Source: Candidatus Acidiferrum sp. (GTDB lineage Bacteria > Verrucomicrobiota > Verrucomicrobiia > Limisphaerales > UBA11358). From it: a stretch of DNA of 64,000 nucleotides. A model generated the notes under the pieces. It did no database searches, was not told where the DNA came from, and saw nothing but the letters and a program-made list of their open reading frames with translations. Positions 1-64,000 of the stretch are shown here, piece by piece. Position 1 is the first letter of the stretch, and each line of letters opens with the position of its first letter. The position numbers were made by a program, and so were the translations under genes. The DNA lies in the NCBI GenBank assembly GCA_035506715.1, contig DATJOW010000144.1, positions 4,560-68,559 of the forward strand. Direction: 5' to 3'.

Positions 1-1200
1 AGCATCGGCAACGAGGTGGGCGAACAATACACCGGCATAAATGGCGCCGCCCTGGCGAAGCAACTCGGCGACATGGTCCGTGACGAGGATCCCACGCGCC
101 CGACCACCACCGCCATGAACTGGGCGCAACCGACGAACCCGCTGCCCGCAACCGTGAACGTCATCGGCCTGAATTACCAGGGCGCCGGAATCCGGGGCGC
201 GCCGGGAAAATATCCGGCTTTTCACGAAACGTTTCCGGACAAACTGATCCTGGGAAGCGAAACCGCCTCCGCCTTGAGCAGCCGCGGCGAGTACGTGTTT
301 CCCGTCACCCGCAGCAACAGTGCGGCGGTCGGACCTGACTCCGGCGAGGACCGGGCCCGAAGGCAGGTGAGCGCGTACGAATTATATGCCGCCGCCTTCG
401 GTTCCGCAGCGGACAAGGTGTTTGCCTCGCAGGAGCAGCATCCCTATGTCGGCGGCGAGTTTGTCTGGACGGGCTGGGATTATCTCGGCGAGCCGACCCC
501 TTTCGATTCGTCGCGCAGTTCCTACTCTGGCATCATCGACCTGGCCGGTTTCAAGAAGGATCGGTTCTATCTTTACCAGGCGCACTGGCGCCCGGATTTT
601 CCCATGGCGCACCTCCTGCCGCATTGGACCTGGCCGGAGCGGGTCGGACAGGTCACGCCCGTGCATGTGTTCACGTCCGGCGACGAAGGCGAACTGTTCC
701 TCAACGGGAAATCGCAGGGACGCAAGCAAAAAGGGCCGTTTGAATATCGCCTTCGCTGGGATGACGTGGTGTACGAACCCGGCACGCTGAAGGTGGTCAC
801 TTACAAGCATGGCAAGGAGTGGGCGACCGACACCGTGAAAACCGCCGGTGATCCCGCCCTACTCAAGCTAAGCCCGGACCGGGACCAGATTTTAGCCGAC
901 GGGCGGGACCTGTCATTTATCACGGTGACGGTGACCGACCCGGCGGGAACAGTCGCCCCGCGCGCAACGAACCGAATCCACTTCGAAATCGAAGGGCCCG
1001 GTGAAATTGTGGCGACGGACAATGGCGACCCGACGAGCTTTGAGCCGTTTCAATCCCACGACCGCAACGCGTTCAACGGGCGCTGCCTCGCCCTTGTGCG
1101 CGCGAAACCGCGTCAAGCAGGAATCATCAAACTCATTGCAAAAAGTGATGGTCTGCCGACCGGAGTTTTGTCCATTAAAACGATGTTGGCAGGTGATTGA
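1..1200 (+). CDS. Glycoside hydrolase family 2 (beta-galactosidase-like), C-terminal part; the 5' end lies outside the window
   Basis: Frame 1 is open from base 1 (SIGNEVGEQ...). It aligns by eye along its whole length with the C-terminal half of the complete GH2 ORF at 17308..19941. Shared motifs: SIGNEVGEQ, GSETAS..SSRGEY, GEFVWTG(W/F)DYLGEPTP, RWRPDFPMAHLLPHWTWP, ATDNGDPTSFE. Confidence 0.85.
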   Translation, partial: SIGNEVGEQYTGINGAALAKQLGDMVRDEDPTRPTTTAMNWAQPTNPLPATVNVIGLNYQGAGIRGAPGKYPAFHETFPDKLILGSETASALSSRGEYVFPVTRSNSAAVGPDSGEDRARRQVSAYELYAAAFGSAADKVFASQEQHPYVGGEFVWTGWDYLGEPTPFDSSRSSYSGIIDLAGFKKDRFYLYQAHWRPDFPMAHLLPHWTWPERVGQVTPVHVFTSGDEGELFLNGKSQGRKQKGPFEYRLRWDDVVYEPGTLKVVTYKHGKEWATDTVKTAGDPALLKLSPDRDQILADGRDLSFITVTVTDPAGTVAPRATNRIHFEIEGPGEIVATDNGDPTSFEPFQSHDRNAFNGRCLALVRAKPRQAGIIKLIAKSDGLPTGVLSIKTMLAGD

Positions 1201-1335
1201 CTTCGTGATTTGATCGTTGCTGCTAGGCCAGCGCGAGTCATGAAAACGGAAAGCGAAGGCAGTGTATCGGCTGTCTTTCTCACAGCCTTGCCCGCGGAAC
1301 GTGTCATCTCACCGCTTCGGAAAATCAAGCCCAGG

Positions 1336-4300
1336 ATGCTGAAGTGGCTCCTCTTCGCTCTATGCTGTCCGTTCGCCCTGACGGCGGTCCTTGGCCAGAC
1401 GACCTATACTTGGACTGGTGCCGCCGACGGAACCAACCTCGCCGTCGCCGGCAATTGGACCACTAATGGCACCACCCCCGCTGTAAGTCTCCCCAGCGGG
1501 CAGTTCCAGGACACCGCCCAATGGGACGGCGTGACCACCAGCAATCTATTGTTAAGCTACGGCTCCTTCTCCGTCTGGCCCGGCACCGGGTTCGGCACGC
1601 TGGGAGTGAATCTCGTCCTCACGGCGAAGCAAACCAATTCGGTACAGATTATCTCCTCAGTCGTACAATCGGGAAACGTCGGCATCAACAATATCACCGT
1701 CAACGGTCCCAGCGGGCAGTTCGTATTGGGAGGTGGCGTTCCCGGCAATGAGTTCGTCTTTATTAGCCGGCCGGCGGGGGCCACCCACGATTGGATCAAT
1801 AATTCAACGAACCCGGCCGTCATCTGTCCCAACGTAGGATTTCAAGCGGGCGGGGGCGCCTCCTATACGATCGTCTTTGATGGCAGCGGAGATTGGCGTA
1901 CCACCAACGATCTTAGAAACGCCGCCAACACCGGGACCTGGCTGGCCAAACTGGGTACTGGCACCTGGTATTGGAATGGCCCGAGCACTCCGGGCAATGC
2001 GCCGCAACCCAATAGCCCCCTCAATAGTCCGCTCACGTTCAACGGTGGAACAGTGGTTCTTCAGTGGGCCAACAATAATATCTGCTACCTCGCCATCCAA
2101 AACAACGGAACTCTCCTCAAATACGACGCGCCGGCCCAAACCCAGACGTTGAGCGGTGTCATTTCCGGCACTGCTCCGCTGCAGGTGAACAACGGCACGC
2201 TCATCTTGGGGGGCCTGAACACTTATACGGGTTCCACCATCCTTAGCGGTGGCGAGTTGATCGTCAACAGCGCCGAGAATCCCGGCATCTCCGGCCCGCT
2301 GGGTGTGACCAATACGATTTCATTCAACGGCGGCACGCTGGGGTTCAGCGTGAACAACGTGTGCGATTATTCCTTTCGCTTCAGTAGCGCGGCTGGGCAG
2401 GCGTATAGCATTGATACCGGGGGACAAAGCGTGACGTTCACAAATACGCTGGGTAGCAGCGGCGGCACGCTAACCAAGCTGGGAGCGGGCACGCTCATGT
2501 TGGCTGGCCCGAGCAGCTACAGCGGCGCGACCGCCGTCAGCGCCGGTAGGTTGGTGTTTCAAGGTTCGAAAGCCGGTTCCGGCGATATCACCGTGGCCGA
2601 CGGCGCGGCGCTCGGCGTTGTTGAAAGCAGCACGCAAGTCACGCCGGGCACGTTGACCTTGGGAACGGGCACCGGCTGCACCTTGGAATTCAACAACGTG
2701 ACTAACACGACCACCGCGCCGCTGGCGGCAGGCACCCTTTATTCGGTTGGCACGGTCACCATCAACCTCAACAGCGGCACATTGGTGATCGGGCAGTGTT
2801 ATCCGTTGCTGACTTGGACGAACGGTTCAGCGCCGGTGGTCAGTCTCGGGACGGTGAACGGCGGGGCGGGCAACCTCACCACTAACGGCAACACGATCCA
2901 GTTATGCGTCACCGCCATTACGCTCGTCTGGACCGGCGCGAACAGCGGCAATTGGAGCGATCCGAACAACTGGACCGCAACGTATTTTGATCCGGCACCG
3001 GTGCAGTTCGACGATACCGCCTCGGGAACGACGAGCGTCATCGTGGATGTCCCGGTTCACCCGGCGAGCGTTACCGTCAATAACAGCGCGAAGATTTATA
3101 GCATCGCCTCCAGCGGGGTAAACAGCATCGCCGGAAGCACCGGGTTGACCAAGAGCAGCAGTGGCACTCTCACGCTGTCCGGCGGCGCCAACACCTACAC
3201 CGGGATCACCGCCCTCGTCGGTGGCACGGTGAGCGTCAGCACCCTGACCAACGGCGGGTTGGCGAGCGATATCGGCGCCGCCAGCAGCGCCGCAGCCAAT
3301 CTGGTGCTCAACGGCGGCGCGCTGCAATACACCGGCGGCGGAGCGAACATTGACCGTTCCTTCACCGTCGGCACGGCCGGCGCTACGATTGACGCCTCGG
3401 GTTCGGGCGCGTTGAATCTTGCCACCCCCTCGCTCGGCTACAGCGGCAATGGTCCGCACACGCTCACGCTGGCAGGAGCCAATACAGACAACAACACGCT
3501 CGCGGCCTCGCTGGGCGACTATGGCGGCGCGAGTGCGCTGACCAAGAACGGCGCCGGCACCTGGGTTTTGACCGCGACAAATACATTCTCGGGTGTGACC
3601 GTGATTAACGACGGTGTGCTGCAGGTCGGCGCCGGCGGCGGGAGCGGCTCCTTGGGCAGCGGCAACATCATCGACAACGGCAGCCTCTTCTTTAATCGCA
3701 CCGGCAGCCTGACCGTCGTCGGCGTCATTAGCGGCACCGGCACGCTCACGGTCACCAACGGCACGGTCAAGTTGACCGGCAACAACACCTATTCGAGCGC
3801 AGCCAATCAGGCGGCGACCACCGTCATCGCCAACGGCGCCACGCTGCAACTCGGCAACGGCGGCGCTTCTGGTAAACTGGACGGTGCCAGCGGTATCGTT
3901 GACAACGGCACGCTCATCTTAAACAGCACGGCTGCTCAAACTTATGTCGGATTTAACGCCGTCATCAGCGGGACCGGAAATGTGATAGACGTCGGTTCCG
4001 GCTTGGTGAAGGCCATCGGCAACAACACCTATACCGGCTGGACGTACATTGGCGCCGGCGCCACATTCCAACCCTGCGATGGCAACCAGGGCCAGTTGTA
4101 CACTTCCGTGATTACCAACAACGGGACGCTGAAGCTGGTCCGTCAGGACTACGGCGTCTTCGGTATCACCAACAACGTTGTTGGCTCGGGCAGAGTGTGG
4201 AAAGACTCCAACAACCCGAACGACGGCAACGTGGCGTTCCTCGGCACCAACACTTATACCGGCGGCACATACATTGCCGGCGGGGCGATCGTCCTCGGCG

Positions 4301-5361
4301 ATGGCGGTACTCCGGGTGCCGGCTCCATCGTCGGCAGCGTGTTGTTCACCAACAGCTTGACTCCGTTCGATACCTTCAAGTCGCTCATATTCAACCGGCC
4401 TGACAACTTCACGTTCACCAACCTGATTGCGACGGCCCCGACCGTTCTCACTGGCGCGGGTGCATCCACTCCCGTCAACCAGGGCGCGGTGGTCCAATTC
4501 GGCTCCGGCGTTCTCACGCTGACCGCCAACAACACCTATGCGGGCGGGACCATCATCAGCAACGGTGTGCTGGTCGTTGGTAACGGCGGCACGACCGGCA
4601 CCATCGGCACCAACGCCGCCAATGTCCAGGGCACGCTCGTATTCAACCGCTCGGACAACGTGATGTTCCCGGGTGGCATCACCGGTGAAGGCTCCGTAGT
4701 GCAGGCCGGTTCTGGCACGCTGACGCTGACCAGCGCGAACACGCTCACGGGCGCTACGGTGGTCAGCAACGGCACGCTGGCAATCGGCTCGGCCGCGGTC
4801 GGCGGCGACCTGAACGCGTGCGGCGGCAAGCTGGTGGCGGGCGGTGCGGCCTCGGTCAGCCCGTTGAACGTGGCGGGCAATATGAACATTTCAGCGGGGA
4901 CCGTTGTGGCCAACCTGAACAAGTCGTTGTCGCCGTCGAACACCGTCTTCTCGGTGGCCGGCACCGTCGCCGCTTCGGCCGGAGGGGTGAAACTCGTCAA
5001 CCTGGGCCCGGCCTTGGCAGTGGGCGACAAGTTCACCCTATTCAGCCAGCCCGTGCAAAACGGCGCGGCCCTGACTGTCACCGGCGCGGGTCAGAACTGG
5101 GCCAACCACCTGGCCGAGGACGGCAGCGTCACCGTCCTGACTGCGCCCTGGCCGTGGGGAGTGCTGAACTTCACGAATCTCGGCAACCGCCTCCAATTCT
5201 CCTGGATCGGGAGCTTCAAACTCCAATCGCAAACCAACAGCCTCAACGTGGGCATTGGCACCAACTGGGTGGATTATCCGGGAGGCGATACCAACCCGAT
5301 CACCGTGCCGATGGATGCGACGAAAGGGACGGTCTTCTTCAGGCTCGTTCCCGCGACTTAG
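1336..5361 (+). CDS. Giant secreted PATR (autotransporter-associated beta-strand repeat) protein, no beta-barrel domain
   Basis: The ORF spans 1210..5361. ATG 1336 gives the signal peptide MLKWLLFALCCPFALTAVLGQ. The body consists of tandem ~30-aa repeats of the G.L.L.G.NTY(T/S)G.T...G.L type (e.g. GTLILGGLNTYTGSTILSGGELIV). It ends in a 66-aa domain ...PMDATKGTVFFRLVPAT. Confidence 0.85.
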   Translation: MLKWLLFALCCPFALTAVLGQTTYTWTGAADGTNLAVAGNWTTNGTTPAVSLPSGQFQDTAQWDGVTTSNLLLSYGSFSVWPGTGFGTLGVNLVLTAKQTNSVQIISSVVQSGNVGINNITVNGPSGQFVLGGGVPGNEFVFISRPAGATHDWINNSTNPAVICPNVGFQAGGGASYTIVFDGSGDWRTTNDLRNAANTGTWLAKLGTGTWYWNGPSTPGNAPQPNSPLNSPLTFNGGTVVLQWANNNICYLAIQNNGTLLKYDAPAQTQTLSGVISGTAPLQVNNGTLILGGLNTYTGSTILSGGELIVNSAENPGISGPLGVTNTISFNGGTLGFSVNNVCDYSFRFSSAAGQAYSIDTGGQSVTFTNTLGSSGGTLTKLGAGTLMLAGPSSYSGATAVSAGRLVFQGSKAGSGDITVADGAALGVVESSTQVTPGTLTLGTGTGCTLEFNNVTNTTTAPLAAGTLYSVGTVTINLNSGTLVIGQCYPLLTWTNGSAPVVSLGTVNGGAGNLTTNGNTIQLCVTAITLVWTGANSGNWSDPNNWTATYFDPAPVQFDDTASGTTSVIVDVPVHPASVTVNNSAKIYSIASSGVNSIAGSTGLTKSSSGTLTLSGGANTYTGITALVGGTVSVSTLTNGGLASDIGAASSAAANLVLNGGALQYTGGGANIDRSFTVGTAGATIDASGSGALNLATPSLGYSGNGPHTLTLAGANTDNNTLAASLGDYGGASALTKNGAGTWVLTATNTFSGVTVINDGVLQVGAGGGSGSLGSGNIIDNGSLFFNRTGSLTVVGVISGTGTLTVTNGTVKLTGNNTYSSAANQAATTVIANGATLQLGNGGASGKLDGASGIVDNGTLILNSTAAQTYVGFNAVISGTGNVIDVGSGLVKAIGNNTYTGWTYIGAGATFQPCDGNQGQLYTSVITNNGTLKLVRQDYGVFGITNNVVGSGRVWKDSNNPNDGNVAFLGTNTYTGGTYIAGGAIVLGDGGTPGAGSIVGSVLFTNSLTPFDTFKSLIFNRPDNFTFTNLIATAPTVLTGAGASTPVNQGAVVQFGSGVLTLTANNTYAGGTIISNGVLVVGNGGTTGTIGTNAANVQGTLVFNRSDNVMFPGGITGEGSVVQAGSGTLTLTSANTLTGATVVSNGTLAIGSAAVGGDLNACGGKLVAGGAASVSPLNVAGNMNISAGTVVANLNKSLSPSNTVFSVAGTVAASAGGVKLVNLGPALAVGDKFTLFSQPVQNGAALTVTGAGQNWANHLAEDGSVTVLTAPWPWGVLNFTNLGNRLQFSWIGSFKLQSQTNSLNVGIGTNWVDYPGGDTNPITVPMDATKGTVFFRLVPAT

Positions 5362-5609
5362 CCACAGCAGTTCCGGCCCGGGAGAACCTATTGCCGTATC
5401 TCAAGCGGTCTGGCGCCCTTGATTCGTAGAATTGTCCATGGGAAAAGTCATTTCGTCCGTTGCCCGAAACGACGATTGCGCTAACTTGTACAACTGCAAG
5501 TGATGTAACCAACTACGGCAACGCTGCGGGGCTTGGTATGATATTTCCGCTGATGGGCCGTTTTGATCCGGAAAAGGGTTACTAATTGACAATGCAGGGC
5601 TAGACCCGG

Positions 5610-5622
5610 TGAAACGTTTAAA
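5610..5622. promoter_or_regulatory. Candidate LacI-family-type operator (near-palindrome TGAAACGTTTAAA) upstream of xylA
   Basis: The sequence matches the perfect palindrome TGAAACGTTTCA at 11 of 12 positions. It has a central CG and ends 22 nt upstream of the xylA ATG. Confidence 0.3.
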
Positions 5623-5644
5623 GTAAAGAAGCGCTGATTGTATC

Positions 5645-6958
5645 ATGGAAACTGTTTTTAAGAACATTGCCAAAATCAAATACGAAGGGCCGAAATCAAA
5701 AAATCCGCTGGCCTTCAAACATTACAGCCCGGCCGAAGTCGTCGAGGGCAAAACCATGCAGGAGCACCTCCGCTTCTCCGTGGTTTACTGGCATACGTTT
5801 CGCGGCACCGGCTCCGACCCCTTCGGCGTCGGCACCGCTGTCCGGCCTTGGGACGACGGCTCGGAATCGGTCGCCAACGCGCAAAAGCGCGCCCGCGTCG
5901 CCTTCGAATTCATCGAAAAGCTCGGCGCTCCGTTCTACGCCTTTCACGACCGCGACATTGCGCCTGAAGGTAAAAACCTGGCGGAGACCAACAAAAATCT
6001 GGATGCCGTCGTCAAGGTCCTCAAGGAGGAACAGAAGCGCACCGGCATCAGATTGCTCTGGGGCACCGCCAACCTGTTTTCCAACCCGCGCTTTGTCCAT
6101 GGAGCGGCCACCAGCTGCAATGCCGACGTCTTCGCCTACGCCGCCGCCCAAGTCAAGAAGGCGCTGGAAATCACCCGGGAATTGGGGGGCGCCGGCTACG
6201 TTTTCTGGGGCGGACGCGAGGGTTATTCCACCCTGTGGAACACCAACATGAAACGCGAGCTGGACCATCTCGCGAAATTCCTGCACCTGGCGGTGGACTA
6301 CAAAAAGAAAATCGGCTTCAAAGGCCAGTTCTACATCGAGCCCAAACCGCAGGAGCCGACCCGGCATCAATACGATTCCGACGCGGCCGCGTGCCTGAAC
6401 TTCCTGCGCGAATACGATCTGATGGACGATTTGAAACTGAACCTCGAGACCAATCACGCCACCCTCGCCGGCCATACCATGCAGCATGAGCTCGAGGTGG
6501 CCGGCGCCGCCGGCGCGCTGGGGTCGATCGACGCCAACACCGGCGATGAACTGGTGGGTTGGGACACCGACCAGTTCCCCACCAGCGTCTATCTCACCAC
6601 CCAGGTCATGCTTACCCTCCTCAAATATGGCGGGTTCACCACCGGCGGCTTGAATTTCGACGCCAAGGTCCGCCGCGAGAGTTTCGAGCCCATCGACCTG
6701 TTCCACGCGCACATCGGCGGCATGGACGCGTTTGCCCGCGGCCTGAAGATTGCCGCCGCCATTCGCAAGGACGGCCGGTTGGCCGAATTTGTGGAACAGC
6801 GCTACGCTTCCTGGGATTCCGGCATCGGCGCGAAAATCGAATCGGGCAAAATGGATTTCGCCGGATTGGAAAGTTACATGCTCAAGCGGGGCGAGGCGGC
6901 TCCGAATGTCAGCGGCCGCCAGGAATTCCTGGAGAATTTGATCAACGAATTCATCTGA
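5645..6958 (+). CDS. xylA: Xylose isomerase
   Basis: 437 aa with class-II XylA hallmarks: [65 protein letters not shown]. Confidence 0.95.
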
Positions 6959-7039
6959 CCTGAATCATTTCAATTCCTCTCATCCATCGTCGATGCAGGA
7001 AAGGGCCGGGGAGAGGCAGCGCGTTTCCTTAAGCGGTGG

Positions 7040-7082
7040 GGACGCCGCGCTGCGGCGTCCGGACAGCGCAACGCGCTGTTCC
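7040..7082. terminator. Two adjacent GC-rich hairpins between convergent xylA and uxuA (candidate bidirectional terminator)
   Basis: GGACGCCGC-gct-GCGGCGTCC (7040-7060) has a perfect 9-bp stem. It is followed by GGACAGCGC-aa-cGCGCTGTtCC (7061-7082). There is no clear U-tract. Confidence 0.45.
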
Positions 7083-7099
7083 TGCCAACCAAGCCGGCG

Positions 7100-8170
7100 T
7101 TATTCGTTGGCCACAATCTTCAACCCCGCCCGCAAATAGCCCAAGGCGTACGCCATTCCTGCGTGCCAGGGCGCCGCGCAACTCATCTGCGGCGCGTGGT
7201 CGGGAATAATTACTCCATCGAATTTATTCTGCTTCAAAATCCGTAATACCCGCAACACGTCCACGTCGCCTTCGTCAATGAAGGTTTCCTTGTAAGTCGG
7301 CACTTTGCCGCGGACGTTGCGCAAATGCACGTAAGCGAGCTTCTGCTGCCGGCTGTACGTGTCCACCACGTCGTAGATGTTCCCCTCCGTCATCTCGGCC
7401 AGGGTGCCCACGCAGAATTCCAGCGCGTTCCGCGGGCTCGGTTTCAGGTCAATCAGCTTCTGGTAAAGGTGCGGCTGATACACCAAGCGCGGCTGGGCGC
7501 GAACCGTCGGCAGCGGCGGGTCATCCGGATGCGCCGCCAGCGTCACCCCGGCTTCCTCGGCCACCGGAACCACCGCGTCCAGAAACACCTTGAACCGTTG
7601 CCAGAGTTGCTCGGGCGTGGCCGGGGGCACGACGCCCGGCGCCGCGTTCCGGTCATAGACCATGTTCCAGACCATGCCGTTGGGCAGCGGTTTGTCCAGC
7701 GGGCCATCCATGCCCACCGCCTCGGCCTCGCCGCGGGCGAACCGGCCTTTGACGCGGCCGGCGACGCCGGCGATGGAAAAATTGTAGCCGAAAATCGGGA
7801 TGCCTGCCCGGCCCACGCTGCGAATGATGGTTTTGAGATTCTCCAGTTGCGCGAGTTTCTTCGGCCCGTCCAGCAAGACGTCGTGCCAATGCGCCGGGTC
7901 GAAATTCTCGATGGCTTCCAATTCCAGTCCGGCGGCGTTGATTTCCTTTTTGATGGCAGCCAGTTCCTCGTAAGTCCAGAGTTTGTTTGGATTGCCGGCC
8001 AGTCCCCAGCCGGTGTCATCGCCGACCGGTTGGTCCCCCGGTTGATTGCCTCGCGAAGACCGGAAGTAATCCACGAGGTGGATGACGAGGTGCGTGCAGC
8101 CGCATTGTTTGGCAAAGCGGTAATGCTCCGCGTCGAGCTGATGCCGGTAAAGTCCCAGACCGAGTTTCAC
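7100..8170 (-). CDS. uxuA: Mannonate dehydratase family protein
   Basis: FLDAVVPVAEEAGVTLAAHPDDPP and IIPDHAPQM resemble E. coli UxuA as I recall it ([24 protein letters not shown] ... PDHG). The ORF opens at TTG 8254. The in-frame GTG at 8170 gives MKLGLGLYRH..., which I prefer, but the start is uncertain. Confidence 0.8.
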   Translation of the reverse strand: MKLGLGLYRHQLDAEHYRFAKQCGCTHLVIHLVDYFRSSRGNQPGDQPVGDDTGWGLAGNPNKLWTYEELAAIKKEINAAGLELEAIENFDPAHWHDVLLDGPKKLAQLENLKTIIRSVGRAGIPIFGYNFSIAGVAGRVKGRFARGEAEAVGMDGPLDKPLPNGMVWNMVYDRNAAPGVVPPATPEQLWQRFKVFLDAVVPVAEEAGVTLAAHPDDPPLPTVRAQPRLVYQPHLYQKLIDLKPSPRNALEFCVGTLAEMTEGNIYDVVDTYSRQQKLAYVHLRNVRGKVPTYKETFIDEGDVDVLRVLRILKQNKFDGVIIPDHAPQMSCAAPWHAGMAYALGYLRAGLKIVANE

Positions 8171-8330
8171 GGGCGAATCATAGGTTGATCCGTTGCGTTT
8201 GGCTATCCAAGGAATGTATTGCTTTGCTGGATGTCCGCGCCTATAAGCAAGCAACGTCTGGCCGCGTGCCGATTACCAAATCAGCGACTGATTAGCATTT
8301 GAATGTCATTGCCACCGTCCCAATAACGCT

Positions 8331-8753
8331 TTGTTTGTGAATTGGAAATTCAAGAAAGCCACGCATGAAGGTTTGCCGCTTATGCTGCGATATCCAGAGG
8401 CTCTCGATAGCGCAAAATTGAAGAAAAACTATCCGGATCTGGTTGTTTTAAAACATTGTCTCACCAAGGTATTATCGAATGGGCTACCTGAAGCTGACTA
8501 CAACGATGGCCTTTTTCAATTCGACCAAGCAATATGCGCGGCATTCGAAGTTTCAAGCGTTGGTATTCCGGTGTTAATTGAAACCTTCGGAGGTAAAAGG
8601 AATTATTACATCTATACCAATTCAGAGGCCGACGTAACTGAACGTATCGCAGTGCTGCAAAAGAATTTCCCCCAAGAAATTCTAAAATGGACGCTACATC
8701 CTGATCCTGAATGGCACTTTATCGCAAAGTACTCCAGCGAGTTCCTAAAATGA
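8331..8753 (+). CDS. Hypothetical protein, possibly DUF695-like
   Basis: 140-codon ORF in a visibly AT-richer stretch. The pattern ...YPDLVVLKH......GLPEADYNDGLFQFDQAI....VGIPVLIETFGGKRNYYIY resembles my recollection of the DUF695 profile. The start is a TTG and is uncertain. Confidence 0.5.
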   Translation: MFVNWKFKKATHEGLPLMLRYPEALDSAKLKKNYPDLVVLKHCLTKVLSNGLPEADYNDGLFQFDQAICAAFEVSSVGIPVLIETFGGKRNYYIYTNSEADVTERIAVLQKNFPQEILKWTLHPDPEWHFIAKYSSEFLK

Positions 8754-8853
8754 TATGGTCCCTGTCTGGAATGATATCGTCCTCCAAACTTGCGACACAG
8801 CCGACTTCCGCCGGCCGATTGCGTTTGGCGATGACGCCCGCTATGATTGGCGC

Positions 8854-9588
8854 ATGAAACCACGTCGCTTCCTCTTCACTTGCGCCATTGCCGCAACGTT
8901 GGCTGTCACGGCTTATGCCGAAAACACCGCCATCGTTCCCGTGCCGCGGACCACCGTGCCGACCAATTGGATGGCCATGCACGAATCCTTTGTCCAGCGG
9001 GCAAAACAGGGAAACGTTGACCTGCTGTTCCTGGGCGATTCCATCACCGCCGGCTGGCTGTGGGGCAACGGCGGATTGAACATCTGGAAGAAAGTTTACG
9101 AGCGGCGCCATGCCGCCGATTTCGGCATCGGCTGGGACCGCACCCAGAACGTGCTCTGGCGCATCGAAAATGGCGAACTCGACGGCATCAAGCCCAAGGT
9201 CGTGGTGCTCCTCATCGGCACCAACAATTGCGGCAACGAAGACGACGGCAAGCCGCGCAACACCACGCCCGAAATCATTGAAGGCGTGACGACCATCGTC
9301 CACGAACTCCGCACCCGCCTGCCGGACAGCAAAATCCTGCTGTTCGGCATCTTTCCGCGCGGGGACAAGAGCGATCCGGTACGCGAGCAGGTCAAGGCGG
9401 TCAATGCCGGCCTTGCAAAGCTCGATGACGGCAAAATGGTGAAGTTTATGGACATCGGGTCGAAGTTGCTGCAACCAGACGGCACATTGTCACGCGACAT
9501 CATGCCTGATCTGTTGCATCCGAACGAGAAGGGTTATCAAATCTGGTCCGACGCCTTGGAGAGCCAGTTGGCGGAAATGCTTAAATAG
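8854..9588 (+). CDS. SGNH/GDSL-family esterase (acetylesterase-like), secreted
   Basis: ATG 8854 gives the signal peptide MKPRRFLFTCAIAATLAVTAYA. Block I is LFLGDSITAGW, followed by LLIGTNN and a C-terminal D..HPN (DLLHPNEKGY) catalytic block. Confidence 0.85.
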   Translation: MKPRRFLFTCAIAATLAVTAYAENTAIVPVPRTTVPTNWMAMHESFVQRAKQGNVDLLFLGDSITAGWLWGNGGLNIWKKVYERRHAADFGIGWDRTQNVLWRIENGELDGIKPKVVVLLIGTNNCGNEDDGKPRNTTPEIIEGVTTIVHELRTRLPDSKILLFGIFPRGDKSDPVREQVKAVNAGLAKLDDGKMVKFMDIGSKLLQPDGTLSRDIMPDLLHPNEKGYQIWSDALESQLAEMLK

Positions 9589-9612
9589 CCGCGTGGCGAA
9601 AGCTTTACGCGG

Positions 9613-9684
9613 CATCCGAACGAGAAGGGTTATCAAATCTGGTCCGATGCCCTGCAAGGCCAGATCGAACCGATGCTGAAATAA
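9613..9684 (+). pseudogene. Orphan 3'-end fragment of an SGNH esterase gene (HPNEKGYQIWSDALQGQIEPMLK*)
   Basis: Bases 9613-9647 are identical to 9517-9551 of the intact gene (35 nt). The remainder to its own TAA stop is in frame but diverged. There is no upstream coding sequence. Confidence 0.7.
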
Positions 9685-9698
9685 TCCGGTTTTATTTT

Positions 9699-9723
9699 AC
9701 AGAAGGAAACGAAGGAAACGGAG
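9699..9723. repeat. Left inverted repeat flanking the GxxExxY gene
   Basis: ACAGAAGGAAACGAAGGAAACGGAG matches the reverse complement of 10221-10245 at 22 of 25 positions by eye. Confidence 0.7.
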
Positions 9724-9764
9724 GCTGAAAATTCTGACGGTTACGTTTCCTTTTTGCTGACCTT

Positions 9765-10166
9765 TCACAGGTTGGCGCCGGGCAGGATCATCCGGTGAAT
9801 ACCGTCGGTCAGTTTCAACTCATGGAAATTGATGAGCAACCCCAGTGGTATATCGAGCAGTTTCATATAACTGAGCAATTGTGCCTGATGGACGGGCAAG
9901 ACCTCCTGTACCGACTTTAATTCCAGCAACAGGCATTCCTCGACCAATACGTCGAAGCGCAACGGCTCCTCAAACACAAAACCCTTGTATGCGATTTTGA
10001 CAACGCGCTGATTCGTTGCCTGGAGTTTTCGGAGGTTGAGTTCCCGCAGAAGGCACTTTTCGTAGATGCTCTCAATCAACCCCGGTCCCTTCAACCGGTG
10101 GACCTCGATAGCTGCCCCGATGACGGTCCGGCTTAATTCATCTGCTTTTGGAAATAGCGCATGCAT
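9765..10166 (-). CDS. GxxExxY protein (PD-(D/E)XK nuclease-like superfamily)
   Basis: MHALFPKADELSRTVIGAAIEVHRLKGPGLIESIYEKCLLREL... contains the G..E..Y signature (GLIESIY) and the DVLVEECLLLELKS core typical of the family. ATG 10166 is preferred over the ORF start at 10193. Confidence 0.8.
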   Translation of the reverse strand: MHALFPKADELSRTVIGAAIEVHRLKGPGLIESIYEKCLLRELNLRKLQATNQRVVKIAYKGFVFEEPLRFDVLVEECLLLELKSVQEVLPVHQAQLLSYMKLLDIPLGLLINFHELKLTDGIHRMILPGANL

Positions 10167-10220
10167 GGCAGCCTTTCTACAAACGAAAGCCAAAAGAGCA
10201 AAGTATGAAATCTTTCGGGT

Positions 10221-10245
10221 CTTCGTTTCCTTCGTTCTCTTCTGT
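10221..10245. repeat. Right inverted repeat flanking the GxxExxY gene
   Basis: CTTCGTTTCCTTCGTTCTCTTCTGT is the inverted partner of 9699-9723. Confidence 0.7.
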
Positions 10246-10262
10246 GAAGAATTTACCCGTCG

Positions 10263-10568
10263 TCAAAATTGGGCCGCCAATTTCAAGGCACCAACCGCAA
10301 GCGCAATCCACACGAAAAAAGCGATGCCGAATTTGACCTTGAAGGACAGCTTGGCCGACTTGTGCCGGAACACGACTATCCCAATCAACCCACCCGGCCA
10401 GCCACCGAAAGCACTCGTTAGCAGGAGCGTAGATTCCGAGATGCGCCGGGCGCCGGTCCGCCCAGCCCGCCACTTGTCAAAGCCGAACAGGAGAAAGGAC
10501 CAGAGGCTCGTGCCGCCGACCCACGCCAGCAGGAAAAGGTGCCCGTTGTGTAAATTCAGTTTGTCCAT
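10263..10568 (-). CDS. DUF1294-like small membrane protein
   Basis: ATG 10568 gives MDKLNLHNGHLFLLAWVGGTSLWSFLLFGFDKWRAGR...RISESTLLLTSAFGGWPGGLIG...FRHKS.K..F, which matches the DUF1294 pattern as I recall it. The upstream 83 codons of the ORF look non-coding and repeat-derived. Confidence 0.7.
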   Translation of the reverse strand: MDKLNLHNGHLFLLAWVGGTSLWSFLLFGFDKWRAGRTGARRISESTLLLTSAFGGWPGGLIGIVVFRHKSAKLSFKVKFGIAFFVWIALAVGALKLAAQF

Positions 10569-11024
10569 CAATTGAACGTCAGCGGCTGGCCGCGCCCAAA
10601 CCGGGTTGTTTTGAGAGCCTGTCGGAAAATGTGAAACGGGCGGCAGGATGCCGCCTGAACCCGCTGGCGGGAAGCCGGCGCTACGCGGTAGCGCCGCCAT
10701 CCCGGCTGCGGGTTCTCGGAGCTTCCCAGCTTCGTGTTCCGAACAGGAGTTTCCCAACGGCCTCCAAGAACATGCGACGATGCGTTGTCGTAACGGTGTG
10801 GGCAGAGTGAAAGACATTTGCTCGAACTTGTCAGCCCAAAACGTTGGACCGGACCAACAAAAGGAGACCTTTGAAAAAGGTGTAGCGTCGAGGCTGTGCC
10901 TCGATCAATTGTCCCGCAAACCCAATGTTTCCGGCCACAGGCCGGACTCTGCATCGCTTCCAAAACCAGTTTTTCAGAGGTCTCAGAAGGAAGCGAAACC
11001 GACGGAGCGAAGCCTGGGCGGTTC

Positions 11025-11522
11025 CTAGAAACTGAACCGGGCCTTGAGGTACGCGCAACCGGGTTGTTCCAGTTCCATCACGCTGATCCCGAAATCGGAG
11101 TCCAGCTGACAGAATTTGCCGTAGCCGGCTTCAACATGGCCCAGGAAATTTGTCCACCCATCGCCAGCCGATTTTTTGTCAATTAACCGCAATCCGTCGA
11201 ACCGACGGTACCAACTCTGACCGGCGAGCGAAGCTTCGAAGCAAACAGTCATCATCCCCGGAGAATCCGGTTGTATGACCCTTGCTTGGTAGCGGAGCAG
11301 GGGAACCGAGAAGTGGCTCAACGCGTGGATCGCAGAGTTGTAACCGGTCCTGCTAAATGCCTGTGCCGGCCATGGTTCATAATTGCGTGATGCCTGAGTT
11401 GATACGGATTCCTGCCCCAGCAACGGAGTTGTGACCGAAGCCAGCAGCAGAACGAGGAGACGAAAAGCTTTCCCGGCTCCGGACTGGAGCCGCGACGGGC
11501 TGGAATGTTCGGTTCTCAGCAC
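11025..11522 (-). CDS. Hypothetical secreted protein
   Basis: ORF 11025..11630. The in-frame GTG at 11522 would give M-LRTEHSSPSRLQSGAGKAFRLLVLLLASVTTPLLGQE, which is signal-peptide-like. I recognise no family. Confidence 0.4.
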   Translation of the reverse strand: MLRTEHSSPSRLQSGAGKAFRLLVLLLASVTTPLLGQESVSTQASRNYEPWPAQAFSRTGYNSAIHALSHFSVPLLRYQARVIQPDSPGMMTVCFEASLAGQSWYRRFDGLRLIDKKSAGDGWTNFLGHVEAGYGKFCQLDSDFGISVMELEQPGCAYLKARFSF

Positions 11523-11877
11523 GGCAGACTCCCAGCGGATTGCGTACCAGTTTTGGGGCCGCCCGGAACCTGCGGTTTTGGACCCTTTATCGGTTCCCTG
11601 TCCCAAAATGCAACTGTCTTGGCACAACACCTTTTCCGTGAAGCCCCGACGGCTGCTGAACCTGTCATCCAGCCGGGCGCACGCCCACCCTCCCGGCCTC
11701 GCGCTGAATTCGGATGGCTTGTCACCAAAATAGATGACTCAAATCTGCTCGAAAATCGGGGTGCCGATTGGCAATATCCTCACGTGCACGTAACCCCAAA
11801 CCTCAAGAGAATTTCCCTGCGTCACGCCCGGCTTCCCGCCGGCGGCCAAGTCCGGACGCGATAACCAAAATCCTCCC

Positions 11878-13710
11878 GTGAGACCATTTGCGTTCTGCTC
11901 CATCACGCTCCTCGCTTTGCTCGCCTGCGCCGCCGTCGCGGCAGAGACGGGATTCAGCGATTTCATCACGCGGCGCGGCGACCAGTTGATGGATGGCGAC
12001 CAGCCGTTCCGATTCATGTCCTGGAACCTGCCCAACCTCCAGTTGATCGAGGACAACATGGTCTTTTCGGAAACCAACGCTTGGCGGTGGCCCGAGGAAT
12101 TTGAAGTGCGGGACGGGCTGATGACGATGCGCCAAATGGGCGGCACGGTGGTCCGCATCTATTCGCTGGCCGTCATCCGCACCAACGACGACCCGGCCAT
12201 GCCCGGCCACGTGCTGGGGCCGAACCAGTTCAACGAGGAGGCGTTTCGCGAGCTGGACCTGGTCCTCAAGGTGGCCAACGAACAGGGCATCCGGCTCATC
12301 ATTCCGCTGGTGAACAATTGGAAATGGATGGGCGGCCGCGGCGAGTACGCCGGGTTCCGCGGCAAATCCAAGGACGAATTCTGGACCGACCCGCAGCTCA
12401 TCGCCGATTTCAAGGACACCATCCGGTACGTCCTGACGCGCACCAACACGCTGACCGGCGTGCGCTATTGCGACGACAAATCCATCCTGTGCTGGGAGAC
12501 CGGCAACGAATTGTTTTCGCCCGTTCCTTGGACGCGCGAAATCGCCGCCTACTTCAAGAGCGTGGACACCAATCACCTGGTCATGGACGGCTTTAACGCC
12601 GCGGTGTTGCGGCCCGAATCGTTCACCATCCCGGAGGTCGACATCGTCACGACGCACCATTATCCGAGCTCGCGGATGCCCAAGTCCTTCGCCCAGTTGA
12701 TCCGGGAAAATTGGGCGAAAGCTAAGGGGAAGAAGGCCTACGTTGTCGGCGAATTCGGTTTTGTCAGCACCTCGCAGATGGAAGAAGCCATGAAGACCAT
12801 CGTGGACACCGGCATGTCGGGTGGCCTGCTCTGGAGCATCCGGTTCCGCAACCGGGACGGCGGCTTTTACTGGCACAGCGAGCCGGACGGCGCCGATCTC
12901 TACAAGGCGTTTCACTGGCCCGGCTCGGCCATCGGCACGGCGTACGACGAGACCAATCTCCTGGCGATGGTCCGCCGGTATGCCTATGCCATTCAGGGCG
13001 AAAACCCGCCGCCCCTCCCGGTGCCGGCCCCGCCGGGCCTGCTGTCCATCACCAACCCGGCGGCGATCAGCTGGCGGGGCTCCGTGGGCGCCGTGGATTA
13101 CACAGTCGAGCGCGCGCCGAAGGCCACCGGCCCCTGGCAGACGATCGCCCGGGGCGTTGATGAGAGCTTTGTCCAATACCGCCCGCTGTTTGCCGACGAG
13201 ACGGTGCCGGCCGGCGACTGGTATTATCGCGTGCGCGCCAACAACGCAGCAGGCGTCTCCGGGCCTTCCAATGTCGTCGGGCCGGTCAAAGCCACGCACG
13301 CCACGCTGGTGGATGAGTTGGCCGATTTCTCAAAGGTTTACGCCCGGGAAGGCGGAGTCACCAACACCATGCGCGGCGCGCGCCAGGCGAAGGAAGACGC
13401 GCATCGCGCCGCCGGGCGCGCCGGAGACGTCCTGGTATACCGCGTGCCGTCAAAAATTGAAGGCTTTCGCGTGTTTGCCTTCTTCCCGAAGGCCGTGGCG
13501 GACCTGAAGTTTTCCGTCTCGACCGACGGGAAAAATTACCACCCGGTAACGGCCAGCCGGCAGAATTATTTTGCCGGCGCCAGCGATTATAATTACTGGC
13601 AGCCGGTGCAGTATCAGGCGGAGGGCCTCAGCGAGGGAACGTTTTTGAAAATCGAGCTGACCGGTGAAACTCAGATTGGCCGGGTGGAAATTGACCGGGC
13701 TTTGAACTAG
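11878..13710 (+). CDS. GH5 endo-beta-mannanase-like glycoside hydrolase with a C-terminal FN3-like module
   Basis: Signal peptide MRPFAFCSITLLALLACAAVAA. GH5 acid/base motif WETGNEL and nucleophile region YVVGEFG. The mannanase-like segment RLIIPLVNNWKWMGG is present. The FN3-like tail contains DWYYRVRANN. Confidence 0.8.
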   Translation: MRPFAFCSITLLALLACAAVAAETGFSDFITRRGDQLMDGDQPFRFMSWNLPNLQLIEDNMVFSETNAWRWPEEFEVRDGLMTMRQMGGTVVRIYSLAVIRTNDDPAMPGHVLGPNQFNEEAFRELDLVLKVANEQGIRLIIPLVNNWKWMGGRGEYAGFRGKSKDEFWTDPQLIADFKDTIRYVLTRTNTLTGVRYCDDKSILCWETGNELFSPVPWTREIAAYFKSVDTNHLVMDGFNAAVLRPESFTIPEVDIVTTHHYPSSRMPKSFAQLIRENWAKAKGKKAYVVGEFGFVSTSQMEEAMKTIVDTGMSGGLLWSIRFRNRDGGFYWHSEPDGADLYKAFHWPGSAIGTAYDETNLLAMVRRYAYAIQGENPPPLPVPAPPGLLSITNPAAISWRGSVGAVDYTVERAPKATGPWQTIARGVDESFVQYRPLFADETVPAGDWYYRVRANNAAGVSGPSNVVGPVKATHATLVDELADFSKVYAREGGVTNTMRGARQAKEDAHRAAGRAGDVLVYRVPSKIEGFRVFAFFPKAVADLKFSVSTDGKNYHPVTASRQNYFAGASDYNYWQPVQYQAEGLSEGTFLKIELTGETQIGRVEIDRALN

Positions 13711-13734
13711 AACGGTCGCCGGCCAGGAATTCGC

Positions 13735-14967
13735 ATGAACCGAACCGACTTGACGCAGTTTTCGGAACGCATCAGCAAACAATTATACGGGAACATCCTG
13801 CCGTTCTGGTGCGGTCCGGCCATGGACCGCAAGCAGGGCGGCTGGATGGCGTGGCTGTCCAACGATCTTAAACCCGATCGCACCCAGCCCAAGGGACTCA
13901 TCGTCAATGCCCGCATCCTGTGGGTCTTCTCCGCCGTGCACCAGGTCCGGCCGGAGCCCTTGTACCGGCAGATGGCGGATCGCGCGTTTGAGTTCGTCAC
14001 GCAGCGGTTCTGGGATCCGCAATGGGGCGGCGCGTTCTGGCGCCTCGACGATACCGGCCGGGTGCTGGACGATTCCAAGAAAATCTACGGCCAGGCGTTT
14101 TGCATTTATGCCCTGGCGGAATATTACCGGGCTTTTCAAGCGCCGCCGGCCAAGGCGCGCGCCCTCGAGCTTTTCGAGTTGATCGAGCGGCACGCCCACG
14201 ACGACCCATTCGGCGGGTACCTTGAGGTGCGGCGGCGCGACTGGTCGGAGGCGGACGCCAGCGCGCGGCTCAGCGACAAGGACATGAACGAGAAGAAATC
14301 GATGAACAATCATCTTCACGTTCTGGAGGCGTACACCAACCTCTGCCGGGTGTGGCGGGAACCGCGGGTGGAGGAGCGCCTGCGCGAACTCATCCACTTG
14401 TTCGAACGGCATATCCTCGACGGCCGCACCCTGCATCTCCATCACTTTTTTGACGAGCAATGGCGGGTCCGCTCGGACACTTACACCTTCGGCCACGACA
14501 TCGAGGCCACCTGGCTGCTGTGCGAGGCGGCCGAAGTGCTGGGCGATGCTGTCCTGCTCCAGCGCGTGCAGGACTTGGCCGTCCGCATGGCGGAAGTGGT
14601 GCTGCACGAGAGCATTGATAGCGACGGCGCACTGCGCTACGAGGGCAAGGACGGAAAAATCATCGATGCCGGCAAGGAATGCTGGCCGCAGGCCGAGGCA
14701 GTCATCGGTTTCCTCAATGCGTATCAGCTTGCCGGCGACGAGAAATATTATCGGGCTTCGCTGCGGGCTTACGATTTCATCGAACAGAAGCTGGTGGACC
14801 GGGTTCACGGTGAGTGGTTCTGGCGCATCACGCCGGAAGGGCAGGTGGATCCGGCGTTGCCGAAGGTCAGCGAATGGAAAGGGCCGTATCACGGGTCGCG
14901 CATGTGCCTGGAGACGCTTCACCGGTTGCACGCCCTCGCCGAAAAGAAAGAGACGGTCAAAGTATGA
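13735..14967 (+). CDS. N-acylglucosamine 2-epimerase (AGE) family; probable cellobiose/mannobiose 2-epimerase
   Basis: 410 aa alpha/alpha-barrel pattern: LPFW, KGLIVNARILWVFSA, KKIYGQAFCIYALAEYY, NNHLHVLEAYTNL, GHDIEATWLL, ECWPQAEAVIGFLNAY, EWFWRI, KGPYHGSRMCLE. Confidence 0.8.
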   Translation: MNRTDLTQFSERISKQLYGNILPFWCGPAMDRKQGGWMAWLSNDLKPDRTQPKGLIVNARILWVFSAVHQVRPEPLYRQMADRAFEFVTQRFWDPQWGGAFWRLDDTGRVLDDSKKIYGQAFCIYALAEYYRAFQAPPAKARALELFELIERHAHDDPFGGYLEVRRRDWSEADASARLSDKDMNEKKSMNNHLHVLEAYTNLCRVWREPRVEERLRELIHLFERHILDGRTLHLHHFFDEQWRVRSDTYTFGHDIEATWLLCEAAEVLGDAVLLQRVQDLAVRMAEVVLHESIDSDGALRYEGKDGKIIDAGKECWPQAEAVIGFLNAYQLAGDEKYYRASLRAYDFIEQKLVDRVHGEWFWRITPEGQVDPALPKVSEWKGPYHGSRMCLETLHRLHALAEKKETVKV

Positions 14968-15983
14968 AACGAATCTTCTTAATTGTGTTGTGCAGCCTTT
15001 TGACCTGCGCGGCGGCTTCGGCGCAACTCAGCCGGGTCAGCGTCAAAGGCAACCAGTTCGTTACGGCCGACGGCCAGCCCATGATTTTCCGCGGGCTGGA
15101 CACGGCGGACCCCGACAAGCTCGAGCGCAACGGCCAATGGAACAGGCATTTTTTCGAGGCGGCCAAGGAATGGGGCGCCAACGTCGTCCGCATCCCGGTG
15201 CACCCGGCGGCCTGGCGCATCCACGGCCGGGAGAATTACCTGAAGCTGCTCGACCAGGGCGTCCAGTGGGCGCAGGAGCTGGGGCTGTATGTCATCATTG
15301 ACTGGCACAGCATCGGTAACCTCTATGGCGGAAAGTTCTTTCCCGCCACGTCGGAGCTGTATCCGCCCGACGGGTACAATACCACCCGGGAAGAGACGTT
15401 CGATTTCTGGCGGACGATGGCCCGGCACTATCGCGGCAACAACACCGTCGCCGGCTTCGAGCTGTTCAACGAGCCAACGGTGAACGGCCCGAGCCTGGGG
15501 ACCTGCACCTGGGCGCAATGGAAAGGGTTGCTCGAGGAAGTCATTCAGGCCATCCGCGCCGAGGGCGGCACGGCGGTTCCGCTCGTGGCCGGATTCAATT
15601 TTGGCTACGACCTGACGCCGGTGGCCGGGGCTCCGCTCAATGCCGAGGGCGTCGGCTATGTCGCCCATCCGTATCCCATGAAGGCGAAGAAGCCCTGGGA
15701 CAAAAACTGGACCCACGATTGGGGTTTTGTCGCCGACAAATATCCGGTCATCCTGACCGAGATCGGGTTTCTGGAGCCGGAAGCGCCGGGTGGCTACAAC
15801 CCGATTATCGGCGATGAAAGCTACGGTGACGCCATCACCGCCTATTGCGCCCGGCACGGCATCTCCTACGCGGTCTGGTGTTTTGATCCGCATTGGGGCC
15901 CCTGCCTGATCAAGGATTGGAATTTCACGCCCACCCGCTCGGGCGCCTATTTCAAAAAGGCCATGCAAGCCAAACAACCGTGA
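14964..15983 (+). CDS. GH5 glycoside hydrolase (cellulase/mannanase family), secreted
   Basis: ATG 14964 overlaps the upstream stop (ATGA) and gives the signal peptide MKRIFLIVLCSLLTCAAASAQ. Motifs: NVVRIPVH, VIIDWHS, FELFNEP (acid/base), ILTEIG (nucleophile). Confidence 0.85.
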   Translation: MKRIFLIVLCSLLTCAAASAQLSRVSVKGNQFVTADGQPMIFRGLDTADPDKLERNGQWNRHFFEAAKEWGANVVRIPVHPAAWRIHGRENYLKLLDQGVQWAQELGLYVIIDWHSIGNLYGGKFFPATSELYPPDGYNTTREETFDFWRTMARHYRGNNTVAGFELFNEPTVNGPSLGTCTWAQWKGLLEEVIQAIRAEGGTAVPLVAGFNFGYDLTPVAGAPLNAEGVGYVAHPYPMKAKKPWDKNWTHDWGFVADKYPVILTEIGFLEPEAPGGYNPIIGDESYGDAITAYCARHGISYAVWCFDPHWGPCLIKDWNFTPTRSGAYFKKAMQAKQP

Positions 15984-15999
15984 ACTGAACCCCCGAACC

Positions 16000-17202
16000 A
16001 TGAAACGAATCCTGTTTGTCATTCTCGGTGCCGCCAGTCTGAGCGCATCGGCCCAAAAATTCGAGCCACTGGCGCTGACACCGCCGATGGGCTGGAACAG
16101 CTGGAACAAATTCGCCTGCAATGTCAGCGAACAACTCATCCGCGAAACGGCGGACGCCATGGCGACCAACGGCATGAAGGACGCCGGCTATCAGTACATC
16201 AACATTGACGATTGCTGGCAGGGCGAACGCGACCCGCAGGGATTCATCCAGCCCGACCCAAAACGATTTCCGTCCGGTATGAAGGCACTGGCTGACTATG
16301 TCCATTCCAAAGGACTGAAGCTCGGCATCTATTCCGATGCGGGAGCCAAGACCTGTGGCGGCCACGCGGGCAGCCGCGGTCACGAATACCAGGATGCGCA
16401 AACTTACGCGCAGTGGGGTGTCGATTACCTGAAATATGACTGGTGCGGCTGCGAAGATTTGAACCCCAAGGGCGCCTACACCACCATGCGGGACGCTTTG
16501 TACGCCGCCGGCCGGCCAATGGTCTTCAGCATTTGCGAGTGGGGGAACGGCAAACCTTGGGAATGGGCGCCGAAAATCGGCCATCTGTGGCGCACCACCG
16601 GCGATATTTATCCGTGCTTCGACTGCAAACAGGACCACGGCACCTGGTATTCCTGGGGCATCCTGCAAATTCTCGATATGCAAAAGGGCCTGCGCGAAGC
16701 GGCCGGGCCGGGCCATTGGAATGATCCCGACATGCTGGAGGTCGGCAACGGCATGTCGGTGAACGAGGACCGCGCGCACTTCTCGCTGTGGTGCATGCTG
16801 GCCGCCCCGTTGATTGCGGGCAACGACCTCCGGCAAATGCCCCCGGCAGTTTCCGCCATCCTCACCGATCGGGACGTGATTGCGGTGGACCAGGACAAGC
16901 TGGGCATCGAAGGCTTCCTCTATTCGGCCCAGGGGGGCGTCGAAGTCTGGTTCAAACCGCTTGTTGACGGGGCCTGGGCCATGTGCGTGCTCAATCGCAC
17001 CGGTCGGCCGCAGAAATTTTTCTTCGATTGGAAGAATGAGGCCGTCGTGGACAATTTTGCCAAGCGCGAGGCCAAGTTTGATGCGGCCACTTACAGCGTC
17101 CGCGACCTTTGGTCCAAGAAAAGCCTCGGGACGACGAAAGAGCCGTTGAATGCCGAGGTGCCAAGCCACGACGTCTTGATGATGCGGCTCGACAAGATTT
17201 AA
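16000..17202 (+). CDS. Alpha-galactosidase, GH27
   Basis: Signal peptide followed by TPPMGWNSWNKFACNVSE...GYQYINIDDCW, LKYDWC and PGHWNDPDMLEVGN, which are classical GH27 motifs. Confidence 0.9.
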   Translation: MKRILFVILGAASLSASAQKFEPLALTPPMGWNSWNKFACNVSEQLIRETADAMATNGMKDAGYQYINIDDCWQGERDPQGFIQPDPKRFPSGMKALADYVHSKGLKLGIYSDAGAKTCGGHAGSRGHEYQDAQTYAQWGVDYLKYDWCGCEDLNPKGAYTTMRDALYAAGRPMVFSICEWGNGKPWEWAPKIGHLWRTTGDIYPCFDCKQDHGTWYSWGILQILDMQKGLREAAGPGHWNDPDMLEVGNGMSVNEDRAHFSLWCMLAAPLIAGNDLRQMPPAVSAILTDRDVIAVDQDKLGIEGFLYSAQGGVEVWFKPLVDGAWAMCVLNRTGRPQKFFFDWKNEAVVDNFAKREAKFDAATYSVRDLWSKKSLGTTKEPLNAEVPSHDVLMMRLDKI

Positions 17203-17261
17203 GCCAGACGGCGGCGCGCCATGACTTTGCAGGCGCCGAGGTTACGAGGCACAAATCTCCG

Positions 17262-17279
17262 CGACGCCTCCTGGCGTCG
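17262..17279. terminator. GC hairpin between convergent GH27 and GH2 genes
   Basis: CGACGCC-tcct-GGCGTCG has a 7-bp perfect stem. It is the same GACGCC/GGCGTC type as the hairpin at 7040-7060. Confidence 0.35.
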
Positions 17280-17307
17280 GGAGCTACTCACACCGCCAGG
17301 TTCGGCG

Positions 17308-19941
17308 TCAACGACTCTTGATCTTGATGGACTCTCCGGCCAGCCCGTCCGCCGTGGCGGTCAGTTTGATGGTTCCGGATACGCCGGCCTTGGCGCGGAC
17401 AATGGCCAGCGCCAGCCCATTGAAGGCATTCCGTTCGGGAGCCTGAAAGGACTCGAAGCTTGTAGGGTCGCCGTTGTCGGTGGCCATGATTTCGCCCGGA
17501 CCTTCGATCTGGAATTTGATATGGTCCTTTGCGCGCGGCACGGGCACGCCGTCCTTGTCCGTCACGGCAATGGTGATATAAGACAGGTCCTGGCCGTCGG
17601 CGCGGATTTTGTCACGGTCGGCGTGCAGGGTGAGTTTGGCCGCCGGACCGGCAGTTTTCATGACATCCGTCGCCCATTTCCTGCCGTTTTTGTAGGCGAC
17701 GACTTTTAATTCGCCCGGTTGATAAACGACATCGTCCCACGCGAGACGATATTCGTATTGTCCTTTTTTCTTCAAGCCGAGCGATTTGCCGTTCAGGAAC
17801 AATTCCGCCGAATCGCCTGAGGTGTAAACATGAACGGGGGTGACCTGGCCGACGCGGTCGGGCCACGTCCAGTGCGGCAGGAGGTGCGCCATGGGGAAAT
17901 CCGGACGCCAGCGCGCCTGGTAAAGATAGAACCGGTCCTTCGGGAAGCCGGCGAGGTCAATGATGCCGAAATAGGAGCTGCGCGACGGCACCCGGATTTT
18001 GCCCAGCTCGTCCAGCTCCCTTTTCATGCGGGCCTGCTCATTGGGATCGGTGAAGTTGAGCAGATTGCTGGAGTCCGCGTTGTAGGGCGTCGGTTCGCCG
18101 AGATAATCAAAGCCGGTCCACACAAATTCGCCGGCGACGAACGGGTTTTTGTCCTGGCCGGAGAATTCCGAGTCGGGCGTCGTCGCCCACGGCGGCGCAT
18201 AGAGGTCATACGAGCTCACCTGGAAATCGGCCCGGCCCGCCAGTTTGTTGGTCACCACCGGGAAGAAATACTCGCCGCGCGAGCTGACGCAGGAAGCGGT
18301 TTCACTGCCGAAGAGCGGCTGATGCGGATTGGCCTGACGGAACCTGCCGTACTCGGCCGGTTTATAGTTGTACCCGAAGACGTCCACGTTGGTCTGGAAA
18401 CCGTTGTAACCGGCGCGGGTATCGCTGCAGGCGGCGGTCGCCGGCCGCGTGGGATCTTCCTCGTGCGCGATGGCCGTCAATTCGGCAGTGATCCAATGCC
18501 TGGCCGGAATGCCCTGCTCACCGACTTCGTTGCCGATGCTCCAGAGGATGATGCTGGGATGGTTGCGGTCGCGCCGGAGTTCAGCGCGCCAGTCTTTTTC
18601 GTGCCAGGCGTCAAAGAGCCGGTGATAATCATACTTCTTCTTGCTGCGCTCCCAGCAATCGAACGATTCGTCCATGACCACGAGGCCGAGCCGGTCGCAG
18701 AGGTCGAGCAGTTCGGGGGCGGGCGGATTGTGGCTGGTGCGAATGGCATTGCCGCCCATGCTTTTGAGAATCTGCAATTGGCGTTCGAGGGCGCGGGTGT
18801 TGAGGGCCGCGCCGAGCGCGCCGAGATCGTGATGGTCACACACGCCATTCAGCGGCACGCGTTTGCCGTTCAACAGGAAACCGTTGTCGGCGGTGAACTG
18901 GGTGGTGCGGATGCCAAAGGGGGTTTCATAGCAGTCCAGCACCTTGCCGTTTTGCTCAAGCGTGGTGACGGCCACATAGCGCCGCGGGGTTTCAATGCTC
19001 CACAACTTTGGGTCCTTGAAATGGAGTTGGTCGTCGACGGTCTGCGATCGGCCCGCGGCGATTTTCACGCCGCCCGTGACGGCCGCCGCGACGGATTCGC
19101 CTTTTTCACCGTCGGCGCGGAGCTCGAAAATTTCATTGTGGACGGACACGGGCGCTTCGGCATCCGTGTCGTTCTGCACCTTGACCTGAATTTTCACCGC
19201 GGCCTGTTTCGGGCTGATTTCCGGCGTGGTGACGTAGGTGCCCCATTGGGCCACATGGACCGGTGCGGTCTTGACGAGCCAGACGTTGCGGTAGATGCCG
19301 CCGCCGGGATACCAGCGCGAGGAGTCCGGCGGATTATCCAGGCGGATGGCGATGAGATTGTCCGCGCCGAATTTCAAATAGGGGGTCAGGTCCAACTGCC
19401 ACGAGGCATAGCCGTAGGGCCAGCCGCCGACGAACCGGCCGTTGACCCAGACGGTCGCATAGGCCATGGCCCCGTCCACCGCCAGATAGATTTTCCTGCC
19501 CTGGTCGGAGGCGGGAACTTCCAGATGTTTGCGGTACCAGCCCACACCCCACCACGGCAGCTTGCCCGTTTCGCCCGGATATTCCTGCTGGAACGGGCCC
19601 TCGATTCCCCAGTCGTGCGGCAGGTTGAGCAGCCGCCACTGGCGGTCGTCAAAATTGTTCAGGGCATAGGTGACGTCCGTGCCGCCGGGATTGCCGCCCG
19701 GCCGTTTCTTCGCGGTCAGGTCGGCATTGGTGGTGAACCCGGCGCCGGTGGCTTCCACCCAGGCCTGGATATTCGTGTAGGCCAGTTGGTTGGTGATGCC
19801 GTCGGGATCGCCCTTGGTGAACCGCCAGCCGGTGTTGAAGGATAGGCGCTCGCGCGGCGAAGCCGGCTCTGCGGCGGAAGCGGTTGAGCAAAGGCAAATC
19901 AGCAATACAACGGAAAGGATATTTCGTGCGGATGAGTTCAT
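17308..19941 (-). CDS. Glycoside hydrolase family 2 (beta-galactosidase-like), complete
   Basis: 877 aa with signal peptide MNSSARNILSVVLLICLCSTASA. Sugar-binding, Ig-like and TIM-barrel blocks are present (WRLLNLPHDWGIEGPF, NAIRTSHNPP, WSIGNEV, GEFVWTGFDYLGEP). It is a paralog of the fragment at 1..1200. Confidence 0.9.
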   Translation of the reverse strand: MNSSARNILSVVLLICLCSTASAAEPASPRERLSFNTGWRFTKGDPDGITNQLAYTNIQAWVEATGAGFTTNADLTAKKRPGGNPGGTDVTYALNNFDDRQWRLLNLPHDWGIEGPFQQEYPGETGKLPWWGVGWYRKHLEVPASDQGRKIYLAVDGAMAYATVWVNGRFVGGWPYGYASWQLDLTPYLKFGADNLIAIRLDNPPDSSRWYPGGGIYRNVWLVKTAPVHVAQWGTYVTTPEISPKQAAVKIQVKVQNDTDAEAPVSVHNEIFELRADGEKGESVAAAVTGGVKIAAGRSQTVDDQLHFKDPKLWSIETPRRYVAVTTLEQNGKVLDCYETPFGIRTTQFTADNGFLLNGKRVPLNGVCDHHDLGALGAALNTRALERQLQILKSMGGNAIRTSHNPPAPELLDLCDRLGLVVMDESFDCWERSKKKYDYHRLFDAWHEKDWRAELRRDRNHPSIILWSIGNEVGEQGIPARHWITAELTAIAHEEDPTRPATAACSDTRAGYNGFQTNVDVFGYNYKPAEYGRFRQANPHQPLFGSETASCVSSRGEYFFPVVTNKLAGRADFQVSSYDLYAPPWATTPDSEFSGQDKNPFVAGEFVWTGFDYLGEPTPYNADSSNLLNFTDPNEQARMKRELDELGKIRVPSRSSYFGIIDLAGFPKDRFYLYQARWRPDFPMAHLLPHWTWPDRVGQVTPVHVYTSGDSAELFLNGKSLGLKKKGQYEYRLAWDDVVYQPGELKVVAYKNGRKWATDVMKTAGPAAKLTLHADRDKIRADGQDLSYITIAVTDKDGVPVPRAKDHIKFQIEGPGEIMATDNGDPTSFESFQAPERNAFNGLALAIVRAKAGVSGTIKLTATADGLAGESIKIKSR

Positions 19942-20097
19942 AGTCTAAGTGATCAAGCGCCGGCTTCTTTGCCGGCGGCCCAACGGTTCATGCGGCCTAT
20001 CTTAGGCTGCAATCCGGTCAAAAAACAACCGGACATTTGTCAGGCTGGTGCCCGGGGCGCGCTTTCCAGAAGCATTGGGGTGGGGCCTGACGGGATG

Positions 20098-20127
20098 AAG
20101 CAGGCGCCCTTCCCGGGGCGCCTGCTT
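20098..20127 (-). terminator. Strong hairpin downstream of giant PATR gene 2
   Basis: AAGCAGGCGCCC-ttcccg-GGGCGCCTGCTT has a 12-bp perfect stem. It lies about 90 nt downstream of the stop at 20219. The U-tract is weak. Confidence 0.5.
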
Positions 20128-20218
20128 ACAACCCAACCTGACCACCGACGACCGAACCGACGCGTTGGCATCGATCCGGGTTCGTCGGGTTTCAACCCAA
20201 CCTTATGACCCTTCCGGC

Positions 20219-23200
20219 TCAGGGATAAACCAGCCGGAAAAACACGGTTCCCTTGGTCGTATCGACGGGAATGACCACCTTGTTGGTGGCGCTGGCCCCG
20301 GTCCACTCAACCCAGTTGGTGGTCAAGCCGACGGTCGCGGCATTGGTTTGGGCCAACAGCCGGTAAAAGCCGGCGTATTCCGCGCCCCAACTCAGGGTCA
20401 ATTGTCCGCTGGCCGCGTCAAATGAATTGGTGATGGCCGGCGGGGTGGCGGGCACCGCTGGCGGAGCCAACAGCGTCAGGGAGCCATCCGTGGCCAGGTT
20501 GTTGATCCAGGAATTGGTCCCGGTCAGGGCGGGCAAGTTGACCGAGGCAAAGCCGCTCACCGGTTGGTTGAACAAGTGGAAGGTCGCGCCCGCTTCCGGC
20601 CCGAGATTGGCGACCGTGAGGGTGGCGGTGCCATCCACGACGATGCTGGCCGCCGCGATTGCGCTGCAATTGGGGGCGCCGGTGGCATTCACACTCATGT
20701 TCACCGCGCCGGCCAGTTCGATCTTCTGGCTCGCCGTCAGCGTCCCGAGCGGCAAGCCGGGATTGAGGATGGAATTGGCATCGGCCAGCACGTTGGTGGC
20801 CTGAATGGTGCCAATGCCGCCCAGCGACTGGTTGGGCGCCAGTTCCAGCACGCCATTGGTGTAGAGCACCACATTGGTCACCGTCACGTTGTCGGCATCA
20901 TATTCGTTGCTGACGTAGCCCATCGCGGTGGCATCCAACACGGCGGTGATCGAGGCCAGGGTGATGGGGGTGGGCGGGTTGCCACCCACGGAATTGGTCA
21001 AGGTCACCGGCACCACCAGTTTCAGGACTCCGTTACTGATGGTCGTGGGGCCCGAATACAGCATGTTGGTGTAGGAACCCACCAGGTTGGTGTAGTAGGT
21101 AAATCCGCCGTCCGGGGTGTAAACATTGGTGCCCACGCCGCCATCGAAGGTCAGGGTGCCGGTGCCGACCTTGGTGATGCCCACCGTGGCCGCCGTTCCG
21201 CCGGCGCCATTGCCGATCTTGCCGGAGAACCGCGTGCTGAGGTTATTGCCGCCGATCAGGTAGGTGGACGGACTGCCGGCATTGGCGCTGCCGCGGATGG
21301 TCGTGTTCAGTCCGCCGGCGAGCGCGCCGAGGTAGTAGTTCCCGTTGCTCGAGCCGCCGCCGTTGCGGTTGAGCAGGATGACGCTGCTGTTGCCGAGATC
21401 AAAGGTGGCGGTGGGGCTGCCGGTGCATTGTTGCGGCCCGCTGCTGCTGCCCCCGGCGTTGAAGCGGAACTGCGCCGCGCTGTCATCCGTCAGCCGGATC
21501 GTTCCGGTGAAGTTGGTGGTCATGTTGGCATTAAGGGTGAAGTAGCCGCTGACGGCTTGCACGGTCAGCGTGCCGGAGCCGGACCAGGCGCCTTGCATGA
21601 CGTTGTTGTCGCCTCCGGCCGAAACCACCAGGCCGGTGGTGACCACGCTGTACGGGCTCGGGTAAATCTGCTGGCTGCCGACATTCAGGGACAAGGTGCC
21701 GCCGGCGAAGACGACGGTGCCGGCCAGGGCGCCGGCCGTGCTGCTGATCTGCAGGGTGCCGTTGCTGAGCGTTGTCGCTCCGGTGTAATTGTTGGCACCG
21801 GATAGGATCAACCTGCCGTTATCCGCCTTGGTCAACCCTCCGCTGCCGGTCAGGGTGCCGCTGATGGTCAGGTTGCCATTCGTGGTCACGGCGATGGTGG
21901 ACGAGGCGCTGCCGAGGGTGACCCCGCGGTCCATGCTGCCGTTGGCGCCGAAATACTTGAGCGTGCCGCCGTTGATGACCAGGTTCGCCGGGTCGCTGCT
22001 CGCGGCGCCCAGCGGGCTGGGCAGGTTGCCGTTGGCAACATTGGAAACCTGCAGCATGCCGCCACCGATAGTCGTCGCGCCGCTGTAAGTGTTGGCGGTC
22101 CCGATGGTCAGGATGCCGGAATTGGTTTTGGTCAGGGTGGCCGAGCCGTCAATGATGCCGCCGCCCGTGAAGGCATAATCCGTTGCGGCGTCCACCAGGA
22201 TCGAGGCGGGCAGGACGCTGCCGACCACGTTGACGTTGGGATTGGCCGCGCCGGTCGCATTGAAGCGAACGTTGTCGCCGGATATGAAATAATCCAGCGA
22301 CCCCGCATTCAGCCAGTTGGTCGAAATCGTCGTGTCCCAGTTGTTGGTCAGGGGGTTGCCCAGCCAGGTGACGGTGGTCGGTCCGCGTGTGGTGGCGAGC
22401 GTATGCAGCACGATGGACTTGGTGGCGACGATATTAGTGAGGTAGCCGGTGGCGCCCGACAGGGCGAAATTGGTGACATCCCCGATAAAGCTCCCGGTGT
22501 ATTGCATCAACGGGTAGTCACTGCCGATGGGGAGGGAACCGACGATCAGCATGGTGTTGGTGCCGCTCACCGTCAGGTTGCCGGTAACCGCCACCAGATC
22601 ATTGCTGCCATTCACCGGGTCGCTGGACAGGATAAATTTATTGATGGCACCGCCCGGCTCGGTCAGCCCGTTGCCAAAGGTCAGCTTGCCGGTGATGGTG
22701 TTGCTGCCCGCCTGAATAATGCCGTTGGTCGCGGTAACGAGCCCGTTGACCGTGCCAAAGCCCGACAAGGTTTGCGAGGCGACGGTCACGCCGGGGCTGA
22801 AAGCGCCGCCTTGGGCTGAGACGTCCAGCGCGGCCCCGTCACCAATCAGGATAAAGGGGCTGGAAATCAGGCAGCTTGCGCCGAGCGCCAGGGTTCCGTT
22901 GCTGATGAGCGTGCTGCCGGAATAGGTGTTCGTACCACTCAGCGTCAATGTGCCGGCGCCCGTTTTCTTCAGCCCGCCCGCACCGGTCACTGCCGCCGAC
23001 AAGATCATATTGTGCGCGGTGCCGCCCGCGTCAGCGGCCTGGAACACCGTCGTGCCGCTGTTGAGCAGGATCGGGGCAGAGCCGGACGTCCAATCGGCTT
23101 TTGCACCCAGGGTGCCATTCGTGCAAGAGACGCTGGCAACGGCGCCCGATCCGCCGAGATTTGCCGTGAGGCCGCCGCTGCCGACGTAGACCGTGCCGGT

Positions 23201-24319
23201 ACCGCCGAGGTTGAGGCGGGCGGTTACGTTGACGAGGGTGTTGTTGGCGAGCAGAGTGATGCCCTCCACCATCAGGGTGCCGGCGGTAATGTCATATATC
23301 GCGCCTTGGTTCGCCGTGGATGTCGCAGTGTTGGCGCTCGGATTGGCCAGCACCAGGCCGCTCGAGGCCGTTCCCACCACCGTGCCGCCGCGCTGATAAA
23401 AATATGCTTTGCGATCGGAGGTGCCGCTGGCGCTGCCGTTGTACATGCTGAACGTCCCGGAATTGGTCAGCGTGCCGCCATACACGTTGGCGCCGGCGCG
23501 TGAAGCGCCGGTTCCGATCAGCAGGCTGCTGACCGTGACCGTACCGTTGCTGATGATCAGGCCATAGCTGGGAATGCCCCGGTGCACGACGAAGTCGCCG
23601 CCCTGCACCGTGGCGCCGCCGTCAACGATCAAGGAGGTATAGGCATCATCCGTTGCATTGCTGATGATGATGCTGGGGGTGGCGCCACCCGTGCTGGGCA
23701 CCGTCAGGGTTCCTCCCTTCAGATATACGCTGCTGGCCGGCAGGCCGCTGGCACCGCCCCCCTGGATGACCAGTTCCTTGGTCAGGGTGACGGTGGAATT
23801 GGTGAGCCCCACCGTGGCGCCGTTGTTGCGCCCGCCCCGGCCAACCACCAGGTCATAAGCTCCGAGGGTGTTGGTGAAGGTCAGCGTGGCATTGTTGACG
23901 GTCAGCACCGCGTTGGTGTTCAGGAAGAACTGGCCGGCGTTCGTAACGGTGACCACTCCGCCCGACAGAATATTCATGGTGGAACCCAGGCCAATGAAGA
24001 TGGATTGCCCGTTGACGCCACCCATGTCCACCGTGAAGCGGGCAGCGCCGACGTTCAGGGTGCCGCCGTTGTTGGTAACCACACCGATGCTGTCCGCCAC
24101 CATGGGGGAACTGTAATTGACGATCGTGTTCGTGGGGACAAAGACATTGGTGCTGACTCCCGGCACCACGCCGGTATCCCAGTTGCCGGGGTTGTTCCAA
24201 TCGCCGCCGCTGGGGCCGGTGAAATTGGCGACATACGGTTGCGCCGGGCTGTTCAGGAGGCCGATGACCAGCCATAACGCGCTGAACCAGATAATAGCGG
24301 TGGATTTGATGGTTTTCAT
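20219..24319 (-). CDS. Giant secreted PATR (autotransporter-associated beta-strand repeat) protein, no beta-barrel domain
   Basis: 1366 aa with signal peptide MKTIKSTAIIWFSALWLVIGLLNSPAQP. It carries many G.LTLSG.NTYSG.T repeats. The C-terminal 71 aa end ...PVDTTKGTVFFRLVYP, homologous to the end of the 1336..5361 protein. Confidence 0.85.
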   Translation of the reverse strand: MKTIKSTAIIWFSALWLVIGLLNSPAQPYVANFTGPSGGDWNNPGNWDTGVVPGVSTNVFVPTNTIVNYSSPMVADSIGVVTNNGGTLNVGAARFTVDMGGVNGQSIFIGLGSTMNILSGGVVTVTNAGQFFLNTNAVLTVNNATLTFTNTLGAYDLVVGRGGRNNGATVGLTNSTVTLTKELVIQGGGASGLPASSVYLKGGTLTVPSTGGATPSIIISNATDDAYTSLIVDGGATVQGGDFVVHRGIPSYGLIISNGTVTVSSLLIGTGASRAGANVYGGTLTNSGTFSMYNGSASGTSDRKAYFYQRGGTVVGTASSGLVLANPSANTATSTANQGAIYDITAGTLMVEGITLLANNTLVNVTARLNLGGTGTVYVGSGGLTANLGGSGAVASVSCTNGTLGAKADWTSGSAPILLNSGTTVFQAADAGGTAHNMILSAAVTGAGGLKKTGAGTLTLSGTNTYSGSTLISNGTLALGASCLISSPFILIGDGAALDVSAQGGAFSPGVTVASQTLSGFGTVNGLVTATNGIIQAGSNTITGKLTFGNGLTEPGGAINKFILSSDPVNGSNDLVAVTGNLTVSGTNTMLIVGSLPIGSDYPLMQYTGSFIGDVTNFALSGATGYLTNIVATKSIVLHTLATTRGPTTVTWLGNPLTNNWDTTISTNWLNAGSLDYFISGDNVRFNATGAANPNVNVVGSVLPASILVDAATDYAFTGGGIIDGSATLTKTNSGILTIGTANTYSGATTIGGGMLQVSNVANGNLPSPLGAASSDPANLVINGGTLKYFGANGSMDRGVTLGSASSTIAVTTNGNLTISGTLTGSGGLTKADNGRLILSGANNYTGATTLSNGTLQISSTAGALAGTVVFAGGTLSLNVGSQQIYPSPYSVVTTGLVVSAGGDNNVMQGAWSGSGTLTVQAVSGYFTLNANMTTNFTGTIRLTDDSAAQFRFNAGGSSSGPQQCTGSPTATFDLGNSSVILLNRNGGGSSNGNYYLGALAGGLNTTIRGSANAGSPSTYLIGGNNLSTRFSGKIGNGAGGTAATVGITKVGTGTLTFDGGVGTNVYTPDGGFTYYTNLVGSYTNMLYSGPTTISNGVLKLVVPVTLTNSVGGNPPTPITLASITAVLDATAMGYVSNEYDADNVTVTNVVLYTNGVLELAPNQSLGGIGTIQATNVLADANSILNPGLPLGTLTASQKIELAGAVNMSVNATGAPNCSAIAAASIVVDGTATLTVANLGPEAGATFHLFNQPVSGFASVNLPALTGTNSWINNLATDGSLTLLAPPAVPATPPAITNSFDAASGQLTLSWGAEYAGFYRLLAQTNAATVGLTTNWVEWTGASATNKVVIPVDTTKGTVFFRLVYP

Positions 24320-24543
24320 AGGGTTTCAAGTTTTCAGAGGGGGGGATGGATACACTGCATCGTTGCCGGGGAGGGCGGTCACCTTCGAGCAGACCGAGGT
24401 TTTCGAAAGTTTTTCCATTATCGGCGGCGCGGATTTCGAATGGATCCAGTTAAACTGCTTTTATCCAGCGGGTCTATCGGATGTTCATCCGAGACCGGCC
24501 GGTCCCGGGCCGGTGGTTTGGCCGGGATTGACCGCCCGCCGTT

Positions 24544-25173
24544 CTACTCGCGCCCGACCAGTTTCATGGCGGCTTCGGTCCGGCTATGAACGTGGAGCTT
24601 TTCATAGACGGCGGTGATATGAGTTCGGACGGTGCTCATGCTGATGCCCAGGTGATCGGCAATCTCCTTGTACAAATATCCCTTGGCCAGCAGTTTCAGG
24701 ATCTCCTGTTCACGGCCGGTCAGTTGCTGCACCTCCGATGCCGGCTTGGGTGCCCGATGAAAATAGTCAATCACCTTGCGGGCGACCTGAAGCGACATGG
24801 GCGCGCCGCCGGCCCGGACCTGCTGGACCGCTTCCACCAATTCCTCCCGCGGCATGTTTTTGAGCAAATAACCATTGGCCCCCGCCCGCAGCGAATCGAA
24901 AATCAGGTTCCCATCATCGTAAGTGGTCAGCATCAGAACCTGGGTGCCCGGCCGCCGTTCCTTGAGGCGCGCCACGCACTCAATACCGCTCATGCCGGTC
25001 AAATTGATGTCCATCAGCACGACATCCGGATTTTCCGCGGGAATTTCCCGCAGGGCTTCTTCGGCCGAGGCATGCGTGCCGACGCAGCGCAAGCCCGGCG
25101 CGCTGCCCAGCCATTCGGCCAGGCTCTCGCGCATCTCGCGCTGGTCTTCCACGATGGAGATCGAAATGTTCAT
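24544..25173 (-). CDS. Response regulator, NarL/FixJ (LuxR HTH) family
   Basis: MNISISIVEDQ..., receiver segment VVLMDINLTGMSG, and HTH LTGREQEILKLLAKGYLYKEIADHLGISMSTVRTHITAVYEKLHV. The start could also be ATG 25191. Confidence 0.9.
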   Translation of the reverse strand: MNISISIVEDQREMRESLAEWLGSAPGLRCVGTHASAEEALREIPAENPDVVLMDINLTGMSGIECVARLKERRPGTQVLMLTTYDDGNLIFDSLRAGANGYLLKNMPREELVEAVQQVRAGGAPMSLQVARKVIDYFHRAPKPASEVQQLTGREQEILKLLAKGYLYKEIADHLGISMSTVRTHITAVYEKLHVHSRTEAAMKLVGRE

Positions 25174-25196
25174 CCCCGTCGGTTTTGGCATAGACT

Positions 25197-28100
25197 TTAA
25201 GGCGGATTTTTTTCGCCAGTAATCGGATGAAGGTATGACCCGGGACTCTCGCCGTGGGGCCAGGGGAATTCGATGGTGATGACGGTGCCGGCGCCGATGC
25301 GGCTTTGCACGCGACATTCCCCGCCAATCTCCGTCAACCGCTGGCGCATGTTGCCCAAACCATCCGCCCAGGCATCCGGCGACGGCCCCGCAAAGCCGCA
25401 GCCGTTGTCCTCGATTATCAGGCGCAGCCCGCTGGGAATGGTGCTGATCCGGAGCCAGACCTCCGTCGCGCGGGCGTGTTTGACGATGTTCTGCAAGGCT
25501 TCCTTGACGGCCAAAAACACGTTATGGCGAACGTTGGCCGGAACCTCCCGCGGCGAAATCTGTTCGGGAACATCCAGCAGACAACGGATTCCGCCGTCCC
25601 GGAGGTAATCTGTCGTGAATTGGGCGGTGTAATCAATCAAGTGGGCCAGCGTGTCGTTGCGGGGATTGACCGCCCAGACAATTTCATCGAGGGATTTGAC
25701 GGCCTGCCGCGCGGTGCGGGACATCTTTTCGATGCGCTCCTCCGCCCTTTCCTTTTTGGCCAGGTCGCCCAGCACGGCGATCAAGGTCAGGTTCGCCCCC
25801 AGATCATCGTGGATGTCCTTGGCAATGCGGGCGCGCTCGCGCTCCACCGCCCGCTGCCGCTCCAATTGCTCCATCTTTCGGTGCAATTGCCGCGTGGCTG
25901 TGTACCGGACCGTCCCCGCGACTGCAGTCAGAATCACCAGGCCGGCCAGCAGCCGGAACCACCACGTCTCGTACAAATGCGGCAGAATTTTGACCGCCAG
26001 GGTGCGCCCGGTGGTGTTCCAGACACTGTCGCTGTTGCCGGCAATCACCTGAAAACGATAATCGCCCGGCGGAAGAATGTTGTAATGCGCAAACCGCCGG
26101 GTTCCGGCCTGGACCCAGTCCGCATCCGCCCCCTCCAGCCGGTAACGGAACTGGATGCGGTCCGACGAAACCAGGCTCAAGCCGGTGTACCGGAACTCGA
26201 ATTGGTGTTTCCCGGGCGGAACTTCCAAGCGGGGAATGCCCGTGTCGGACCGGGCGGCGTCGGCATCGTCGGGCACTGCCAGGCTTTTCGCCTGGCCATC
26301 CACCAACACCTCCTCGATCACCACCGGCGGCGGAATCGGATTGGGGTGGAGCTGTTCGGGTTGAATCCAGGTGGCGCCCTTGGCCGTGGTGAACCACAGC
26401 CGCCCATCCTGGCCCGCCCAGGCCGCCGGCTGGTATCCTCCGGAACACTCGAGCGAAGGCAGTCCGTCCGACCGGCCGTAAGCGACGCTCGAAATGAATC
26501 CCCCCTGGCCCTTGCCCTGGGCCAGGTCGTTTAACGCCGACTTGGCAATCCGGAATATGCCTTGGTGTGAACCCAGCCAGAGATTGCCTCGGCCGTCGTC
26601 CAGGATCTGGCAAATCACATTGTCGGGCAGCCCGTCTTTCTTGCTGAACCGGGTAAATTGTCCGTTCCGGAACCGCAGCAGGCCTCCGCGAAACGTGCCC
26701 ACCCAAACGGTGCCGTCCTGGTCGGCCAGCAACGACCAGATGGCCCCGGACTCCTGGTCGTCGGTAGGGCGAAACACCGTTGTCGTGTCGCCCGCAATGG
26801 CGTGGAGTTCGCCGCTGCCGGTGCCGGCCCACAACGTGCCGGACTGGTCCTCCGATATCGCCCGCACGTTGCGATGGGTGATGCCCTTGAACGGCTGGAT
26901 TTCGTTTGGAGATTGCGGGTCGGCGAAGAACAGCCCGCTGGTCGTGCCGAACCAGACACGGCCGGTGCGACCGGCCAGAATCGCCTTCACGCCGTGAACC
27001 ACCGGTGACACGCGCGTGAATTTGCCCTTTTCACCAAGGTAGAGATCCTCATCGCCGGCGCTGACCCACAGCCGGCCCAGCGAATCGGGACACACGCAAA
27101 AGACTGACGCGGGCAGCGCCTCCTCCACCACCGCCAGATTGGTATAATCTCCCCCATGCCAGCCGTCCAGGCCCGCACTCAGCGTCCCGATCCAGACCGT
27201 GCCGTTGGAATCCTGGCAGACCGATTTCGCCGCCGGCGCCGGTGTGGCATCGCCCGCGGTCATCGTGTGGAATTGGCGCTCGCGCAAACGCACCAGTCCT
27301 TGGGCTTCCAATCCGGCCCACCAGTTGCCCTCGTGGTCCTCGAAAAAACAATTCACCCGGTCTCCGGGAAAGCCGTCCCGGGAGGTGAGTTGTTGGAATT
27401 GGCCGGCGGCATCCGCATGGGCCAACCCGCGCCCAAAACTGTAAAACCACATGCCGCCGCGATGATCCTCCAGCACGCCGATCCGGCCCGGGTTGCCTTT
27501 GAAGAAACCCCGCGCCGCCTCCGGCTGCAAACGGCAGCAGCCATCAACCGCCAAACCTGCGTCCCCGTTGGCCACCAGCCAGATATGGCCGTCGCTCGTC
27601 GCGGCCAGCAAGGTAATCCCCAGTGGAGACGCCAGGTTGGTCGGTGTGTGGTTTTGAAAATGCGCTCCGTCCCAGACGGCAATCTCCCGGTCGGTGGCGG
27701 CCCACAGCCGGCCCGGCGGGTCGGTCAGCAGGCAGTCAACCCCCGCGTCCGTCAACCCGGCGTCTTCCGGCAGCCGTTCGAATCGGTCATTGATAAATCG
27801 CCAGAGCTGGCGGTTGCTGTCGCGGTACCAGAGCCGCCCCTGGCCATCTTCGCAGGCCAAGGCGGCGGTTCCCCGGCTCGGCGGGGTGAGCTCCTCCCAA
27901 CCGGCACCCGCCGGCGCGTTCAGTGATTTCCGGAACAGCCCCCCGCGGCTGGTCAGAAAAATGACGCGATTCGAGGAAGAAGAAACCAGGGTCATCTCCG
28001 CTTCGGAACTGCGCGGGTTGCGGCGTTCGAGGGCAAAGGTGCCGTGGCGGACGGTGGTCAGGGAGCCATCGAGCGTGTTGATCCAGAGCGTGCCCTGGGA

Positions 28101-28427
28101 ATCCAGAAACAGCTTCCGGATGCGGGCATGGGTCAGCTCCGGCGTGTTGGCCGGATCAAACGTGACAAAGCGCACGCCATCGAATCGCGCCAGCCCGTTG
28201 TAGGTGCCAATCCATAAATAGCCATCCGGTGTCTGGGCAATGGCCGTGACCGAACTGTCCGGCAGACCGTTCTCGGAAGTCCACACGTCGGTCGAATAAT
28301 CGTCTGCCGGACCGGCTCCGGGCACTGAGGGGCCGAGGGCCAGGAGGGCGAGCAACAGCCCGCCGGCCGCGAGCCGGCGGATCCCGGCCGTTTGGGCCGG
28401 GGCGAAGATCGGCATTGAGGCGCGCAT
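25197..28427 (-). CDS. Sensor histidine kinase with periplasmic beta-propeller repeats and a Y_Y_Y-like domain (HisKA_3/HATPase_c)
   Basis: ATG 28427 gives a signal/anchor sequence (MRASMPIFAPAQTAGIRRLAAGGLLLALLAL). Repeated propeller blades are present (LWIGTYNGLARFDG, VWIGTLSAGLDGW, LWAGTGSGELH, VWVGTFRGGLLRF, LWLGSHQGIFRI). Other elements: FEFRYTGLSL...FRYRLEG.DADW...PPGDYRFQV, a TM helix WWFRLLAGLVILTAVAG, the H-box RIAKDIHDDLGANLT, and IIEDNGCGF. Confidence 0.85.
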   Translation of the reverse strand: MRASMPIFAPAQTAGIRRLAAGGLLLALLALGPSVPGAGPADDYSTDVWTSENGLPDSSVTAIAQTPDGYLWIGTYNGLARFDGVRFVTFDPANTPELTHARIRKLFLDSQGTLWINTLDGSLTTVRHGTFALERRNPRSSEAEMTLVSSSSNRVIFLTSRGGLFRKSLNAPAGAGWEELTPPSRGTAALACEDGQGRLWYRDSNRQLWRFINDRFERLPEDAGLTDAGVDCLLTDPPGRLWAATDREIAVWDGAHFQNHTPTNLASPLGITLLAATSDGHIWLVANGDAGLAVDGCCRLQPEAARGFFKGNPGRIGVLEDHRGGMWFYSFGRGLAHADAAGQFQQLTSRDGFPGDRVNCFFEDHEGNWWAGLEAQGLVRLRERQFHTMTAGDATPAPAAKSVCQDSNGTVWIGTLSAGLDGWHGGDYTNLAVVEEALPASVFCVCPDSLGRLWVSAGDEDLYLGEKGKFTRVSPVVHGVKAILAGRTGRVWFGTTSGLFFADPQSPNEIQPFKGITHRNVRAISEDQSGTLWAGTGSGELHAIAGDTTTVFRPTDDQESGAIWSLLADQDGTVWVGTFRGGLLRFRNGQFTRFSKKDGLPDNVICQILDDGRGNLWLGSHQGIFRIAKSALNDLAQGKGQGGFISSVAYGRSDGLPSLECSGGYQPAAWAGQDGRLWFTTAKGATWIQPEQLHPNPIPPPVVIEEVLVDGQAKSLAVPDDADAARSDTGIPRLEVPPGKHQFEFRYTGLSLVSSDRIQFRYRLEGADADWVQAGTRRFAHYNILPPGDYRFQVIAGNSDSVWNTTGRTLAVKILPHLYETWWFRLLAGLVILTAVAGTVRYTATRQLHRKMEQLERQRAVERERARIAKDIHDDLGANLTLIAVLGDLAKKERAEERIEKMSRTARQAVKSLDEIVWAVNPRNDTLAHLIDYTAQFTTDYLRDGGIRCLLDVPEQISPREVPANVRHNVFLAVKEALQNIVKHARATEVWLRISTIPSGLRLIIEDNGCGFAGPSPDAWADGLGNMRQRLTEIGGECRVQSRIGAGTVITIEFPWPHGESPGSYLHPITGEKNPP

Positions 28428-28737
28428 GATACGACGTTCGTTCCGCGGTTCGGCGGAATCGGGGAACGCAAGTGATGGTAGTGTGCTGTAGCCGACACTT
28501 CTTTGCAATGCCGGTTGCCGGATGAAGACCTTGAACTGCCCTCGCCCCGGCCCTCTCCCATCGAATGGGCAAGGGTGGCCGCAGGCCGGGTGAGGGTCTA
28601 TGTCAGCCATCCGCTCGATAAACCTCTCGCTGTTATATCACACTACCGGTTGCGACGCGTTCAGAAGATCATAAAACACCGGGCTGGTGTTTTGCCGGGC
28701 AACCCTGTATCTAAACCCTTGCAATCAATCGCGTCTC

Positions 28738-31044
28738 ATGGAACGGAGACAGTTTATGAAAAAAAATTTCACCCGGTGGTTCGCCCTGTTATTCACCCTG
28801 GTCATTATCCCGGGCGCCCTCGCGCCGGCCCAAACGACCAACGTCACGGGGGAGACCACGAATGCGGTCGTTTCCACCCCGGAAGCGACGAATGCACCCG
28901 AAGCCGCCTCGCCTCCGTCGAACACCATTCCGGTCCTGCGAATCAAGGCCGACCAGGTCACCGCGAAGGTCAGCCCGATGCTTTACGGGCTGATGACCGA
29001 GGAGATCAATTATGCCTACGAAGGCGGACTTTATGGCGAGTTGATCCGCAACCGCTCCTTCAAGGCCAACCCGACTAATGCGGTTTTCTGGGAGCCGTAC
29101 GGGAACGCGGTCCTTGCGCTCGACACCAATCAGCCGCTCAATGCTGCGCTGAACGTGAGTTTAAAGCTGGACACGAGCAAAGCCTCCAAGAAGTCGCCCG
29201 TCGGCATCGTCAATGGCGGTTACTGGGGCATCGCCCTGCGGCCCAACACGACCTATCGCGCGTCGTTCTATGCCAAGGGGGAGCATTTCTCCGGGCCGCT
29301 GACGATCAGCCTGGTCAATGTTCCGAACCCGTCTAATGTAACAATCAAGGTCCATTCCTTGAACGGCAAAAATCCGGAAGAGTCCGAAACGGCGCAATGG
29401 CGCTCGGTTGCATTTACGAATGGCTCGACGGTGTCGACCGGCTGGGTGGCTTCGGTGAATCGCCCAGGAGGGAGATTTGATTGGTATCTTGGAGGTGGTT
29501 CCTCCGGAGGAATCCAGTTTCGGGTCGCCAGTGCCACCATTCCCAAAATCTCGGATAAGTGGCAGAAATACGAAGTGACGCTGACGACAGGCAATATCGC
29601 GCCGTCCAAGGACAATCAGCTGGTGATTTCCACAACTGATTCCGGCTCCTTCTGGCATCGGCACAGCGCAGTCTGGCTCCAGCAGGTCTCGCTTTTTCCG
29701 CCGACATACAACAACCGCTCGAACGGTAACCGGCCCGACCTCATGCAGCTCATGGCCGACATTCACCCGAAGTTTCTCCGCTTTCCCGGCGGCAATTATC
29801 TCGAAGGCAATTATATCTGGACCCGGTTCAACTGGAAAAACACGGTCGGCGACGTGGCCGGGCGGCCCGGACATGACAACGACGCCTGGGGCTACTGGTC
29901 CACCGACGGCATGGGCCTGCTGGAATTCCTCAACTGGTGCGAAGACCTGAACATGGAGCCCGTGCTCGCCGTTTATGCCGGTTATTCCCTCCGGCGCGAC
30001 TTCGTCAAGCCTGGCCCTGACTTGGAGCCCTACGTCAAGGACGCGCTCGATGAAATCGAATATGTCATCGGCGACGCGAGCACACCGTGGGGCGCGCGCC
30101 GCGCCGCGGACGGCCATCCTGCGCCGTTCCCGCTGCGCTATATCGAGATCGGCAACGAAGACTGGTTCGACCGTTCCGGAAGTTATGACGGGCGGTTCAC
30201 GCAATTTTACGATGCCATCAAGGCGATGCATCCCCACTTGCAGCTCATCGCCACGACCCCGGTGAAAAGCCGTCAGCCCGATGTGATTGACGAGCACTTC
30301 TACCGGTCGCAGCAGGAAATGGAAGCGCACGCGCACGATTACGACCAGCGCCCCCGCGATGGCAAACCCAAGGTGTTCGTCGGCGAATGGGCCACCCGCG
30401 TCGGCAGCCCCACGCCCAACATGGCCGGCGCGCTCGGCGACGCCGCGTGGATGACCGGCATGGAACGCAATTCCGACCTGGTTATCATGTCCTGCTACGC
30501 GCCGCTGTTCGTCAATGTCAGCGATTTCGGCAAAGGGCGTTCAATGCAGTGGAAGACAGACTTGATCGGCTACGACGCGCTCAGCAGCTACGGTTCGCCG
30601 GCCTACTACGCGCAAAAGATGTTCAGCACGCTCCATGGCAATGAGGTGCTGGCGACGGACTCGCAAAACCTCCCGACGTATGCCTGGCAGCCGCCGGCCC
30701 GGCGCAACCGCGGTGGGGTCGACCAACCGGCTCCGCCGCCGCAGGAGGTGCCCACGTTGTTTTTTGACGCGACCCGCGACCGGCAAAGCGGAACCATCTA
30801 TCTGAAAGTCGTCAACCGCCAGGGCACGCCCCAAACCGTGAAGATCGAAATCAGCGGTGTCGCCGCGGTTGAACCGAGAGGCACGGCCACCGTGCTGAAG
30901 GCGAACAGCCCGGAGGACACGAATTCGATCCAGGAACCAACAAAGATCATACCCGTCACGGAGAAAACGGACGGACTGGGCACGGACTTCACGCGCGAAT
31001 TCCCGCCTTATTCCATCACGGTTTTGGGATTACACGCCCAGTGA
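28738..31044 (+). CDS. Alpha-L-arabinofuranosidase, GH51 (long form with an N-terminal beta-sandwich)
   Basis: Signal peptide (M)KKNFTRWFALLFTLVIIPGALAPAQT. Motifs: RFPGGNYLEGNY, RYIEIGNEDWF (acid/base), VFVGEWA (nucleophile region), SCYAPLFVN. The start may be ATG 28738 or 28756. Confidence 0.85.
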   Translation: MERRQFMKKNFTRWFALLFTLVIIPGALAPAQTTNVTGETTNAVVSTPEATNAPEAASPPSNTIPVLRIKADQVTAKVSPMLYGLMTEEINYAYEGGLYGELIRNRSFKANPTNAVFWEPYGNAVLALDTNQPLNAALNVSLKLDTSKASKKSPVGIVNGGYWGIALRPNTTYRASFYAKGEHFSGPLTISLVNVPNPSNVTIKVHSLNGKNPEESETAQWRSVAFTNGSTVSTGWVASVNRPGGRFDWYLGGGSSGGIQFRVASATIPKISDKWQKYEVTLTTGNIAPSKDNQLVISTTDSGSFWHRHSAVWLQQVSLFPPTYNNRSNGNRPDLMQLMADIHPKFLRFPGGNYLEGNYIWTRFNWKNTVGDVAGRPGHDNDAWGYWSTDGMGLLEFLNWCEDLNMEPVLAVYAGYSLRRDFVKPGPDLEPYVKDALDEIEYVIGDASTPWGARRAADGHPAPFPLRYIEIGNEDWFDRSGSYDGRFTQFYDAIKAMHPHLQLIATTPVKSRQPDVIDEHFYRSQQEMEAHAHDYDQRPRDGKPKVFVGEWATRVGSPTPNMAGALGDAAWMTGMERNSDLVIMSCYAPLFVNVSDFGKGRSMQWKTDLIGYDALSSYGSPAYYAQKMFSTLHGNEVLATDSQNLPTYAWQPPARRNRGGVDQPAPPPQEVPTLFFDATRDRQSGTIYLKVVNRQGTPQTVKIEISGVAAVEPRGTATVLKANSPEDTNSIQEPTKIIPVTEKTDGLGTDFTREFPPYSITVLGLHAQ

Positions 31045-31079
31045 CCGGTTCCCGCCGGTCAAGGCCCGGACGAGGCGAT

Positions 31080-31110
31080 TGGCGATGCGAGGGTCGCCAG
31101 TTTTATTTTC
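31080..31110 (+). terminator. Rho-independent terminator after the GH51 gene
   Basis: TGGCGA-tgcgaggg-TCGCCA is followed directly by GTTTTATTTTC. Confidence 0.55.
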
Positions 31111-31178
31111 AGATTCCGTTCGCCTTCAGGCAGGAGCGGTCTGATAATCTCCAGTGAATAAACTTAAGTTCATTTTCC

Positions 31179-33353
31179 ATGACCAGGGGCATTGCCAATT
31201 TCGCATCCAAATCCGTCTGGCTTGGGCTGGCCCTGGTGGTGTTGACACCCGGAATTGAGCCCGCCTTCGGAGCGTTTGGGGTTACCAGCAGCGGGGGTTA
31301 CTACACCGTGGATACCGGCGGCGGTCTGGTATTCAAGGTCAATCAAGCCAGCGGGGACATCACCTCCCTGAATTTCAACGGCACGGAATACCAGTCCACG
31401 AGCAAGAATTCACAAATCGCCTCCGGTCTGGGGTCGGCGACGGTGACCGCCACCACTTACGGCAGCAGTTATATCAAGATCACCATCTACAGCGGGCCGA
31501 ATAATACGGTGGTGACCAACCTGACCCATTACTTGATGGTGAAAAACGGTGATCCAATCATCTACATGGCCACGTACGCCATCAACGAACCGAGCGTGGG
31601 GGAACTGCGCTGGATCACCCGTTTGCAGTGGAATAAGGTCCCCAACGGCCCGCCCCCATCCGACAACAACGGCAATACCGGAGCGATTGAAAGCTCGGAC
31701 GTGTTCGGCTACGCGAACGGGCAGACGACCTCGAAGTATTACGGCCGGCATCGCGCCCTCGAGTTGACTTGCAGCGGGGCCACCGGCAGCGGCGTCGGCG
31801 TCTGGATGGTGTTCGACAATCGCGAAAGCAGTTCCGGCGGCCCGTTCTTCCGGGACATTGAAAATCAGGGCGACGGAGCCAACAGCGATCAGGAAGTTTA
31901 CAATTACATGAACTCCGGCCACGAGCAAACGGAAGCCTGGCGGCTCGGAGGCGTGCTGTACGGTCCTTATGCGCTGGTTTTTACCACGGGCGCGCCGCCG
32001 GCCCTGCCGCTGGATTATTCCTGGATCGAAACCGGCGGGTTGAATTTGTTGGGCTGGGTTTCCGCCACGAACCGGGGAGCGGTCAAGGGCGTTGTGGCCG
32101 GCATCCCTGCCGGTTTCCTGGGCGTGGTCGGCTTTGCCAACACGAGCGCGCAATACTGGGCTGTCGTGGCGACCAATGGAACCTACACGACTCCACTGAT
32201 GAAACCCGGCACGTATGCCGTAACGCTCTACAAAAGCGAACTGCCGGTTACCAACGGCACGGTGACGGTCAGTGCCGGCGTCACGAATATCTTGAACCTG
32301 GTTTCCGGGGAAGCCAGCCCGTCGTACATCTTCAAAATCGGCGAATGGGACGGCACGCCGGCCGGGTTGTTGAATGCGGGCAATATCATCAATATGCACC
32401 CACAGGATGTTCGCAATGCCAGTTGGGGGCCCGTAACTTATGTGGTCGGCAACAACTCGCCTGGAGACTTCCCCGCCATCCAAATGCGCGGCACCAACAG
32501 TCCCACCACCATTCTGTTCAACCTCACCGCCGATCAAATCGCCAATCTCACCCTGCGGCTCGGCATGACCTGTGCCTACAACGGCGGCCGGCCGCAGGTC
32601 ACCATCAATGGCAATACCCGGCCTTATCCGGGCGCTTCCAGCCAGCCCAACTCGCGAAGCTTCACCGTCGGTACCTATCGCGGCAATCAGACCAATGAAA
32701 CCTACACCCTCCCGTCCAGCACGCTGGTGGTCGGTCAAAATACGCTGACCATCAACCCCGTCAGCGGCTCTTCGGATCTGGGTCCCTGGCTCAGCGCCGG
32801 CTGGGTGTATGACGCGATTGAACTCGACGTTCCCAACACCGGTCCGGCGGCCCCGGCCGCTCCCGGCGACTTGACCGTTTCGGCGCTTTTCGGCGGCCAG
32901 CTTGAGCTGGCGTGGACGGACAACTCAGCCAATGAAGTCAACTTCTTGATCGAGCGGTCGCTCGATAATGCAACCTTTAGCCTGGTTGCCGCAGTGACCG
33001 CCGACGTGACCAACCTCACCGACACCGGTCTTTTGCCCGGCACGACTTATTATTATCGCGTCCGGGCGGGCAACGCCGGTGGCGATTCGGCTTACTCGGC
33101 CACCGCCAGCAACACGACCCTCCCGTTGCGTTTTACGGGCCTGACGGTTGCGCCCGCCGGACTGGTTTTCAGCGGCAGCGGCGGCGGGGCCGGCGAAACC
33201 TTCCGCGTCCTGGCCACCACGAATGTGACGGCGGCTCCGGCCTCTTGGCAGCCGGTGGCGACCAACCGGTTTGATCCCTACGGCTTTTTCAACTTTACCA
33301 ACTCCTTCTATCCGGCCGACCCGCAACGATTTTATCTGATTCAATGGCCATGA
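31179..33353 (+). CDS. Rhamnogalacturonan lyase, PL4-like, with FN3 and a C-terminal ...FYLIQWP domain
   Basis: After the signal peptide, FGVTSSGGYYTVDTGGGLVFKVNQASGDITSLNFNGTEYQ resembles the N-terminus of PL4 RG lyases as I recall them. An FN3 module follows (LAWTDNSANE...TTYYYRVRAGN), then a 75-aa terminal domain. Confidence 0.75.
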   Translation: MTRGIANFASKSVWLGLALVVLTPGIEPAFGAFGVTSSGGYYTVDTGGGLVFKVNQASGDITSLNFNGTEYQSTSKNSQIASGLGSATVTATTYGSSYIKITIYSGPNNTVVTNLTHYLMVKNGDPIIYMATYAINEPSVGELRWITRLQWNKVPNGPPPSDNNGNTGAIESSDVFGYANGQTTSKYYGRHRALELTCSGATGSGVGVWMVFDNRESSSGGPFFRDIENQGDGANSDQEVYNYMNSGHEQTEAWRLGGVLYGPYALVFTTGAPPALPLDYSWIETGGLNLLGWVSATNRGAVKGVVAGIPAGFLGVVGFANTSAQYWAVVATNGTYTTPLMKPGTYAVTLYKSELPVTNGTVTVSAGVTNILNLVSGEASPSYIFKIGEWDGTPAGLLNAGNIINMHPQDVRNASWGPVTYVVGNNSPGDFPAIQMRGTNSPTTILFNLTADQIANLTLRLGMTCAYNGGRPQVTINGNTRPYPGASSQPNSRSFTVGTYRGNQTNETYTLPSSTLVVGQNTLTINPVSGSSDLGPWLSAGWVYDAIELDVPNTGPAAPAAPGDLTVSALFGGQLELAWTDNSANEVNFLIERSLDNATFSLVAAVTADVTNLTDTGLLPGTTYYYRVRAGNAGGDSAYSATASNTTLPLRFTGLTVAPAGLVFSGSGGGAGETFRVLATTNVTAAPASWQPVATNRFDPYGFFNFTNSFYPADPQRFYLIQWP

Positions 33354-33426
33354 GTTGGCGGCGCCACTCCATCCACGGGCGTGCGCTCGGCGTCACCTTT
33401 GACGGTCGCTTCGCGTCTAACCCCCA

Positions 33427-35646
33427 ATGCCCTTCGCCAAACTCAACCGTCTGATATGGGTGCACGCGATTCTGGCGGTCGGAGCCGTGGCGCCGTCGCC
33501 CGCCAGCGCCGAGCCGCCGGTAACGCTCTCCGAAGGTGATTCCAGGTTCGTGCTCGACAACGGGCTGGTGACCGCGCAGGTCGCCAAGCGCTCCGGCGAT
33601 TTAATTTCGCTGAAATACAAAAGCCTCGAGTTGCTGGAGGCCGGCTCCGGACATCCCTTCGGTTATTGGTCGCACGACGCCTCCCGGGGCCGGCATGAAA
33701 CCCGCATCACGATTGATCCCCGAACGAATGGCGGCGCGCTGGGCGAGGTTTCGGTCAAGGGCATTTATGTGTCTCCCGCAGGGGGCGCTGGCGCCTTCGG
33801 CGGTTTCGGTCGCGGCGGCACGGCCTGCGACGTTGAAATCCGCTACACCCTGGCGCGCGGGCTGGCGGGCGTTTACACGTATTCAATTTTTGAGCACCGG
33901 ACGAATTACTCGCTGACCGGCATCGGCGAGGCGCGCTTTGCGGCCAAACTCAATCCGGACATTTTCGATTATCTCAACGTGGACGCCCGGCGCCGCAAGA
34001 TCATGCTCACGCCGCCGGACTGGCTGGCCGGGACCGAGTTGAATTTTCCCGAGGCGCGACGGCTCAGCACCGGCATTTACCGCGGCCAGGTTGAACACAA
34101 ATACGATTACGCGGCGAATCAATTCGAAACCCGCGCTTACGGCTGGCTGGGCACGAAATCACATGTCGGGCTCTGGTTCATCAACCCGTCCGTCGAATAC
34201 CTGAGCGGTGGCCCGACGAAATATGAATTGACCGGCCATCTGGACATCAGCGCGGAAGCCGCGCCGGTGCTTTTGAACTACTGGCGCAGCAGCCACTACG
34301 GCGGCGCCGTCTGTTTCGTCACCAACGGCGAGCCCTGGACCCGGGTGGTCGGGCCGTTCCTGATTTACTGCAATGCTGCGGAGACCCCGGATGCGATGTG
34401 GCAGGATGCACTGGCCCGGGCGGTGCAGGAACAAACGGCCTGGCCCTACGACTGGGTCGGCGGCGTGGATTACCCGCACCGAGCCGACCGTGCGACGGTC
34501 AAAGGTCAACTGGTTTTAAACGATCCGCCGGCGCCGAAGGTGAACATACACCACCTGCTCGTCGGGTTGACGGCGCCGGATTACCTGCCGCCGCGATTGA
34601 ACCGCGGCTTCGGCGGCTTCGGCCTGTTCAGCCCGGCGGGTGGCGGCGAGGATGATGGCAACAACCAGCCCGGCGGCGGCTTGACCAATTCAATCGGGCA
34701 CAGCGGTGAAATTGCCGGAGGCGATGAAACAAACCGGCTGGTAGTCTCCAACCGAGAGCGCAGCAACAACTACGGTTCTGGCCAGGTTGACACCAATCGT
34801 TCTCGCGGCGGCCGTTTCGGTCGCGCCGGCTTCGGCGGGTTTGGCGGGTTTGGCGGCCCGCGCGTCGTGGACTGGCAGAATGACGCGAAGCACTACGAAT
34901 TCTGGGAGCGCGGCGACACCTCGGGACGCTTCATCATTCCGGCTGTCCGTCCCGGCACTTACACGCTGCACGCCATCGCCGATGGCGTCCTGGGTGAATT
35001 CGTCCTGACCAATGTCGTTGTGACCCCTGGCCAGACGCTGGACCTCGGCAAGTTGAACTGGCCGCCGGTCCGCTACGGTCGCCAGCTCTGGGACATCGGC
35101 ATCCCGAATCGCACCGGCGCGGAATTCTTCAAGGGCGACGATTATTATCACTGGGGCTGGTATCTTGAATACCCGAAGCTGTTCCCGCAGGATGTGAACT
35201 ACATCATCGGCAGGAGCGATTTTCGCAAGGACTGGTTTTTCGAGCAGGTGCCGCACAATCCGGATCCGAACAACGCCGACGGCCGCGGCCGGGGCCGCGA
35301 AACGACGTGGTCCATCACCTTCAACCTGCCGGAGGCTCCGAAGGGCCGCGCAACCTTGCGGCTGGCCATCTGCGGTGCGGGCACGCGCACGTTGATCGTG
35401 CGTGTAAACGGCCAGCCCGCCGGCACCGTCACCAATCTGGTTTACAACGCCACCATCAACCGGGACGGCATCGGCGGCTCATGGTCGGAGCACGACCTGG
35501 CCTTTGACGCGGCCTTGATGAAATCGGGGACCAATGTGATGCAACTGACCATTCCGGCCGGCTCGCTTACCAGCGGCGTCATCTACGATTACGTGCGGTT
35601 GGAGCTGGATGAGCACGCGTTGCCGCCCCAGGCCGGTGGATCCTGA
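33427..35646 (+). CDS. Rhamnogalacturonan lyase, PL4 (plant/bacterial type) with Gly/Phe/Arg-rich insertions
   Basis: Signal peptide, then FVLDNGLVTAQVAKRSGDLISLKYKSLELLE...GYWSH. The middle domain WQNDAKHYEFWERGDTSGRFIIPAVRPGTYTLHA and a C-terminal CBM-like segment (LRLAICGAG..., IYDYVRLE) are present. Confidence 0.8.
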   Translation: MPFAKLNRLIWVHAILAVGAVAPSPASAEPPVTLSEGDSRFVLDNGLVTAQVAKRSGDLISLKYKSLELLEAGSGHPFGYWSHDASRGRHETRITIDPRTNGGALGEVSVKGIYVSPAGGAGAFGGFGRGGTACDVEIRYTLARGLAGVYTYSIFEHRTNYSLTGIGEARFAAKLNPDIFDYLNVDARRRKIMLTPPDWLAGTELNFPEARRLSTGIYRGQVEHKYDYAANQFETRAYGWLGTKSHVGLWFINPSVEYLSGGPTKYELTGHLDISAEAAPVLLNYWRSSHYGGAVCFVTNGEPWTRVVGPFLIYCNAAETPDAMWQDALARAVQEQTAWPYDWVGGVDYPHRADRATVKGQLVLNDPPAPKVNIHHLLVGLTAPDYLPPRLNRGFGGFGLFSPAGGGEDDGNNQPGGGLTNSIGHSGEIAGGDETNRLVVSNRERSNNYGSGQVDTNRSRGGRFGRAGFGGFGGFGGPRVVDWQNDAKHYEFWERGDTSGRFIIPAVRPGTYTLHAIADGVLGEFVLTNVVVTPGQTLDLGKLNWPPVRYGRQLWDIGIPNRTGAEFFKGDDYYHWGWYLEYPKLFPQDVNYIIGRSDFRKDWFFEQVPHNPDPNNADGRGRGRETTWSITFNLPEAPKGRATLRLAICGAGTRTLIVRVNGQPAGTVTNLVYNATINRDGIGGSWSEHDLAFDAALMKSGTNVMQLTIPAGSLTSGVIYDYVRLELDEHALPPQAGGS

Positions 35647-35711
35647 AAAACTCCCCGGCCCGTCGCCGCCGGCTGCGGAGGACAAGTCGGCAATGATTTG
35701 CCGTTCGGCGA

Positions 35712-37196
<1,485 letters not shown>

Positions 37197-37589
37197 AAAT
37201 TCAATTGACTGGATTGACTGGATTTCAACCCCGGAGGGCGCGTCCTCAACGCCTTGGACGGTCGGCAACCGGAAAAGTTCAAATTGGATTTGTCAACCGA
37301 GCGTTCAAGGCGTCATGACCTCAATACGGCAGGGGAAATTTCGCAGTCAACTCAGGCACACGGTGGCGCAGCCCGGCCGCGCTGTCAAGCTGCTAAACCG
37401 TTTTTTTTCTTGGGCGCTTTCCGCCCTCGCCGGTGCTGTCGGGCGAACCGGGTACCGGATGGGAAACTGTTTATCCGTTATGCCCGGAGGCGCTTCGAGG
37501 GCGCCTTTGGAAAATTCTTGCGATAAGACAGTTTATGAATTCGTTGGTGGCCTGGCCAGATTCTTCACACTTTGCCAGCTACGACCTTG

Positions 37590-39767
37590 TCAATATGGCA
37601 ACGGAAACTTCGCCGTCAGCTCGCGCACGCGCCCGCGGACCTTGTGCGCCGCCTCCACGTTTTTGAGGTCCTGCAGCACTTCGGAAATCATGTCCGCAAT
37701 CGCCGCCATCTCTGGCTCCTTCATCCCGCGCGTGGTCACCGCCGGCGTGCCCAGCCGGACGCCGCTGGCCTGGAACGGCGAGCGCGTCTCGAACGGAATC
37801 GTGTTTTTGTTGACCGTGATGCCGGCCTCGTCGAGCGCGGCCTGGCAGTCCTTGCCGGTCAGGTTCTTCGCCCCCACGTCCACGAGCATGAGGTGATTGT
37901 CCGTGCCGCCGCTGACGAGGCGGTAGCCGTTGCGCTTCATGCCTTCGGCCAGCGCCCGGGCGTTTTTCACAATTTGTTCCTGATAGACCTTAAATGCGGG
38001 TTGCAGGGCTTCCTGGAAGCAGACCGCCTTGGCGGCGATGACGTGTTCCAGCGGTCCGCCCTGGATGCCGGGGAAAACCGTGGAGTCGATTTCCTTGGCG
38101 AATTTTTCCGGACACAAAATCAATCCGCCGCGCGGCCCGCGCAGCGTCTTGTGCGTGGTGGTGGTCACGAAATCCGCGTGTCCGACCGGGCTGGGATGCA
38201 ACCCCGCCGCGACCAGGCCGGCGATGTGCGCAATGTCCGCCAGCAAATAGGCGCCCACTTCCCGGGCGATTTCGCCCATGCGCTTGAAATCGATGATCCG
38301 CGGATAGGCGCTGGCGCCCACGGTGATCATCCTCGGCTTGTGCTCCCGGGCCATTTGGGCGAGCTGGTCATAATCAATCCGCTCGTCGTCCTTGCGCACG
38401 CCGTAATGGACGATTTCAAAGAACTTGCCGGAGAAGTTCACTTTGTTGCCGTGGGTCAGATGCCCGCCGTGGCTCAGGTCCATCGTCAGCATCTTGTCCC
38501 CGGGCTTGAGCATGGCGAAGTAGACGGCCATATTCGCCTGGCTGCCCGAGTGCGGCTGGACGTTGGCGTGTTCCGCGCCGAAGATCTTTTTGGCGCGGTC
38601 AATGGCCAGCTGCTCGACCGTGTCCACATTTTCGCAGCCGCCGTACCAGCGCTTCTTCGGCAGGCCCTCAGCGTATTTGTTCGTGAGAACAGAGCCCTGC
38701 GCTTCCAGCACCGCCGGGCTGGTGAAATTCTCGCTGGCGATCAGCTCGATGTTTTCCTGCTGCCGCAGCCGCTCATGCTCGATGGATTCAGCCACGGCCG
38801 AGTCCACCTGGCTCAGGCGCAAGGCCGGCGCGGCGGAACGGGCATCCATTTTGTTGACCCGGCGCTCGTGGCGGCCGCCTTCGAATTTGGCGGCGATAAA
38901 CGCGTCGAGAATTTTCCGGCCCACATCGGGCGAGGTGTTCTTGCCGCTGAGGCAGAGGATGTTCGCATCGTTGTGCTGGCGCGCCAGGGTGGCGGAGGTT
39001 TCATCGGCCACGAGGGCGGCGCGTGCGCCGGGCACCTTGTTGGCGGTCATGCTCACCCCGATGCCGCTGGTGCAGATGAGCAGGCCGAGCTTCGCCTGTC
39101 CGGCCGCCACTGCCTGGGCCACCGGCCGGGCAAAATCGGGATAATCGTCCGCCGGATCCTTGGTCCTGGCGCCAAAGTCGGCGACGCTCAGTCCGCGTTG
39201 TTGCAGGTGCTGTTTCAGCGCCTCTTTCAGTTCAAAACCGCCGTGATCCGCCCCGAGGGCGACGCTCGCGACGGCGGCCGGTTTGGCCCCGTGCGGGGCC
39301 GAGAGAATATCGTGTTGTTCCATAAATTTCAAAAGGGAGGCGATGCCGTGTTCGATCTGGTCGCGGCAGTGTTCATAAACCATATACGCGCTGCCAATCG
39401 GATCGGGGATGTCTTTTTCAAACTCCTCGAGCGAGTCATCAAACTCACGCAGCAGGAAGGTCTTTTCCGCCGCCTGCGGATACAGCAACGCGATGGCGTC
39501 CACGTGACTGCGGGTCATGCCGAAGATGTAATCCGCCTCCTGCAGGAGGTCCGTCGTCAACATCCGGCTGCGCTGGTTGGAGATGTCGATGCCCCGCTCG
39601 CGCATCGCTGTTACCGAATGCACCGTGGGCGGCTGGCCATCCACGGCTCCCAGACCGGCCGAGAGGACGCGAAACTCCCCCCGCCCGGCCGCCGCCCGGC
39701 GGAAGAGCGCCTCCGCCATCGGGCTGCGACAGATATTGCCGGTGCAGATGAACAAGATGGTTTTCAT
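37590..39767 (-). CDS. glyA: Single ORF fusing an LMW protein phosphatase-like domain, ribose-5-phosphate isomerase B and serine hydroxymethyltransferase
   Basis: Residue numbers in this entry and the related finding follow the track ORF, which opens at TTG 39776; the preferred ATG 39767 is residue 4. aa 4-155: [22 protein letters not shown] (CX5R loop). aa ~171-310: [46 protein letters not shown]. aa ~320-728: [62 protein letters not shown]. There is no stop codon or frame change between the modules. Confidence 0.85.
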
Positions 39768-39818
39768 GCCGCGCAAAGACTCAAGTTGAGTGCTCTCGCG
39801 CCTGCCGTCAACCCGAAA

Positions 39819-40886
39819 TCAGGGACGCGGTCCGCGGAGGGCCGCCAGCCCCTTGACGAGGTCCACCGCCCGCACCAAAACGGGATCGCGCAGCTGCGGC
39901 TTGGGCGGTAGGTCGGCAACTGTGGCAGCCGGACTGACGTCACTGTCGTCGTCGGCGCTCCGGGCCGGGACTTTCACCGGTCTCATCGATGCGGGAAGTC
40001 CGTTCGATTTCGCGTCCTTTTGTTTCTGCCGGACCAAGTCCGCCTCGCTGGTGCGGTCCACGAACGGCAAAAAGCTGTTGGTGACCGCTCTGGCCGCGTC
40101 GCCGGTCGGTTTTTTCGTGACATAAGGATTCCGCCAGAAGGCGCGTTCCTCCTCGGCTGCCACGTTCACGGTAATGTCGGGTTTCAAACTTTCCGTCGGA
40201 TTGATTTTGCCGTCTGGTTTTGCCGGGGTGGTTGCGATCAACAGCCGTTCGCCGTCTTTCAAGACAAACGGCTTGAAAACCAGGGTGCTGCCGGCGGTCG
40301 TGTTGCCAAGGATCAATCCCGTGCCGGCTGAGCGCAGCGCCGCCGCCAGTGTTTCCGCCGCCCCGTGCGTCCCGCCGTTTACCAAAACGACCAGTGGCCC
40401 GCCAATCGGGCGGGAAGCTCTTTGGTCAGACAGAAGTGCGGCGACGGCCTGGGAGGCCCCGTAATCTTCCCCGCCGGCAAAGCGTAAATCCAAAACCGCC
40501 CCGGCGATGGTGTTCGACGCCGTCAAAGTCCGGCCGGTGTCGGCCAACTCGGCTGCCAGGCCGGTGGTGACCCGGTCCACGCGCCAATACACAACGTTGT
40601 TTTCGATGATGGCGGATCGGCTCAAGGCTTTTTCACCGGATCCGGGGGCCGTTCCGGTTGTACCTTCGCTGACGAGTTCGATCTGGCCGGGAAACTGTGC
40701 AATCAGGCCAGCCACGGCGGCGCGGTTCAGGCTGGCATCGGTGGCGCCTGGCAGGTTGGTCAGCAGCAATTCATAGACTTCCTTGAAATCCGGCGCCGGA
40801 TTGGTTGCGTCCGCCCGCAAGATGCCGGGAGCGGCCAGCCAACCGGTCAACGCCAGGATGAAAAGGCACGGAAATTGTCGCGTCAT
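39819..40886 (-). CDS. S41 (C-terminal processing) peptidase-like protein, catalytic residues apparently substituted
   Basis: Signal peptide MTRQFPCLFILALTGWLAAPGILRA. The block PLVVLVNGGTHGAAETLAAALRSAGTGLILGNTTAGST aligns by eye to the S41 motif VVLvn..SASASEi.AgAL......lvG..TfGKG. Confidence 0.55.
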   Translation of the reverse strand: MTRQFPCLFILALTGWLAAPGILRADATNPAPDFKEVYELLLTNLPGATDASLNRAAVAGLIAQFPGQIELVSEGTTGTAPGSGEKALSRSAIIENNVVYWRVDRVTTGLAAELADTGRTLTASNTIAGAVLDLRFAGGEDYGASQAVAALLSDQRASRPIGGPLVVLVNGGTHGAAETLAAALRSAGTGLILGNTTAGSTLVFKPFVLKDGERLLIATTPAKPDGKINPTESLKPDITVNVAAEEERAFWRNPYVTKKPTGDAARAVTNSFLPFVDRTSEADLVRQKQKDAKSNGLPASMRPVKVPARSADDDSDVSPAATVADLPPKPQLRDPVLVRAVDLVKGLAALRGPRP

Positions 40887-41011
40887 GCAACACCAAAATG
40901 CGCGACAGAATCGCGAAAGTAAAGGCGTCAGGCATTGACGCTTTGCGATTTACGAATCCATCCATTCATCCCGGCTGGCGCGTATATAGTATATGGTCAA
41001 TCGTAAATTTC

Positions 41012-41044
41012 TTGTCGGATTCCAAGCCTCGGCGGCGATATACT
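41012..41044 (+). promoter_or_regulatory. Candidate promoter of the fused ECF sigma gene 1 (shared TTGTCGGATT box plus TATACT)
   Basis: TTGTCGGATT (41012-41021) also occurs at 44410-44419 upstream of the paralog. In both cases an A/T-rich -10-like hexamer (TATACT here) starts 17-18 nt after the box. Confidence 0.35.
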
Positions 41045-41053
41045 GGCAAAAGC

Positions 41054-42679
41054 ATGACAAGCGATTTGGATTTGCTGGGGCAATTCAGCCGTGACCATTC
41101 GCAGGACGCCTTCACCGCGCTGGTGAATCGTCACTTGAACTTGGTCTATTCGGCGGCGCTGCGCCAGGTCCGTTCATCGCAACTGGCCGAGGAAATCGCC
41201 CAATCCGTCTTCGTCGACCTAGCGCGCCAAGCCGGCAAATTGGACAAGGCCACCGGCGGCTCGCCGGTTTTGACCGCCTGGCTTTACACGGTCACCCGCC
41301 GAACGGCGATTGACGTGGTGCGGCGCGAGTCCCGCCGACGGCTGCGCGAACAAATCGCCGTGGAGACGACGAATATGAATGCAACCTCCTCTGACTGGCA
41401 GCAAATAGAGCCACTGCTGGACGATGCGATGGCGGCGCTCGACGACACCGACCGCAGCGCCGTCCTGCTCCGCTATTTTGAAAACAAATCCCTCCGCGAA
41501 GTTGGCGAAGCGTTGGGAACTTCGGATGACGCCGCACAAAAACGGGTCAGCCGCGCCGTGGAGCGCCTGCGCGAATTCTTCACCAAACGCGGCGTCGCTG
41601 TCGCCGCCAGCGGCCTCGCCGTTTTGGTTGCTGCCAACGCCGTCCAAGCCGCGCCGGCTGGACTCGCTGCCACAATTTCGGCCGCCGCCGTTCTGGCCGG
41701 AACTGCTGTTTCCACTTCAACCGTCATCACTGCCACCAAAGCCATTGCCATGACCACCCTGCAAAAAGCCATGATCACCGCCACCGTCGTCATTCTGGCC
41801 GGAGGCGGAATTTACGAAGCTCGCCAAGCCACGCAACTGCGCGAGCGAAATCAGGTCTTCCAGCAAAAGCAAACCTCATTGGCCCAACAACTCGGGCAGT
41901 TACAACAGGAATATGCCGACATGAGCAATCGATTGGTCGCGTTACAGGCAGAAAACGCACAATTGAAATCTGGTCAGAACACGGCTGAACTGCTGAAACT
42001 GCGCGGAGAACTGGCGCGCCGCCAAAACGCGACAAACGATCCGGCTGATGGCGCCGCCAAATCGTGGTTGACCCGCGTGAATCAACTCAAGCAATACCTT
42101 GATCAGAACCCGCAGGCAAAGATTCCGGAACTGCAATTTGTGACCGAAGATGACTGGCTGAATGCCGCCCGCGGGAGTTTGAACGGCGATGCGGATTATC
42201 GCCGCGCCATGAGCACACTGCGAAGCGCCGGTGAACACAAAGTCGGGAACATGCTGCAAAAAGCGCTGAAAGCGTATATGCAGGCCAACCACGACCAGAT
42301 GCCGACTGACTTGGCGCAATTGCAGCCCTATTTCGACTCGCCCTTGGACGATGCCATTCTGCAACGGTGGGAGATTGCGCCAGCGGAAACCGTCCAGAGC
42401 CTGAGACTCGGCGGAGATGTGATCATCACACAACGAGCGCCAGTGGATGAAGTGTTCGATATTCGCTGGGGCATCGGCCCCAATGGCTTCGGCAGCACGG
42501 ATTTTTTATCAACGTCAACCGATACGTACAAAACGATGCAACCAGTGTTCGACGCCTACCGCGCAGCCCACAACGGACAATGGCAGGATAATCTCTCAGA
42601 ACTCCAGCTTTACGCCACCACGCCGGAACAACAGGCGGCGTTACAGAAATTGATTCTGAAAAAAGCCGCTGGGAATTAG
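41054..42679 (+). CDS. ECF-type sigma-70 factor with a long membrane-spanning/coiled-coil C-terminal extension
   Basis: ATG 41054. The sigma region-2-like segment is FTALVNRHLNLVYSAALRQV...IAQSVFVDLAR. The region-4 HTH is AVLLRYFENKSLREVGEALGTSDDAAQKRVSRAVERLREFF. An Ala/Thr-rich hydrophobic block, a Q/L-rich heptad region and a ~200-aa tail follow. Confidence 0.8.
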   Translation: MTSDLDLLGQFSRDHSQDAFTALVNRHLNLVYSAALRQVRSSQLAEEIAQSVFVDLARQAGKLDKATGGSPVLTAWLYTVTRRTAIDVVRRESRRRLREQIAVETTNMNATSSDWQQIEPLLDDAMAALDDTDRSAVLLRYFENKSLREVGEALGTSDDAAQKRVSRAVERLREFFTKRGVAVAASGLAVLVAANAVQAAPAGLAATISAAAVLAGTAVSTSTVITATKAIAMTTLQKAMITATVVILAGGGIYEARQATQLRERNQVFQQKQTSLAQQLGQLQQEYADMSNRLVALQAENAQLKSGQNTAELLKLRGELARRQNATNDPADGAAKSWLTRVNQLKQYLDQNPQAKIPELQFVTEDDWLNAARGSLNGDADYRRAMSTLRSAGEHKVGNMLQKALKAYMQANHDQMPTDLAQLQPYFDSPLDDAILQRWEIAPAETVQSLRLGGDVIITQRAPVDEVFDIRWGIGPNGFGSTDFLSTSTDTYKTMQPVFDAYRAAHNGQWQDNLSELQLYATTPEQQAALQKLILKKAAGN

Positions 42680-44313
42680 GCCCGAACTTCGGCCCCCGGC
42701 CGGTTCCTTAATTCCACGCGCCGGGTTTTGCCGCTGATGGTCTGGGGCAATTCCCGCACGAACTCGATTTCGCGCGGGTATTTGTAGGGCGCGGCGTTCT
42801 GTTTGCAGTGCTGCTGCAGCTCGCGCATCAAATCGTCGCCCGCCACCGCTTCCGGTCGCAGAATGACAAACGCCTTCACAAGCTGCCCGCGTACGTCGTC
42901 CGGCTTGCCCACCACCGCCGCGTCCAGCACTGCCGGATGTTCCAGCAGCACGCTCTCCACCTCAAATGGCCCGATCCGGTACCCGGCACTTTTGATCACG
43001 TCGTCCCGGCGCCCGATGAAATAAAAATAACCGTCCGGGTCGCGCACCGCGCGGTCGCCGGTGAGATACCAGTCGCCGCGGAACTGCCGGGCCATCTCCA
43101 CCGGGTTCAACCAGTATTCCTGAAACAGCCCGACCGGACGATGCGGTTTCACGCGCACGGCGATTTCGCCCTCCTGGCCGGCGGGCAGCTCAATTAAATC
43201 GTCGTCGAGCAGCGCCACTTCAAAGCCCGGCGCCGGTTTGCCCATCGAACCGGGGCGCACTTCATGGCCGAGCGGGCGGAAGTTGCCAATCAACGCCACC
43301 GTCTCCGTCTGGCCGTAGGCCTCGTGGAGGGCCAGGCCGGTGGCGTCCTGCCACAGCTTCAGCACTTCGGGATTCAGCGGTTCCCCGGCGGTGACACAAT
43401 GCCGGAGCCGCGGAAATTTCCAGCGCGACAGGTTCTGCCGGACAATCAACCGCAGCGCGGTCGGCGGGGCGCACCAGGTGCTGATGGGAAAGCGCGCCAG
43501 GACGTCGAGCGTCATCACCGGATCGAACTTGCCGTGGACATTGAGCGCGAACACGCACGCGCCCATCTGCCACGGGCCGTAAAAACTCGACCACGCGGCC
43601 TTACCCCAGCCGAGGTCGGAAATGTTCCAGTGCACCTCGCCGGGTTTGCAGTCGAGCCACAACCCGCCGGTGAGCCGGTGGCCGAGGCCGTAGCTCGCCT
43701 GCGTGTGCAACACCATCTTTGGGTCGCCAGCCGTGGCGCTGGTGAAATAAATGATGCCCGGATCATTGCTGCGCGTCGGCCCGGTTTGAAACGTTGTTTC
43801 CACTTTGCGCAAGGCGGCATCGAAATCAATCCAGCCCGAAGGCGCGTCGCCCACCGCCAGCCGGATGCCGTCGAAACCACCCACCTTGACGATGCCTTCA
43901 GCGTCGGTGATGACGGCCCGGATGCGCGCTGCCTGGAGCCGGTACGTGACGTCGCGCGGGGTGAGCAGCAGCGTGCCCGGCACCGGCACCGCGCCTAGCC
44001 GGATGAGGCCGAGCATGGCAATCCACCATTGCGGCACCCGCGGCAGCATGATGAGCACGGTTTGGCCGCGCCGTACTCCAGCCGACCGAAAGACATTGGC
44101 CGCCTTGGCGCTAAGTTCCGAAAGTTGGGCGAACGTGAATTTCTGTTCCGCGCCGGTTGCGGCGTCCACGCACCACAATCCCGGCGTGTCCGGCTGGATT
44201 TTGGTCCAGCGATCCATCACATCCGTGGCGAAATTAAAATGCTCAGGAACCTGTAATTCCCAGGAAGATGCCGGATCACTCTGAGCGCGGAGGGCCGTGA
44301 GATGGGTGCTCAT
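42676..44313 (-). CDS. AMP-dependent acyl-CoA synthetase/ligase (medium-chain/aryl type)
   Basis: Motifs: IIYFTSATAGDPKMV (variant AMP-binding motif), YGQTE, GDWYLTGDRAVRDPDGYFYFIGRRDDVIKSAGYRIGPFEVES, ISGKTRR. Confidence 0.85.
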   Translation of the reverse strand: MSTHLTALRAQSDPASSWELQVPEHFNFATDVMDRWTKIQPDTPGLWCVDAATGAEQKFTFAQLSELSAKAANVFRSAGVRRGQTVLIMLPRVPQWWIAMLGLIRLGAVPVPGTLLLTPRDVTYRLQAARIRAVITDAEGIVKVGGFDGIRLAVGDAPSGWIDFDAALRKVETTFQTGPTRSNDPGIIYFTSATAGDPKMVLHTQASYGLGHRLTGGLWLDCKPGEVHWNISDLGWGKAAWSSFYGPWQMGACVFALNVHGKFDPVMTLDVLARFPISTWCAPPTALRLIVRQNLSRWKFPRLRHCVTAGEPLNPEVLKLWQDATGLALHEAYGQTETVALIGNFRPLGHEVRPGSMGKPAPGFEVALLDDDLIELPAGQEGEIAVRVKPHRPVGLFQEYWLNPVEMARQFRGDWYLTGDRAVRDPDGYFYFIGRRDDVIKSAGYRIGPFEVESVLLEHPAVLDAAVVGKPDDVRGQLVKAFVILRPEAVAGDDLMRELQQHCKQNAAPYKYPREIEFVRELPQTISGKTRRVELRNRPGAEVRA

Positions 44314-44409
44314 TAAAACTTGGGCATTAATATCCCGAGGCCGGCTCGCGCCGTCAAACCCGATTTTCTTATCGTGCCAGCAATTGCTCCACTTAAAATC
44401 TGAAAATCT

Positions 44410-44443
44410 TTGTCGGATTTTCGCCCGGGCGGTTGTTTAATAG
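44410..44443 (+). promoter_or_regulatory. Candidate promoter of the fused ECF sigma gene 2 (TTGTCGGATT box plus TAATAG)
   Basis: It has the same 10-mer as 41012-41021. TAATAG (44438-44443) ends 5 nt before ATG 44449. Confidence 0.35.
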
Positions 44444-44448
44444 GTGAG

Positions 44449-46008
44449 ATGCAGGAAAAGTCCGACCTCCAACTGCTCCGTGACTACACCGAATGTGGTC
44501 AGGAAGCCGCCTTCCATGAGATCGTTCTGCGTTATACGGATTTCGTGTATGCCGCCGCGTTGCGGCAGGCGGAATCCGCCGATCGGGCGGCAGACATTGC
44601 CCAAAACGTTTTCGTGGACCTGGCGCGCAAAGCCCGATCAGTTGCAGAACGATCGGGGGCAGAAGCTTCACTGGCCGGCTGGCTGCATCGAGCCACGCGC
44701 TACGCAGCACTGAATCATCTGCGCGACAACCGCCGCCGCGTCAACAACGAAAGGCAGGCCATGGAACAACTCCTCACCGATTCCGAACCCGCTGCGGATT
44801 GGGTGCAAATCCGCCCCGTGCTCGACGAAGCCCTCGACAGCCTGGGCGATGACGACCGCGAGGCTGTGTTGCTCCGCTATTTCCAGAACCAGGATTTCCG
44901 CGCTGTCGGGATCGCGCTCGGTATCAGCGACGATGCCGCACAAAAGCGAGTCAGCCGGGCTGTGGAACGGCTGCGTGAATTTTTCTTAAAACGCAAAATC
45001 GCCATTGGCGCCGGCGGGCTCGTTGCCTTGATTTCCGCCAATGTGGGGCAAGCCGCTCCGGCTGGATTGGCAGCCGCCATTTCCACCGCCGCGCTCGCCG
45101 GAACCGCCGTTTCAACCTCAACTGCAATCGCCGCCACCAAAATTATCGCCATGACCACTCTCCAGAAAGCCGTTGTCACCGCCACCGTCGCTGTTTTGGC
45201 CGCCGCCGGCATTTACGAAGCTCGTCAAGCCGCGCAATTGGGCGAAGAAAACCAAGCGCTCCGGCAACAGCAAGCGCCGCTGGCCGAACAGGTCCGGCAT
45301 CTGCAAAATAATCTGGCGGACGCGACCAACCGGTTGGCGGACATGTTGGCGGAAAATTCGCGGTTAAAATCGAATCCAAATCAGACCGAGCTGTTGAAAT
45401 TGCGTGGAGAAGTGACGCAATTGAAAACAGCCGCAATGCAAAAGAAAAGTGACCCCATTGAAGCTGTGGCAACCGCGCGGGCTGCAAAAGTGAATCAACT
45501 CAAGCAACGGCTGGAGCAAATGCCCAACGAAAGAATTCCCGAGCTTCAATATTTAACCGCTCAAGATTGGCTGCGAGGTGCGACTTATAGCGGTGATTTG
45601 AATACAGACGATGATTTGGACCGGGCTTTGAGCCAATTGCGACGCGATGCCAAACGAACGTTTGCTTATTCGATAGGGGAGGCTTTGGCTAATTATATTG
45701 CAGGCCATCGCGGACAATTGCCCGGCGACATCTCACAGCTGGAATCTTACTTCAATCCGCCGATTGACGGGACAATTCTTCAGCGCTACCAACTTTTGCG
45801 GGCGGGAAATTTAAGCGACATTCCGAACAATGAGCCATTGATCGCAGAAAAAGCGCCGGTCGACGATCAATACGACACGCTCTTCAACATCAGCGCCACC
45901 AGCTTTTCTTATCAAGGCACAGGAACCTCATGGGTGAACGGAAGCGGCAAAGGTGATTTTGGAACAAATATAACCGCGAAAATAAAGCCGTTTGAAAGAG
46001 AGAATTAA
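44449..46008 (+). CDS. ECF-type sigma-70 factor with a long membrane-spanning/coiled-coil C-terminal extension (paralog of 41054..42679)
   Basis: ATG 44449. Motifs: FHEIVLRYTDFVYAAALRQA, IAQNVFVDLAR, AVLLRYFQNQDFRAVGIALGISDDAAQKRVSRAVERLREFF. It has the same Ala/Thr-rich block (QAAPAGLAAAISTAALAGTAVSTSTAIAATKIIAMTTLQKAVVTATVAVLAAAGIYEARQAAQL). Confidence 0.8.
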   Translation: MQEKSDLQLLRDYTECGQEAAFHEIVLRYTDFVYAAALRQAESADRAADIAQNVFVDLARKARSVAERSGAEASLAGWLHRATRYAALNHLRDNRRRVNNERQAMEQLLTDSEPAADWVQIRPVLDEALDSLGDDDREAVLLRYFQNQDFRAVGIALGISDDAAQKRVSRAVERLREFFLKRKIAIGAGGLVALISANVGQAAPAGLAAAISTAALAGTAVSTSTAIAATKIIAMTTLQKAVVTATVAVLAAAGIYEARQAAQLGEENQALRQQQAPLAEQVRHLQNNLADATNRLADMLAENSRLKSNPNQTELLKLRGEVTQLKTAAMQKKSDPIEAVATARAAKVNQLKQRLEQMPNERIPELQYLTAQDWLRGATYSGDLNTDDDLDRALSQLRRDAKRTFAYSIGEALANYIAGHRGQLPGDISQLESYFNPPIDGTILQRYQLLRAGNLSDIPNNEPLIAEKAPVDDQYDTLFNISATSFSYQGTGTSWVNGSGKGDFGTNITAKIKPFEREN

Positions 46009-47297
46009 AATTGCGCCTTCGCCGCAATGTCCCGGCGGAAGTGCGCGCCGTCGAAGTGGATTTTCTCCACGGCGGCGTAAGCGGCAGCCTGCGCGGCTTT
46101 CAAATCCTTGCCGAGCGCGGTCACGCCGAGGACGCGCCCGCCGTTTGTCACGACCTGGCCATCCTTCAACGCCGTTCCGGCGTGGAATACTTTCGTTCCG
46201 GGCAGCGCGCCAGCTTGTGCCAGGCCGAGGATCGGCTCGCCCTTGGCATAATTGCCCGGATAACCGCCGCTTGCCATCACCACGCACACGCTCGCCATCG
46301 AACTCCACCGCAATTCCATTTTACCCAGCGTGCCGCTGACGCTGGCGTCGAGCAATTCCACCAGATCGTTTTCCAGCCGGGTCAGATAAACTTGCGTTTC
46401 CGGATCGCCAAAGCGCGCGTTGAACTCCAAAACCCTCGGACCGGCTTTCGTCAGCATGATGCCGGGATACAGAATGCCGCGGTAATCAATGCCCTCCGCC
46501 GCGCAGCCGCGCAGGAACGGTTCCAGAATCGTCCGGCCGGTGTCGGCCAGTTGCGCGTCGGTCAGGAACGGCGTCGGGGAATAGGTGCCCATGCCGCCGG
46601 TGTTTAACCCGCGGTCACCATCCAGCGCCCGCTTATGATCCTGCGACGTTGGGAACAGTTTCGCCGTTTTCCCGTCGCAAAGCGCGTGCAACGAGATTTC
46701 CATGCCCCCGAGGAATTCCTGCATGACAATTTTTGCGCCCGCCGCGCCGAAGGCGTGATTGACGAGGATTTCGTCAATTGCTTTGTGTGCCTCGGCCACA
46801 TTCGTACAAATCAAGACGCCCTTGCCCAGCGCCAGGCCGTCGGCCTTGACCGCGCATTTGCCGCCGAGGATCTCCGCGAATTTTTTGGCCGCCGCCGGCT
46901 CGGCAAAGGTGCCGGATTTGGCAGTGGGAATGCCGTACTTTTCCATGAAATGCTGGGATAAAACCTTCGACGACTCAAATTGTGCGGCCCGTTGATTCGG
47001 TCCCCAGATGCGCAGGCCATGCCTCTGGAACAAATCCACGATGCCCAGCGCCAGCGGATTGTCCGGCCCGACGACGGTGAGGTCGGCTTTCTTCTCCTGC
47101 GCGAACGCGAGCAGCTTCGGCAAATCCTCCGCGCCGAGGTTGACGCATTCAACCGGCGCCTGGTTTTTCTCAAGCCGTTCTTGGGCGATGCCCGCGTTGC
47201 CGGGCGCGCACCACAGTTGCGTGACGTGCGACGATTGCGCCAGTTTCCAGACCAGCGCGTGTTCGCGGCCGCCTGAACCGATGACGAGAATTTTCAT
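46005..47297 (-). CDS. purD: Phosphoribosylamine--glycine ligase
   Basis: ATG 47297 gives MKILVIGSGGREHALVWKLAQS. The ATP-grasp body is present (AKADGLALGKGV, EFLGGMEIS, TNGGRVLGVTA). Confidence 0.95.
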   Translation of the reverse strand: MKILVIGSGGREHALVWKLAQSSHVTQLWCAPGNAGIAQERLEKNQAPVECVNLGAEDLPKLLAFAQEKKADLTVVGPDNPLALGIVDLFQRHGLRIWGPNQRAAQFESSKVLSQHFMEKYGIPTAKSGTFAEPAAAKKFAEILGGKCAVKADGLALGKGVLICTNVAEAHKAIDEILVNHAFGAAGAKIVMQEFLGGMEISLHALCDGKTAKLFPTSQDHKRALDGDRGLNTGGMGTYSPTPFLTDAQLADTGRTILEPFLRGCAAEGIDYRGILYPGIMLTKAGPRVLEFNARFGDPETQVYLTRLENDLVELLDASVSGTLGKMELRWSSMASVCVVMASGGYPGNYAKGEPILGLAQAGALPGTKVFHAGTALKDGQVVTNGGRVLGVTALGKDLKAAQAAAYAAVEKIHFDGAHFRRDIAAKAQF

Positions 47298-47363
47298 GGA
47301 AAACGTCCCCCGCAGCATACGACGCGCGCGCAAATTTTGGAAGAACAGGTTGGAACCGGGCGT

Positions 47364-47394
47364 AAGAAAAGCCGGGAGCAAAGATGCTCCCGGG
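47364..47394 (-). terminator. Rho-independent terminator after the PL11-PATR gene
   Basis: On the minus strand, CCGGGAGCA-tctt-TGCTCCCGG (9-bp perfect stem) is followed by CTTTTCTTA. Confidence 0.7.
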
Positions 47395-47426
47395 ACCCGC
47401 AGCCAAGGATGGCCGCGCAACGGCAA

Positions 47427-50400
47427 TTACGGCGTCTGCAGCCGGTAGAACTGGGTGGGTGCGTTGGTGTAAACCAGGTTGGTCACGATGAACCCGCCGT
47501 TGGTGTCGAACTGGTTGGTGACGAGGTACTGCCACTGCGCCAGCGGTGTGGCGAGGTTGGTCGCGCTTAGAATGTAATAAAGTCCGCTGGCCGTCCCGCC
47601 CGAGCCCGTCAAAATCAGGTTGCCGTTGGACGGAATGACGGTGTCGAAGCGGGGCGGGGTGGTCGATGATGCCCGAACCACCAGTTTGAGCTGGCCGATG
47701 GTGTTGGTGTTGAGGGTGCCGGTGTAACCCGACGGCATACTGCCCATGGCTGGCAAAATTCCGCTCAGCGCCCCGCCGCAGGTGATCAGCGTGTACGTGT
47801 TGGTGCCAAACCCGGCCAGGGCGGCCACATTCAAGGTGCCGCCCAGCGCCAGCGCGCCGGACACGGCGACCTGGTCGCTGGCATTGGTGGCGCCCAGCTC
47901 GAAGTTCAGCAGCGCGCCCGCATTCAGTGTCAGGTTGTTGTTGATGGTCAACACTCCGACCCCGGAGCCCGGCTCCAGGGTGCCGCCGTTGTTCACGGTG
48001 ACCGCGCCGCCGACGCCGCCGGCGCCGCCCAGGGCTCCGTTGTTATTGACGGTCAAGGCGCCGGTGGCTCCAGCCTGGTTCCCGTTCACAATCAAAGCGC
48101 CGCCGTTGATCGTGGTGGTGCCGGAGTAAGTGTTGGCGCCGGTTAGCGTCCAATCACCGTAACCTTCCTTGATGAGCGACGTGGTGCCCTGGATGAGCGC
48201 GGTGTTGGTGGCATCGGTTCCCAATCCGCCGACGCGCCAGGTCACGGCAGATTGTGTCCCGGCGCTGGAGCCGCCGCCGGCGCTGATGGTGATGCCGTTG
48301 CCGGACGCAGCGAATTCACCGATCGGGATGGTGGCGCCGGCCGTCGCCCGCGAATACATCAAAATATTGCTGCCGAGGTATAACTGGGCCTTCGGAAACC
48401 CGAGCGGATTAACCACCCGGAAGTCGTTGGTCACGGTGCCGTTGCTGAGGACATTGATCTTGCCGCTGAAATTGGTCCAGTTGCCGGAGATATCACCACG
48501 GACGTAAGTCACCACCAGATTTAACGTGCCGCTGCCGGAGAGGGTGCCGGCCAACCCGGGAGAGAGAAAGCGCTGCGGGACGCGGATCGTGCCGGTCTGG
48601 TCGGTGGGAACGAGCAGTGCGTTGGTGTTGCCTAAACAATCCGGCGAGCTGCTGCCGGTGAAACCGTTGAATTCCAGGGTGCCGCCGGCAAAGGTGATCG
48701 GTCCGTTGCCGAGCCCGACCAGGTTCACCCCGGCGCTGTTCAGGATGATTGTGCCGTTGCTTAAAATGGTTCCGCCGGTGTACGTGTTGGTCGTCCCGAC
48801 GGTAAGTGAGCCGGCGCCGGATTTGGCAAGCACCAGATTGCCGCCCAGGCCACCCGCACCGGCGAAGGTGTAGTTCCTTGTTCCCGTGACCATGACGGAA
48901 CCGGGCAGCAGGTTGGTGGAGAGATTGATGCTGGGACTGTTCGAGCCGGTGTTGTCAAATGTGACAAAGGCCGTGTCCACGTACAGCGCCGGCGTGGCCC
49001 CGTTCAACCAATTGGTCGAAACACCCACGTCCCAGATATTCAACGAACCGTCGCCGCGCCAGGTCAACGAAGGCGGCGTCGCGTAAGTCGTGGCATCGGC
49101 GGGGTTGGAGTAGCCGGAGGCGCCGGCCAGGTTGGTGCCCCGCACCCGGTAATAGTAGGTGGTTGCCGGCAGGAGGCCGATGTCGGCATAGTTGGTGACG
49201 CCGGCAGCCAACGACGCGATCTGCACAAAGGTCACGGCGTTGATGGAGCGCTCGACGAGAAACCGGTTCTCGTCGGTCGAATTATCCCGCCACGCGAGAT
49301 TGATCTGGGCCGCGCTGACGGCGTTGGCCGTCAGATTACCCGGCGCCGCCGGTGGTGCAGCCGGCACCACCGCAAGCAGGGCAATCATGCCCGGTGGGTT
49401 GGTGAGGGTGACGAACTGGAGAAAACTGCCGCTTAAGGTCAGGTTGCTCAGCCCTCCTGCAAGCGTGCCAGTGTATTGGAACAACGGGTAAAGGCCGGTG
49501 CCCAACGAGCCGTCGGGTTGGTTGATCGCGATGATATTTGTCCCTGACAGGCTCAAGTTCCCCACGATCGTGACGCAATCATTGGATTTGGTGGTGCCGG
49601 CCGGGTCGCTGGAAAGATCGAATTGATTCACGACGGCATCCAGTTCAGTCAGGGTGTTCGTCACAATCAACGTGCCGATGGCATTGGTGCCCGGACCCAC
49701 GACCAGGCCGGTGCCGCGCTGCAGCGTCAGGCCCTGTCCCAGCCGTCCCGTGCCGCCGATTTGGGCCGGACCTTCGACCGCTTCCCGGTTCTCGACGGTG
49801 ACCGGGCTGCCGGCCAGGATGCCATTGACGGTCAGCGTGCCGCCGCTGACGAACGTGCCTCCGGAATAGCTGTTGGTGTTGTTGAGGATCAACCGGCCCG
49901 GGCCAATCTTGGAGAGCGTCATGGCGCCGGTCAGCGATCCGCTGCCGGAGAAGGTGTAGTTGGCGGGCGAAAAAACGGTGACCTTGGCCGGAGCCAGCGC
50001 GGCGGCGAGGTTCACCGTGGGATTGTTCGATCCGCGCAAGTCAAACAGCACCGAGTTGCCTTGGGCAAAGGTGGTCGGGGTGTTGTTGGTCCAGATCCCG
50101 TTCACGAACCAGTTGCTGGTGCTGATGTCCCAGGTGTTCCCGTTGCTGCCCCCGCGCCAGGCGAGGTTCGCGTCGGAGACGGGCGGGCGTGGCGGCGGCG
50201 CCATGCCTGGACCGAGGTAAAACCCGGGGTGCGGCGGCTGGTTGTACGCCACGTTCTGCCAGGCGATGGCCAGGCGGTATTGCGGGTCGTGCATGAGGGT
50301 GTAGAACCGGTTGGTCGCCATGACCGTCGAAACGTAAATGCGCAAGGCACTGCTGTCGGCTGTCCGCCAGATGGCTTCTTCGCGCCAGTCGCCCAGGATG

Positions 50401-52067
50401 TCCGCCGTCAGACAAGGGGTGGCCTTGGTGGAATTATTCGCATAGCAGCCGGAAGCCGAAAGCAAGGTCGCCGTGCCGCTGCCGGTCCACTTGTCAATGT
50501 GGGGTGCCCCGGTCGAGCCGCCGTCGTTGTTGCTGCCGTCGAGCAGCTCGCGGGCGACGTCGGCGTCCCACCAGATGGCGAAATTGACGGAGCCTTTGCT
50601 GGAGGACACCTTCGCGCCAGTCGTGTCGTAAGTGCCGTCGGTGGCGGAAGACCACAGCCAATAACCGGTGCGCGTCGTGTCAATGGGCGAAGCCAGGCCC
50701 CGGCCGGTGTCACCCGTGCCGGGGTAACCCCATAAGAGTGCGCCGGTGCGGGCGTCGCGGTATTCACCGCCGCCCACGCTGGAGGGGTTTTCATGTACGT
50801 CCCAAACCTCCAGGCCCGGCCGGTTCGGATCCAGGTCGGACAAATGCATGGCATCGCCGTGGCCCCACCCGGTGGTATAAAGTCCCTGGCCGTTGTCATC
50901 AATCGCGCAGGCGCCGTACACGATCTCGTCCTTGCCGTCACCGTCCACATCGCCGACGCTCAGGTTGTGGTTGCCCTGGCCTTCGTAGCCGCTGTAGCCG
51001 TTGGTGGTGTCGAAGACCCAGCGTTGGGTGAGCTGGCCTTGGCGCCAGTCCCAGGCCGCCAGCACCGCCCGGGTGTAATAGCCGCGGCACATCACCAGGC
51101 TGGGGCGCACGCCGTCGAGATACGCCACACAGGCGAGGAAGCGGTCCACGCGATTGCCATAGCTGTCGCCCCAACTGCTGACGTTGCCGCGCGGCGGCCA
51201 GTAGTTGGTGGTGACCAGGGCGGCGCCGGTCTGGCCATTGAAGAGGGTGAGGTATTCCGGCCCGGACAGAATGTAACCGCTGGTGTTCCGGTAATCGGCG
51301 TTGGGGTCGTCGCCGGGCATGATGACGTTATTGCCCTGGCCGTCCACGGTTCCGGGCGCAGTCTTGCAGGCGACCTCGGCCTTGCCGTCGCCGTCGAGGT
51401 CATAAACCATGAACTGGGTGTAATGCGCCCCAGCCCGGATGTTTTTGCCCAGGTCAATCCGCCAGAGCCGGGTGCCGTCCAATTTGTACGCGTCGAGATA
51501 AACATCGCCGGTGTAGCCACTCTGCGAATTATCCTTGGAATTCGAAGGGTCCCATTTCACCACCAACTCGTACTCGCCGTCGTCGTCCAGGTCACCCACG
51601 CTGCAATCGTTGGCCCGGTAGGTGTAATTGACCCCGTCCGGCGTGGTGCCGCCGGCGGGGATTTGGAGCGGAACGGAAAGATACGCCTGCACCGGCGCAT
51701 TGGCCGCCAGGCCGAAGGCGCCGCTGGGCGCCCCTTCGATGCCATTGGTGACCGGCCGGACGTACCAGGCATTCGATTGGGTCAGCGTTGCGCCCGTGTC
51801 CACGTAATTGCAGGAATTGGTCAGGAGTGAACTGTTGACCTTGACGGCCGCACCGCCGTTGGGGACGCGGTAAAGATCGAACCCGAGTTCATCAGGATCG
51901 GAGCCCAGCATCCGCCAGCTCACGTAAACGGAAGAGCTGTTGGTGCGGAGGGCGACGACGCCCCGGCCCAGGGTTTCCATCTGGCGTTGGGCAAAGGCCC
52001 CGCTGCCGGTCAGCAGTAAAGCCAGACCCAGCGACAATCCCTGCCGCAGCGAATGACGTTTGTTCAT
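47427..52067 (-). CDS. Rhamnogalacturonan lyase PL11-like domain fused to PATR repeats, FN3 and a C-terminal ...FYRLQTP domain
   Basis: 1546 aa with a signal peptide. The N-terminal ~600 aa resemble YesW-type PL11: QMETLGRGVVALR, YVSWRMLGSD, DCSVGDLDDDGEYELVVKWDPSNSKDNSQSGYTG, VYDLDGDGKAEVACKTAPGT, GDVDGDGKDEIV. PATR repeats follow (GTLTVNG..., NTYSGTTTINGGALIV) and an FN3 module (LAWRDNSTDE...TTYYYRVRGTN). Confidence 0.8.
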   Translation of the reverse strand: MNKRHSLRQGLSLGLALLLTGSGAFAQRQMETLGRGVVALRTNSSSVYVSWRMLGSDPDELGFDLYRVPNGGAAVKVNSSLLTNSCNYVDTGATLTQSNAWYVRPVTNGIEGAPSGAFGLAANAPVQAYLSVPLQIPAGGTTPDGVNYTYRANDCSVGDLDDDGEYELVVKWDPSNSKDNSQSGYTGDVYLDAYKLDGTRLWRIDLGKNIRAGAHYTQFMVYDLDGDGKAEVACKTAPGTVDGQGNNVIMPGDDPNADYRNTSGYILSGPEYLTLFNGQTGAALVTTNYWPPRGNVSSWGDSYGNRVDRFLACVAYLDGVRPSLVMCRGYYTRAVLAAWDWRQGQLTQRWVFDTTNGYSGYEGQGNHNLSVGDVDGDGKDEIVYGACAIDDNGQGLYTTGWGHGDAMHLSDLDPNRPGLEVWDVHENPSSVGGGEYRDARTGALLWGYPGTGDTGRGLASPIDTTRTGYWLWSSATDGTYDTTGAKVSSSKGSVNFAIWWDADVARELLDGSNNDGGSTGAPHIDKWTGSGTATLLSASGCYANNSTKATPCLTADILGDWREEAIWRTADSSALRIYVSTVMATNRFYTLMHDPQYRLAIAWQNVAYNQPPHPGFYLGPGMAPPPRPPVSDANLAWRGGSNGNTWDISTSNWFVNGIWTNNTPTTFAQGNSVLFDLRGSNNPTVNLAAALAPAKVTVFSPANYTFSGSGSLTGAMTLSKIGPGRLILNNTNSYSGGTFVSGGTLTVNGILAGSPVTVENREAVEGPAQIGGTGRLGQGLTLQRGTGLVVGPGTNAIGTLIVTNTLTELDAVVNQFDLSSDPAGTTKSNDCVTIVGNLSLSGTNIIAINQPDGSLGTGLYPLFQYTGTLAGGLSNLTLSGSFLQFVTLTNPPGMIALLAVVPAAPPAAPGNLTANAVSAAQINLAWRDNSTDENRFLVERSINAVTFVQIASLAAGVTNYADIGLLPATTYYYRVRGTNLAGASGYSNPADATTYATPPSLTWRGDGSLNIWDVGVSTNWLNGATPALYVDTAFVTFDNTGSNSPSINLSTNLLPGSVMVTGTRNYTFAGAGGLGGNLVLAKSGAGSLTVGTTNTYTGGTILSNGTIILNSAGVNLVGLGNGPITFAGGTLEFNGFTGSSSPDCLGNTNALLVPTDQTGTIRVPQRFLSPGLAGTLSGSGTLNLVVTYVRGDISGNWTNFSGKINVLSNGTVTNDFRVVNPLGFPKAQLYLGSNILMYSRATAGATIPIGEFAASGNGITISAGGGSSAGTQSAVTWRVGGLGTDATNTALIQGTTSLIKEGYGDWTLTGANTYSGTTTINGGALIVNGNQAGATGALTVNNNGALGGAGGVGGAVTVNNGGTLEPGSGVGVLTINNNLTLNAGALLNFELGATNASDQVAVSGALALGGTLNVAALAGFGTNTYTLITCGGALSGILPAMGSMPSGYTGTLNTNTIGQLKLVVRASSTTPPRFDTVIPSNGNLILTGSGGTASGLYYILSATNLATPLAQWQYLVTNQFDTNGGFIVTNLVYTNAPTQFYRLQTP

Positions 52068-52328
52068 AAATCAACCCTGACAAATTAACGCAGGGCGACA
52101 TTTTGGGATAGTCACCAGAACTATGGATGCGCCGGGACCGCAACGGATTTTGATTTGCTCTCGATTGCTTGCGAGCCGCGTGCCAATATTTGCCGTGTTC
52201 AGACCGCTGATCGTGGTTGGGCAACGTGACACCGGGCGGTCGCGGGGTTCAGAGCCCCGGTTCAGGCGGTGAGAAGAGGCAAGCGCCGGTTGACCTCGGC
52301 CCGATAAACCGGTATCAAGAGTTCTGTT

Positions 52329-53693
52329 ATGGACGTTTTAATGCTATCGCGCATCCAATTTGGGGCGACCGTGGCGTTCCATTATCTGTATCCGCCGTTG
52401 AGCATCGGACTTGGAGTGATGCTCGTCTGCATGGAAGGGCTCTGGCTCAAAACCGGCAAGCCGATCTACCATCAGATGGCGCGGTTTTGGACCAAGGTGT
52501 TTGCCCTGACTTTTGCCATCGGCGTGGCCACAGGCATCGTGATGGAATTCGAGTTCGGCACCAACTGGGCGACGTATTCGCGCTACGTGGGCGACGTGTT
52601 TGGCAGCGCGCTGGCGGCCGAAGGCATATTCGCGTTCTTCCTCGAATCCGGATTTCTGGCGGTGCTGCTGTTCGGCTGGGACAAGGTCGGCCGGAAGCTC
52701 CATTTTTTCTCGACCTGCATGGTCTGCCTGGGCGCGCATTTCAGCGCCATCTGGATTGTCGTGGCCAATTCCTGGATGCAGACGCCCGCCGGCTACCACA
52801 TTGTCGGCGAAGGTCTGAAAGCGCGGGCCGAGGTCAGCAATTTCTGGCAGGTCGTGTTCAATCCGTCCATGGTGGACCGGTTGTTCCACACCCTGTGCGG
52901 GGCGTGGCAGGCGGGCGCATTTCTCGTCGTGAGCGTCAGCGCCTGGTATCTACTGAAAAAGCGGCACCAGGATTTTGCCCGCGCGTCGCTGCGGGTGGGG
53001 TTGATCGTGGCCCTGGTGGGTTCGTTCCTGCAACTGGTCAGCGGGGACGTCAGTGCGCGCGGGGTCGCCCAGAATCAGCCGGCCAAGCTGGCCGCCTTCG
53101 AGGGACTTTACCATTCAACCTCCAATGCGCCGCTGACCATCATCGGTTACGTGGACGAGAAGAATCAAAAAGTGGTCGGGCTGAAATGGCCGGGACTGCT
53201 AAGTTATCTGGTCAGTTTTAACACCCAAACGACGGTGATGGGGCTCGACGCCTTTGCGCTGGAAGACCGGCCGCCGGTGCCGGCGTGTTTCATGTTCTTC
53301 CACGGCATGGTCGGCATCGGCTTCGCCACTTTCGCCATCGCCGTGGCGGGCTGTTTTTATCTCAGGCGCGGCACGCTCGGGGAAAAACGCTGGTTGCTCT
53401 GGATATTGATTTTCTCCGTGCTCGGCCCGCAAATGGCCAATCAGCTGGGCTGGTTCGCCGCCGAGGTCGGCCGGCAGCCGTGGATTGTCTGGCACGAATT
53501 GCGCACGTCCGCGGCGCTGTCGGCGGTCGTCCAGGCCAACGTGGTGCTGGCGTCGCTGATCCTGTTCACGTTCATTTATTTCCTGCTGTTCGCCGTGTTC
53601 ATCTACCTGCTCAACGACAAAATCCAGCACGGGCCGGATGAACAGGATTTGACACCGTCCGGCAAGCTGGCGCTGCCGATAAAAAATGACTAA
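52329..53693 (+). CDS. cydA: Cytochrome bd ubiquinol oxidase subunit I
   Basis: Motifs: [53 protein letters not shown]. Confidence 0.95.
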
Positions 53694-53834
53694 TCACTAA
53701 ATCCGAATGACTAACGAATACGCAGATGTTTCGATGACAAATAATCCCGACTTGGTCATTCGGCCATTCGTCAGTATTTCGTCATTAGGGCTTAGGAATT
53801 CGTCATTTGCCACCCGAGAAAGCCATTTCACGCT

Positions 53835-54857
53835 ATGAACTTAGATTTGAACACCATCTGGTTCATCCTCGTCGGCGCCTTGTTCACGGGGTACGCCCTG
53901 CTCGATGGCTTCGACCTGGGCATCGGCGCGCTGCACCTGTTCACCAAGGACGACAACGAGCGGCGCGTGATGCTCAATTCCATCGGACCGGTCTGGGACG
54001 GCAACGAAGTCTGGCTGGTCACCGGCGGCGGCGCGCTCTTCGCCGCGTTTCCGAACGTGTATGCGACCGTGTTCTCCGGCTTTTACCTCGCGTTGATGCT
54101 GTTGCTGGCGGCGCTGATTTTCCGCGCGGTGGCCATCGAGTTTCGCAGCAAACAGCCGATGCGCTGGTGGCGGCAGATGTGGGACATCGGTTTTTCGGCC
54201 GGCAGCGTGTTGTCCGGCCTGCTGCTGGGGGTGGCGCTGGGCAACATCGCCTGGGGTATCCCGATCGACGAGCGCGGCGAATTCGCCGGGACCTTCCTCG
54301 GCCTGCTGAAGCCGTATCCGCTGCTGGTCGGCGTCACCACCGTGGCGCTGTTCATGATGCACGGCGCGATTTACGGCACCATGAAGACCGAAGGTGCGCT
54401 CCACGACAAGCTGCGCGCCTGGGCCAGGCGCTGCATCATCTTTTTCGTGATCTGCGCGGTGACGCTGACCATGGCCACGCTGCTTTACGTGCCGCATCTG
54501 TCCGCACGCGTGCGGGAATACCCTGAGCTCTTCAGCATCGCGCTGCTGAACATGCTGGCCATCGCCAACATCCCGCGCGAATTCCACCACGGCCGCGACT
54601 GGCGCGCGTTTTTGTCGTCGTGCGCGGCCATTGCCTCGCTGATGGCGCTGTTCGCCGTGGACATTTTCCCGAACCTGGTTTACAGCCTGCCGAATCCGGA
54701 CAACAGCCTGACGGTTTACAATGCCGCCTCATCGCCGAAGACGCTGGGTATCATGCTGATCATCGCCTGCATCGGCGTGCCGGTGGTGATCGCCTACACC
54801 TTCAGCATTTACTGGATCTTCCGTGGCAAGGTGAAGCTGGACCGGATGAGCTACTGA
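53835..54857 (+). CDS. cydB: Cytochrome bd ubiquinol oxidase subunit II
   Basis: Motifs: IWFILVGALFTGYALLDGFDLGIG, GPVWDGNEVWLV, and a polytopic membrane profile. Confidence 0.95.
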   Translation: MNLDLNTIWFILVGALFTGYALLDGFDLGIGALHLFTKDDNERRVMLNSIGPVWDGNEVWLVTGGGALFAAFPNVYATVFSGFYLALMLLLAALIFRAVAIEFRSKQPMRWWRQMWDIGFSAGSVLSGLLLGVALGNIAWGIPIDERGEFAGTFLGLLKPYPLLVGVTTVALFMMHGAIYGTMKTEGALHDKLRAWARRCIIFFVICAVTLTMATLLYVPHLSARVREYPELFSIALLNMLAIANIPREFHHGRDWRAFLSSCAAIASLMALFAVDIFPNLVYSLPNPDNSLTVYNAASSPKTLGIMLIIACIGVPVVIAYTFSIYWIFRGKVKLDRMSY

Positions 54858-54885
54858 ACCGCAGATCATGCGGATGGCTGCGAAT

Positions 54886-55026
54886 TAAAAGCGCCCAAAA
54901 CCCCAACATCCAAGCACCAGAGAAACTCCAAGCATCAAGCTCCAATCCCAAAACGGACGTTGCGATGTTTGATGTTTGGACGTTGGAATTTCTCTGGAGC
55001 TTGGCGCTTGGAATTTGGGTATTTCC
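54886..55026. repeat. Imperfect long hairpin built from CCAA-rich ~7-nt-period units, between convergent cydB and purM
   Basis: Left arm ...CCAACATCCAAGCACCAGAGAAACTCCAAGCATCAAGCTCCAAT. The reverse complement of the right arm is ...CCAAGCTCCAGAGAAATTCCAACGTCCAAACATCAAAC. It is likely a bidirectional terminator or REP-like element. Confidence 0.6.
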
Positions 55027-56094
55027 TCACTCCACCCGCGCCTTGCCCCTGCCTTTGACCACTTCCCCAATCAGCCAAGCCTTGTGCTTTTGAGCGCGGA
55101 TGAATTTCAGGATGGCATCCGCCTGACTCGCCGACACGATGGCGACCATGCCGATGCCCATGTTGAATACCTGGTAAAGCTCGGCGTCCGGCACGCGGCC
55201 TTTGGCCTCAATCAATTTGAAAATCGGCAGCATGTCCCATGAACCTTTCCGGATTACCACGTCGCAATTCTTTGGCAGCACGCGCGGAATGTTGTCCACG
55301 AACCCGCCTCCCGTAATGTGGGCGAAGGCTTTGATTGGATGTTGGGCGTTGAACGTTGAATGTTGAATGTTGAACTTTTTCAACAAGGCCTGCACGAGCG
55401 GGCCGTAGCTGACGTGGACTTTCAACAACTCTTTGCCAATTGTGCCTTTCAATCCCGGCACGCGGCTGGCCGGCTTCAACCGCATCTGCTCGAAGAAAAT
55501 TTTCCGCGCCAGCGAATAGCCGTTCGTGTGGAGGCCGCTTGACGCGATGCCGAGTACGGCGTCTCCTGCCCTCACGGTTTTCTGGCCGTTGAGCATCGTT
55601 GATTTTTCGACGATGCCGACAATCGTGCCGCTGACGTCGTATTCGCCTTTCTGGTAAAAGCCGGGCATCTGGGCGGTCTCGCCGCCGATGAGCGCGCAAC
55701 GATTCTCCGCGCAGGCGCGGGCGAAGCCGCGAATGATTTCGGTGAAGACGTGCGGCTCAAGCTTGCCGGCCCCGAGGTAATCCAGGAAAAACAGCGGCTC
55801 GGCACCCAGCACGGCAATGTCGTTGACGCAATGGTTCACGAGGTCGGCGCCGATGGTGTCGTGCCGGCCCATGGCAAAGGCGATTTTGAGCTTGGTGCCG
55901 ACGCCGTCCACAGACGACACGAGCACCGGCTCGCGGTATTTCTTGAGGTCGAGCGCGAACAGGCCGCCGAAGCCGCCGACCTTGCCGAGCACCTCGCGGC
56001 GGTGCGTGGAGGCGAGCAATTGCGGCAGGGTGGCTTTGACTTGGTTGCCCAGAGCAATGTCCACGCCGGCGGCGGCGTAAGCCTTTGGTTTCAT
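55027..56094 (-). CDS. purM: Phosphoribosylformylglycinamidine cyclo-ligase (AIR synthetase)
   Basis: Motifs: YAAAGVDIALGNQ, GGFGGLF, SVDGVGTKLK, GGETAQMPG, AHITGGGFVDNIPRVLP, FNMGIGMV. Confidence 0.95.
   Translation of the reverse strand: MKPKAYAAAGVDIALGNQVKATLPQLLASTHRREVLGKVGGFGGLFALDLKKYREPVLVSSVDGVGTKLKIAFAMGRHDTIGADLVNHCVNDIAVLGAEPLFFLDYLGAGKLEPHVFTEIIRGFARACAENRCALIGGETAQMPGFYQKGEYDVSGTIVGIVEKSTMLNGQKTVRAGDAVLGIASSGLHTNGYSLARKIFFEQMRLKPASRVPGLKGTIGKELLKVHVSYGPLVQALLKKFNIQHSTFNAQHPIKAFAHITGGGFVDNIPRVLPKNCDVVIRKGSWDMLPIFKLIEAKGRVPDAELYQVFNMGIGMVAIVSASQADAILKFIRAQKHKAWLIGEVVKGRGKARVE
55333..55374. repeat. Six tandem heptamers (TTCAACA-type on the coding strand) lying in frame inside purM
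   Basis: The minus strand reads TTCAACA TTCAACA TTCAACG TTCAACG CCCAACA TCCAATC, which is 42 nt or 14 codons (FNIQHSTFNAQHPI). It shares TTCAACGCCCAACAT with 61804-61818 and CCCAACATCCAA with 54902-54913. Confidence 0.7.
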
Positions 56095-56150
56095 GCGGCG
56101 GGGATTTAACCGGGAAAGGGAAATGCGGGCGAGAATATTCGTTTAACCCG

Positions 56151-56285
56151 CTATTGGTGCTTTATTGGTTCTAATGCGAACAGCTTTTCGCACGTCGGAC
56201 ATGGAACCGTCTGTCCCGTTCCTTCCGACGGATATTCAATCGGCTGGCCGCAGTTCGGGCACTCGCATTTGAGAAATACCGCCAT
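56151..56285 (-). CDS. Small zinc-ribbon protein (44 aa), not in the ORF track
   Basis: My own translation is MAVFLKCECPNCGQPIEYPSEGTGQTVPCPTCEKLFALEPIKHQ*. It has two CxxC pairs and ends 56 nt upstream of purM on the same strand. Confidence 0.45.
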   Translation of the reverse strand: MAVFLKCECPNCGQPIEYPSEGTGQTVPCPTCEKLFALEPIKHQ

Positions 56286-56641
56286 TTTATAGCGCCATAG
56301 GCGCGACATCTTTGTAGTCTGCCATCCAAATCAATTCAAGCTCCGTCAGGAGCGGCACATTCTACTCGATTTCCAGACGATGCCGCTCCTAGCGGAGCTT
56401 GGCTGGAATTGGAACGACGGAACTACAGAGATGCCAGCCCTGACGGGCCTTTGTCCAAAAGCTTGGGGAAATTTGGACTGCGGTGGCAAGTGAAGCGCGA
56501 CACCGCTTTGGAATACAGCGGATCAATTGCATAATTAGCCACCACAAAAGCGCCGTCGCCGCTCCGCTTTGCCGGCGCACTCCAAAACCCAGTGAAACGA
56601 AATCGAATTGCGCTTGGGCGGGGTTGCGGCAGAATAGCCGG
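56286..56641. repeat. Repeat/hairpin-dense non-coding region upstream of apgM
   Basis: AAGCTCCGTCAGGAGCGGCA (56338-56357) pairs with TGCCGCTCCTAGCGGAGCTT (56381-56400) at 18 of 20 positions. GCGCC-ata-GGCGC lies at 56292-56304. Further GC-rich palindromic pieces are present. Track ORFs here look like repeat translations. Confidence 0.55.
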
Positions 56642-57865
56642 ATGAATTTAGACGCCCTTTATTCCGAATTGACGCTCAAAACCAATGCCAAGCTCGCGTT
56701 GCTCGTGATGGACGGGCTGGGCGATATCGCCACCAAGGAACAGAATTATCTCACGCCGCTCGAAGCGGCGGCTACGCCGAATCTCGATAAACTTTCGAAG
56801 GATTCCGCACAGGGCCGGATGATTCCCGCCGCGCCGGGCATCACTCCCGGCAGCGGGCCGGGCCACCTCGGCCTGTTCGGCTATGACCCGCTGGAATTCC
56901 AGGTCGGACGCGGCGTCATCGAGGCGCTCGGCCTCGGCGTGGAGCTCCAGCCCGGCGATGTCTGCGCCCGTGCCAATTTTGCCACGCTCGACGCCAAGGG
57001 CGTCGTCACCGACCGCCGCGCCGGACGCATCCCGACCGAAACCTGTGAGAAACTGTGCAGAATGCTGTCCGCCAAAATCAAAAAAATCGGCGACACCCAG
57101 ATCATCATCCAGCCCGGCAAGGAGCATCGTTTTGTGGTCGTCTTCCGGGGCCCGGGTTTGGAGGGCCCGCTCACGGACGCCGACCCGAACCGCGAGGGTT
57201 TTGCCATCCCGACCGTCCATCCGCGCGATGATAACAATGCCGGACAAAGGAAAATGGCCGGGCTCATCGCCGAATTTTACAAGGCAGCTCTGCCGGTCAT
57301 CGCCAAGGAAAAGCCGGCCAACGGTTTACTCATGCGCGGGATTGCGCATCAGCCGCACATCCCGCTGTTCGAGGAACGCTACCAATTGAAGCCCGCCTGC
57401 CTGGCGGTTTATCCGATGTACAAGGGCCTGGCGCAGCTCGTGGGCATGAAAAAAATCGAAGGTCCGGCCACCATTGCCGAGCAATTCGAGCGTTATGTGA
57501 AGGAATACAACAACTTCGATTTCTTTTTCATCCATTACAAGTACACGGACAAGTACGGCGAGGACGGCAACTTTGCGGCGAAGAAGAAGGCGATCGAGGA
57601 TTTCGATGCCGCGCTGCCGATTTTGCTGAAGAAGAGGCCGGACGTGCTGGCCATCACCGGCGACCACTCGACACCGTGCGCGGTCAAGGGCCATTCGTGG
57701 CATCCGCAACCGCTGCTGCTCCACTCGGCCGTGAGCGGCTCGGACAAGCTGGAACGATTCACCGAAACCGGCGCCAACCAGGGCTCGCTCGGCGTGTTCG
57801 CGTCGAAATATCTCATCCGCCTGATGCAGGCGAACGCGCGGATGTTCGACAAATTTGGCGCATGA
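56642..57865 (+). CDS. apgM: Cofactor-independent phosphoglycerate mutase, archaeal ApgM type (family also proposed as a non-canonical homoserine kinase)
   Basis: ATG 56642 gives MNLDALYSE...LALLVMDGLGD. Other motifs: TPNLDKL, PGSGPGHLGLFGYDP, DRRAGRI, ITGDHSTP. Confidence 0.8.
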   Translation: MNLDALYSELTLKTNAKLALLVMDGLGDIATKEQNYLTPLEAAATPNLDKLSKDSAQGRMIPAAPGITPGSGPGHLGLFGYDPLEFQVGRGVIEALGLGVELQPGDVCARANFATLDAKGVVTDRRAGRIPTETCEKLCRMLSAKIKKIGDTQIIIQPGKEHRFVVVFRGPGLEGPLTDADPNREGFAIPTVHPRDDNNAGQRKMAGLIAEFYKAALPVIAKEKPANGLLMRGIAHQPHIPLFEERYQLKPACLAVYPMYKGLAQLVGMKKIEGPATIAEQFERYVKEYNNFDFFFIHYKYTDKYGEDGNFAAKKKAIEDFDAALPILLKKRPDVLAITGDHSTPCAVKGHSWHPQPLLLHSAVSGSDKLERFTETGANQGSLGVFASKYLIRLMQANARMFDKFGA

Positions 57866-57868
57866 CAA

Positions 57869-57938
57869 TCCTCCTCATCCTCGATCTCATTCTCATCCTC
57901 GCACTGGATGAATGAGGATGAGGATGACGAAGAGGAAG
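57869..57938. repeat. Imperfect hairpin made of hexamer-period units (CCTCAT / ATGAGG) after apgM; candidate terminator
   Basis: The left arm TCCTCCTCATCCTCGATCTCATTCTCATCCTCG faces GGATGAATGAGGATGAGGATGACGAAGAGGAAG. About 20 bp are pairable, with bulges. Confidence 0.5.
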
Positions 57939-57949
57939 ATTAAATTTTA

Positions 57950-58546
57950 ATGAACCTGCCCAACAAGCTGACGGTGTCGCGCTTTGTGCTGACGGCACTG
58001 TTCTTGTGGGCTCTGTTCTCGCCGCTGCGGTTCAACGACACACTGGCCCTGATTTTTTTCTGCGTGGCGAGCATCACCGATTACTTGGATGGAAGCATCT
58101 CGCGCCGGCGGGGGTTGGTCACCAACTTCGGCGTCCTGATGGATCCGCTGGCGGATAAGGTGTTGGTCTGCTCCGCGTTTATCGCGTTTGTGGAAAGCAC
58201 GCACCTGAATCCGGCGGCGCCGGTCAAGGTCGCGGCATGGATGGTCATTATTATTGTCGCGCGCGAGCTGGCCATCACCGGCATGCGCCTGCTGGCGGCG
58301 TCAAAAAAAATTGTTCTGGCGGCGGAAAACCTCGGCAAAATCAAGACGATCCTCCAGATCGTCACCATCATCGCGCTGCTCATCACCGATGCGGTTAACG
58401 AATGGGTGCCGTGGTTGCAAAACCTTTTCCAGCCGTGGGTGGCCGGTTTCGCGCGAATTTGCCTGTGGCTGACGGTGGCGCTGACGGCGGTGTCGGGCCT
58501 GGTATATCTGTGGCGCAACCGCGGAATCTATCTGAGCGACGCCTGA
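57950..58546 (+). CDS. pgsA: CDP-diacylglycerol--glycerol-3-phosphate 3-phosphatidyltransferase
   Basis: MNLPNKLTVSRF is followed by the CDP-alcohol phosphatidyltransferase motif ITDYLDGSISRRRGLVTNFGVLMDPLADKV. Confidence 0.9.
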   Translation: MNLPNKLTVSRFVLTALFLWALFSPLRFNDTLALIFFCVASITDYLDGSISRRRGLVTNFGVLMDPLADKVLVCSAFIAFVESTHLNPAAPVKVAAWMVIIIVARELAITGMRLLAASKKIVLAAENLGKIKTILQIVTIIALLITDAVNEWVPWLQNLFQPWVAGFARICLWLTVALTAVSGLVYLWRNRGIYLSDA

Positions 58547-58552
58547 AAACAA

Positions 58553-58643
58553 AGGTAGAAGGCAGAGTGCGGAATGCGGAATGAAAACGTGAATTTTGCC
58601 TGAGGTTGATTTCTACCTTCTGCCTTCTTCCTTCTGCATTCGT
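58553..58643. repeat. Heptamer-period repeat block between convergent pgsA and the RodZ-like gene
   Basis: GGTAGAA GGCAGAG TGCGGAA TGCGGAA TGAAAAC ... TTCTACC TTCTGCC TTCTTCC TTCTGCA TTCGTTT. Units in the right block are reverse complements of left-block units. A 10-bp stem is possible (58557-58566 with 58619-58628). Confidence 0.6.
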
Positions 58644-59126
58644 TTAGCGGTGCGCCGCGAGCGGCAGCGTCTGGCCGGCGTTGGCCGATTGATAAACCGC
58701 CGGCTGCAATCCCGCCAGCGGGTCACTGTGCTTGTGGTGGCGGCCAACGAAGAGGATGGCCAGCGCCACCGCCAAAACTGCGGTGCCGGCCACCCCGATC
58801 TTCCAGTTCAATTTTGAGAGTTGAAACATCAGGCGATCAACCGGCGTGTTGGACACTTCCGTCAGCGGCGGCGGCTCGCTGAATTTTTCCGTGCGGCCCA
58901 GCTCGGCTTCGAGCGCCGCCATGATTTGCGGCACAGCGAGCTTGAGCACCGTGGCGTAATTTTTCACCGAGCCGCGGATGTAAATCGGCGCTGAAAACAC
59001 ATTGAAATTCCCCTCCTCCAGTGCGCGGAGGAGGTCGGTGCGGATTTTCGTGGCATCCGCCACCTGCTGGACCGTGAGTTTTTGGGATTCGCGGGCGGCA
59101 CGAAGTTGTTCAGCGACCGTTGGCAT
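58644..59126 (-). CDS. RodZ-like helix-turn-helix membrane protein
   Basis: ATG 59126 gives MPTVAEQLRAARESQKLTVQQVADATKIRTDLLRALEEGNF..., an HTH_25/RodZ-type N-terminus. One TM helix follows (IGVAGTAVLAVALAILFVG). Confidence 0.7.
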   Translation of the reverse strand: MPTVAEQLRAARESQKLTVQQVADATKIRTDLLRALEEGNFNVFSAPIYIRGSVKNYATVLKLAVPQIMAALEAELGRTEKFSEPPPLTEVSNTPVDRLMFQLSKLNWKIGVAGTAVLAVALAILFVGRHHKHSDPLAGLQPAVYQSANAGQTLPLAAHR

Positions 59127-59218
59127 AATTTGATTTTTCAATGGTTTGGGGCAATTAAGCAATCCAAAAAGCACGAAACAAGCCAGTTTCTTTGGTCTTC
59201 AACGGATTTCCATATCGG

Positions 59219-59228
59219 TTGAACCTTT
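59219..59228 (+). promoter_or_regulatory. Candidate ECF-type -35 box TTGAACCTTT upstream of the sigma gene at 59258
   Basis: An identical 10-mer lies at 61940-61949 upstream of the second cassette. The boxes are 39 and 37 nt from the respective ATGs, and GAAC is the classical ECF -35 core. Confidence 0.4.
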
Positions 59229-59257
59229 TCTCGCCTCCGGCATTCTTCCGGGTGTAA

Positions 59258-59821
59258 ATGCTGGTGGTGGCTGAACGCGAACATCTGCCCGTGCCACAAG
59301 CCAAAGCCGGGGTACCGGAGGCTTGGGACACCCTCTTCCGCCGCTACCAACTGCCGCTCTACGTTTATGTTTTTGAACTGGTGCATGACGAACAGGCGAG
59401 CCTCGATCTGGTGCAGGAAACGTTTATTGCCGCCGTCCGGCACATCGGCAGTCTGCGCGACGACGCGAAATTCGGGAGCTGGCTCTTCGGCATCGCGCAC
59501 CAGAAATGCATTCAGCGGTGGCGGAAGCAGGACCGCGAAGACATGTTGCGCGCGGAAATATCCGACGAAGCTGTACGATCGGCAGACAGTCCCGACGAAC
59601 TGCTGCTGCGACGGGAACAAGAAGATGAATTCATGCAATCGTTGAACCAGCTATCGCTACCGCAACGCTCGGTGCTGCTGTTGCATTATGTCGAGGAATT
59701 CTCGCTCGAAGACATCGCCGATATCACCGAAACGCCGGTCGGCACGGTCAAGTCCCGGCTGCATTACGCCAAAACAGCGCTTCGGAAGTTGATGGAGGAG
59801 AAATATGAAAACCCCGCGTGA
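59258..59821 (+). CDS. ECF sigma-70 family sigma factor
   Basis: Motifs: WDTLFRRYQLPLYVYVFELV, DLVQETFIAAVRHI, and the region-4 HTH LPQRSVLLLHYVEEFSLEDIADITETPVGTVKSRLHYAKTALRKL. Confidence 0.9.
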   Translation: MLVVAEREHLPVPQAKAGVPEAWDTLFRRYQLPLYVYVFELVHDEQASLDLVQETFIAAVRHIGSLRDDAKFGSWLFGIAHQKCIQRWRKQDREDMLRAEISDEAVRSADSPDELLLRREQEDEFMQSLNQLSLPQRSVLLLHYVEEFSLEDIADITETPVGTVKSRLHYAKTALRKLMEEKYENPA

Positions 59822-60257
59822 AATTTTATTGGATCGGCACCGCGCCGCCGAGCCGAAGCTGGAGGCAATCCGGCGCGAAGTCGTGGCTGCGGAATTCCAT
59901 GGTCCAGGACGGGTTTCGAGCGTGTCCCCATCTGAAAGCCTGAAGACACCAGAGACAGGCAAGATGCCTGTCCTGCTCTTGATCTGGCGCGAAGTGATCT
60001 GGCCGTGCCGCCGGATCTGGACCGGGCTGGCGGCAGTCTGGTTGTTGATCCTGGCCGTGAATCTTTCCATGCGCGATCCGGTGAGCAACATCACGGGAAA
60101 ACCGGTCCGTTCAGGCGCCGTGATGATCAGCTGGCAAACCCAGCAACGCTGGATGAGCGAATTGCTGACGGAGCGTCCAATGCCACCGGAGGCCGACCGC
60201 CCCCGAAACGTTGTCCCCGGCCCGCGCACGGAAAGTTCTGCTCCAACTGCGGTTTGA
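59805..60257 (+). CDS. Putative anti-sigma-like single-pass membrane protein (no zf-HC2 motif)
   Basis: It overlaps the sigma gene by 17 nt. The TM region VIWPCRRIWTGLAAVWLLILAVNLS and the C-terminal PGPRTES are homologous to the zf-HC2 anti-sigma at 62597..63166. Confidence 0.65.
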   Translation: MKTPREILLDRHRAAEPKLEAIRREVVAAEFHGPGRVSSVSPSESLKTPETGKMPVLLLIWREVIWPCRRIWTGLAAVWLLILAVNLSMRDPVSNITGKPVRSGAVMISWQTQQRWMSELLTERPMPPEADRPRNVVPGPRTESSAPTAV

Positions 60258-60259
60258 CT

Positions 60260-61792
60260 ATGAATGATCGACCTGAAAAAAAATGGCGCTGGCGGCTGAT
60301 GCGCTGGGGATTACTCGGGCTGGCTATTCTGGCAACTCTGATTGCCGTTTTGATCACCGAAGAAAACTGGCGCGGCAAGCGCGATTGGGAAGCCTACAAA
60401 CGCGAGGCCGAGGCGCGTGGCGAGCGGTTTGACTGGCTGGCGTTCGCGCCAACCAACATTCCCGAGGACCAGAATTTTGTAAAGGCGCCGGTCTTTTCCA
60501 ATCTCTGGGCCATGGAATGGGACGCGCAAGCGCAGGATTGGAAATCCAATACCTCCAATACAGCGGATCGTCTCAGAATGTTTCCCTATCGCCACGACGG
60601 TGGTTGGCCAACCAATGTTGACGGAGCGTGGGACCGCGGACGTTTGAGCCGACTGGAAGGCTGGCAGGATTATTACCGCAGCGGTGCGACCAACGGCGTC
60701 GGTGAATTTCCGGTTGCGTCGCAGCCGCAGTCTCCCGCCGCGGATGTGTTGCTGGCGCTGAGCAAATTTGCGCCGGCCATCGAGGAGTTGCGCGCCGCGA
60801 GCCAGCGACCCTGTTCCCGATTCGGGGTCTTTTCCGCCGATGACACGCAAGGATTCGGTCTGTTGACGCAATATCTGGTCAGACTGAAAGGCTGTGCCCA
60901 GGTCCTGCAGTTGCGCGCCATCGCCGAGTTGAACGACAACCAGAGCACGCAGGCGCTCGACGATATCCGGCTGCTTCTGCGCCTCGGCGACCTGTTGCGG
61001 CAGGAGCCGTTGCTGATCGAGCATCTCGTTGGCATCGCCATCACGGCCATCACCCTCCAGCCGATTTACGAGGGCCTGGCACAGCATCGCTGGAATGACG
61101 CCCAGCTCGCCGAACTCGAACGGATGCTCGCTGCGGAGGATTTTCTGGCCGATTGCCGGCGCGCCTTGGGAGGAGAACGGACGTTCGCGATTGATTTCTT
61201 CGAAAATGAAAGAATCAGCGGCGAATACAAAACGGTGGAGGTCATCAATGGCAAACCAAAAGCCGTCACGATCAGCATGCGCCTGATGCCCAGCGCCTTT
61301 TTTTATCAAAACGAACTCGCGTGTGCGCGGGGGATCGACCAATCCCTTTTGCCGCTGGTTGACTTGACCAATCGGATGGTTTCCCCGACCGCGGTTCGCC
61401 GGACCGAAGCCGAGTTGAAACGCGAGGCGCAGCATTTTTCGCCCTACAAAATTCAAACCTTCTTAACCCTGCCGGCCGTAATCCAGAGCATAATGAAATT
61501 CGCCTACATCCAGTCCGGTGTGGATCTGGCCCGGGTGGGCTGCGCGCTGGAACGCTATCATCTCGCGCACGGTGAATATCCCGAGACGCTTGATGCGCTG
61601 GCGCCGCAGTTCATCGAGAAACTGCCGCATGACCTTATCAACGGCCAGCCGTTGCACTATTGGCGCACCGAAGATGGCAAATTCGTGCTGTACTCCGTTG
61701 GCTGGAACGAGACCGACGACGGCGGCACCGTCGTTCTGACCAAGTCGGGGATAGTGGGTCGTGAAAACGGCGATTGGGTTTGGAAGTATTAA
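60260..61792 (+). CDS. Membrane-anchored protein of unknown function with an N-terminal TEENWRG module and a GspG-like C-terminal motif
   Basis: ATG 60260 lies 2 nt after the upstream stop. It has the TM helix LLGLAILATLIAVLI, then TEENWRGKRDWEAYKREAEARGERFDWLAFAPTNIPEDQNF. The C-terminus LERYHLAHGEYPETLDALAPQFIEKLPHDLINGQPLHY...FVLYSVGWNETDDGG resembles the pseudopilin G fold pattern. Confidence 0.7.
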   Translation: MNDRPEKKWRWRLMRWGLLGLAILATLIAVLITEENWRGKRDWEAYKREAEARGERFDWLAFAPTNIPEDQNFVKAPVFSNLWAMEWDAQAQDWKSNTSNTADRLRMFPYRHDGGWPTNVDGAWDRGRLSRLEGWQDYYRSGATNGVGEFPVASQPQSPAADVLLALSKFAPAIEELRAASQRPCSRFGVFSADDTQGFGLLTQYLVRLKGCAQVLQLRAIAELNDNQSTQALDDIRLLLRLGDLLRQEPLLIEHLVGIAITAITLQPIYEGLAQHRWNDAQLAELERMLAAEDFLADCRRALGGERTFAIDFFENERISGEYKTVEVINGKPKAVTISMRLMPSAFFYQNELACARGIDQSLLPLVDLTNRMVSPTAVRRTEAELKREAQHFSPYKIQTFLTLPAVIQSIMKFAYIQSGVDLARVGCALERYHLAHGEYPETLDALAPQFIEKLPHDLINGQPLHYWRTEDGKFVLYSVGWNETDDGGTVVLTKSGIVGRENGDWVWKY

Positions 61793-61797
61793 TTGGA

Positions 61798-61898
61798 GAA
61801 CATTCAACGCCCAACATTCAACGTCGAATATTCAATGTGCGATTCAGGGCGGCGATACTTGGGTGTTGGAAGTTGAATGTTGAGCGGTGAGTGTTTTT
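61798..61898 (+). terminator. Heptamer-period hairpin (TTCAAC-type) followed by a T-run, after the 60260..61792 gene
   Basis: The left arm ACATTCAACGCCCAACATTCAACGTCGAATATTCAA faces the right arm GGTGTTGGAAGTTGAATGTTGAGCGG (CAACATTCAAC pairs with GTTGAATGTTG). GTGTTTTTCC follows. Confidence 0.55.
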
Positions 61899-61939
61899 CC
61901 AACTGCCACGCTGGACAGCCCCAGCTCCACAAAAATTGT

Positions 61940-61972
61940 TTGAACCTTTCCATCGGCAGCGGGGATTAATAG
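61940..61972 (+). promoter_or_regulatory. Candidate promoter of the second-cassette sigma gene (TTGAACCTTT ... TAATAG)
   Basis: It has the same 10-mer as 59219-59228. TAATAG (61967-61972) ends 4 nt before ATG 61977. Confidence 0.4.
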
Positions 61973-61976
61973 GCAG

Positions 61977-62600
61977 ATGGTCATTACGGACGACCACCTT
62001 AAGCTGTCAACCGCACGGGAACTGCTCGCACGCGCACGCGCTAGAGACGCCCGGTCGTTTTGCCTGTTAATTGAACCGCTCCAGGCCCGCCTGCTGCGAC
62101 AGGCCGTCGCCCTGGCAGGCGATTTAAGCGCGGCGGATGACTTGGTTTCCGAAACCCTGGTCGAAGCCTGGAAAAGCCTGCCGCGCTACAACGAGACTTG
62201 CCGGCTGTCCACCTGGCTCTACGCCATCCTGCTGCATCGCCACCGGAAATCCATCCGTTGCGCCCGATCCCGCCCGGTTGCGCTGGCCGGGTTGCCCTTG
62301 CTCGAAGCTCAAGAACTTCACGAGCAACAGGCAAACCTGCCCGCCGCGGAACTCTCGCCGGCGGAAGCCGCGGCGCAATACGAAACGTTCACCCGATTGA
62401 ACCGGTGCGTTAAGCTGCTGCCGGACAAGCATCGCGAGGTCATCCGGCTGCGGTTTTTCGAGGACGCGTCGCTGCCGGATATGGCCGCCGTGCTGGGCTG
62501 TTCAGTGGGAACGGTGAAATCCCGCCTGCATCATGCCCTGGGAAAATTGCGTAAAATGAAAATGAACCTTCCCCCCTTGGCCGGGGATAAACAGATATGA
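61977..62600 (+). CDS. ECF sigma-70 family sigma factor
   Basis: Motifs: DLVSETLVEAWKSL, STWLYAILLHRH, and the region-4 HTH LPDKHREVIRLRFFEDASLPDMAAVLGCSVGTVKSRLHHALGKLRK. Confidence 0.9.
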   Translation: MVITDDHLKLSTARELLARARARDARSFCLLIEPLQARLLRQAVALAGDLSAADDLVSETLVEAWKSLPRYNETCRLSTWLYAILLHRHRKSIRCARSRPVALAGLPLLEAQELHEQQANLPAAELSPAEAAAQYETFTRLNRCVKLLPDKHREVIRLRFFEDASLPDMAAVLGCSVGTVKSRLHHALGKLRKMKMNLPPLAGDKQI

Positions 62601-63166
62601 GGCTTTTGTTGAATTCATGCCGAAGCTATCGCCGGGATATTTGCCTTCTGGCCGGCGGCGCGCTGTCGGAACCGGAGAAGGCCGCAGTCGAAAACCACCT
62701 GGCAACCTGCGTGGATTGCCAGAAGTATGGCGACGCACTAAGGGCCGTGACGGTGCCGCTCAACAACTGGGAAGACAATTTCAGGCACATCCAGCCCGAA
62801 CCCGCTGTTCAGCGGCAGTGGGCCCGGGCGATCCTGGCAGCCGCCCGGCCGGAGCCGGTTCGCCGGCCCGCCGCAACGATGGCCTTCTGCGATTGGTGGC
62901 AGGACGTAATCTGGTCGTCGCGCCGCGTTTGGACGGGTCTGGCAGCAGTCTGGGTGGTCCTGCTCATGGTAAGTCTTTCGGAGCGCGAGCATTCTCCGGC
63001 CATCGCCAAATCCATGCCGTCAACGGCAATCATTGTGGCGTTCAAAGACCAGCAAAAGTTGTTGGCGGAATTACTGGGCGACTACGCCGCGCCGCCAGAC
63101 GTTGACCGGCAAAAGATTTCTTTGCCGAAACCGCGCACCGAAAGTGCAGTCGAATTGAAAGTGTAA
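62597..63166 (+). CDS. Anti-sigma factor, zf-HC2 type, single-pass membrane protein
   Basis: It has an ATGA overlap with the sigma gene. The HLATCVDCQ zinc-finger motif is present, followed by the TM region VIWSSRRVWTGLAAVWVVLLMVSLS. Confidence 0.8.
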   Translation: MRLLLNSCRSYRRDICLLAGGALSEPEKAAVENHLATCVDCQKYGDALRAVTVPLNNWEDNFRHIQPEPAVQRQWARAILAAARPEPVRRPAATMAFCDWWQDVIWSSRRVWTGLAAVWVVLLMVSLSEREHSPAIAKSMPSTAIIVAFKDQQKLLAELLGDYAAPPDVDRQKISLPKPRTESAVELKV

Positions 63167-63223
63167 TGTCGGCATCAGTCCGGCCTGACTGTGGCAAGCC
63201 CAATGCTGGACGGAGAAGTTTTT

Positions 63224-64000
63224 ATGAACGAAACACCAGCTCCTGATAGCGGGCGACCCTCGTTAAGCGGCCGGTTCTTCCGCTGGCTGATCCGCCGGCG
63301 GACGCAGAAGCGCGCCTTGATTGGGCTGGCCATCTTCGCCACGCTGGTGGCGATTTTTTACACCGAGGAAAACTGGCGCGGCCAACACGCGTGGGAACGG
63401 TGCAAAGCGGACCTCGAAGCCAAAGGCGCGGTGCTGGATTGGGATAATTACATCCCGCCGCCGGTGCCGGACGACCAGAATTTTTATACCGCCAGCACGA
63501 ACATCGCGGTGAGATTCGTCAAAGCGCAGACTGAAGCTCAAAACGAAGCGGCTTCACATTTGCAATGGCTTCGGCTTGGATCAATTGACCCAGTCATGAT
63601 TGCCGAGGTGACAGTCGTGTCTTCAAATTCGGACGTGGTTCCCAACGGCGCTGATTTATACCTCCGTTATGATCATTCGGTTGTTACCGTCGCAACATCC
63701 CATAAAGATTTTTCTGAAGAGCCGTCTCCTGTTCTCCCAACCATTGAATTGAAGGATGTTCCTTTAAAAGAGGCACTCGAACAATTGTCGCGACAGGCAA
63801 ACCTGAATTACACCAGTAGTTCCGAAATTCAATGGGTGGATTCAAAAGGTAAGCCCATTTTGGTTACTATCCGGTGGGAAAATGTCTCGGCGCGCGAAGC
63901 TTTGTATGCGCTGTTGGAAAATTATGATCTGGCGCTGGTCGAAGATTCCAAAACAGGCACAGCCCGCATTGTTCCCACGAAAGGCGGAATCTATATGGAA
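63224..64000 (+). CDS. Membrane-anchored protein with an N-terminal TEENWRG module and an STN/secretin-N-like segment; the 3' end lies outside the window (not in the ORF track)
   Basis: In my own translation from ATG 63224 the frame is open to base 64000. The sequence reads MNETPAPDSG...LIGLAIFATLVAIFYTEENWRGQHAWERCKADLEAKGAVLDWDNYIPPPVPDDQNF...IELKDVPLKEALEQLSRQANLNY...ARIV. Confidence 0.7.
   Translation, partial: MNETPAPDSGRPSLSGRFFRWLIRRRTQKRALIGLAIFATLVAIFYTEENWRGQHAWERCKADLEAKGAVLDWDNYIPPPVPDDQNFYTASTNIAVRFVKAQTEAQNEAASHLQWLRLGSIDPVMIAEVTVVSSNSDVVPNGADLYLRYDHSVVTVATSHKDFSEEPSPVLPTIELKDVPLKEALEQLSRQANLNYTSSSEIQWVDSKGKPILVTIRWENVSAREALYALLENYDLALVEDSKTGTARIVPTKGGIYME

Follow-up and report, generated by a model that had tools for sequence, protein, structure and literature searches.

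On the reverse strand of the 64,000-nucleotide stretch of DNA analyzed here (the window), an LMW phosphatase, RpiB, and serine hydroxymethyltransferase (SHMT) appear in series within one open reading frame. The arrangement raises the question of whether a single polypeptide is really encoded, how such a gene came about, and what could be gained by joining these three enzymes.

A Single Uninterrupted Gene Encodes Three Complete Enzyme Modules

Both the raw sequence and the list of open reading frames show one uninterrupted gene of 725 codons, followed by a stop codon at 37590–37592. A longer form of the frame (37590..39776, 728 codons) opens at TTG 39776, while the ATG at 39765–39767, located 7 codons upstream of the phosphatase catalytic Cys codon, is the start kept in nearly all orthologs (Table 1). 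Searches with individual LMWPc, RpiB/LacAB, and SHMT profiles matched each module from end to end, and the three Pfam matches were judged to be far beyond chance. Thus, the open reading frame list, raw sequence, Pfam, and NCBIfam agree on the three complete modules that the first-pass annotation had described; it was also right that neither junction (39266–39312 and 38819–38850) contains a stop codon or a change of frame, the coordinates being confirmed in the raw sequence. The LMW phosphatase–RpiB–SHMT fusion is a genuine gene for a single polypeptide and not an assembly artefact. A scan of positions 35000–41500 against Rfam revealed no known RNA element at E ≤ 1, and no further glyA, rpiA, or LMW phosphatase genes were found within the 64-kb window.

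Table 1. Features of the fusion locus and its surroundings. Residues (aa) are counted from the ATG start of the fusion gene.
Feature	Position	Strand	Evidence and remarks
Complete fusion gene	37590..39767	-	ORF, Pfam, and NCBIfam; ATG start in 76/80 orthologs
LMW phosphatase (LMWPc) module, aa 4-145	39333..39758	-	Pfam PF01451 1-143/144, E = 3.5e-34
Linker 1, aa about 151-168	39264..39317	-	Hypervariable in alignment of 81 orthologs
RpiB module, aa 169-307	38847..39263	-	Pfam PF02502 (LacAB_rpiB) 1-138/138, E = 4.2e-53
Junction 2, aa 308-317	38817..38846	-	Short, semi-conserved; part of K-M-[DE]-x6-L-[RK]-L
SHMT module, aa 318-725	37593..38816	-	Pfam PF00464 1-399/399 (aa 318-694), E = 2.4e-168
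Displaced relic of fusion gene 3' end	37321..37449	-	tblastn E = 0.001
S41-peptidase-like gene, co-directional, upstream	39819..40886	-	Pfam PF03572; 51 nt from fusion start
rho, co-directional, downstream	35712..37268	-	Pfam Rho_N, Rho_RNA_bind, ATP-synt_ab
purD	46005..47426	-	Pfam GARS_N, GARS_A, GARS_C
PurM-like AIRS protein	55027..56094	-	In same window

Catalytic Residues and Substrate Signature of the Modules

The counts of conserved residues given below are based on an alignment of 81 orthologs. The phosphatase module belongs to the LMWPc family (PF01451 score of 118.5 bits; cutoff, 23.2) and contains both the C-X5-R-(S/T) P-loop and the D-P loop aspartate of that family. The P-loop, C8-T-G-N-I-C-R14-S15, is encoded at 39723–39746, and the general acid, D122, lies within the segment DIPDPIG. 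C8, R14, S15, and D122 are invariant among the 81 sequences, as is the D122-P123 pair. The solved structures nearest to the module are those of YwlE arginine phosphatases 4PIC, 4KK3, and 1ZGG (E values of 4e-24 to 2e-23); matches to Wzb (~1e-15) and ArsC (~1e-13) were weaker, placing the module closer to YwlE than to Wzb-type protein tyrosine phosphatases or ArsC. An ArsC-type arsenate reductase was rejected, as scores against NCBIfam ArsC equivalogs were far under the cutoffs; the Wzb equivalogs likewise scored far below theirs. In YwlE, preference for pArg over pTyr is conferred by a threonine that precedes the second P-loop Cys (CTGN-T-CRS) (PMC8001253), and the YwlE structures show CTGNTCRS when aligned with the fusion module. 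At this position, the fusions have V (47/81), I (32/81), or L (2/81), and none of the 81 has the Thr that marks the YwlE/PtpB arginine phosphatase subfamily. Judged by these residues, the module bears a mixed substrate signature, with a backbone resembling that of YwlE but with I/V in place of Thr in the P-loop and DPI in place of DPF in the acid loop.

The RpiB module scores 153.7 bits with the rpiB equivalog TIGR01120, above the NCBIfam cutoff of 138.65. We take the functional residues of E. coli RpiB to be the catalytic Cys within C-x-[ST]-G, the N-terminal Asp-His pair, the His-Asn pair, and the GGRHxxR phosphate-binding motif. The catalytic and phosphate-binding motifs are present in the fusion, where D174 (81/81), H175 (79/81), C232 (80/81, codon 39072–39074), H265 (80/81), N266 (79/81), R299 (80/81), H300 (81/81), and R303 (79/81) are kept.

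The SHMT module is assigned to its family by scores of 560 bits with PF00464 and 652 bits with NF000586 (NCBIfam cutoff 335). The PLP lysine is K540 (codon 38148–38150); this residue is invariant in the 81 sequences, as is the surrounding motif except for T536, which is replaced by S in two.

Relatives of the Fusion

Relatives of the fusion were found in at least 563 GTDB species-representative genomes (Limisphaerales/Pedosphaera, Verrucomicrobia subdivision 3). In the best 80 of these at least 563 matching genomes, residues 1–725 are covered in one frame through both junctions, at 72–90% identity; the triple architecture is thus shared by relatives. The top 120 protein clusters, drawn from independent NCBI, JGI, and ENA assemblies, have the same three Pfam domains and lengths of 684–726 residues (722–726 in 118 of them); this tally is a lower bound, since more than 120 clusters keep the single frame. 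The fusion gene has very likely been inherited vertically.

More divergent triple fusions (39–59% identity) are represented by clusters P0121, P0123, and P0188/P0271. The phosphatase module initially looked truncated in the three divergent representatives, with a start at M17; this reading was rejected, since each of them has an in-frame P-loop sequence ahead of the called start, which is therefore wrong. In the divergent lineage P0271, a full-length SHMT module is catalytically dead, with the phosphatase and RpiB modules intact, so a description as three active enzymes fails for the family as a whole.

Two-domain RpiB–SHMT proteins occur in Victivallales and Kiritimatiellia (clusters P0122 and P0124). 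They belong to the same PVC superphylum, have the same RpiB-to-SHMT order and junction, and are 53–56% identical to the fusion over residues 169–724, but lack the phosphatase module and lie in a genomic context unlike that of the fusion. Stepwise collapse of an operon predicted that the two-domain genes would be preceded by a free-standing LMWPc gene. No such gene was present near them in the Victivallales and Kiritimatiellia loci, so that the phosphatase may have been either gained in a later step or lost. SHMT is also C-terminal in other multi-enzyme polypeptides related to nucleotide or one-carbon metabolism, with different partners, recognized by eye: DHFR (P0136), DHFR and a thymidylate kinase-like domain (P0138), and a MeaB-like GTPase (P0195). 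DHFR is directly linked to SHMT in its pathway.

Probable Origin from a Conserved Gene Neighborhood

In Bacillus, the same three functions are encoded in the same order and orientation within the cluster ywlC(tsaC)-ywlD(mntP)-ywlE-ywlF(rpiB)-ywlG-glyA-upp, with Sua5/TsaC upstream. The order Sua5-MntP-LMWPc-RpiB-DUF436-SHMT-upp was seen in both Bacillus tequilensis and Anoxybacillus, and is collinear with the N-to-C order of domains in the fusion. The Bacillus genes, however, are separate, with the MntP and DUF436 genes between them, and YwlE has Thr and DPF where the fusion has I/V and DPI. A Sua5/TsaC gene is located immediately upstream of the fusion at divergent loci. Collinearity with Bacillus and the Sua5 gene upstream of divergent fusions bear out the earlier proposal that a ywlE-rpiB-glyA neighborhood collapsed into one polypeptide. 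An ancient co-directional cluster of tsaC/sua5, LMW phosphatase, rpiB, and glyA genes probably lost its intergenic stop codons and spacers. In Verrucomicrobiota, the phosphatase is N-terminal; Kiritimatiellia and Victivallales, as sister lineages, have the RpiB–SHMT form.

The S41-peptidase-like gene is immediately upstream of the fusion in about 53 of 70 orthologous loci. No terminator-like site was found in the 51-nt gap between the two genes, and they probably share a transcription unit. The rho gene lies downstream of the fusion in about 55 of 62 loci. The conserved start of rho reads ATGCCAAGAGTCTC, and its true start in the window is probably ATG 37196 rather than TTG 37268.

Both purD and a PurM-like gene are indeed present in the window (Table 1), as the first-pass annotation had pointed out when it linked the fusion to purine synthesis. 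Three genes that are absent from related loci separate purD from the S41 gene here. In about 23 Limisphaerales loci, purD is found upstream of the S41–fusion pair; the order at one locus (L087) is purD-purE-S41-Sua5-fusion, and at another (L086), read from purE onward, purE-S41-Sua5-fusion. We conclude that purD ancestrally adjoined the S41–fusion pair. The purine link is therefore supported in part.

Proposed Function of the Fusion Protein

Most probably, the gene specifies a single ~79 kDa polypeptide with three catalytically competent modules, a YwlE-like phosphatase, RpiB, and the PLP-dependent SHMT GlyA, derived from a collapsed gene neighborhood. The open frame, the complete domains, the conserved frame and catalytic residues, and the collinearity are direct observations, whereas the activities of the modules, the way they assemble, the substrate of the phosphatase, and the selective advantage are inferred. 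The RpiB module would most likely carry out its usual chemistry, the interconversion of R5P and Ru5P; the SHMT module would convert serine and THF to glycine and 5,10-CH2-THF; and the phosphatase module would hydrolyze a phospho-monoester via a Cys-phosphoenzyme. Because RpiB and SHMT share no intermediate, their coupling would be by co-expression or co-assembly only, and not by substrate channelling. The likely gain is that enzymes supplying PRPP, glycine, and C1 units for nucleotide synthesis are necessarily expressed and assembled together in a 1:1:1 ratio. The active site of RpiB is formed at a dimer interface. An AlphaFold2 model of the full-length monomer, built with a 28-sequence alignment, was poor (mean pLDDT of 48, pTM of 0.31), with only the RpiB module confident, so no conclusions on inter-domain geometry were drawn from it.

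The fusion could instead be regulatory, with the phosphatase acting in cis or on the assembly by dephosphorylating RpiB, SHMT, or a partner, or with SHMT serving mainly as an oligomerization scaffold. The association of LMW phosphatase with rpiB from Bacillota to Verrucomicrobiota and the invariance of the phosphatase catalytic residues speak for this possibility, and the dead but full-length SHMT module of P0271, kept fused to an intact phosphatase and RpiB, hints at a structural role. Nevertheless, two-domain RpiB–SHMT proteins function with neither a fused nor an adjacent phosphatase, and the fully conserved catalytic motifs of SHMT in the lineage of the window argue against a module that is a scaffold only; we consider a regulatory fusion quite unlikely. 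A wider set of alternatives, in which SHMT is a scaffold that organizes RpiB and the phosphatase, the phosphatase controls the assembly or its partners, or the conserved last ~40 nt of the gene serve as an attachment site for toxin–antitoxin or transposase cassettes, also appears unlikely.

Separate enzymes might also be made from the fused gene if translation began internally, at M307 or another site, or if proteases cut the linkers. The first-pass annotation had correctly placed an in-frame ATG at 38847–38849, which is the codon of M307 and lies exactly at the RpiB/SHMT junction, and had suggested that a stand-alone SHMT could start there. Linker 1, rich in A, G, S, P, and T and varying in length by up to about 9 residues, seems flexible and exposed, and contains a σ70-like match (39304–39332). 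The comparative data do not agree with such a mode of expression. Just 54 of the 81 orthologs have ATG as codon 307; another 5 have TTG, and the remaining 22 have a non-start codon (CTG, CTC, CTT, ATT, ATC, TTC, or TTT). Diversity at fourfold sites near junction 2 (H = 1.48–1.50) exceeds that of the gene as a whole (mean, 1.26), indicating that no ribosome-binding site or promoter embedded there is conserved. No Shine–Dalgarno-like motif was found 5' of the internal ATG, and the single promoter match is at chance level (1 found versus 0.8 expected). An internal promoter or ribosome-binding site at junction 2 was rejected on these grounds, and the proposed stand-alone SHMT is left unsupported, given the identity of the codon and the lack of synonymous-site constraint around it. 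Finally, the alignment of 81 orthologs shows only in-frame indels and no stops in the hypervariable linker 1, and lasting selection against stops and frameshifts in such a segment argues that read-through matters. Production of separate enzymes is thus very unlikely, and we retain the single ~79 kDa polypeptide as the probable product of the gene. The chance that a missed stop or an indel merged three adjacent genes is negligible: while the DNA evidently stems from a metagenome-assembled genome, in which indel errors are able to join co-directional neighbors, independent assemblies encode 725-aa products that are identical or nearly so (P0001–P0003), the 80 loci stay in frame across both junctions despite substitutions and in-frame indels, and the same architecture was reported from the closed genome of M. 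infernorum.

Relation to Previously Described Proteins

A three-domain protein, Minf_1669, was described in Methylacidiphilum infernorum V4 in 2008 (Hou et al., Biol Direct 3:26, PMC2474590). Like the fusion studied here, it combines all three domains in one polypeptide of the phylum Verrucomicrobiota; it comes from Methylacidiphilales rather than Limisphaerales, and the two are likened by description, since the domain order is unstated in PMC2474590. A Limisphaera ribose-5-phosphate isomerase with an SHMT domain, along with such enzymes in other Verrucomicrobia, was reported in 2026 (PMC13608581); Limisphaera belongs to the same taxonomic order as the window's relatives, and the paper is silent on an N-terminal phosphatase and contains no biochemistry. 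In the literature searched, we found no report on the biochemistry of a phosphatase–RpiB–SHMT fusion. The architecture has thus been known since 2008, and its discovery here adds little. The fusion acts as a phylum-scale “Rosetta stone” that links a YwlE-type LMW phosphatase to RpiB and GlyA, an association also maintained in Bacillota, the functional rationale of which has yet to be explained; it could reveal a role of YwlE-like phosphatases tied to pentose-phosphate or one-carbon metabolism, and the existence of cultured carriers (Limisphaera and Methylacidiphilum) makes the protein experimentally tractable. The fusion proteins are named inconsistently, as “ribose 5-phosphate isomerase B”, “serine hydroxymethyltransferase”, or “glycine hydroxymethyltransferase”, which can hide Rpi or GlyA from pathway reconstructions.

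A Displaced Relic of the Fusion Gene 3' End

Downstream of the fusion gene, the window contains a displaced copy of its 3' end. The last 13 codons and the stop are well preserved at 37321–37362, and a fainter similarity extends to about position 37449. The preserved part is identical to the live 3' end at 33 of 42 nt, with 7 of the 9 differences being synonymous. Equivalent relics are found in 11 of 80 loci. The 3' end of the fusion gene is a recurrent insertion site. A mobile repeat was considered and rejected, as neither the window nor the compared loci contain a second copy of the 227-nt stretch that separates the relic from the stop codon. Orthologous loci hold toxin–antitoxin or transposase cargo at the 3' end of the fusion. 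Elsewhere in the window, PL4 lyases and an arabinofuranosidase are encoded nearby, which suggests that the organism degrades polysaccharides.

Conservation of the triple fusion

The first-pass annotation had read three complete enzyme modules, a low-molecular-weight (LMW) phosphatase, RpiB and serine hydroxymethyltransferase (SHMT), in one open reading frame. Pfam profiles matched all three from end to end, module 2 cleared the rpiB equivalog cutoff (NCBIfam TIGR01120, 153.7 vs 138.65), and module 3 was well over the SHMT cutoff (NCBIfam, 652 vs 335). No stop codon or frame change is present at either the LMWPc-RpiB (junction 1) or the RpiB-SHMT (junction 2) boundary, and the annotated coordinates were accurate. 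The fusion is real, conserved and was correctly read.

Features of the fusion gene and its surroundings (window positions; domain limits in residues from ATG 39767)
Feature	Position	Strand	Profile span	E-value	Remark
Fusion ORF	37590..39776	-			725 codons from ATG 39767
LMWPc (Pfam)	aa 4-145		1-143/144	3.5e-34	
LacAB_rpiB (Pfam)	aa 169-307		1-138/138	4.2e-53	
SHMT (Pfam)	aa 318-694		1-399/399	2.4e-168	
Relic of fusion 3' end	37321-37449	-			in fusion-to-rho spacer
rho	35712-37268	-			listed start TTG 37268
ECF-sigma-like gene	40898-42679	+			between purD and S41 gene
AMP-binding enzyme	42676-44313	-			between purD and S41 gene
ECF-sigma-like gene	44410-46008	+			between purD and S41 gene
purD	46005-47426				three other genes between it and the S41 gene

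A search of 5.8 billion proteins, of which the top 120 clusters were examined, returned the same architecture in proteins 684-726 aa long, 118 of which measure 722-726 aa, at 82-100% identity. These clusters came from independent NCBI, JGI and ENA assemblies and were named Verrucomicrobiota, Verrucomicrobiae or Limisphaerales. Among the GTDB species representatives scanned, at least 563 genomes contain relatives; the best 80, at 72-90% identity, span residues 1-725 without exception, each in a single unbroken frame. The triple fusion is not an assembly artefact. Linker 1 (aa ~151-168) is hypervariable in sequence and varies in length by up to ~9 residues, yet is never interrupted, the pattern expected under selection for read-through. 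Across 81 sequences, junction 2 is short and semi-conserved.

Catalytic positions are preserved in the same 81 sequences. Phosphatase C8, R14, S15 and D122 are unchanged in all; RpiB D174, H175, C232, H265, N266, R299, H300 and R303 are kept in 78-81; and the SHMT PLP lysine K540 and its motif are invariant, except for T536 to S in two. The start corresponds to ATG 39767 in 76/80 orthologs, with the catalytic cysteine seven codons after it.

Several MAG records with the Limisphaerales-type fusion are titled Bifidobacteriaceae, Bifidobacterium, Akkermansia muciniphila, Candidatus Acidoferrum, Aquilonibacter, Sulfotelmatobacter or Proteobacteria (loci L010, L016, L019, L022, L023, L034, L036, L037, L055, L058, L059, L063 and L072); these titles are probably taxonomy mislabels of the deposited records.

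An internal start at ATG 38847-38849, suggested earlier as a source of stand-alone SHMT, was not borne out. The position is not conserved: 54 orthologs have ATG, five have TTG, and 22 have a codon that is not a start. Diversity at fourfold sites near junction 2 (1.48-1.50 bits) is higher than the gene mean (1.26), and no Shine-Dalgarno-like motif precedes this ATG. A promoter scan of the fusion gene gave a sole promoter-like match, at chance level.

Prior description and proposed function

The architecture is already published: it was described in 2008 by Hou et al. for Minf_1669 of Methylacidiphilum infernorum, with the suggestion that the serine pathway is connected to the pentose phosphate pathway (PMC2474590), and a 2026 Limisphaera paper reports RpiB with an additional SHMT domain, such enzymes also occurring in other Verrucomicrobia (PMC13608581). 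NCBI already contains a protein (P0001) that matches the window's product at 100% identity. Since the fusion has been described, its interest is low to moderate; no biochemical characterisation was found in the literature searched.

The three modules most likely retain their separate chemistries. No metabolite is common to RpiB and SHMT, so channelling is not expected; a plausible benefit would be fixed-stoichiometry co-expression of enzymes supplying PRPP, glycine and C1 units. The solved structures nearest to the phosphatase module are YwlE arginine phosphatases (E ~1e-24). One P-loop position decides preference, Thr for pArg and Ile for pTyr (PMC8001253). The fusion has V, I or L there in 81/81 orthologs, and its acid loop is DPI, whereas that of YwlE is DPF; this mixed signature does not point to one substrate. 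PDB 4egs, a solved 180-aa LMW phosphatase, carries the molecule name 'Ribose 5-phosphate isomerase RpiB', a label that may stem from LMWPc and RpiB genes being adjacent or fused.

Origin and related fusions

The Bacillus ywlE-ywlF-glyA neighbourhood, named in the first-pass annotation, was confirmed in Bacillus tequilensis (L088) and Anoxybacillus (L089), where the co-directional order Sua5(ywlC)-MntP-LMWPc-RpiB-DUF436-SHMT-upp is collinear with the fusion modules read from N to C terminus. Two divergent triple fusions (39-43% identity) still have a Sua5/TsaC gene directly upstream, with purD-purE-S41 peptidase ahead of that gene in L087 and purE-S41 in L086. In Limisphaerales the upstream Sua5 gene is missing, and the conserved cluster consists of S41 peptidase, fusion and rho, with purD upstream in ~23 loci. 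Because many related loci have purD next to the S41 gene, the ECF-sigma/AMP-binding block of the window looks inserted. Its ECF-sigma-like proteins (593 and 532 aa) have very long C-terminal extensions, sigma regions 2 and 4 occupying only the first 190-225 residues.

An exhaustive 50%-representative search also found two-domain RpiB-SHMT proteins (555-577 aa) named Victivallales (P0122/L081) or Kiritimatiellia (P0124, P0289/L082-L084), sister PVC lineages. They lack the phosphatase module, and no LMWPc gene was found nearby at L081-L084; the phosphatase may thus have been either gained in Verrucomicrobiota or lost in Victivallales/Kiritimatiellia. The divergent, high-GC P0188/P0271 lineage (L087, 4001-6052) has intact phosphatase and RpiB motifs of the fusion and has lost K540 (K to A), SHGGHLTHG and ELIASENF, so that its SHMT module is, judging by these motifs, apparently dead yet retained. 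Representatives of the divergent triple fusions are called from M17, with the P-loop encoded in frame upstream in 3/3. Public data also contain other SHMT fusions, whose partners, judged by eye, appear to make them DHFR-SHMT (P0136), DHFR-thymidylate-kinase-like-SHMT (P0138, 811 aa), MeaB/ArgK-like GTPase-SHMT (P0195, 728 aa) and SHMT with an N-terminal domain of ~130 aa (P0154).

A relic of the fusion 3' end

The last 13 codons and stop of the fusion are repeated at 37321-37362, with 33/42 nt identical to the live 3' end and 7/9 differences synonymous. Similar relics occur in 11/80 orthologous loci (L001-L007, L009, L012, L014 and L031), 117-1065 nt beyond the fusion stop. What separates stop and relic differs among the loci, from no DNA at all to toxin-antitoxin cassettes or a transposase: the relic of L002, L005 and L009 is a directly adjoining, decayed tandem copy of ~50 codons, while the interval contains PemK/MazF toxins with small upstream ORFs in L004, L012 and L014, a PIN toxin in L006 and L007, and a Y1/IS200-type transposase in L003. 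At former third-codon positions identity is 93% among five relics, compared with 67% among live 3' ends, in a small sample. The arrangement resembles icd/e14 in E. coli and suggests that the fusion 3' end is a recurrent insertion hot-spot or attachment site. Alternatively, the relic, having arisen from this 3' end, may serve rho as a promoter or leader element.

For rho, the conserved start codon probably lies at ATG 37196 (MPRVSTKK), 24 codons after the listed TTG. Rho has a low-complexity, A/P/E/K-rich N-terminal extension of ~80 residues ahead of its Rho_N domain. An alpha-L-arabinofuranosidase gene and two PL4 rhamnogalacturonan lyase genes adjoin rho (28687-35646, plus strand), consistent with a pectin-degrading Limisphaerales lifestyle.

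What the first reader, a model, noticed from the sequence alone, without database searches (positions are those of the whole stretch)
55333..55374. Exactly six heptamer repeat units sit in frame inside the essential purM gene
On the coding strand purM reads TTCAACA TTCAACA TTCAACG TTCAACG CCCAACA TCCAATC. This is 42 nt, or 6 x 7 nt = 14 codons, giving FNIQHSTFNAQHPI just upstream of the conserved AHITGGG motif. The same sequence family occurs in intergenic hairpins nearby. TTCAACGCCCAACAT also lies at 61804-61818, and CCCAACATCCAA at 54902-54913, immediately downstream of purM itself. From memory, E. coli and B. subtilis PurM are roughly 10 residues shorter in this linker (e.g. ...LIEKVDVHAIAHLTGGG). 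This looks like a short-period intergenic repeat that has invaded or expanded in a surface loop of an essential enzyme. It would be tolerated only because the unit number keeps the frame, since 7-nt units restore the frame every 3 units. It could be a length-variable, slippage-prone site.
Basis: partly seen in the sequence, partly recalled or inferred. Interest (0 to 1): 0.6.

Follow-up and report, generated by a model that had tools for sequence, protein, structure and literature searches.

The report
In-frame heptamer repeat in PurM loop
A soil/wetland Verrucomicrobial bacterium carries a 7-base tandem repeat, of the kind that forms hairpins between its genes, translated as an 11-residue floppy surface loop of the purine enzyme PurM, and in relatives the same loop changes in 21-base steps or holds other repeat elements.

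Summary
purM (55027-56094, minus strand) reads TTCAACA TTCAACA TTCAACG TTCAACG CCCAACA TCCAATC in frame at 55333-55374. Solved PurMs and about 65 PurMs from other phyla have no residues here. The extra piece is exactly 11 codons (33 nt, IQHSTFNAQHP). The conserved F-N and I codons on either side extend the periodicity to six units. AlphaFold2 puts it in the only low-confidence interior stretch, between a helix and a strand.

The array belongs to a dispersed family that forms long imperfect hairpins between genes. The purM copy is a single arm. The genome holds about 410 heptamer arrays with a length mode near 30 nt, and about 158 lie deep inside coding ORFs (UvrA checked against a solved structure).

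Close relatives show unit-wise concerted variants. Five proteins have exactly three units fewer (21 nt). Other unit families, REPIN-like palindromes or a short GKPD loop occupy the same boundaries. Two UvrA sites behave the same way.

The best reading is passenger repeat DNA in a permissive loop. It survives because its length is a multiple of three and the TTCAACA strand has no stop in any frame. How arrays are written and replaced is unknown. This is a new variant of known kinds (heptanucleotide SSRs; in-frame selfish repeats).

The parts
55027..56094 (-). purM (AIR synthetase), 355 aa, single copy in the genome
   Evidence: The ORF is. Pfam finds AIRS plus AIRS_C. The PDB sequence match to 2z01 has E 4.5e-102. 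The AlphaFold2 model has pLDDT 92.5 and TM 0.91-0.95 to E. coli PurM 1CLI. G000 has one match.
55333..55374 (-). Run of six heptamer units, TTCAACA x2, TTCAACG x2, CCCAACA, TCCAATC, read in frame as FNIQHSTFNAQHPI
55336..55368 (-). The 33-nt (11-codon) segment IQHSTFNAQHP that is extra relative to solved PurMs and to PurMs of other phyla; a predicted surface loop
   Evidence: Exact 11-residue gap in alignments to 2z01 and 2btu. No loop in distant phyla. Residues 241-250 have mean pLDDT 69, between H231-241 and E254-259.
55368..55385 (-). Small inverted repeat TGTTGAA-AAAG-TTCAACA, formed by the conserved L-L-K-K-F-N codons and the first unit
   Evidence: Visible in the sequence. It is the only stem predicted in the region, and the fold of 55300-55420 is not better than shuffles, z -1.24.
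54895..55019 (.). Intergenic heptamer-type hairpin between the convergent cydB and purM genes; contains CCCAACATCCAA
   Evidence: 37-nt arms, 78% complementary. Folding energy -61.7 kcal/mol, z -4.86, with 0 of 200 shuffles as good.
61799..61895 (.). Intergenic hairpin whose arms are TTCAACG/CCCAACA heptamer arrays, the same family as the purM array
   Evidence: TRF period 14, 2.6 copies. Inverted arms of 37 nt, 78% complementary. Fold -52.1 kcal/mol.

Best explanation
The purM array is passenger repeat DNA translated as a surface loop.

What is shown:
- A 33-nt tandem array of the genome's own TTCAACR/YCCAACA heptamer family occupies the connection between helix 231-241 and strand 254-259 of PurM. 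The array corresponds to one arm of the hairpins this family forms between genes.
- PurMs of other phyla have no residues at this position.
- It is one of about 150 heptamer arrays that lie in frame inside genes of this genome.

Why it persists (follows from the sequence):
- Its length is a multiple of three.
- Seven and three share no factor, so a heptamer array yields the same seven codons in every frame. The TTCAACA strand contains no stop among them. The complementary TGTTGAA strand contains TGA, so only this orientation, and only a single arm, can be coding.
- The loop tolerates almost any sequence.

How it changes afterwards (shown by comparison with relatives):
- Units are homogenised together, for example TTCAACA to TCCAACA to TCGAACA across the whole array.
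- Length changes survive only in three-unit (21-nt) steps.

What is inferred:
- The array was written from the genome's own repertoire by slippage or microhomology-guided template switching at the TTCAAC (F-N) and ATC (I) codons.
- The same permissive loop is hit or overwritten repeatedly. In relatives it holds other unit families, REPIN-like palindromes or a short GKPD loop.
- The array probably has no function of its own in PurM.
For: Insert and loop:
- Exact 11-residue gap against 2z01 and 2btu.
- Zero-length connection in about 65 PurMs of other phyla.
- Residues 241-250, which hold most of the insert, are the only interior 10-residue block with mean pLDDT under 80 (69) in a pLDDT 92.5 model.

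Family membership:
- 37 nt at 95% identity at C215:7413-7449.
- Exact 18-mer AACGCCCAACATCCAATC at C26:89062-89079. This covers the degenerate tail, so the match is not mere low complexity.
- 15-20 loci in all, mostly long hairpins.
- The in-gene copy has no partner arm.

Genome-wide picture:
- 605 period-7 TRF rows, against 267 for period 6 and 195 for period 8. The length mode is 29-32 nt, whereas other periods decay monotonically.
- 158 of 410 arrays lie deep inside coding-looking ORFs. Of these, 11 of 158 have an inverted partner, against 54 of 125 intergenic arrays.
- The UvrA arrays are 31- and 28-residue insertions relative to 2r6f.

Evolution in relatives:
- Within one 90%-identity cluster the loops read IEHRTSNIEHP, IQHSTFNIQLP, SQPSTLNSQPG, ILSRVTRHVSPP and IQHP.
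- The nucleotide sequences confirm the 3-unit alleles TTCAACA TTCAACA TCCAATC and TTCAACA TTCAACA TTCAATT.
- Other families and GTAG palindrome doublets sit at identical boundaries.
- In 6 of 10 cases the family found in a genome's purM ranks in the top 3 of 25 genomes for that family's abundance. About 1.2 would be expected by chance.
- The same turnover is seen at two UvrA sites.
Against: - The writing and replacement mechanism was not observed.
- No empty-site/filled-site pair with readable junctions was found.
- Replacements leave no remnants of the previous insert, which simple nested insertion would not predict.
- The 33-nt length is conserved across many unrelated unit types. The genome-wide mode of about four units also points to some constraint or process beyond neutral slippage.
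- The PurM tree is poorly resolved (12 of 137 branches well supported). Independent events therefore cannot be counted, and allele exchange between lineages cannot be separated from repeated insertion.
- Exposure of the loop rests on a predicted model. Distance to the active site and to the dimer interface was not measured.
Confidence: 0.7

Rival explanations
1. Purely local origin. The array grew in place by replication slippage from the conserved F-N codons (TTCAAC plus the next A), with nothing imported from the dispersed family. Resemblance to intergenic arrays would then be convergence on a small vocabulary of units.
For: - The first unit is the conserved F-N codon pair itself, and TGTTGAA lies just upstream.
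- xxCAACx-type arrays are the majority at this site (92 of 144), although this family makes up only about 3% of the genome's arrays.
- Three-unit and six-unit alleles exist.
- Graded variants with mixed units are seen (IQHPTSNIQHP, IEHPTSNIQHP).
Against: - The degenerate 3' tail AACGCCCAACATCCAATC is copied exactly in an intergenic hairpin arm.
- Unrelated units (AATCCGC, TCGTCAC, CTCCGCA, ACGATTC) and palindromes occupy the same boundaries in relatives.
- The family found in a genome's purM tends to be abundant in that genome.
- Growth one unit at a time would pass through frameshifted purM.
Confidence: 0.18
2. The array is functional. Either it is a selected flexible linker of defined length in PurM, or it is a nucleic-acid site of about 4 heptamers read by a factor that recognises such arrays genome-wide.
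For: - The 33-nt length is kept across many lineages and unit types.
- Genome-wide, arrays prefer about 4 units or 30 nt. The same four-unit preference was reported for GGGAATC repeats (PMC4692102).
- Units with stops in both orientations are depleted, 3.5% against 12.7% expected.
Against: - The loop sequence is not conserved. In close relatives it is replaced by unrelated arrays, by 23-25-residue palindrome translations, by 4-residue and by 5-8-residue loops.
- Other phyla have no loop at all.
- Model confidence is low here.
- There is no significant RNA structure (z -1.24) and no Rfam match.
- Intergenic paired arrays show no preference for a gene context.
Confidence: 0.08
3. Nothing special: an ancestral PurM loop whose 7-nt periodicity is chance, or an assembly artefact.
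For: Units 5 and 6 are degenerate, and TRF counts only 4.1 copies.
Against: - Shuffles never reach the observed count.
- The loop is absent outside the lineage.
- The identical protein is on record from three contigs in several sources.
- An independent Logan contig covers 55342-55424 without a difference.
- The array is shorter than a read.
Confidence: 0.02

Closest known systems
Heptanucleotide long simple-sequence repeats of bacteria. These include: the over-representation of 7-nt units noted by Mrazek et al. 2007 (own knowledge; cited as ref. 33 in PMC4692102); cyanobacterial STRR; GGGAATC/GGGGAYT arrays of Xanthomonas and Nostoc (Rehm et al. 2015, PMC4692102); TAACTGA repeats of Beggiatoaceae (PMC4679880).
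   Same: Tandem 7-nt units are spread over the genome in many copies. There is a strong preference for about four units. They are enriched outside genes (1.8-fold here) and depleted inside (about 2-fold). Their function is unexplained.
   Different: The units here are not G-rich, so G-quadruplex formation cannot explain the four-unit mode. There are dozens of unit families in one genome. Intergenic arrays are often paired as inverted arms. About 150 are translated in frame inside conserved genes, and here one lies in PurM.
Rickettsia palindromic elements (RPE) inserted in frame in protein-coding genes (Ogata et al. 2000, Science; own knowledge)
   Same: Members of a dispersed repeat family sit in frame inside conserved housekeeping genes. 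They are translated as extra surface segments and tolerated without loss of the protein.
   Different: RPEs are 100-150-bp palindromes with a conserved sequence. The purM element is a 33-nt single arm of tandem heptamers, with no hairpin of its own, and its units are homogenised and replaced quickly. It changes length in 21-nt steps. The same site holds different element families in relatives.
REP / REPIN elements with RAYT (Y1) transposases; GTAG-tagged palindromes (PMC3733652; Bertels and Rainey 2011, own knowledge)
   Same: In relatives (G011, G022, L039, L041) the same PurM loop holds a doublet of inverted GTAGGACAGGC-N5-GCCTGTC palindromes. These are typical of the 18-59 copies found in those genomes. 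Y1 transposase genes are present in 23 of 25 genus genomes.
   Different: The window's own array has no GTAG head and no palindrome. The doublets have unique spacers rather than one conserved unit. No link between any Y1 transposase and either repeat type was tested.
Phase-variable coding SSRs (contingency loci), such as the H. influenzae heptanucleotide SSR (PMC12721329)
   Same: A short tandem repeat associated with a gene, whose copy number changes by slippage.
   Different: purM is intact in all relatives examined. Only frame-preserving three-unit variants are seen, so there is no on/off switching. The gene is a housekeeping enzyme, not a surface or restriction gene.

Membership tests
PurM (AIR synthetase, PurM-like superfamily) | AIRS N-terminal and AIRS_C C-terminal domains | tested here: met
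   PF00586 scores 88.2 bits and PF02769 scores 89.6 bits, both over the cut-off.
PurM (AIR synthetase, PurM-like superfamily) | Fold and sequence match to solved PurM structures | tested here: met
   2z01 matches at E 4.5e-102. The model has TM 0.91/0.95 and rmsd 1.7 to 1CLI.
Heptanucleotide long SSR arrays | Head-to-tail 7-nt units, about 4 or more copies | tested here: met
   TRF reports period 7, 4.1 copies, 90% matches. Six units can be read by eye.
Heptanucleotide long SSR arrays | Genome-wide excess of period 7 over neighbouring periods, with a four-unit preference | tested here: met
   605 rows for period 7, against 267 for period 6 and 195 for period 8. The mode is 29-32 nt.
Heptanucleotide long SSR arrays | Copy number changes by whole units between relatives | tested here: met
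   Three-unit against six-unit alleles at nucleotide level. Five proteins carry the short form.
G-quadruplex-forming heptamer repeats (Xanthomonas/Nostoc type) | G-tract in each unit, four tracts per array | tested here: not met
   The unit TTCAACA / TGTTGAA has no G-tract on either strand.
RPE-like in-frame selfish elements | Member of a dispersed repeat family inserted in frame in a conserved gene at a surface site | tested here: met
RPE-like in-frame selfish elements | The element is itself a palindrome or hairpin of conserved sequence | tested here: not met
   The fold of the purM region has z -1.24, and only one arm is present. Intergenic relatives have unique spacers.
REP/REPIN-RAYT | GTAG or CGTC head followed by a short palindrome | tested here: not met
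   Absent from the window's array. Present in the inserts of relatives L006, L015, L039 and L041.
REP/REPIN-RAYT | Cognate RAYT transposase flanked by or tied to the repeats | tested here: inconclusive
   PF01797 has 7 matches in G000 and occurs in 23 of 25 genus genomes. Their association with any repeat family was not examined.
Phase-variable contingency locus | Unit gain or loss switches the reading frame on and off in natural variants | tested here: not met
   No stop or frameshift was found inside the full-length purM match of any relative; one fragmentary match in G013 has a TAG. Only 21-nt variants are seen.

The most novel reading that the evidence does not exclude
Limisphaerales-type Verrucomicrobia may possess an active copying process. 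It could be guided by microhomology or by DNA structure, and might depend on a Y1 transposase or a repair polymerase. The process would write modules of about 30 nt of heptamer arrays, and REP doublets, into defined sites and keep overwriting them. Permissive loops of essential proteins such as PurM, UvrA and MetH would then be fast-turnover repeat landing pads, where protein length and sequence are set by DNA repeat dynamics rather than by selection on the protein.
Probability: 0.2. Interest if true: 0.8.

Novelty: new variant of a known kind. Interest (0 to 1): 0.6.

Why it matters
The case shows, with a clear outgroup, that an unexplained class of bacterial repeats (heptanucleotide arrays) can colonise coding sequence of a central, single-copy enzyme and persist there. 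Two simple arithmetic rules explain how. A heptamer array has the same codon set in every frame, so a stop-free unit can never create a stop. Only three-unit changes survive.

The orthologous loops give a natural time series: short loop, arrays of several families, three-unit deletions, nested insertions and palindromic doublets. From such a series the mechanism that writes and replaces these repeats could be worked out.

There is also a practical side. Such loops inflate apparent protein divergence. They create spurious low-complexity peptides such as KSEIRNPKSEI or NPQSAIRNPQ in databases. They also mark sites where foreign peptides can probably be inserted.

Tried and rejected
- Read pile-ups. 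The best runs are wetland metagenomes held only as short Logan contigs. One 83-nt contig confirms 55342-55424 and no indels are listed, but this cannot show or exclude 21-nt variants.
- P0001/L038 as an independent close lineage. It is identical to the window over the first 821 nt of purM and 27% different afterwards, so it is a chimeric or recombinant contig and says nothing about conservation of the array.
- Counting independent loop changes on a PurM tree. FastTree gave 41 state changes, but only 12 of 137 branches are well supported. The count is not reliable and recombination cannot be excluded.
- Intergenic arrays as intrinsic terminators. Paired arrays sit in co-directional, convergent and divergent gaps in the same proportions as all gaps. 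Arm polarity also differs between families. The idea was dropped.
- RNA structure or a known RNA family in purM. The fold has z -1.24, and there is no Rfam match in the whole window.
- Y1 transposase as a discriminator. It is present in nearly all genus genomes, so it is uninformative.
- The loose single-unit motif YYCAAYR. It is at chance level, so the family is defined by tandem arrays and not by the unit.

Full report
**The observation**

purM lies at 55027-56094 on the minus strand and encodes 355 aa. Its coding strand at 55374-55333 reads TTCAACA TTCAACA TTCAACG TTCAACG CCCAACA TCCAATC. This is F N I Q H S T F N A Q H P I, directly before KAFAHITGGG. Tandem Repeats Finder gives period 7, 4.1 copies and 90% matches at 55347-55375.

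A two-unit pattern with up to two mismatches occurs 10 times in the window, against 2.48 +/- 1.70 in shuffles (0 of 100 shuffles reach 10). All extra hits lie in purM or in the hairpin at 61.8 kb. Single units are at chance level.

CCCAACATCCAA is at 54902-54913. Both lie in long imperfect inverted repeats: 54895-55019 (-61.7 kcal/mol, z -4.86) and 61799-61895.

**The gene and the insert**

The protein has both AIR synthase domains. It matches solved PurMs at E down to 4.5e-102. With a 77-sequence alignment it folds at mean pLDDT 92.5 and pTM 0.92. The model superposes on E. coli PurM 1CLI at TM 0.91/0.95. The genome has a single purM.

In the alignments to Geobacillus 2z01 and B. anthracis 2btu there is an exact 11-residue gap opposite IQHSTFNAQHP. 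I then fetched about 65 PurMs from other phyla, including Bacillota, Desulfobacterota, Nitrospirota, Acidobacteriota, Chloroflexota and Poribacteria. All of them join F[NDQG] directly to [IV]K-G-x-AHITGGG.

The extra DNA is 33 nt (55336-55368), which is 4.7 units. The conserved TTC AAC (F-N) and ATC (I) codons on either side fit the unit and bring the count to six. In the model the segment connects helix 231-241 to strand 254-259. Residues 241-250 are the only interior 10-residue block with mean pLDDT below 80 (69).

**Relation to the intergenic repeats**

A blastn search of the array against the laid genome finds 15-20 loci of the same family. The closest are:
- C215:7413-7449, 35 of 37 nt identical.
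- C85:26253-26283, 30 of 31 nt identical.
- C210:336-369.
- C31:18209-18238.
- An exact 18-mer AACGCCCAACATCCAATC at C26:89062-89079. This covers the degenerate tail of the purM array, so it is not merely low-complexity identity.

Most copies are the arms of hairpins of the form GRAAACATTCAAC...(unique spacer)...GTTGAATGTTTYC. The purM copy is a single arm. The only local stem is TGTTGAA-AAAG-TTCAACA, made by the L-L-K-K-F-N codons, and the region folds no better than shuffles (z -1.24).

A sequence-level point explains the orientation. Seven and three share no factor, so a heptamer array read in any frame cycles through the same seven codons. For TTCAACA none of these is a stop. The complement TGTTGAA contains TGA. 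Only this strand, and only one arm, can therefore be translated.

**purM is one case among many**

The genome is 4.55 Mb with 60% G+C. It gives 605 period-7 TRF rows, against 267 for period 6 and 195 for period 8. There are dozens of unit families (AAATCGT 65, AAAACTC 23, AATCCGC 22, AACCCTC 20, AACATTC 17 and others). The length mode is at 29-32 nt, whereas periods 6, 8, 9 and 10 decay monotonically.

I called coding regions with my own codon-usage score.
- Of 410 merged arrays, 158 lie at least 30 codons inside strong ORFs. Such regions cover 74% of the genome, so arrays there are about 2-fold depleted.
- 125 arrays lie wholly outside such ORFs. These regions cover 17% of the genome, so arrays there are 1.8-fold enriched.
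- 54 of the 125 intergenic arrays have an inverted partner within 130 nt. Only 11 of the 158 coding arrays do. A control using plain reversal finds none.

Examples read as peptides include KSEIRNPKSEI, NPQSAIRNPQ and LNPQPSTLNR, in UvrA-, MetH-, HypF-, PurL- and RimO-like ORFs. I checked UvrA: its two array pairs are 31- and 28-residue insertions relative to Geobacillus UvrA 2r6f.

Earlier notes of this scan on other windows of the same genome describe the same class of arrays. I used them as leads only.

**What relatives show at the PurM site**

Names attached to homologs place the organism in Verrucomicrobiota, near Limisphaerales/Pedosphaera. I examined about 30 genomes of the genus and order and about 180 close database homologs. 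The stretch between F-N and [VIL]K holds the following:
- (a) 11-residue arrays of the same phase but different units: TTCAACA/TCCAACA/TCGAACA (IQHSTFN.., IQHPTSN.., IEHRTSNIEHP), CTCAACC (SQPSTLNSQPG), TCAAAAT (SKFKIQNSKLP), TCGTCAC (SSLVTRHSSLP), AATCCGC (QSAIRNPQSAI), CTCCGCA and ACGATTC.
- (b) Five proteins exactly seven residues shorter (FN-IQHP-IK and FN-IQHS-IK). The nucleotide sequences confirm these as TTCAACA TTCAACA TCCAATC and TTCAACA TTCAACA TTCAATT.
- (c) One array interrupted by a 30-nt element that recurs just downstream of the same gene (L037).
- (d) 23-25-residue translations of inverted palindrome doublets, several with the GTAG head typical of REPs.
- (e) Short repeat-free loops, xVGKPDx. 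These also occur in other families of the order and are probably the older state there.

Most of these variants coexist within a single 90%-identity protein cluster. The loop therefore evolves far faster than the rest of the protein. Whole arrays change unit together, which is concerted change. Four- and five-unit forms, which would shift the frame, were not seen, and nine-unit forms were not seen either.

**Does the loop draw on each genome's own repertoire?**

I counted four families in 25 genus genomes.
- TCGTCAC is commonest in G003 and G012, and both carry it in purM.
- The GTAG palindrome is commonest in G022 (59 copies), G012 and G011. G022 and G011 carry it in purM.
- TCAAAAT is commonest in G004, which carries it in purM.
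- TTCAACR ranks third in the window's genome.

Six of the ten carrier genomes are in the top three of 25, where about 1.2 would be expected. The association is imperfect: G023, G010 and G015 are carriers with few copies. It nevertheless argues that the loop is filled from the genome's current repeat population.

The REP doublets of G022 have unique spacers. Five of 15 sit directly after ...AAC, as in purM. Two UvrA sites show the same turnover among relatives, so the behaviour is not peculiar to PurM.

**Explanation**

- Shown: the array is a lineage-specific, in-frame, single-arm member of a dispersed heptamer family. It lies in a predicted loop. It varies by concerted unit change and by three-unit steps. 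It shares its site with other repeats in relatives.
- Follows from the sequence: frame-independence, and the stop-free TTCAACA strand.
- Inferred: it is passenger DNA with no role in PurM. It was written by slippage or microhomology-guided template switching at TTCAAC and ATC. The site recurs because few places in a conserved enzyme tolerate insertions, perhaps helped by a target preference.

I put 0.7 on this reading. A purely local origin from the F-N codons remains possible for the TTCAACA type (0.18). It explains why the unit equals those codons, but it does not explain the copied tail or the unrelated families at the same boundaries. A functional reading (0.08) is suggested by the constant 33-nt length and the genome-wide four-unit mode, but it is contradicted by free replacement of the sequence. 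Chance or artefact is excluded (0.02).

**What stays unexplained**

- Why replacements are clean, with no remnants of the previous insert.
- Why arrays prefer about 30 nt although their units are not G-rich. The G-quadruplex explanation given for the four-unit preference elsewhere (PMC4692102) cannot apply here.
- What the intergenic hairpins do. They show no preference for gene ends.
- Whether the many Y1 transposases take part.

**Limits**

- Variation within the population could not be tested, because only Logan contigs are held.
- The PurM tree is too weakly resolved to count events.
- The coding census rests on my own ORF scoring and was verified in detail for purM and UvrA only.
- The Rickettsia RPE, Mrazek 2007 and Bertels and Rainey comparisons rest on my own knowledge of those papers.

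Noticed in passing
window 56473-56584: An inverted-repeat element reads TTTGGACTGCGGTGGCAAGTGAAGCGCGACACCGCTTTGG ... AAAGCGCCGTCGCCGCTCCGCTTTGCCGGCGCACTCCAAA. The same family lies immediately downstream of purM in relatives L031-L035 and L037. It is a dispersed repeat that moves around the purM neighbourhood.
   Followed up: partly
L037:422-1519 and about 150 nt downstream: A 30-nt element CCAGTCTCCGCTGCGCTTCGCCCCGGCAAG is nested in frame inside the purM heptamer array of one relative (protein P0062). A near-copy lies in the repeat downstream of the same gene. It resembles the small dispersed repeats that nest in other repeats in cyanobacteria.
   Followed up: no
G000 C81:28019-28095 and 28668-28737 (UvrA): Two pairs of heptamer arrays are translated inside UvrA as 31- and 28-residue insertions relative to Geobacillus UvrA 2r6f. 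In genus relatives the same two sites hold other arrays, palindromic repeats or short loops.
   Followed up: partly
G000 whole genome: Heptamer arrays have a length mode at 29-32 nt (about 4.3 units) although most units lack G-tracts. Units with a stop codon in both orientations are 3.5% of arrays, against 12.7% expected from array composition.
   Followed up: partly
G006 C247:4787-5128: A Y1 transposase (PF01797) gene lies about 440 nt from that genome's purM (C247:3299-4348). Y1 transposases are present in 23 of 25 genus genomes, with 7 matches in the window's genome.
   Followed up: no
L038 (contig of P0001): This contig is identical to the window over the first 821 nt of purM and then 27% different to the end of the gene. 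It is either an assembly chimera or a recombination breakpoint inside purM.
   Followed up: no
window 58611-58641 and 57872-57939: Further short tandem arrays are present in the window: (TTCTGCC) x4.4, and period-6 arrays TCCTCA / ATGAGG facing each other.
   Followed up: no
G022, 15 loci (L119-L133): The GTAG-headed palindrome doublets GTAGGACAGGC-N5-GCCTGTCTC ... GAGACAGGC-N5-GCCTGTCCTAC have unique spacers of 20-45 nt. Five of the 15 sit right after ...AAC. This is unlike REPINs that are copied as one conserved unit.
   Followed up: partly

Follow-up and report, generated by a model that had tools for sequence, protein, structure and literature searches.

ECF sigma factors rank as the third principal way in which bacteria transduce signals, and for most ECF sigma groups we know of no input. 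In the sigma-E system, an accessory periplasmic protein (RseB, or MucB) binds the periplasmic part of the anti-sigma factor (RseA, or MucA) and gates its proteolysis. The CnrH/CnrY/CnrX system of Cupriavidus metallidurans consists of an ECF sigma factor, a short transmembrane anti-sigma factor and a membrane-anchored periplasmic sensor, all encoded by an autoregulated operon (PMC6851896). Here, we analysed a window (the whole stretch of DNA under study) of 64,000 nt from Candidatus Acidiferrum sp. (GCA_035506715.1, contig DATJOW010000144.1, positions 4,560-68,559), in which two three-gene cassettes represent a lineage-specific variant of this well-known type of bacterial envelope signalling. 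The system is most likely an analogue of CnrH/CnrY/CnrX whose partner protein belongs to a new family, and the large membrane-anchored periplasmic protein encoded by the third gene is probably the sensing partner of the anti-sigma factor. Overall, we put the probability at roughly 55% that the two cassettes each encode a three-component ECF signalling unit that controls its own transcription.

Cassette layout, sigma factors and conserved DNA elements

An earlier note on this DNA, made from the sequence by eye, had described tandem three-gene cassettes, and six open reading frames were found at these positions, all on the + strand and arranged as two head-to-tail cassettes of a sigma gene, a middle gene (mid) and a third gene (thr). 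The features are as follows.

59219..59257, + strand: promoter-like element P1 (TTGAACCTTTTCTCGCCTCCGGCATTCTTCC...), ending at the sigma1 ATG
59258..59821, + strand: ECF sigma factor 1 (sigma1), 187 aa (Pfam, NCBIfam)
59805..60257, + strand: mid1, 150 aa, single-pass membrane protein, presumed anti-sigma factor
60260..61792, + strand: thr1, third protein of cassette 1, 510 aa
61793..61902, + strand: long hairpin of AACATTCAACG repeats, then a T-run (RNA fold; inverted repeat I1)
61939..61976, + strand: promoter-like element P2 (TTTGAACCTTTCCATCGGCAGCGGGGATTAATAGGCAG), ending at the sigma2 ATG
61977..62600, + strand: ECF sigma factor 2 (sigma2), 207 aa (Pfam, NCBIfam)
62563..62596, + strand: P2-like element (TGAACCTTCCCCCCTTGGCCGGGGATAAACAGAT), inside the 3' end of sigma2 and directly 5' of the mid2 ATG
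62597..63166, + strand: mid2, 189 aa, class I (zf-HC2) anti-sigma factor
63224..64000, + strand: thr2, first 259 residues; the window end cuts the gene

The corresponding genes of the two cassettes were significantly similar by pairwise BLASTP (sigma1 vs. sigma2, E = 1e-13, 30% identity; mid1 vs. mid2, E = 1e-23, 45% over 85 residues, membrane helix and tail only; thr1 vs. the thr2 fragment, E = 5e-19, 49% over 67 residues). The motifs quoted in the earlier note were present in the translations, and a six-frame translation of the window contained E(E/D)NW(R/K)G at just two sites. The sigma1 and mid1 genes overlapped by 17 nt (59805-59821) and the sigma2 and mid2 genes by 4 nt (ATGA, 62597-62600), while the gaps between mid and thr were 2 nt in cassette 1 and 57 nt in cassette 2; no terminator-like site was found at the internal cassette junctions. 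The thr1 start at 60260 (MNDRPEKK...) was favoured over a longer GTG open reading frame from 60005, since M1 was nearly invariant in the family alignment.

Both sigma factors were confirmed as ECF (group 4) sigma-70 type proteins, with only sigma-2 and sigma-4 domains in ~200 residues. Pfam recognised Sigma70_r2 and Sigma70_r4_2 in both (58.9 and 53.7 bits, respectively, in sigma1), and the NCBIfam model TIGR02937 (sigma70-ECF) scored 94 bits with sigma1 and 83.7 bits with sigma2 (cut-off 42.9).

GAACC was located exactly 37 nt 5' of the ATG in 69/70 sigma1-type genes, window included, with conservation spanning the whole 40-nt stretch of P1, and exactly 35 nt 5' of the ATG in 15/15 sigma2-type genes (P2). 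The TTGAACCTTT box was at a fixed distance 5' of 84/85 sigma genes. This -35-like box was common to P1 and P2 and the downstream boxes differed; the sigma2-type one could partly be a ribosome-binding site. Judged by their conservation, P1 and P2 may act as autoregulatory ECF-type promoters, of which an AAC-containing -35 box is typical; a scan for sigma-70 promoters found none. The P2-like element within sigma2 was present in 15/15 sigma2-type cassettes, and its conservation at the DNA level persisted even where the position of the sigma stop codon differed. It may serve as a ribosome-binding region or as an internal promoter. Matches to TGAACCTT in ~0.8 Mb of loci revealed no consistent targets beyond the sigma-upstream and intra-sigma2 sites. 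The hairpin 3' of thr1 (RNA fold -49.4 kcal/mol, z = -6.2 vs. shuffles), which is covered by inverted repeat I1, is likely the terminator of cassette 1.

Middle proteins and the third-protein family

The mid2 protein carried a zf-HC2 domain (Pfam, 28.9 bits vs. a cut-off of 22.2) with an HLATCVDC motif (H-x3-C-x2-C), as well as a membrane helix and, in the periplasm, a tail with PRTES at its end; NCBIfam anti-sigma models matched it at sub-threshold scores only. In mid1, a variable linker separated a 27-residue N-terminal segment conserved in 74 orthologues from the membrane helix, and the ~60-residue periplasmic tail also ended in PRTES. Neither zf-HC2 nor any other family was detected in mid1 at E ≤ 1 in Pfam and NCBIfam, and the mid1 profile had no match in PDB and Pfam. 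Both assertions made earlier about these proteins, namely a membrane segment and tail common to the two and a zf-HC2 motif in cassette 2 only, were borne out, as hhalign also aligned mid1 with mid2 (E = 4e-42) over the helix and tail exclusively. The tail (QQ.LL.EL ... P.PR(S/T)E) matched no named domain, and no recognisable sensor domain was found in the short periplasmic tails of either middle protein. We presume from this resemblance that mid1 is an anti-sigma factor.

It is improbable, in our judgement, that mid and thr assemble into a membrane complex with an independent function (e.g., an envelope or pilus-like assembly), with the sigma factor merely driving its expression and mid1 not being an anti-sigma factor. 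Such a complex would fit the absence of any anti-sigma signature in mid1, as well as the behaviour of tail and module as one evolutionary block (see below), but in the homologous mid2 the same helix and tail are joined to a genuine zf-HC2 anti-sigma head, mid1 itself shows N-terminal conservation and overlap of its gene with the sigma gene, and a sigma factor is always part of the arrangement.

Within thr1, an N-terminal signal-anchor and the TEENWRG module (residues 1-95) were followed by a variable region (96-150), a helical domain of about 250 residues (~150-395) and a pseudopilin-like domain (398-510). An AlphaFold2 model of thr1 (pLDDT 89.8, pTM 0.87) was compared with PDB using Foldseek. 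The top seven matches of the C-terminal domain were all EpsG/GspG/PulG (probability 1.00, TM 0.53-0.66, alignment over ~113/116 residues), indicating that the type II secretion pseudopilin fold is real at the level of the modelled fold; to this extent, the GspG/pseudopilin-like C-terminus noticed earlier was upheld. The full model retrieved nothing significant (best Get4, E = 0.07, TM ~0.1), and no structural relative of the helical domain was found. No Pfam family was detected in thr1 at E ≤ 1 and none counting as CnrX- or RseB-type in eight thr relatives at E ≤ 0.1; similarly, we found no known ligand-binding domain in the third proteins and no catalytic motifs among their invariant residues.

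At least 2,805 homologues of thr1 were identified, all recorded as 'hypothetical' and lacking Pfam domains, and the family comprised at least 3,000 clusters at 50% identity (~3,090), labelled almost entirely as Verrucomicrobiota from soil and freshwater. Its members began with an N-terminal anchor and a conserved juxtamembrane module, continued with a variable insert and a helical domain, and ended in a domain with the pseudopilin fold. The insert, which separates the module from the common C-terminal domain, measured ~20 to 250 residues. Conservation within the system was highest in anchor and module (mean identity 0.59) and, in agreement with the earlier note, the TEENWRG module had no Pfam or NCBIfam name. 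In the literature searched, there was no description of the cassette or of the third-protein family.

The earlier note had also stated that the third genes are alike only in their N-terminal module and then diverge. This proved to be an artefact, because the window end (base 64000) cuts thr2: a thr1-like C-terminal region was present in 95/95 third proteins with a readable C-terminus in related loci (three were cut at a contig end), and the syntenic cassette-2 orthologues (L011, L013, L022, L029 and L055) continued into the common C-terminal domain. By these sequence comparisons, thr1 and thr2 are full-length paralogues of one large unannotated family. The 259-residue thr2 query itself retrieved no close full-length orthologue (best match 69% identical over 47% of the query). 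In thr2, anchor and module were followed by an insert with an STN-like stretch, and the STN/secretin-N-like segment proposed there was not sustained: STN (PF07660), the sole Pfam hit of thr2, scored 22.7 bits against a gathering cut-off of 28.4 with half of the model matched, Pfam found no STN in relatives (L070, L041, P0267 and others), and a PDB sequence search with the stretch gave E = 1.6. A word-index search with the module returned short fragments only; short stand-alone module proteins were rejected as an artefact, because two such fragments on long contigs were frameshift-split genes.

Linkage and co-variation across related loci

We compared 79 related loci drawn from the best 80 of 349 matches, a sample that is consequently biased to close relatives. 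Among family members with enough upstream DNA, 84/89 were preceded by a sigma/middle pair, a strongly positive outcome for the co-occurrence check suggested in the earlier note, and the other five were orphans lacking sigma and anti-sigma genes. Linkage to a sigma/anti-sigma pair, in the same orientation, is therefore a conserved feature of the partner gene, and it held over at least three paralogous cassette types. At five loci (L007, L024, L036, L039 and L048), thr1-type proteins were encoded behind sigma2/zf-HC2 pairs; heads and sensors have re-assorted among cassettes. Recent local duplication lacking functional coupling, with linkage elsewhere reflecting the shared ancestry of a few close relatives, would suit the bias of the sample and the synteny of cassette 1 with purM, pgm and pgsA in many of the loci. 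This explanation is strongly disfavoured and very improbable: the two cassettes of the window are only 30-49% identical, the three-gene order was kept across these diverged types and despite the re-assortment, and the family is as large as described above.

Co-variation was assessed across 85 cassettes, 68 of them sigma1-type. The helix and tail of mid co-varied most strongly with the anchor and module of thr (rho 0.64), a correlation that persisted in a partial Mantel test controlling for sigma (0.63, p = 0.001) and that was still the strongest of all pairs within the 68 sigma1-type cassettes (0.68). The helix and tail did not track sigma as they tracked the anchor and module. The cytoplasmic head of mid correlated with sigma at 0.75, a value that is not strong evidence because it is largely a two-class effect (0.29 within one class), and its correlation with the module was not significant (-0.02). 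Part of the tail-module co-variation could reflect common recombination tracts, because both are adjacent on the DNA, but equally adjacent pairs correlated less (head/tail 0.20-0.29, module/C-terminal domain 0.41-0.42). These results support the earlier suggestion that the module docks onto the anti-sigma factor, and we infer that the helix and tail of mid may bind the anchor and module of thr.

A rather unlikely alternative is that the third protein is an output and not a regulator, i.e., an envelope protein co-transcribed with the sigma/anti-sigma pair and raised when sigma is activated by another route, for which oatA, co-transcribed in the sigV-rsiV operon of Bacillus, is a model. The position of thr as the last gene of a putatively autoregulated operon would agree with an output, as would its lack of a recognised sensor domain, the orphan copies, and the pseudopilin-like fold, which hints at a structural or assembly role. 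However, an effector is not expected to co-vary specifically with the helix and tail of the anti-sigma factor, and to do so more than with its own C-terminal domain or with sigma, the anti-sigma tails are too short for sensing alone, and the invariant residues of thr include no catalytic motifs.

Proposed signalling unit and comparison with known systems

In the three-component unit that we favour, the cytoplasmic head of the anti-sigma factor would be a zinc-finger class I domain in cassette 2 and the short, conserved, unclassified 27-residue segment in cassette 1, and the mid membrane helix and ~60-residue tail would pair with the thr anchor and juxtamembrane TEENWRG module. The periplasmic body of thr (variable insert, helical domain and pseudopilin-fold domain) would perceive an envelope or extracellular cue and then alter the state of the anti-sigma factor, either by a conformational change, as for CnrX/CnrY, or by exposing the tail to proteolysis. 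Once released, the sigma factor would act at the conserved TGAACC-type promoter and transcribe, at a minimum, its own operon. The predicted parts of this model are the binding itself, the function of mid1 as an anti-sigma factor, the kind of signal, the way in which sigma is released and the set of genes controlled. It draws on the overlapping or abutting genes, the hairpin and T-run after thr1 with a separate promoter-like box before sigma2, the confirmed ECF and zf-HC2 domains, the linkage, co-variation and re-assortment, the conservation of anchor and module, the short sensorless mid tails, the box at nearly all sigma genes, and the precedent of CnrH/CnrY/CnrX. Against it weigh the lack of an anti-sigma family for mid1, the five orphans, the biased loci and the lack of a ligand-binding domain in thr.

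A bolder reading, possible though doubtful, is a 'plug-and-play' signalling architecture specific to Verrucomicrobiota, in which a conserved transmembrane connector (helix and tail of the anti-sigma factor plus the TEENWRG anchor and module) would join two recombination-swapped units. One would be the cytoplasmic head, a sigma factor with a zinc-finger or novel mini anti-sigma segment, and the other the pseudopilin-domain periplasmic sensors, whose variable inserts would set specificity for a cue, possibly glycans or the condition of the pilin-like envelope proteome. If true, the anti-sigma partners would form a new class, and the short anti-sigma domain would likewise be new.

A large, multi-copy, unannotated protein family is now tied to sigma/anti-sigma pairs, and the data point to a specific predicted contact between the anti-sigma helix and tail and the TEENWRG anchor and module. 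If confirmed, the three-component unit would add a new family of anti-sigma partners and a minimal anti-sigma head of a new kind. It would also open a way to find the signals that abundant, poorly cultured polysaccharide degraders sense, and supply orthogonal parts for synthetic sigma circuits.

Several known systems resemble the cassettes in part. As in FecI/FecR/FecA and VreA-type systems, a sigma factor and an anti-sigma factor are accompanied by a third protein that would signal to the periplasmic part of the anti-sigma factor, and thr2 has the sub-threshold STN-like stretch, but the middle proteins lack a FecR domain, there is no TonB-dependent barrel and STN is absent from homologues. 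Residues 398-510 of thr1 resemble GspG/EpsG/PulG in the modelled packing of a long helix on a small beta-sheet, with weak sequence echoes (TIGR01710, 13 bits vs. a cut-off of 88.85; Pfam T2SSG at E 0.03-0.08 only, in two relatives). Unlike GspG, thr1, as read directly from its translation, has no prepilin leader, N-methylation motif or hydrophobic N-terminal assembly helix, and its pseudopilin-fold domain forms the C-terminal end of a larger protein. The mid2 H-x3-C-x2-C domain and the position of its gene directly after the ECF sigma gene are those of class I anti-sigma factors (RsrA, ChrR and RslA-type), whereas mid1 joins an unrelated conserved 27-residue head to the same helix and tail as mid2. 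RseB-like gating is one possible mode of thr action, although RseB is soluble with a lipoprotein-carrier-like fold, and thr is membrane-anchored with no MucB_RseB match.

The cnr genes are ordered cnrY-cnrX-cnrH, whereas the cassettes follow the order sigma, anti-sigma, sensor. Furthermore, thr and mid are unrelated in sequence to CnrX and CnrY, because no Pfam or PDB match to any family was found, and the thr partner is larger (~500-700 residues), contains a pseudopilin-fold domain and lacks a metal-binding signature. In common with Cnr, the cassettes have three components, a small single-pass anti-sigma factor with a short periplasmic part and, as we propose for thr, a separate inner-membrane-anchored sensor with a mainly helical periplasmic domain that acts via the anti-sigma factor; the autoregulation of the cnr operon would have its counterpart in the putative promoters P1 and P2.

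Cassette genes and their linkage in related genomes

The six open reading frames proposed by the earlier note were confirmed at their coordinates, all on the + strand. Each cassette comprises a sigma gene, a gene for a small single-pass membrane protein presumed to be an anti-sigma factor (mid) and a gene for a third protein with a periplasmic body (thr).

Open reading frames of the two cassettes
59258–59821, +, sigma1, ORF
59805–60257, +, mid1, 17-nt overlap with sigma1
60260–61792, +, thr1, 2-nt gap after mid1
61977–62600, +, sigma2, ORF
62597–63166, +, mid2, ATGA overlap with sigma2
63224 to window end, +, thr2, ORF cut by the window end

In pairwise comparisons, sigma1 and sigma2 shared 30% identity (E = 1e-13), mid1 and mid2 45% (E = 1e-23, confined to the membrane helix and periplasmic tail) and thr1 and thr2 49% across 67 N-terminal residues (E = 5e-19). 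Judged by sequence, the cassettes are clearly paralogous and their duplication is old. The E(E/D)NW(R/K)G motif occurred in thr1 and thr2 and nowhere else in the window.

By domain content, sigma1 and sigma2 are ECF-type factors, both with Sigma70_r2 and Sigma70_r4_2 and with TIGR02937 scores well over the cut-off. A zf-HC2 anti-sigma domain exceeded the Pfam threshold in mid2 and was not found by Pfam search in mid1, in agreement with its earlier assignment to cassette 2 only; sigma1, sigma2 and mid2 are typical of the known families to which they belong. Related loci supplied 74 mid1-type and 15 mid2-type sequences, and a single block was common to the two types, W.ELIWPCRRIW.GLAAVW (membrane helix) ... 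QQ.LL.EL ... P.PR(S/T)E at the C-terminus, so the shared transmembrane segment and tail first noticed in the two window genes hold for both types (hhalign of the helix/tail block, E = 4e-42). The unrelated N-terminus ascribed to mid1 was likewise seen beyond the window, as the cytoplasmic heads of the two types differ in related loci too: the mid2 head is the zinc finger, and in the mid1 head a variable linker comes after a conserved MKTPREILL.RHQAA.PKLDAIR segment. The mid1 profile had zero matches in Pfam and PDB, and we therefore infer an anti-sigma role for mid1 from its position and its homology to mid2. An alternative in which mid joins thr in a complex that has a separate function, with mid1 having no anti-sigma role, appears unlikely.

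A genome scan for the family returned 349 loci, and 79 were fetched, of which ~65 were labelled Verrucomicrobiota (Limisphaerales or Pedosphaera), ten were labelled as other taxa and four were unlabelled. The ten (L007, L013, L015, L018, L019, L023, L029, L031, L038 and L047) had titles naming Bifidobacteriaceae, Sulfopaludibacter, Saccharimonadales, Acidiferrales and Aquilonibacter, and clear synteny to Verrucomicrobiota loci; these titles look like mis-binning or mislabelling. Co-occurrence of the thr module with ECF/anti-sigma pairs, which the earlier note had suggested tabulating, was frequent: upstream sequence reached 1.5 kb or more for 89 family members, in a sample biased towards the query's relatives, and 84 of these were directly preceded by a co-oriented sigma gene and mid gene. 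The other five were orphans with no sigma or mid gene upstream (L027 8437–9897, L046 7592–9070, L048 8439–9869, L074 5662–7659 and L080 5881–7182). Given this bias, and given that cassette 1 shares synteny with purM and with genes for a phosphoglycerate mutase-type protein, a CDP-alcohol phosphatidyltransferase and an HTH_25 protein, the 84/89 count means that the linkage is strongly conserved inside this lineage, and is not a tally of independent recurrences. The same three-gene order was kept in at least three diverged cassette types, tandem cassettes were common (up to three per 12 kb), and we give very little credence to the reading of the arrangement as mere duplication or ancestry.

Transcription signals and neighbouring genes

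Sigma genes of both types were preceded at a fixed distance by TTGAACCTTT, with GAACC at -37 from the ATG in 69/70 sigma1-type genes and at -35 in 15/15 sigma2-type genes. The downstream boxes were type-specific (GCATTCC for sigma1-type vs GGGGATTGA for sigma2-type). By its form this element resembles an autoregulatory ECF promoter whose leader would be very short, with a near-leaderless transcription start predicted ~5–10 nt ahead of each sigma ATG. Two further sites lay within or after the cassette genes.

Further candidate transcription signals
62563–62596, second copy of the sigma2-type promoter-like box, inside the sigma2 3' end just before the mid2 ATG, present in 15/15 cassettes
61793–61902, 110-nt hairpin and T-run after thr1, RNA fold -49.4 kcal/mol, z = -6.2

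The DNA of the internal box was kept in the 15 sigma2-type cassettes even where the sigma2 stop codon shifts; the box may serve mid2-thr2 as an internal promoter, or else be a site of ribosome binding. A promoter scan found no sigma-70-type promoter, and no terminator-like site was found at either internal junction. Given the promoter-like boxes, the hairpin after thr1 and the lack of terminator-like sites at internal junctions, each cassette looks like its own operon. That thr is simply a co-transcribed output is a possible reading, one we regard as doubtful.

The hairpin is composed of AACATTCAACG-type repeats, a pattern observed 7 times in the window vs 1.2 expected. A triple copy lies in frame within the purM ORF at 55347–55371 (reading ...FNIQHSTFNAQH...), and similar sequences flank cassettes at other loci; the repeat may be a dispersed palindromic element.

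Two more paralogous genes, 40898–42679 (+) and 44410–46008 (+), encode 593 and 532 aa, each with an ECF sigma domain (r2 + r4), an Ala-rich membrane segment, a coiled-coil-like stretch and a ~250-residue C-terminal region, all in one polypeptide chain, a sigma architecture unlike that of the cassettes. An S41 (C-terminal processing) peptidase gene (39819–40886, -) directly adjoins the first; S41-type proteases could act on anti-sigma tails. Plant-polysaccharide degradation genes, including rhamnogalacturonan lyases PL4 and PL11, GH2, GH5, alpha-galactosidase and arabinofuranosidase, are abundant and share the intervals 1210–5361, 11878–19941, 20219–24319, 28687–35646 and 47427–52067 with giant PATR-repeat proteins, and a Reg_prop/Y_Y_Y hybrid histidine kinase lies at 25197–28610 (-). 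The window is rich in pectin-degrading genes, but cassette 1 sits amid housekeeping genes, so a link of the cassettes to glycans is only a guess.

Architecture of the third protein

Homologues of thr1 numbered at least 2,805 at 90% clustering, all 'hypothetical' and without Pfam domains. With 50% clustering, a profile of the juxtamembrane TEENWRG module matched 3,090 representatives; the top-scoring 150 of these have the module within their first ~230 residues. 'Short' module proteins from the first database search were pieces of full-length genes, not stand-alone proteins. In L001 (7929–9505) and L002 (7878–9705) the thr gene is broken up into a series of successive ORF pieces, a sign of assembly frameshifts. 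Additional N-terminal membrane segments stand ahead of the module in L074 and in certain database fragments (P0023, P0026).

The third genes had been thought to diverge after the module. Instead, a region like thr1 residues ~150–510 was present in 95/95 third genes with C-terminal sequence from the fetched loci, and the genes vary by the insert after the module (~20, 55–90, 150 or up to 250 residues). Since syntenic cassette-2 orthologues (L011, L013, L022, L029 and L055) align with thr2 only as far as ~residue 120 and thereafter return to the common domain, thr2 is, by this alignment, cut by the window end and not a different protein. Beyond base 64000, thr2 is predicted to run on into the ~360-residue C-terminal region common to the family. 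An STN/secretin-N-like segment reported for thr2 was a single sub-threshold Pfam match that was not reproduced in relatives (Pfam) or by PDB sequence search.

The AlphaFold2 model of thr1 (pLDDT 89.8, pTM 0.87) has one long helix (residues 7–52) holding the membrane anchor, with TEENWRG at the periplasmic face, then a small mixed region, a helical domain with a beta-hairpin, and a final long helix and beta-sheet. The whole model had no relative among PDB structures. When the last 116 residues were modelled alone, the top seven structural matches were all type II secretion major pseudopilins (probability 1.00, TM 0.53–0.66), consistent with weak sequence echoes, and the GspG/pseudopilin-like motif suspected earlier was thereby borne out at the level of fold. 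A prepilin leader is absent from thr1; its C-terminus is predicted to have a pseudopilin fold, yet thr1 is not a pseudopilin.

Co-variation, re-assortment and a three-component reading

Each of 85 cassettes was divided, in order, into sigma, mid head, mid helix plus tail, thr anchor plus module, and thr C-terminal domain, and we correlated the pairwise identities of these five segments.

Segment co-variation across 85 cassettes (Spearman rho)
sigma – mid head, 0.75
mid head – mid tail, 0.20
mid tail – thr module, 0.64
thr module – thr C-domain, 0.41
sigma – thr module, 0.12

The sigma–head value of 0.75 is mostly a two-class effect, because it fell to 0.29 within the 68 sigma1-type cassettes, where tail–module was again the strongest pair (0.68). 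With sigma controlled, partial Mantel tests gave 0.63 (p = 0.001) for mid tail vs thr module and -0.02 (not significant) for mid head vs thr module. Tail and module are adjacent on the DNA, and linkage thus contributes to their correlation, yet the equally adjacent head/tail and module/C-domain pairs are lower. The thr anchor and module were the most conserved of all segments (mean identity 0.59).

In agreement with the tail–module co-variation, thr1-type proteins stood behind sigma2/zf-HC2 pairs in five loci (L007, L024, L036, L039 and L048; cassettes ~4700–7560), and the same loci had a sigma1-type pair whose mid is strongly diverged and which is followed by a thr of another subtype. Heads and sensors are therefore naturally re-assorted in these five loci. 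From the co-variation pattern and these loci, the breakpoints are placed within mid and downstream of the thr module instead of between genes, as would be expected if mid is an adaptor, with its head for sigma and its helix and tail for thr. The earlier proposal that the module docks onto the anti-sigma factor is supported by the tail–module values (0.64; partial Mantel 0.63), from which we infer physical docking.

The thr family, the common tail and the mid1 head had no named relatives in Pfam, NCBIfam or PDB, and the literature searched contained no description of the cassette or family. Our best reading, at a probability of roughly 55%, is a three-component ECF system in which the mid head would hold sigma, the mid helix and tail would dock onto the thr anchor and module, and the thr periplasmic body would sense a cue and switch mid, either through a change of conformation or by making the tail accessible to proteases. 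This offers a concrete, testable interface between mid helix/tail and thr anchor/module. CnrH/CnrY/CnrX is a precedent for a three-component ECF system, and the likeness lies in the sigma, anti-sigma and sensor roles proposed here for sigma, mid and thr (PMC6851896). On this reading the cassettes are a variation on an established type, the ECF system assisted by a periplasmic accessory protein.
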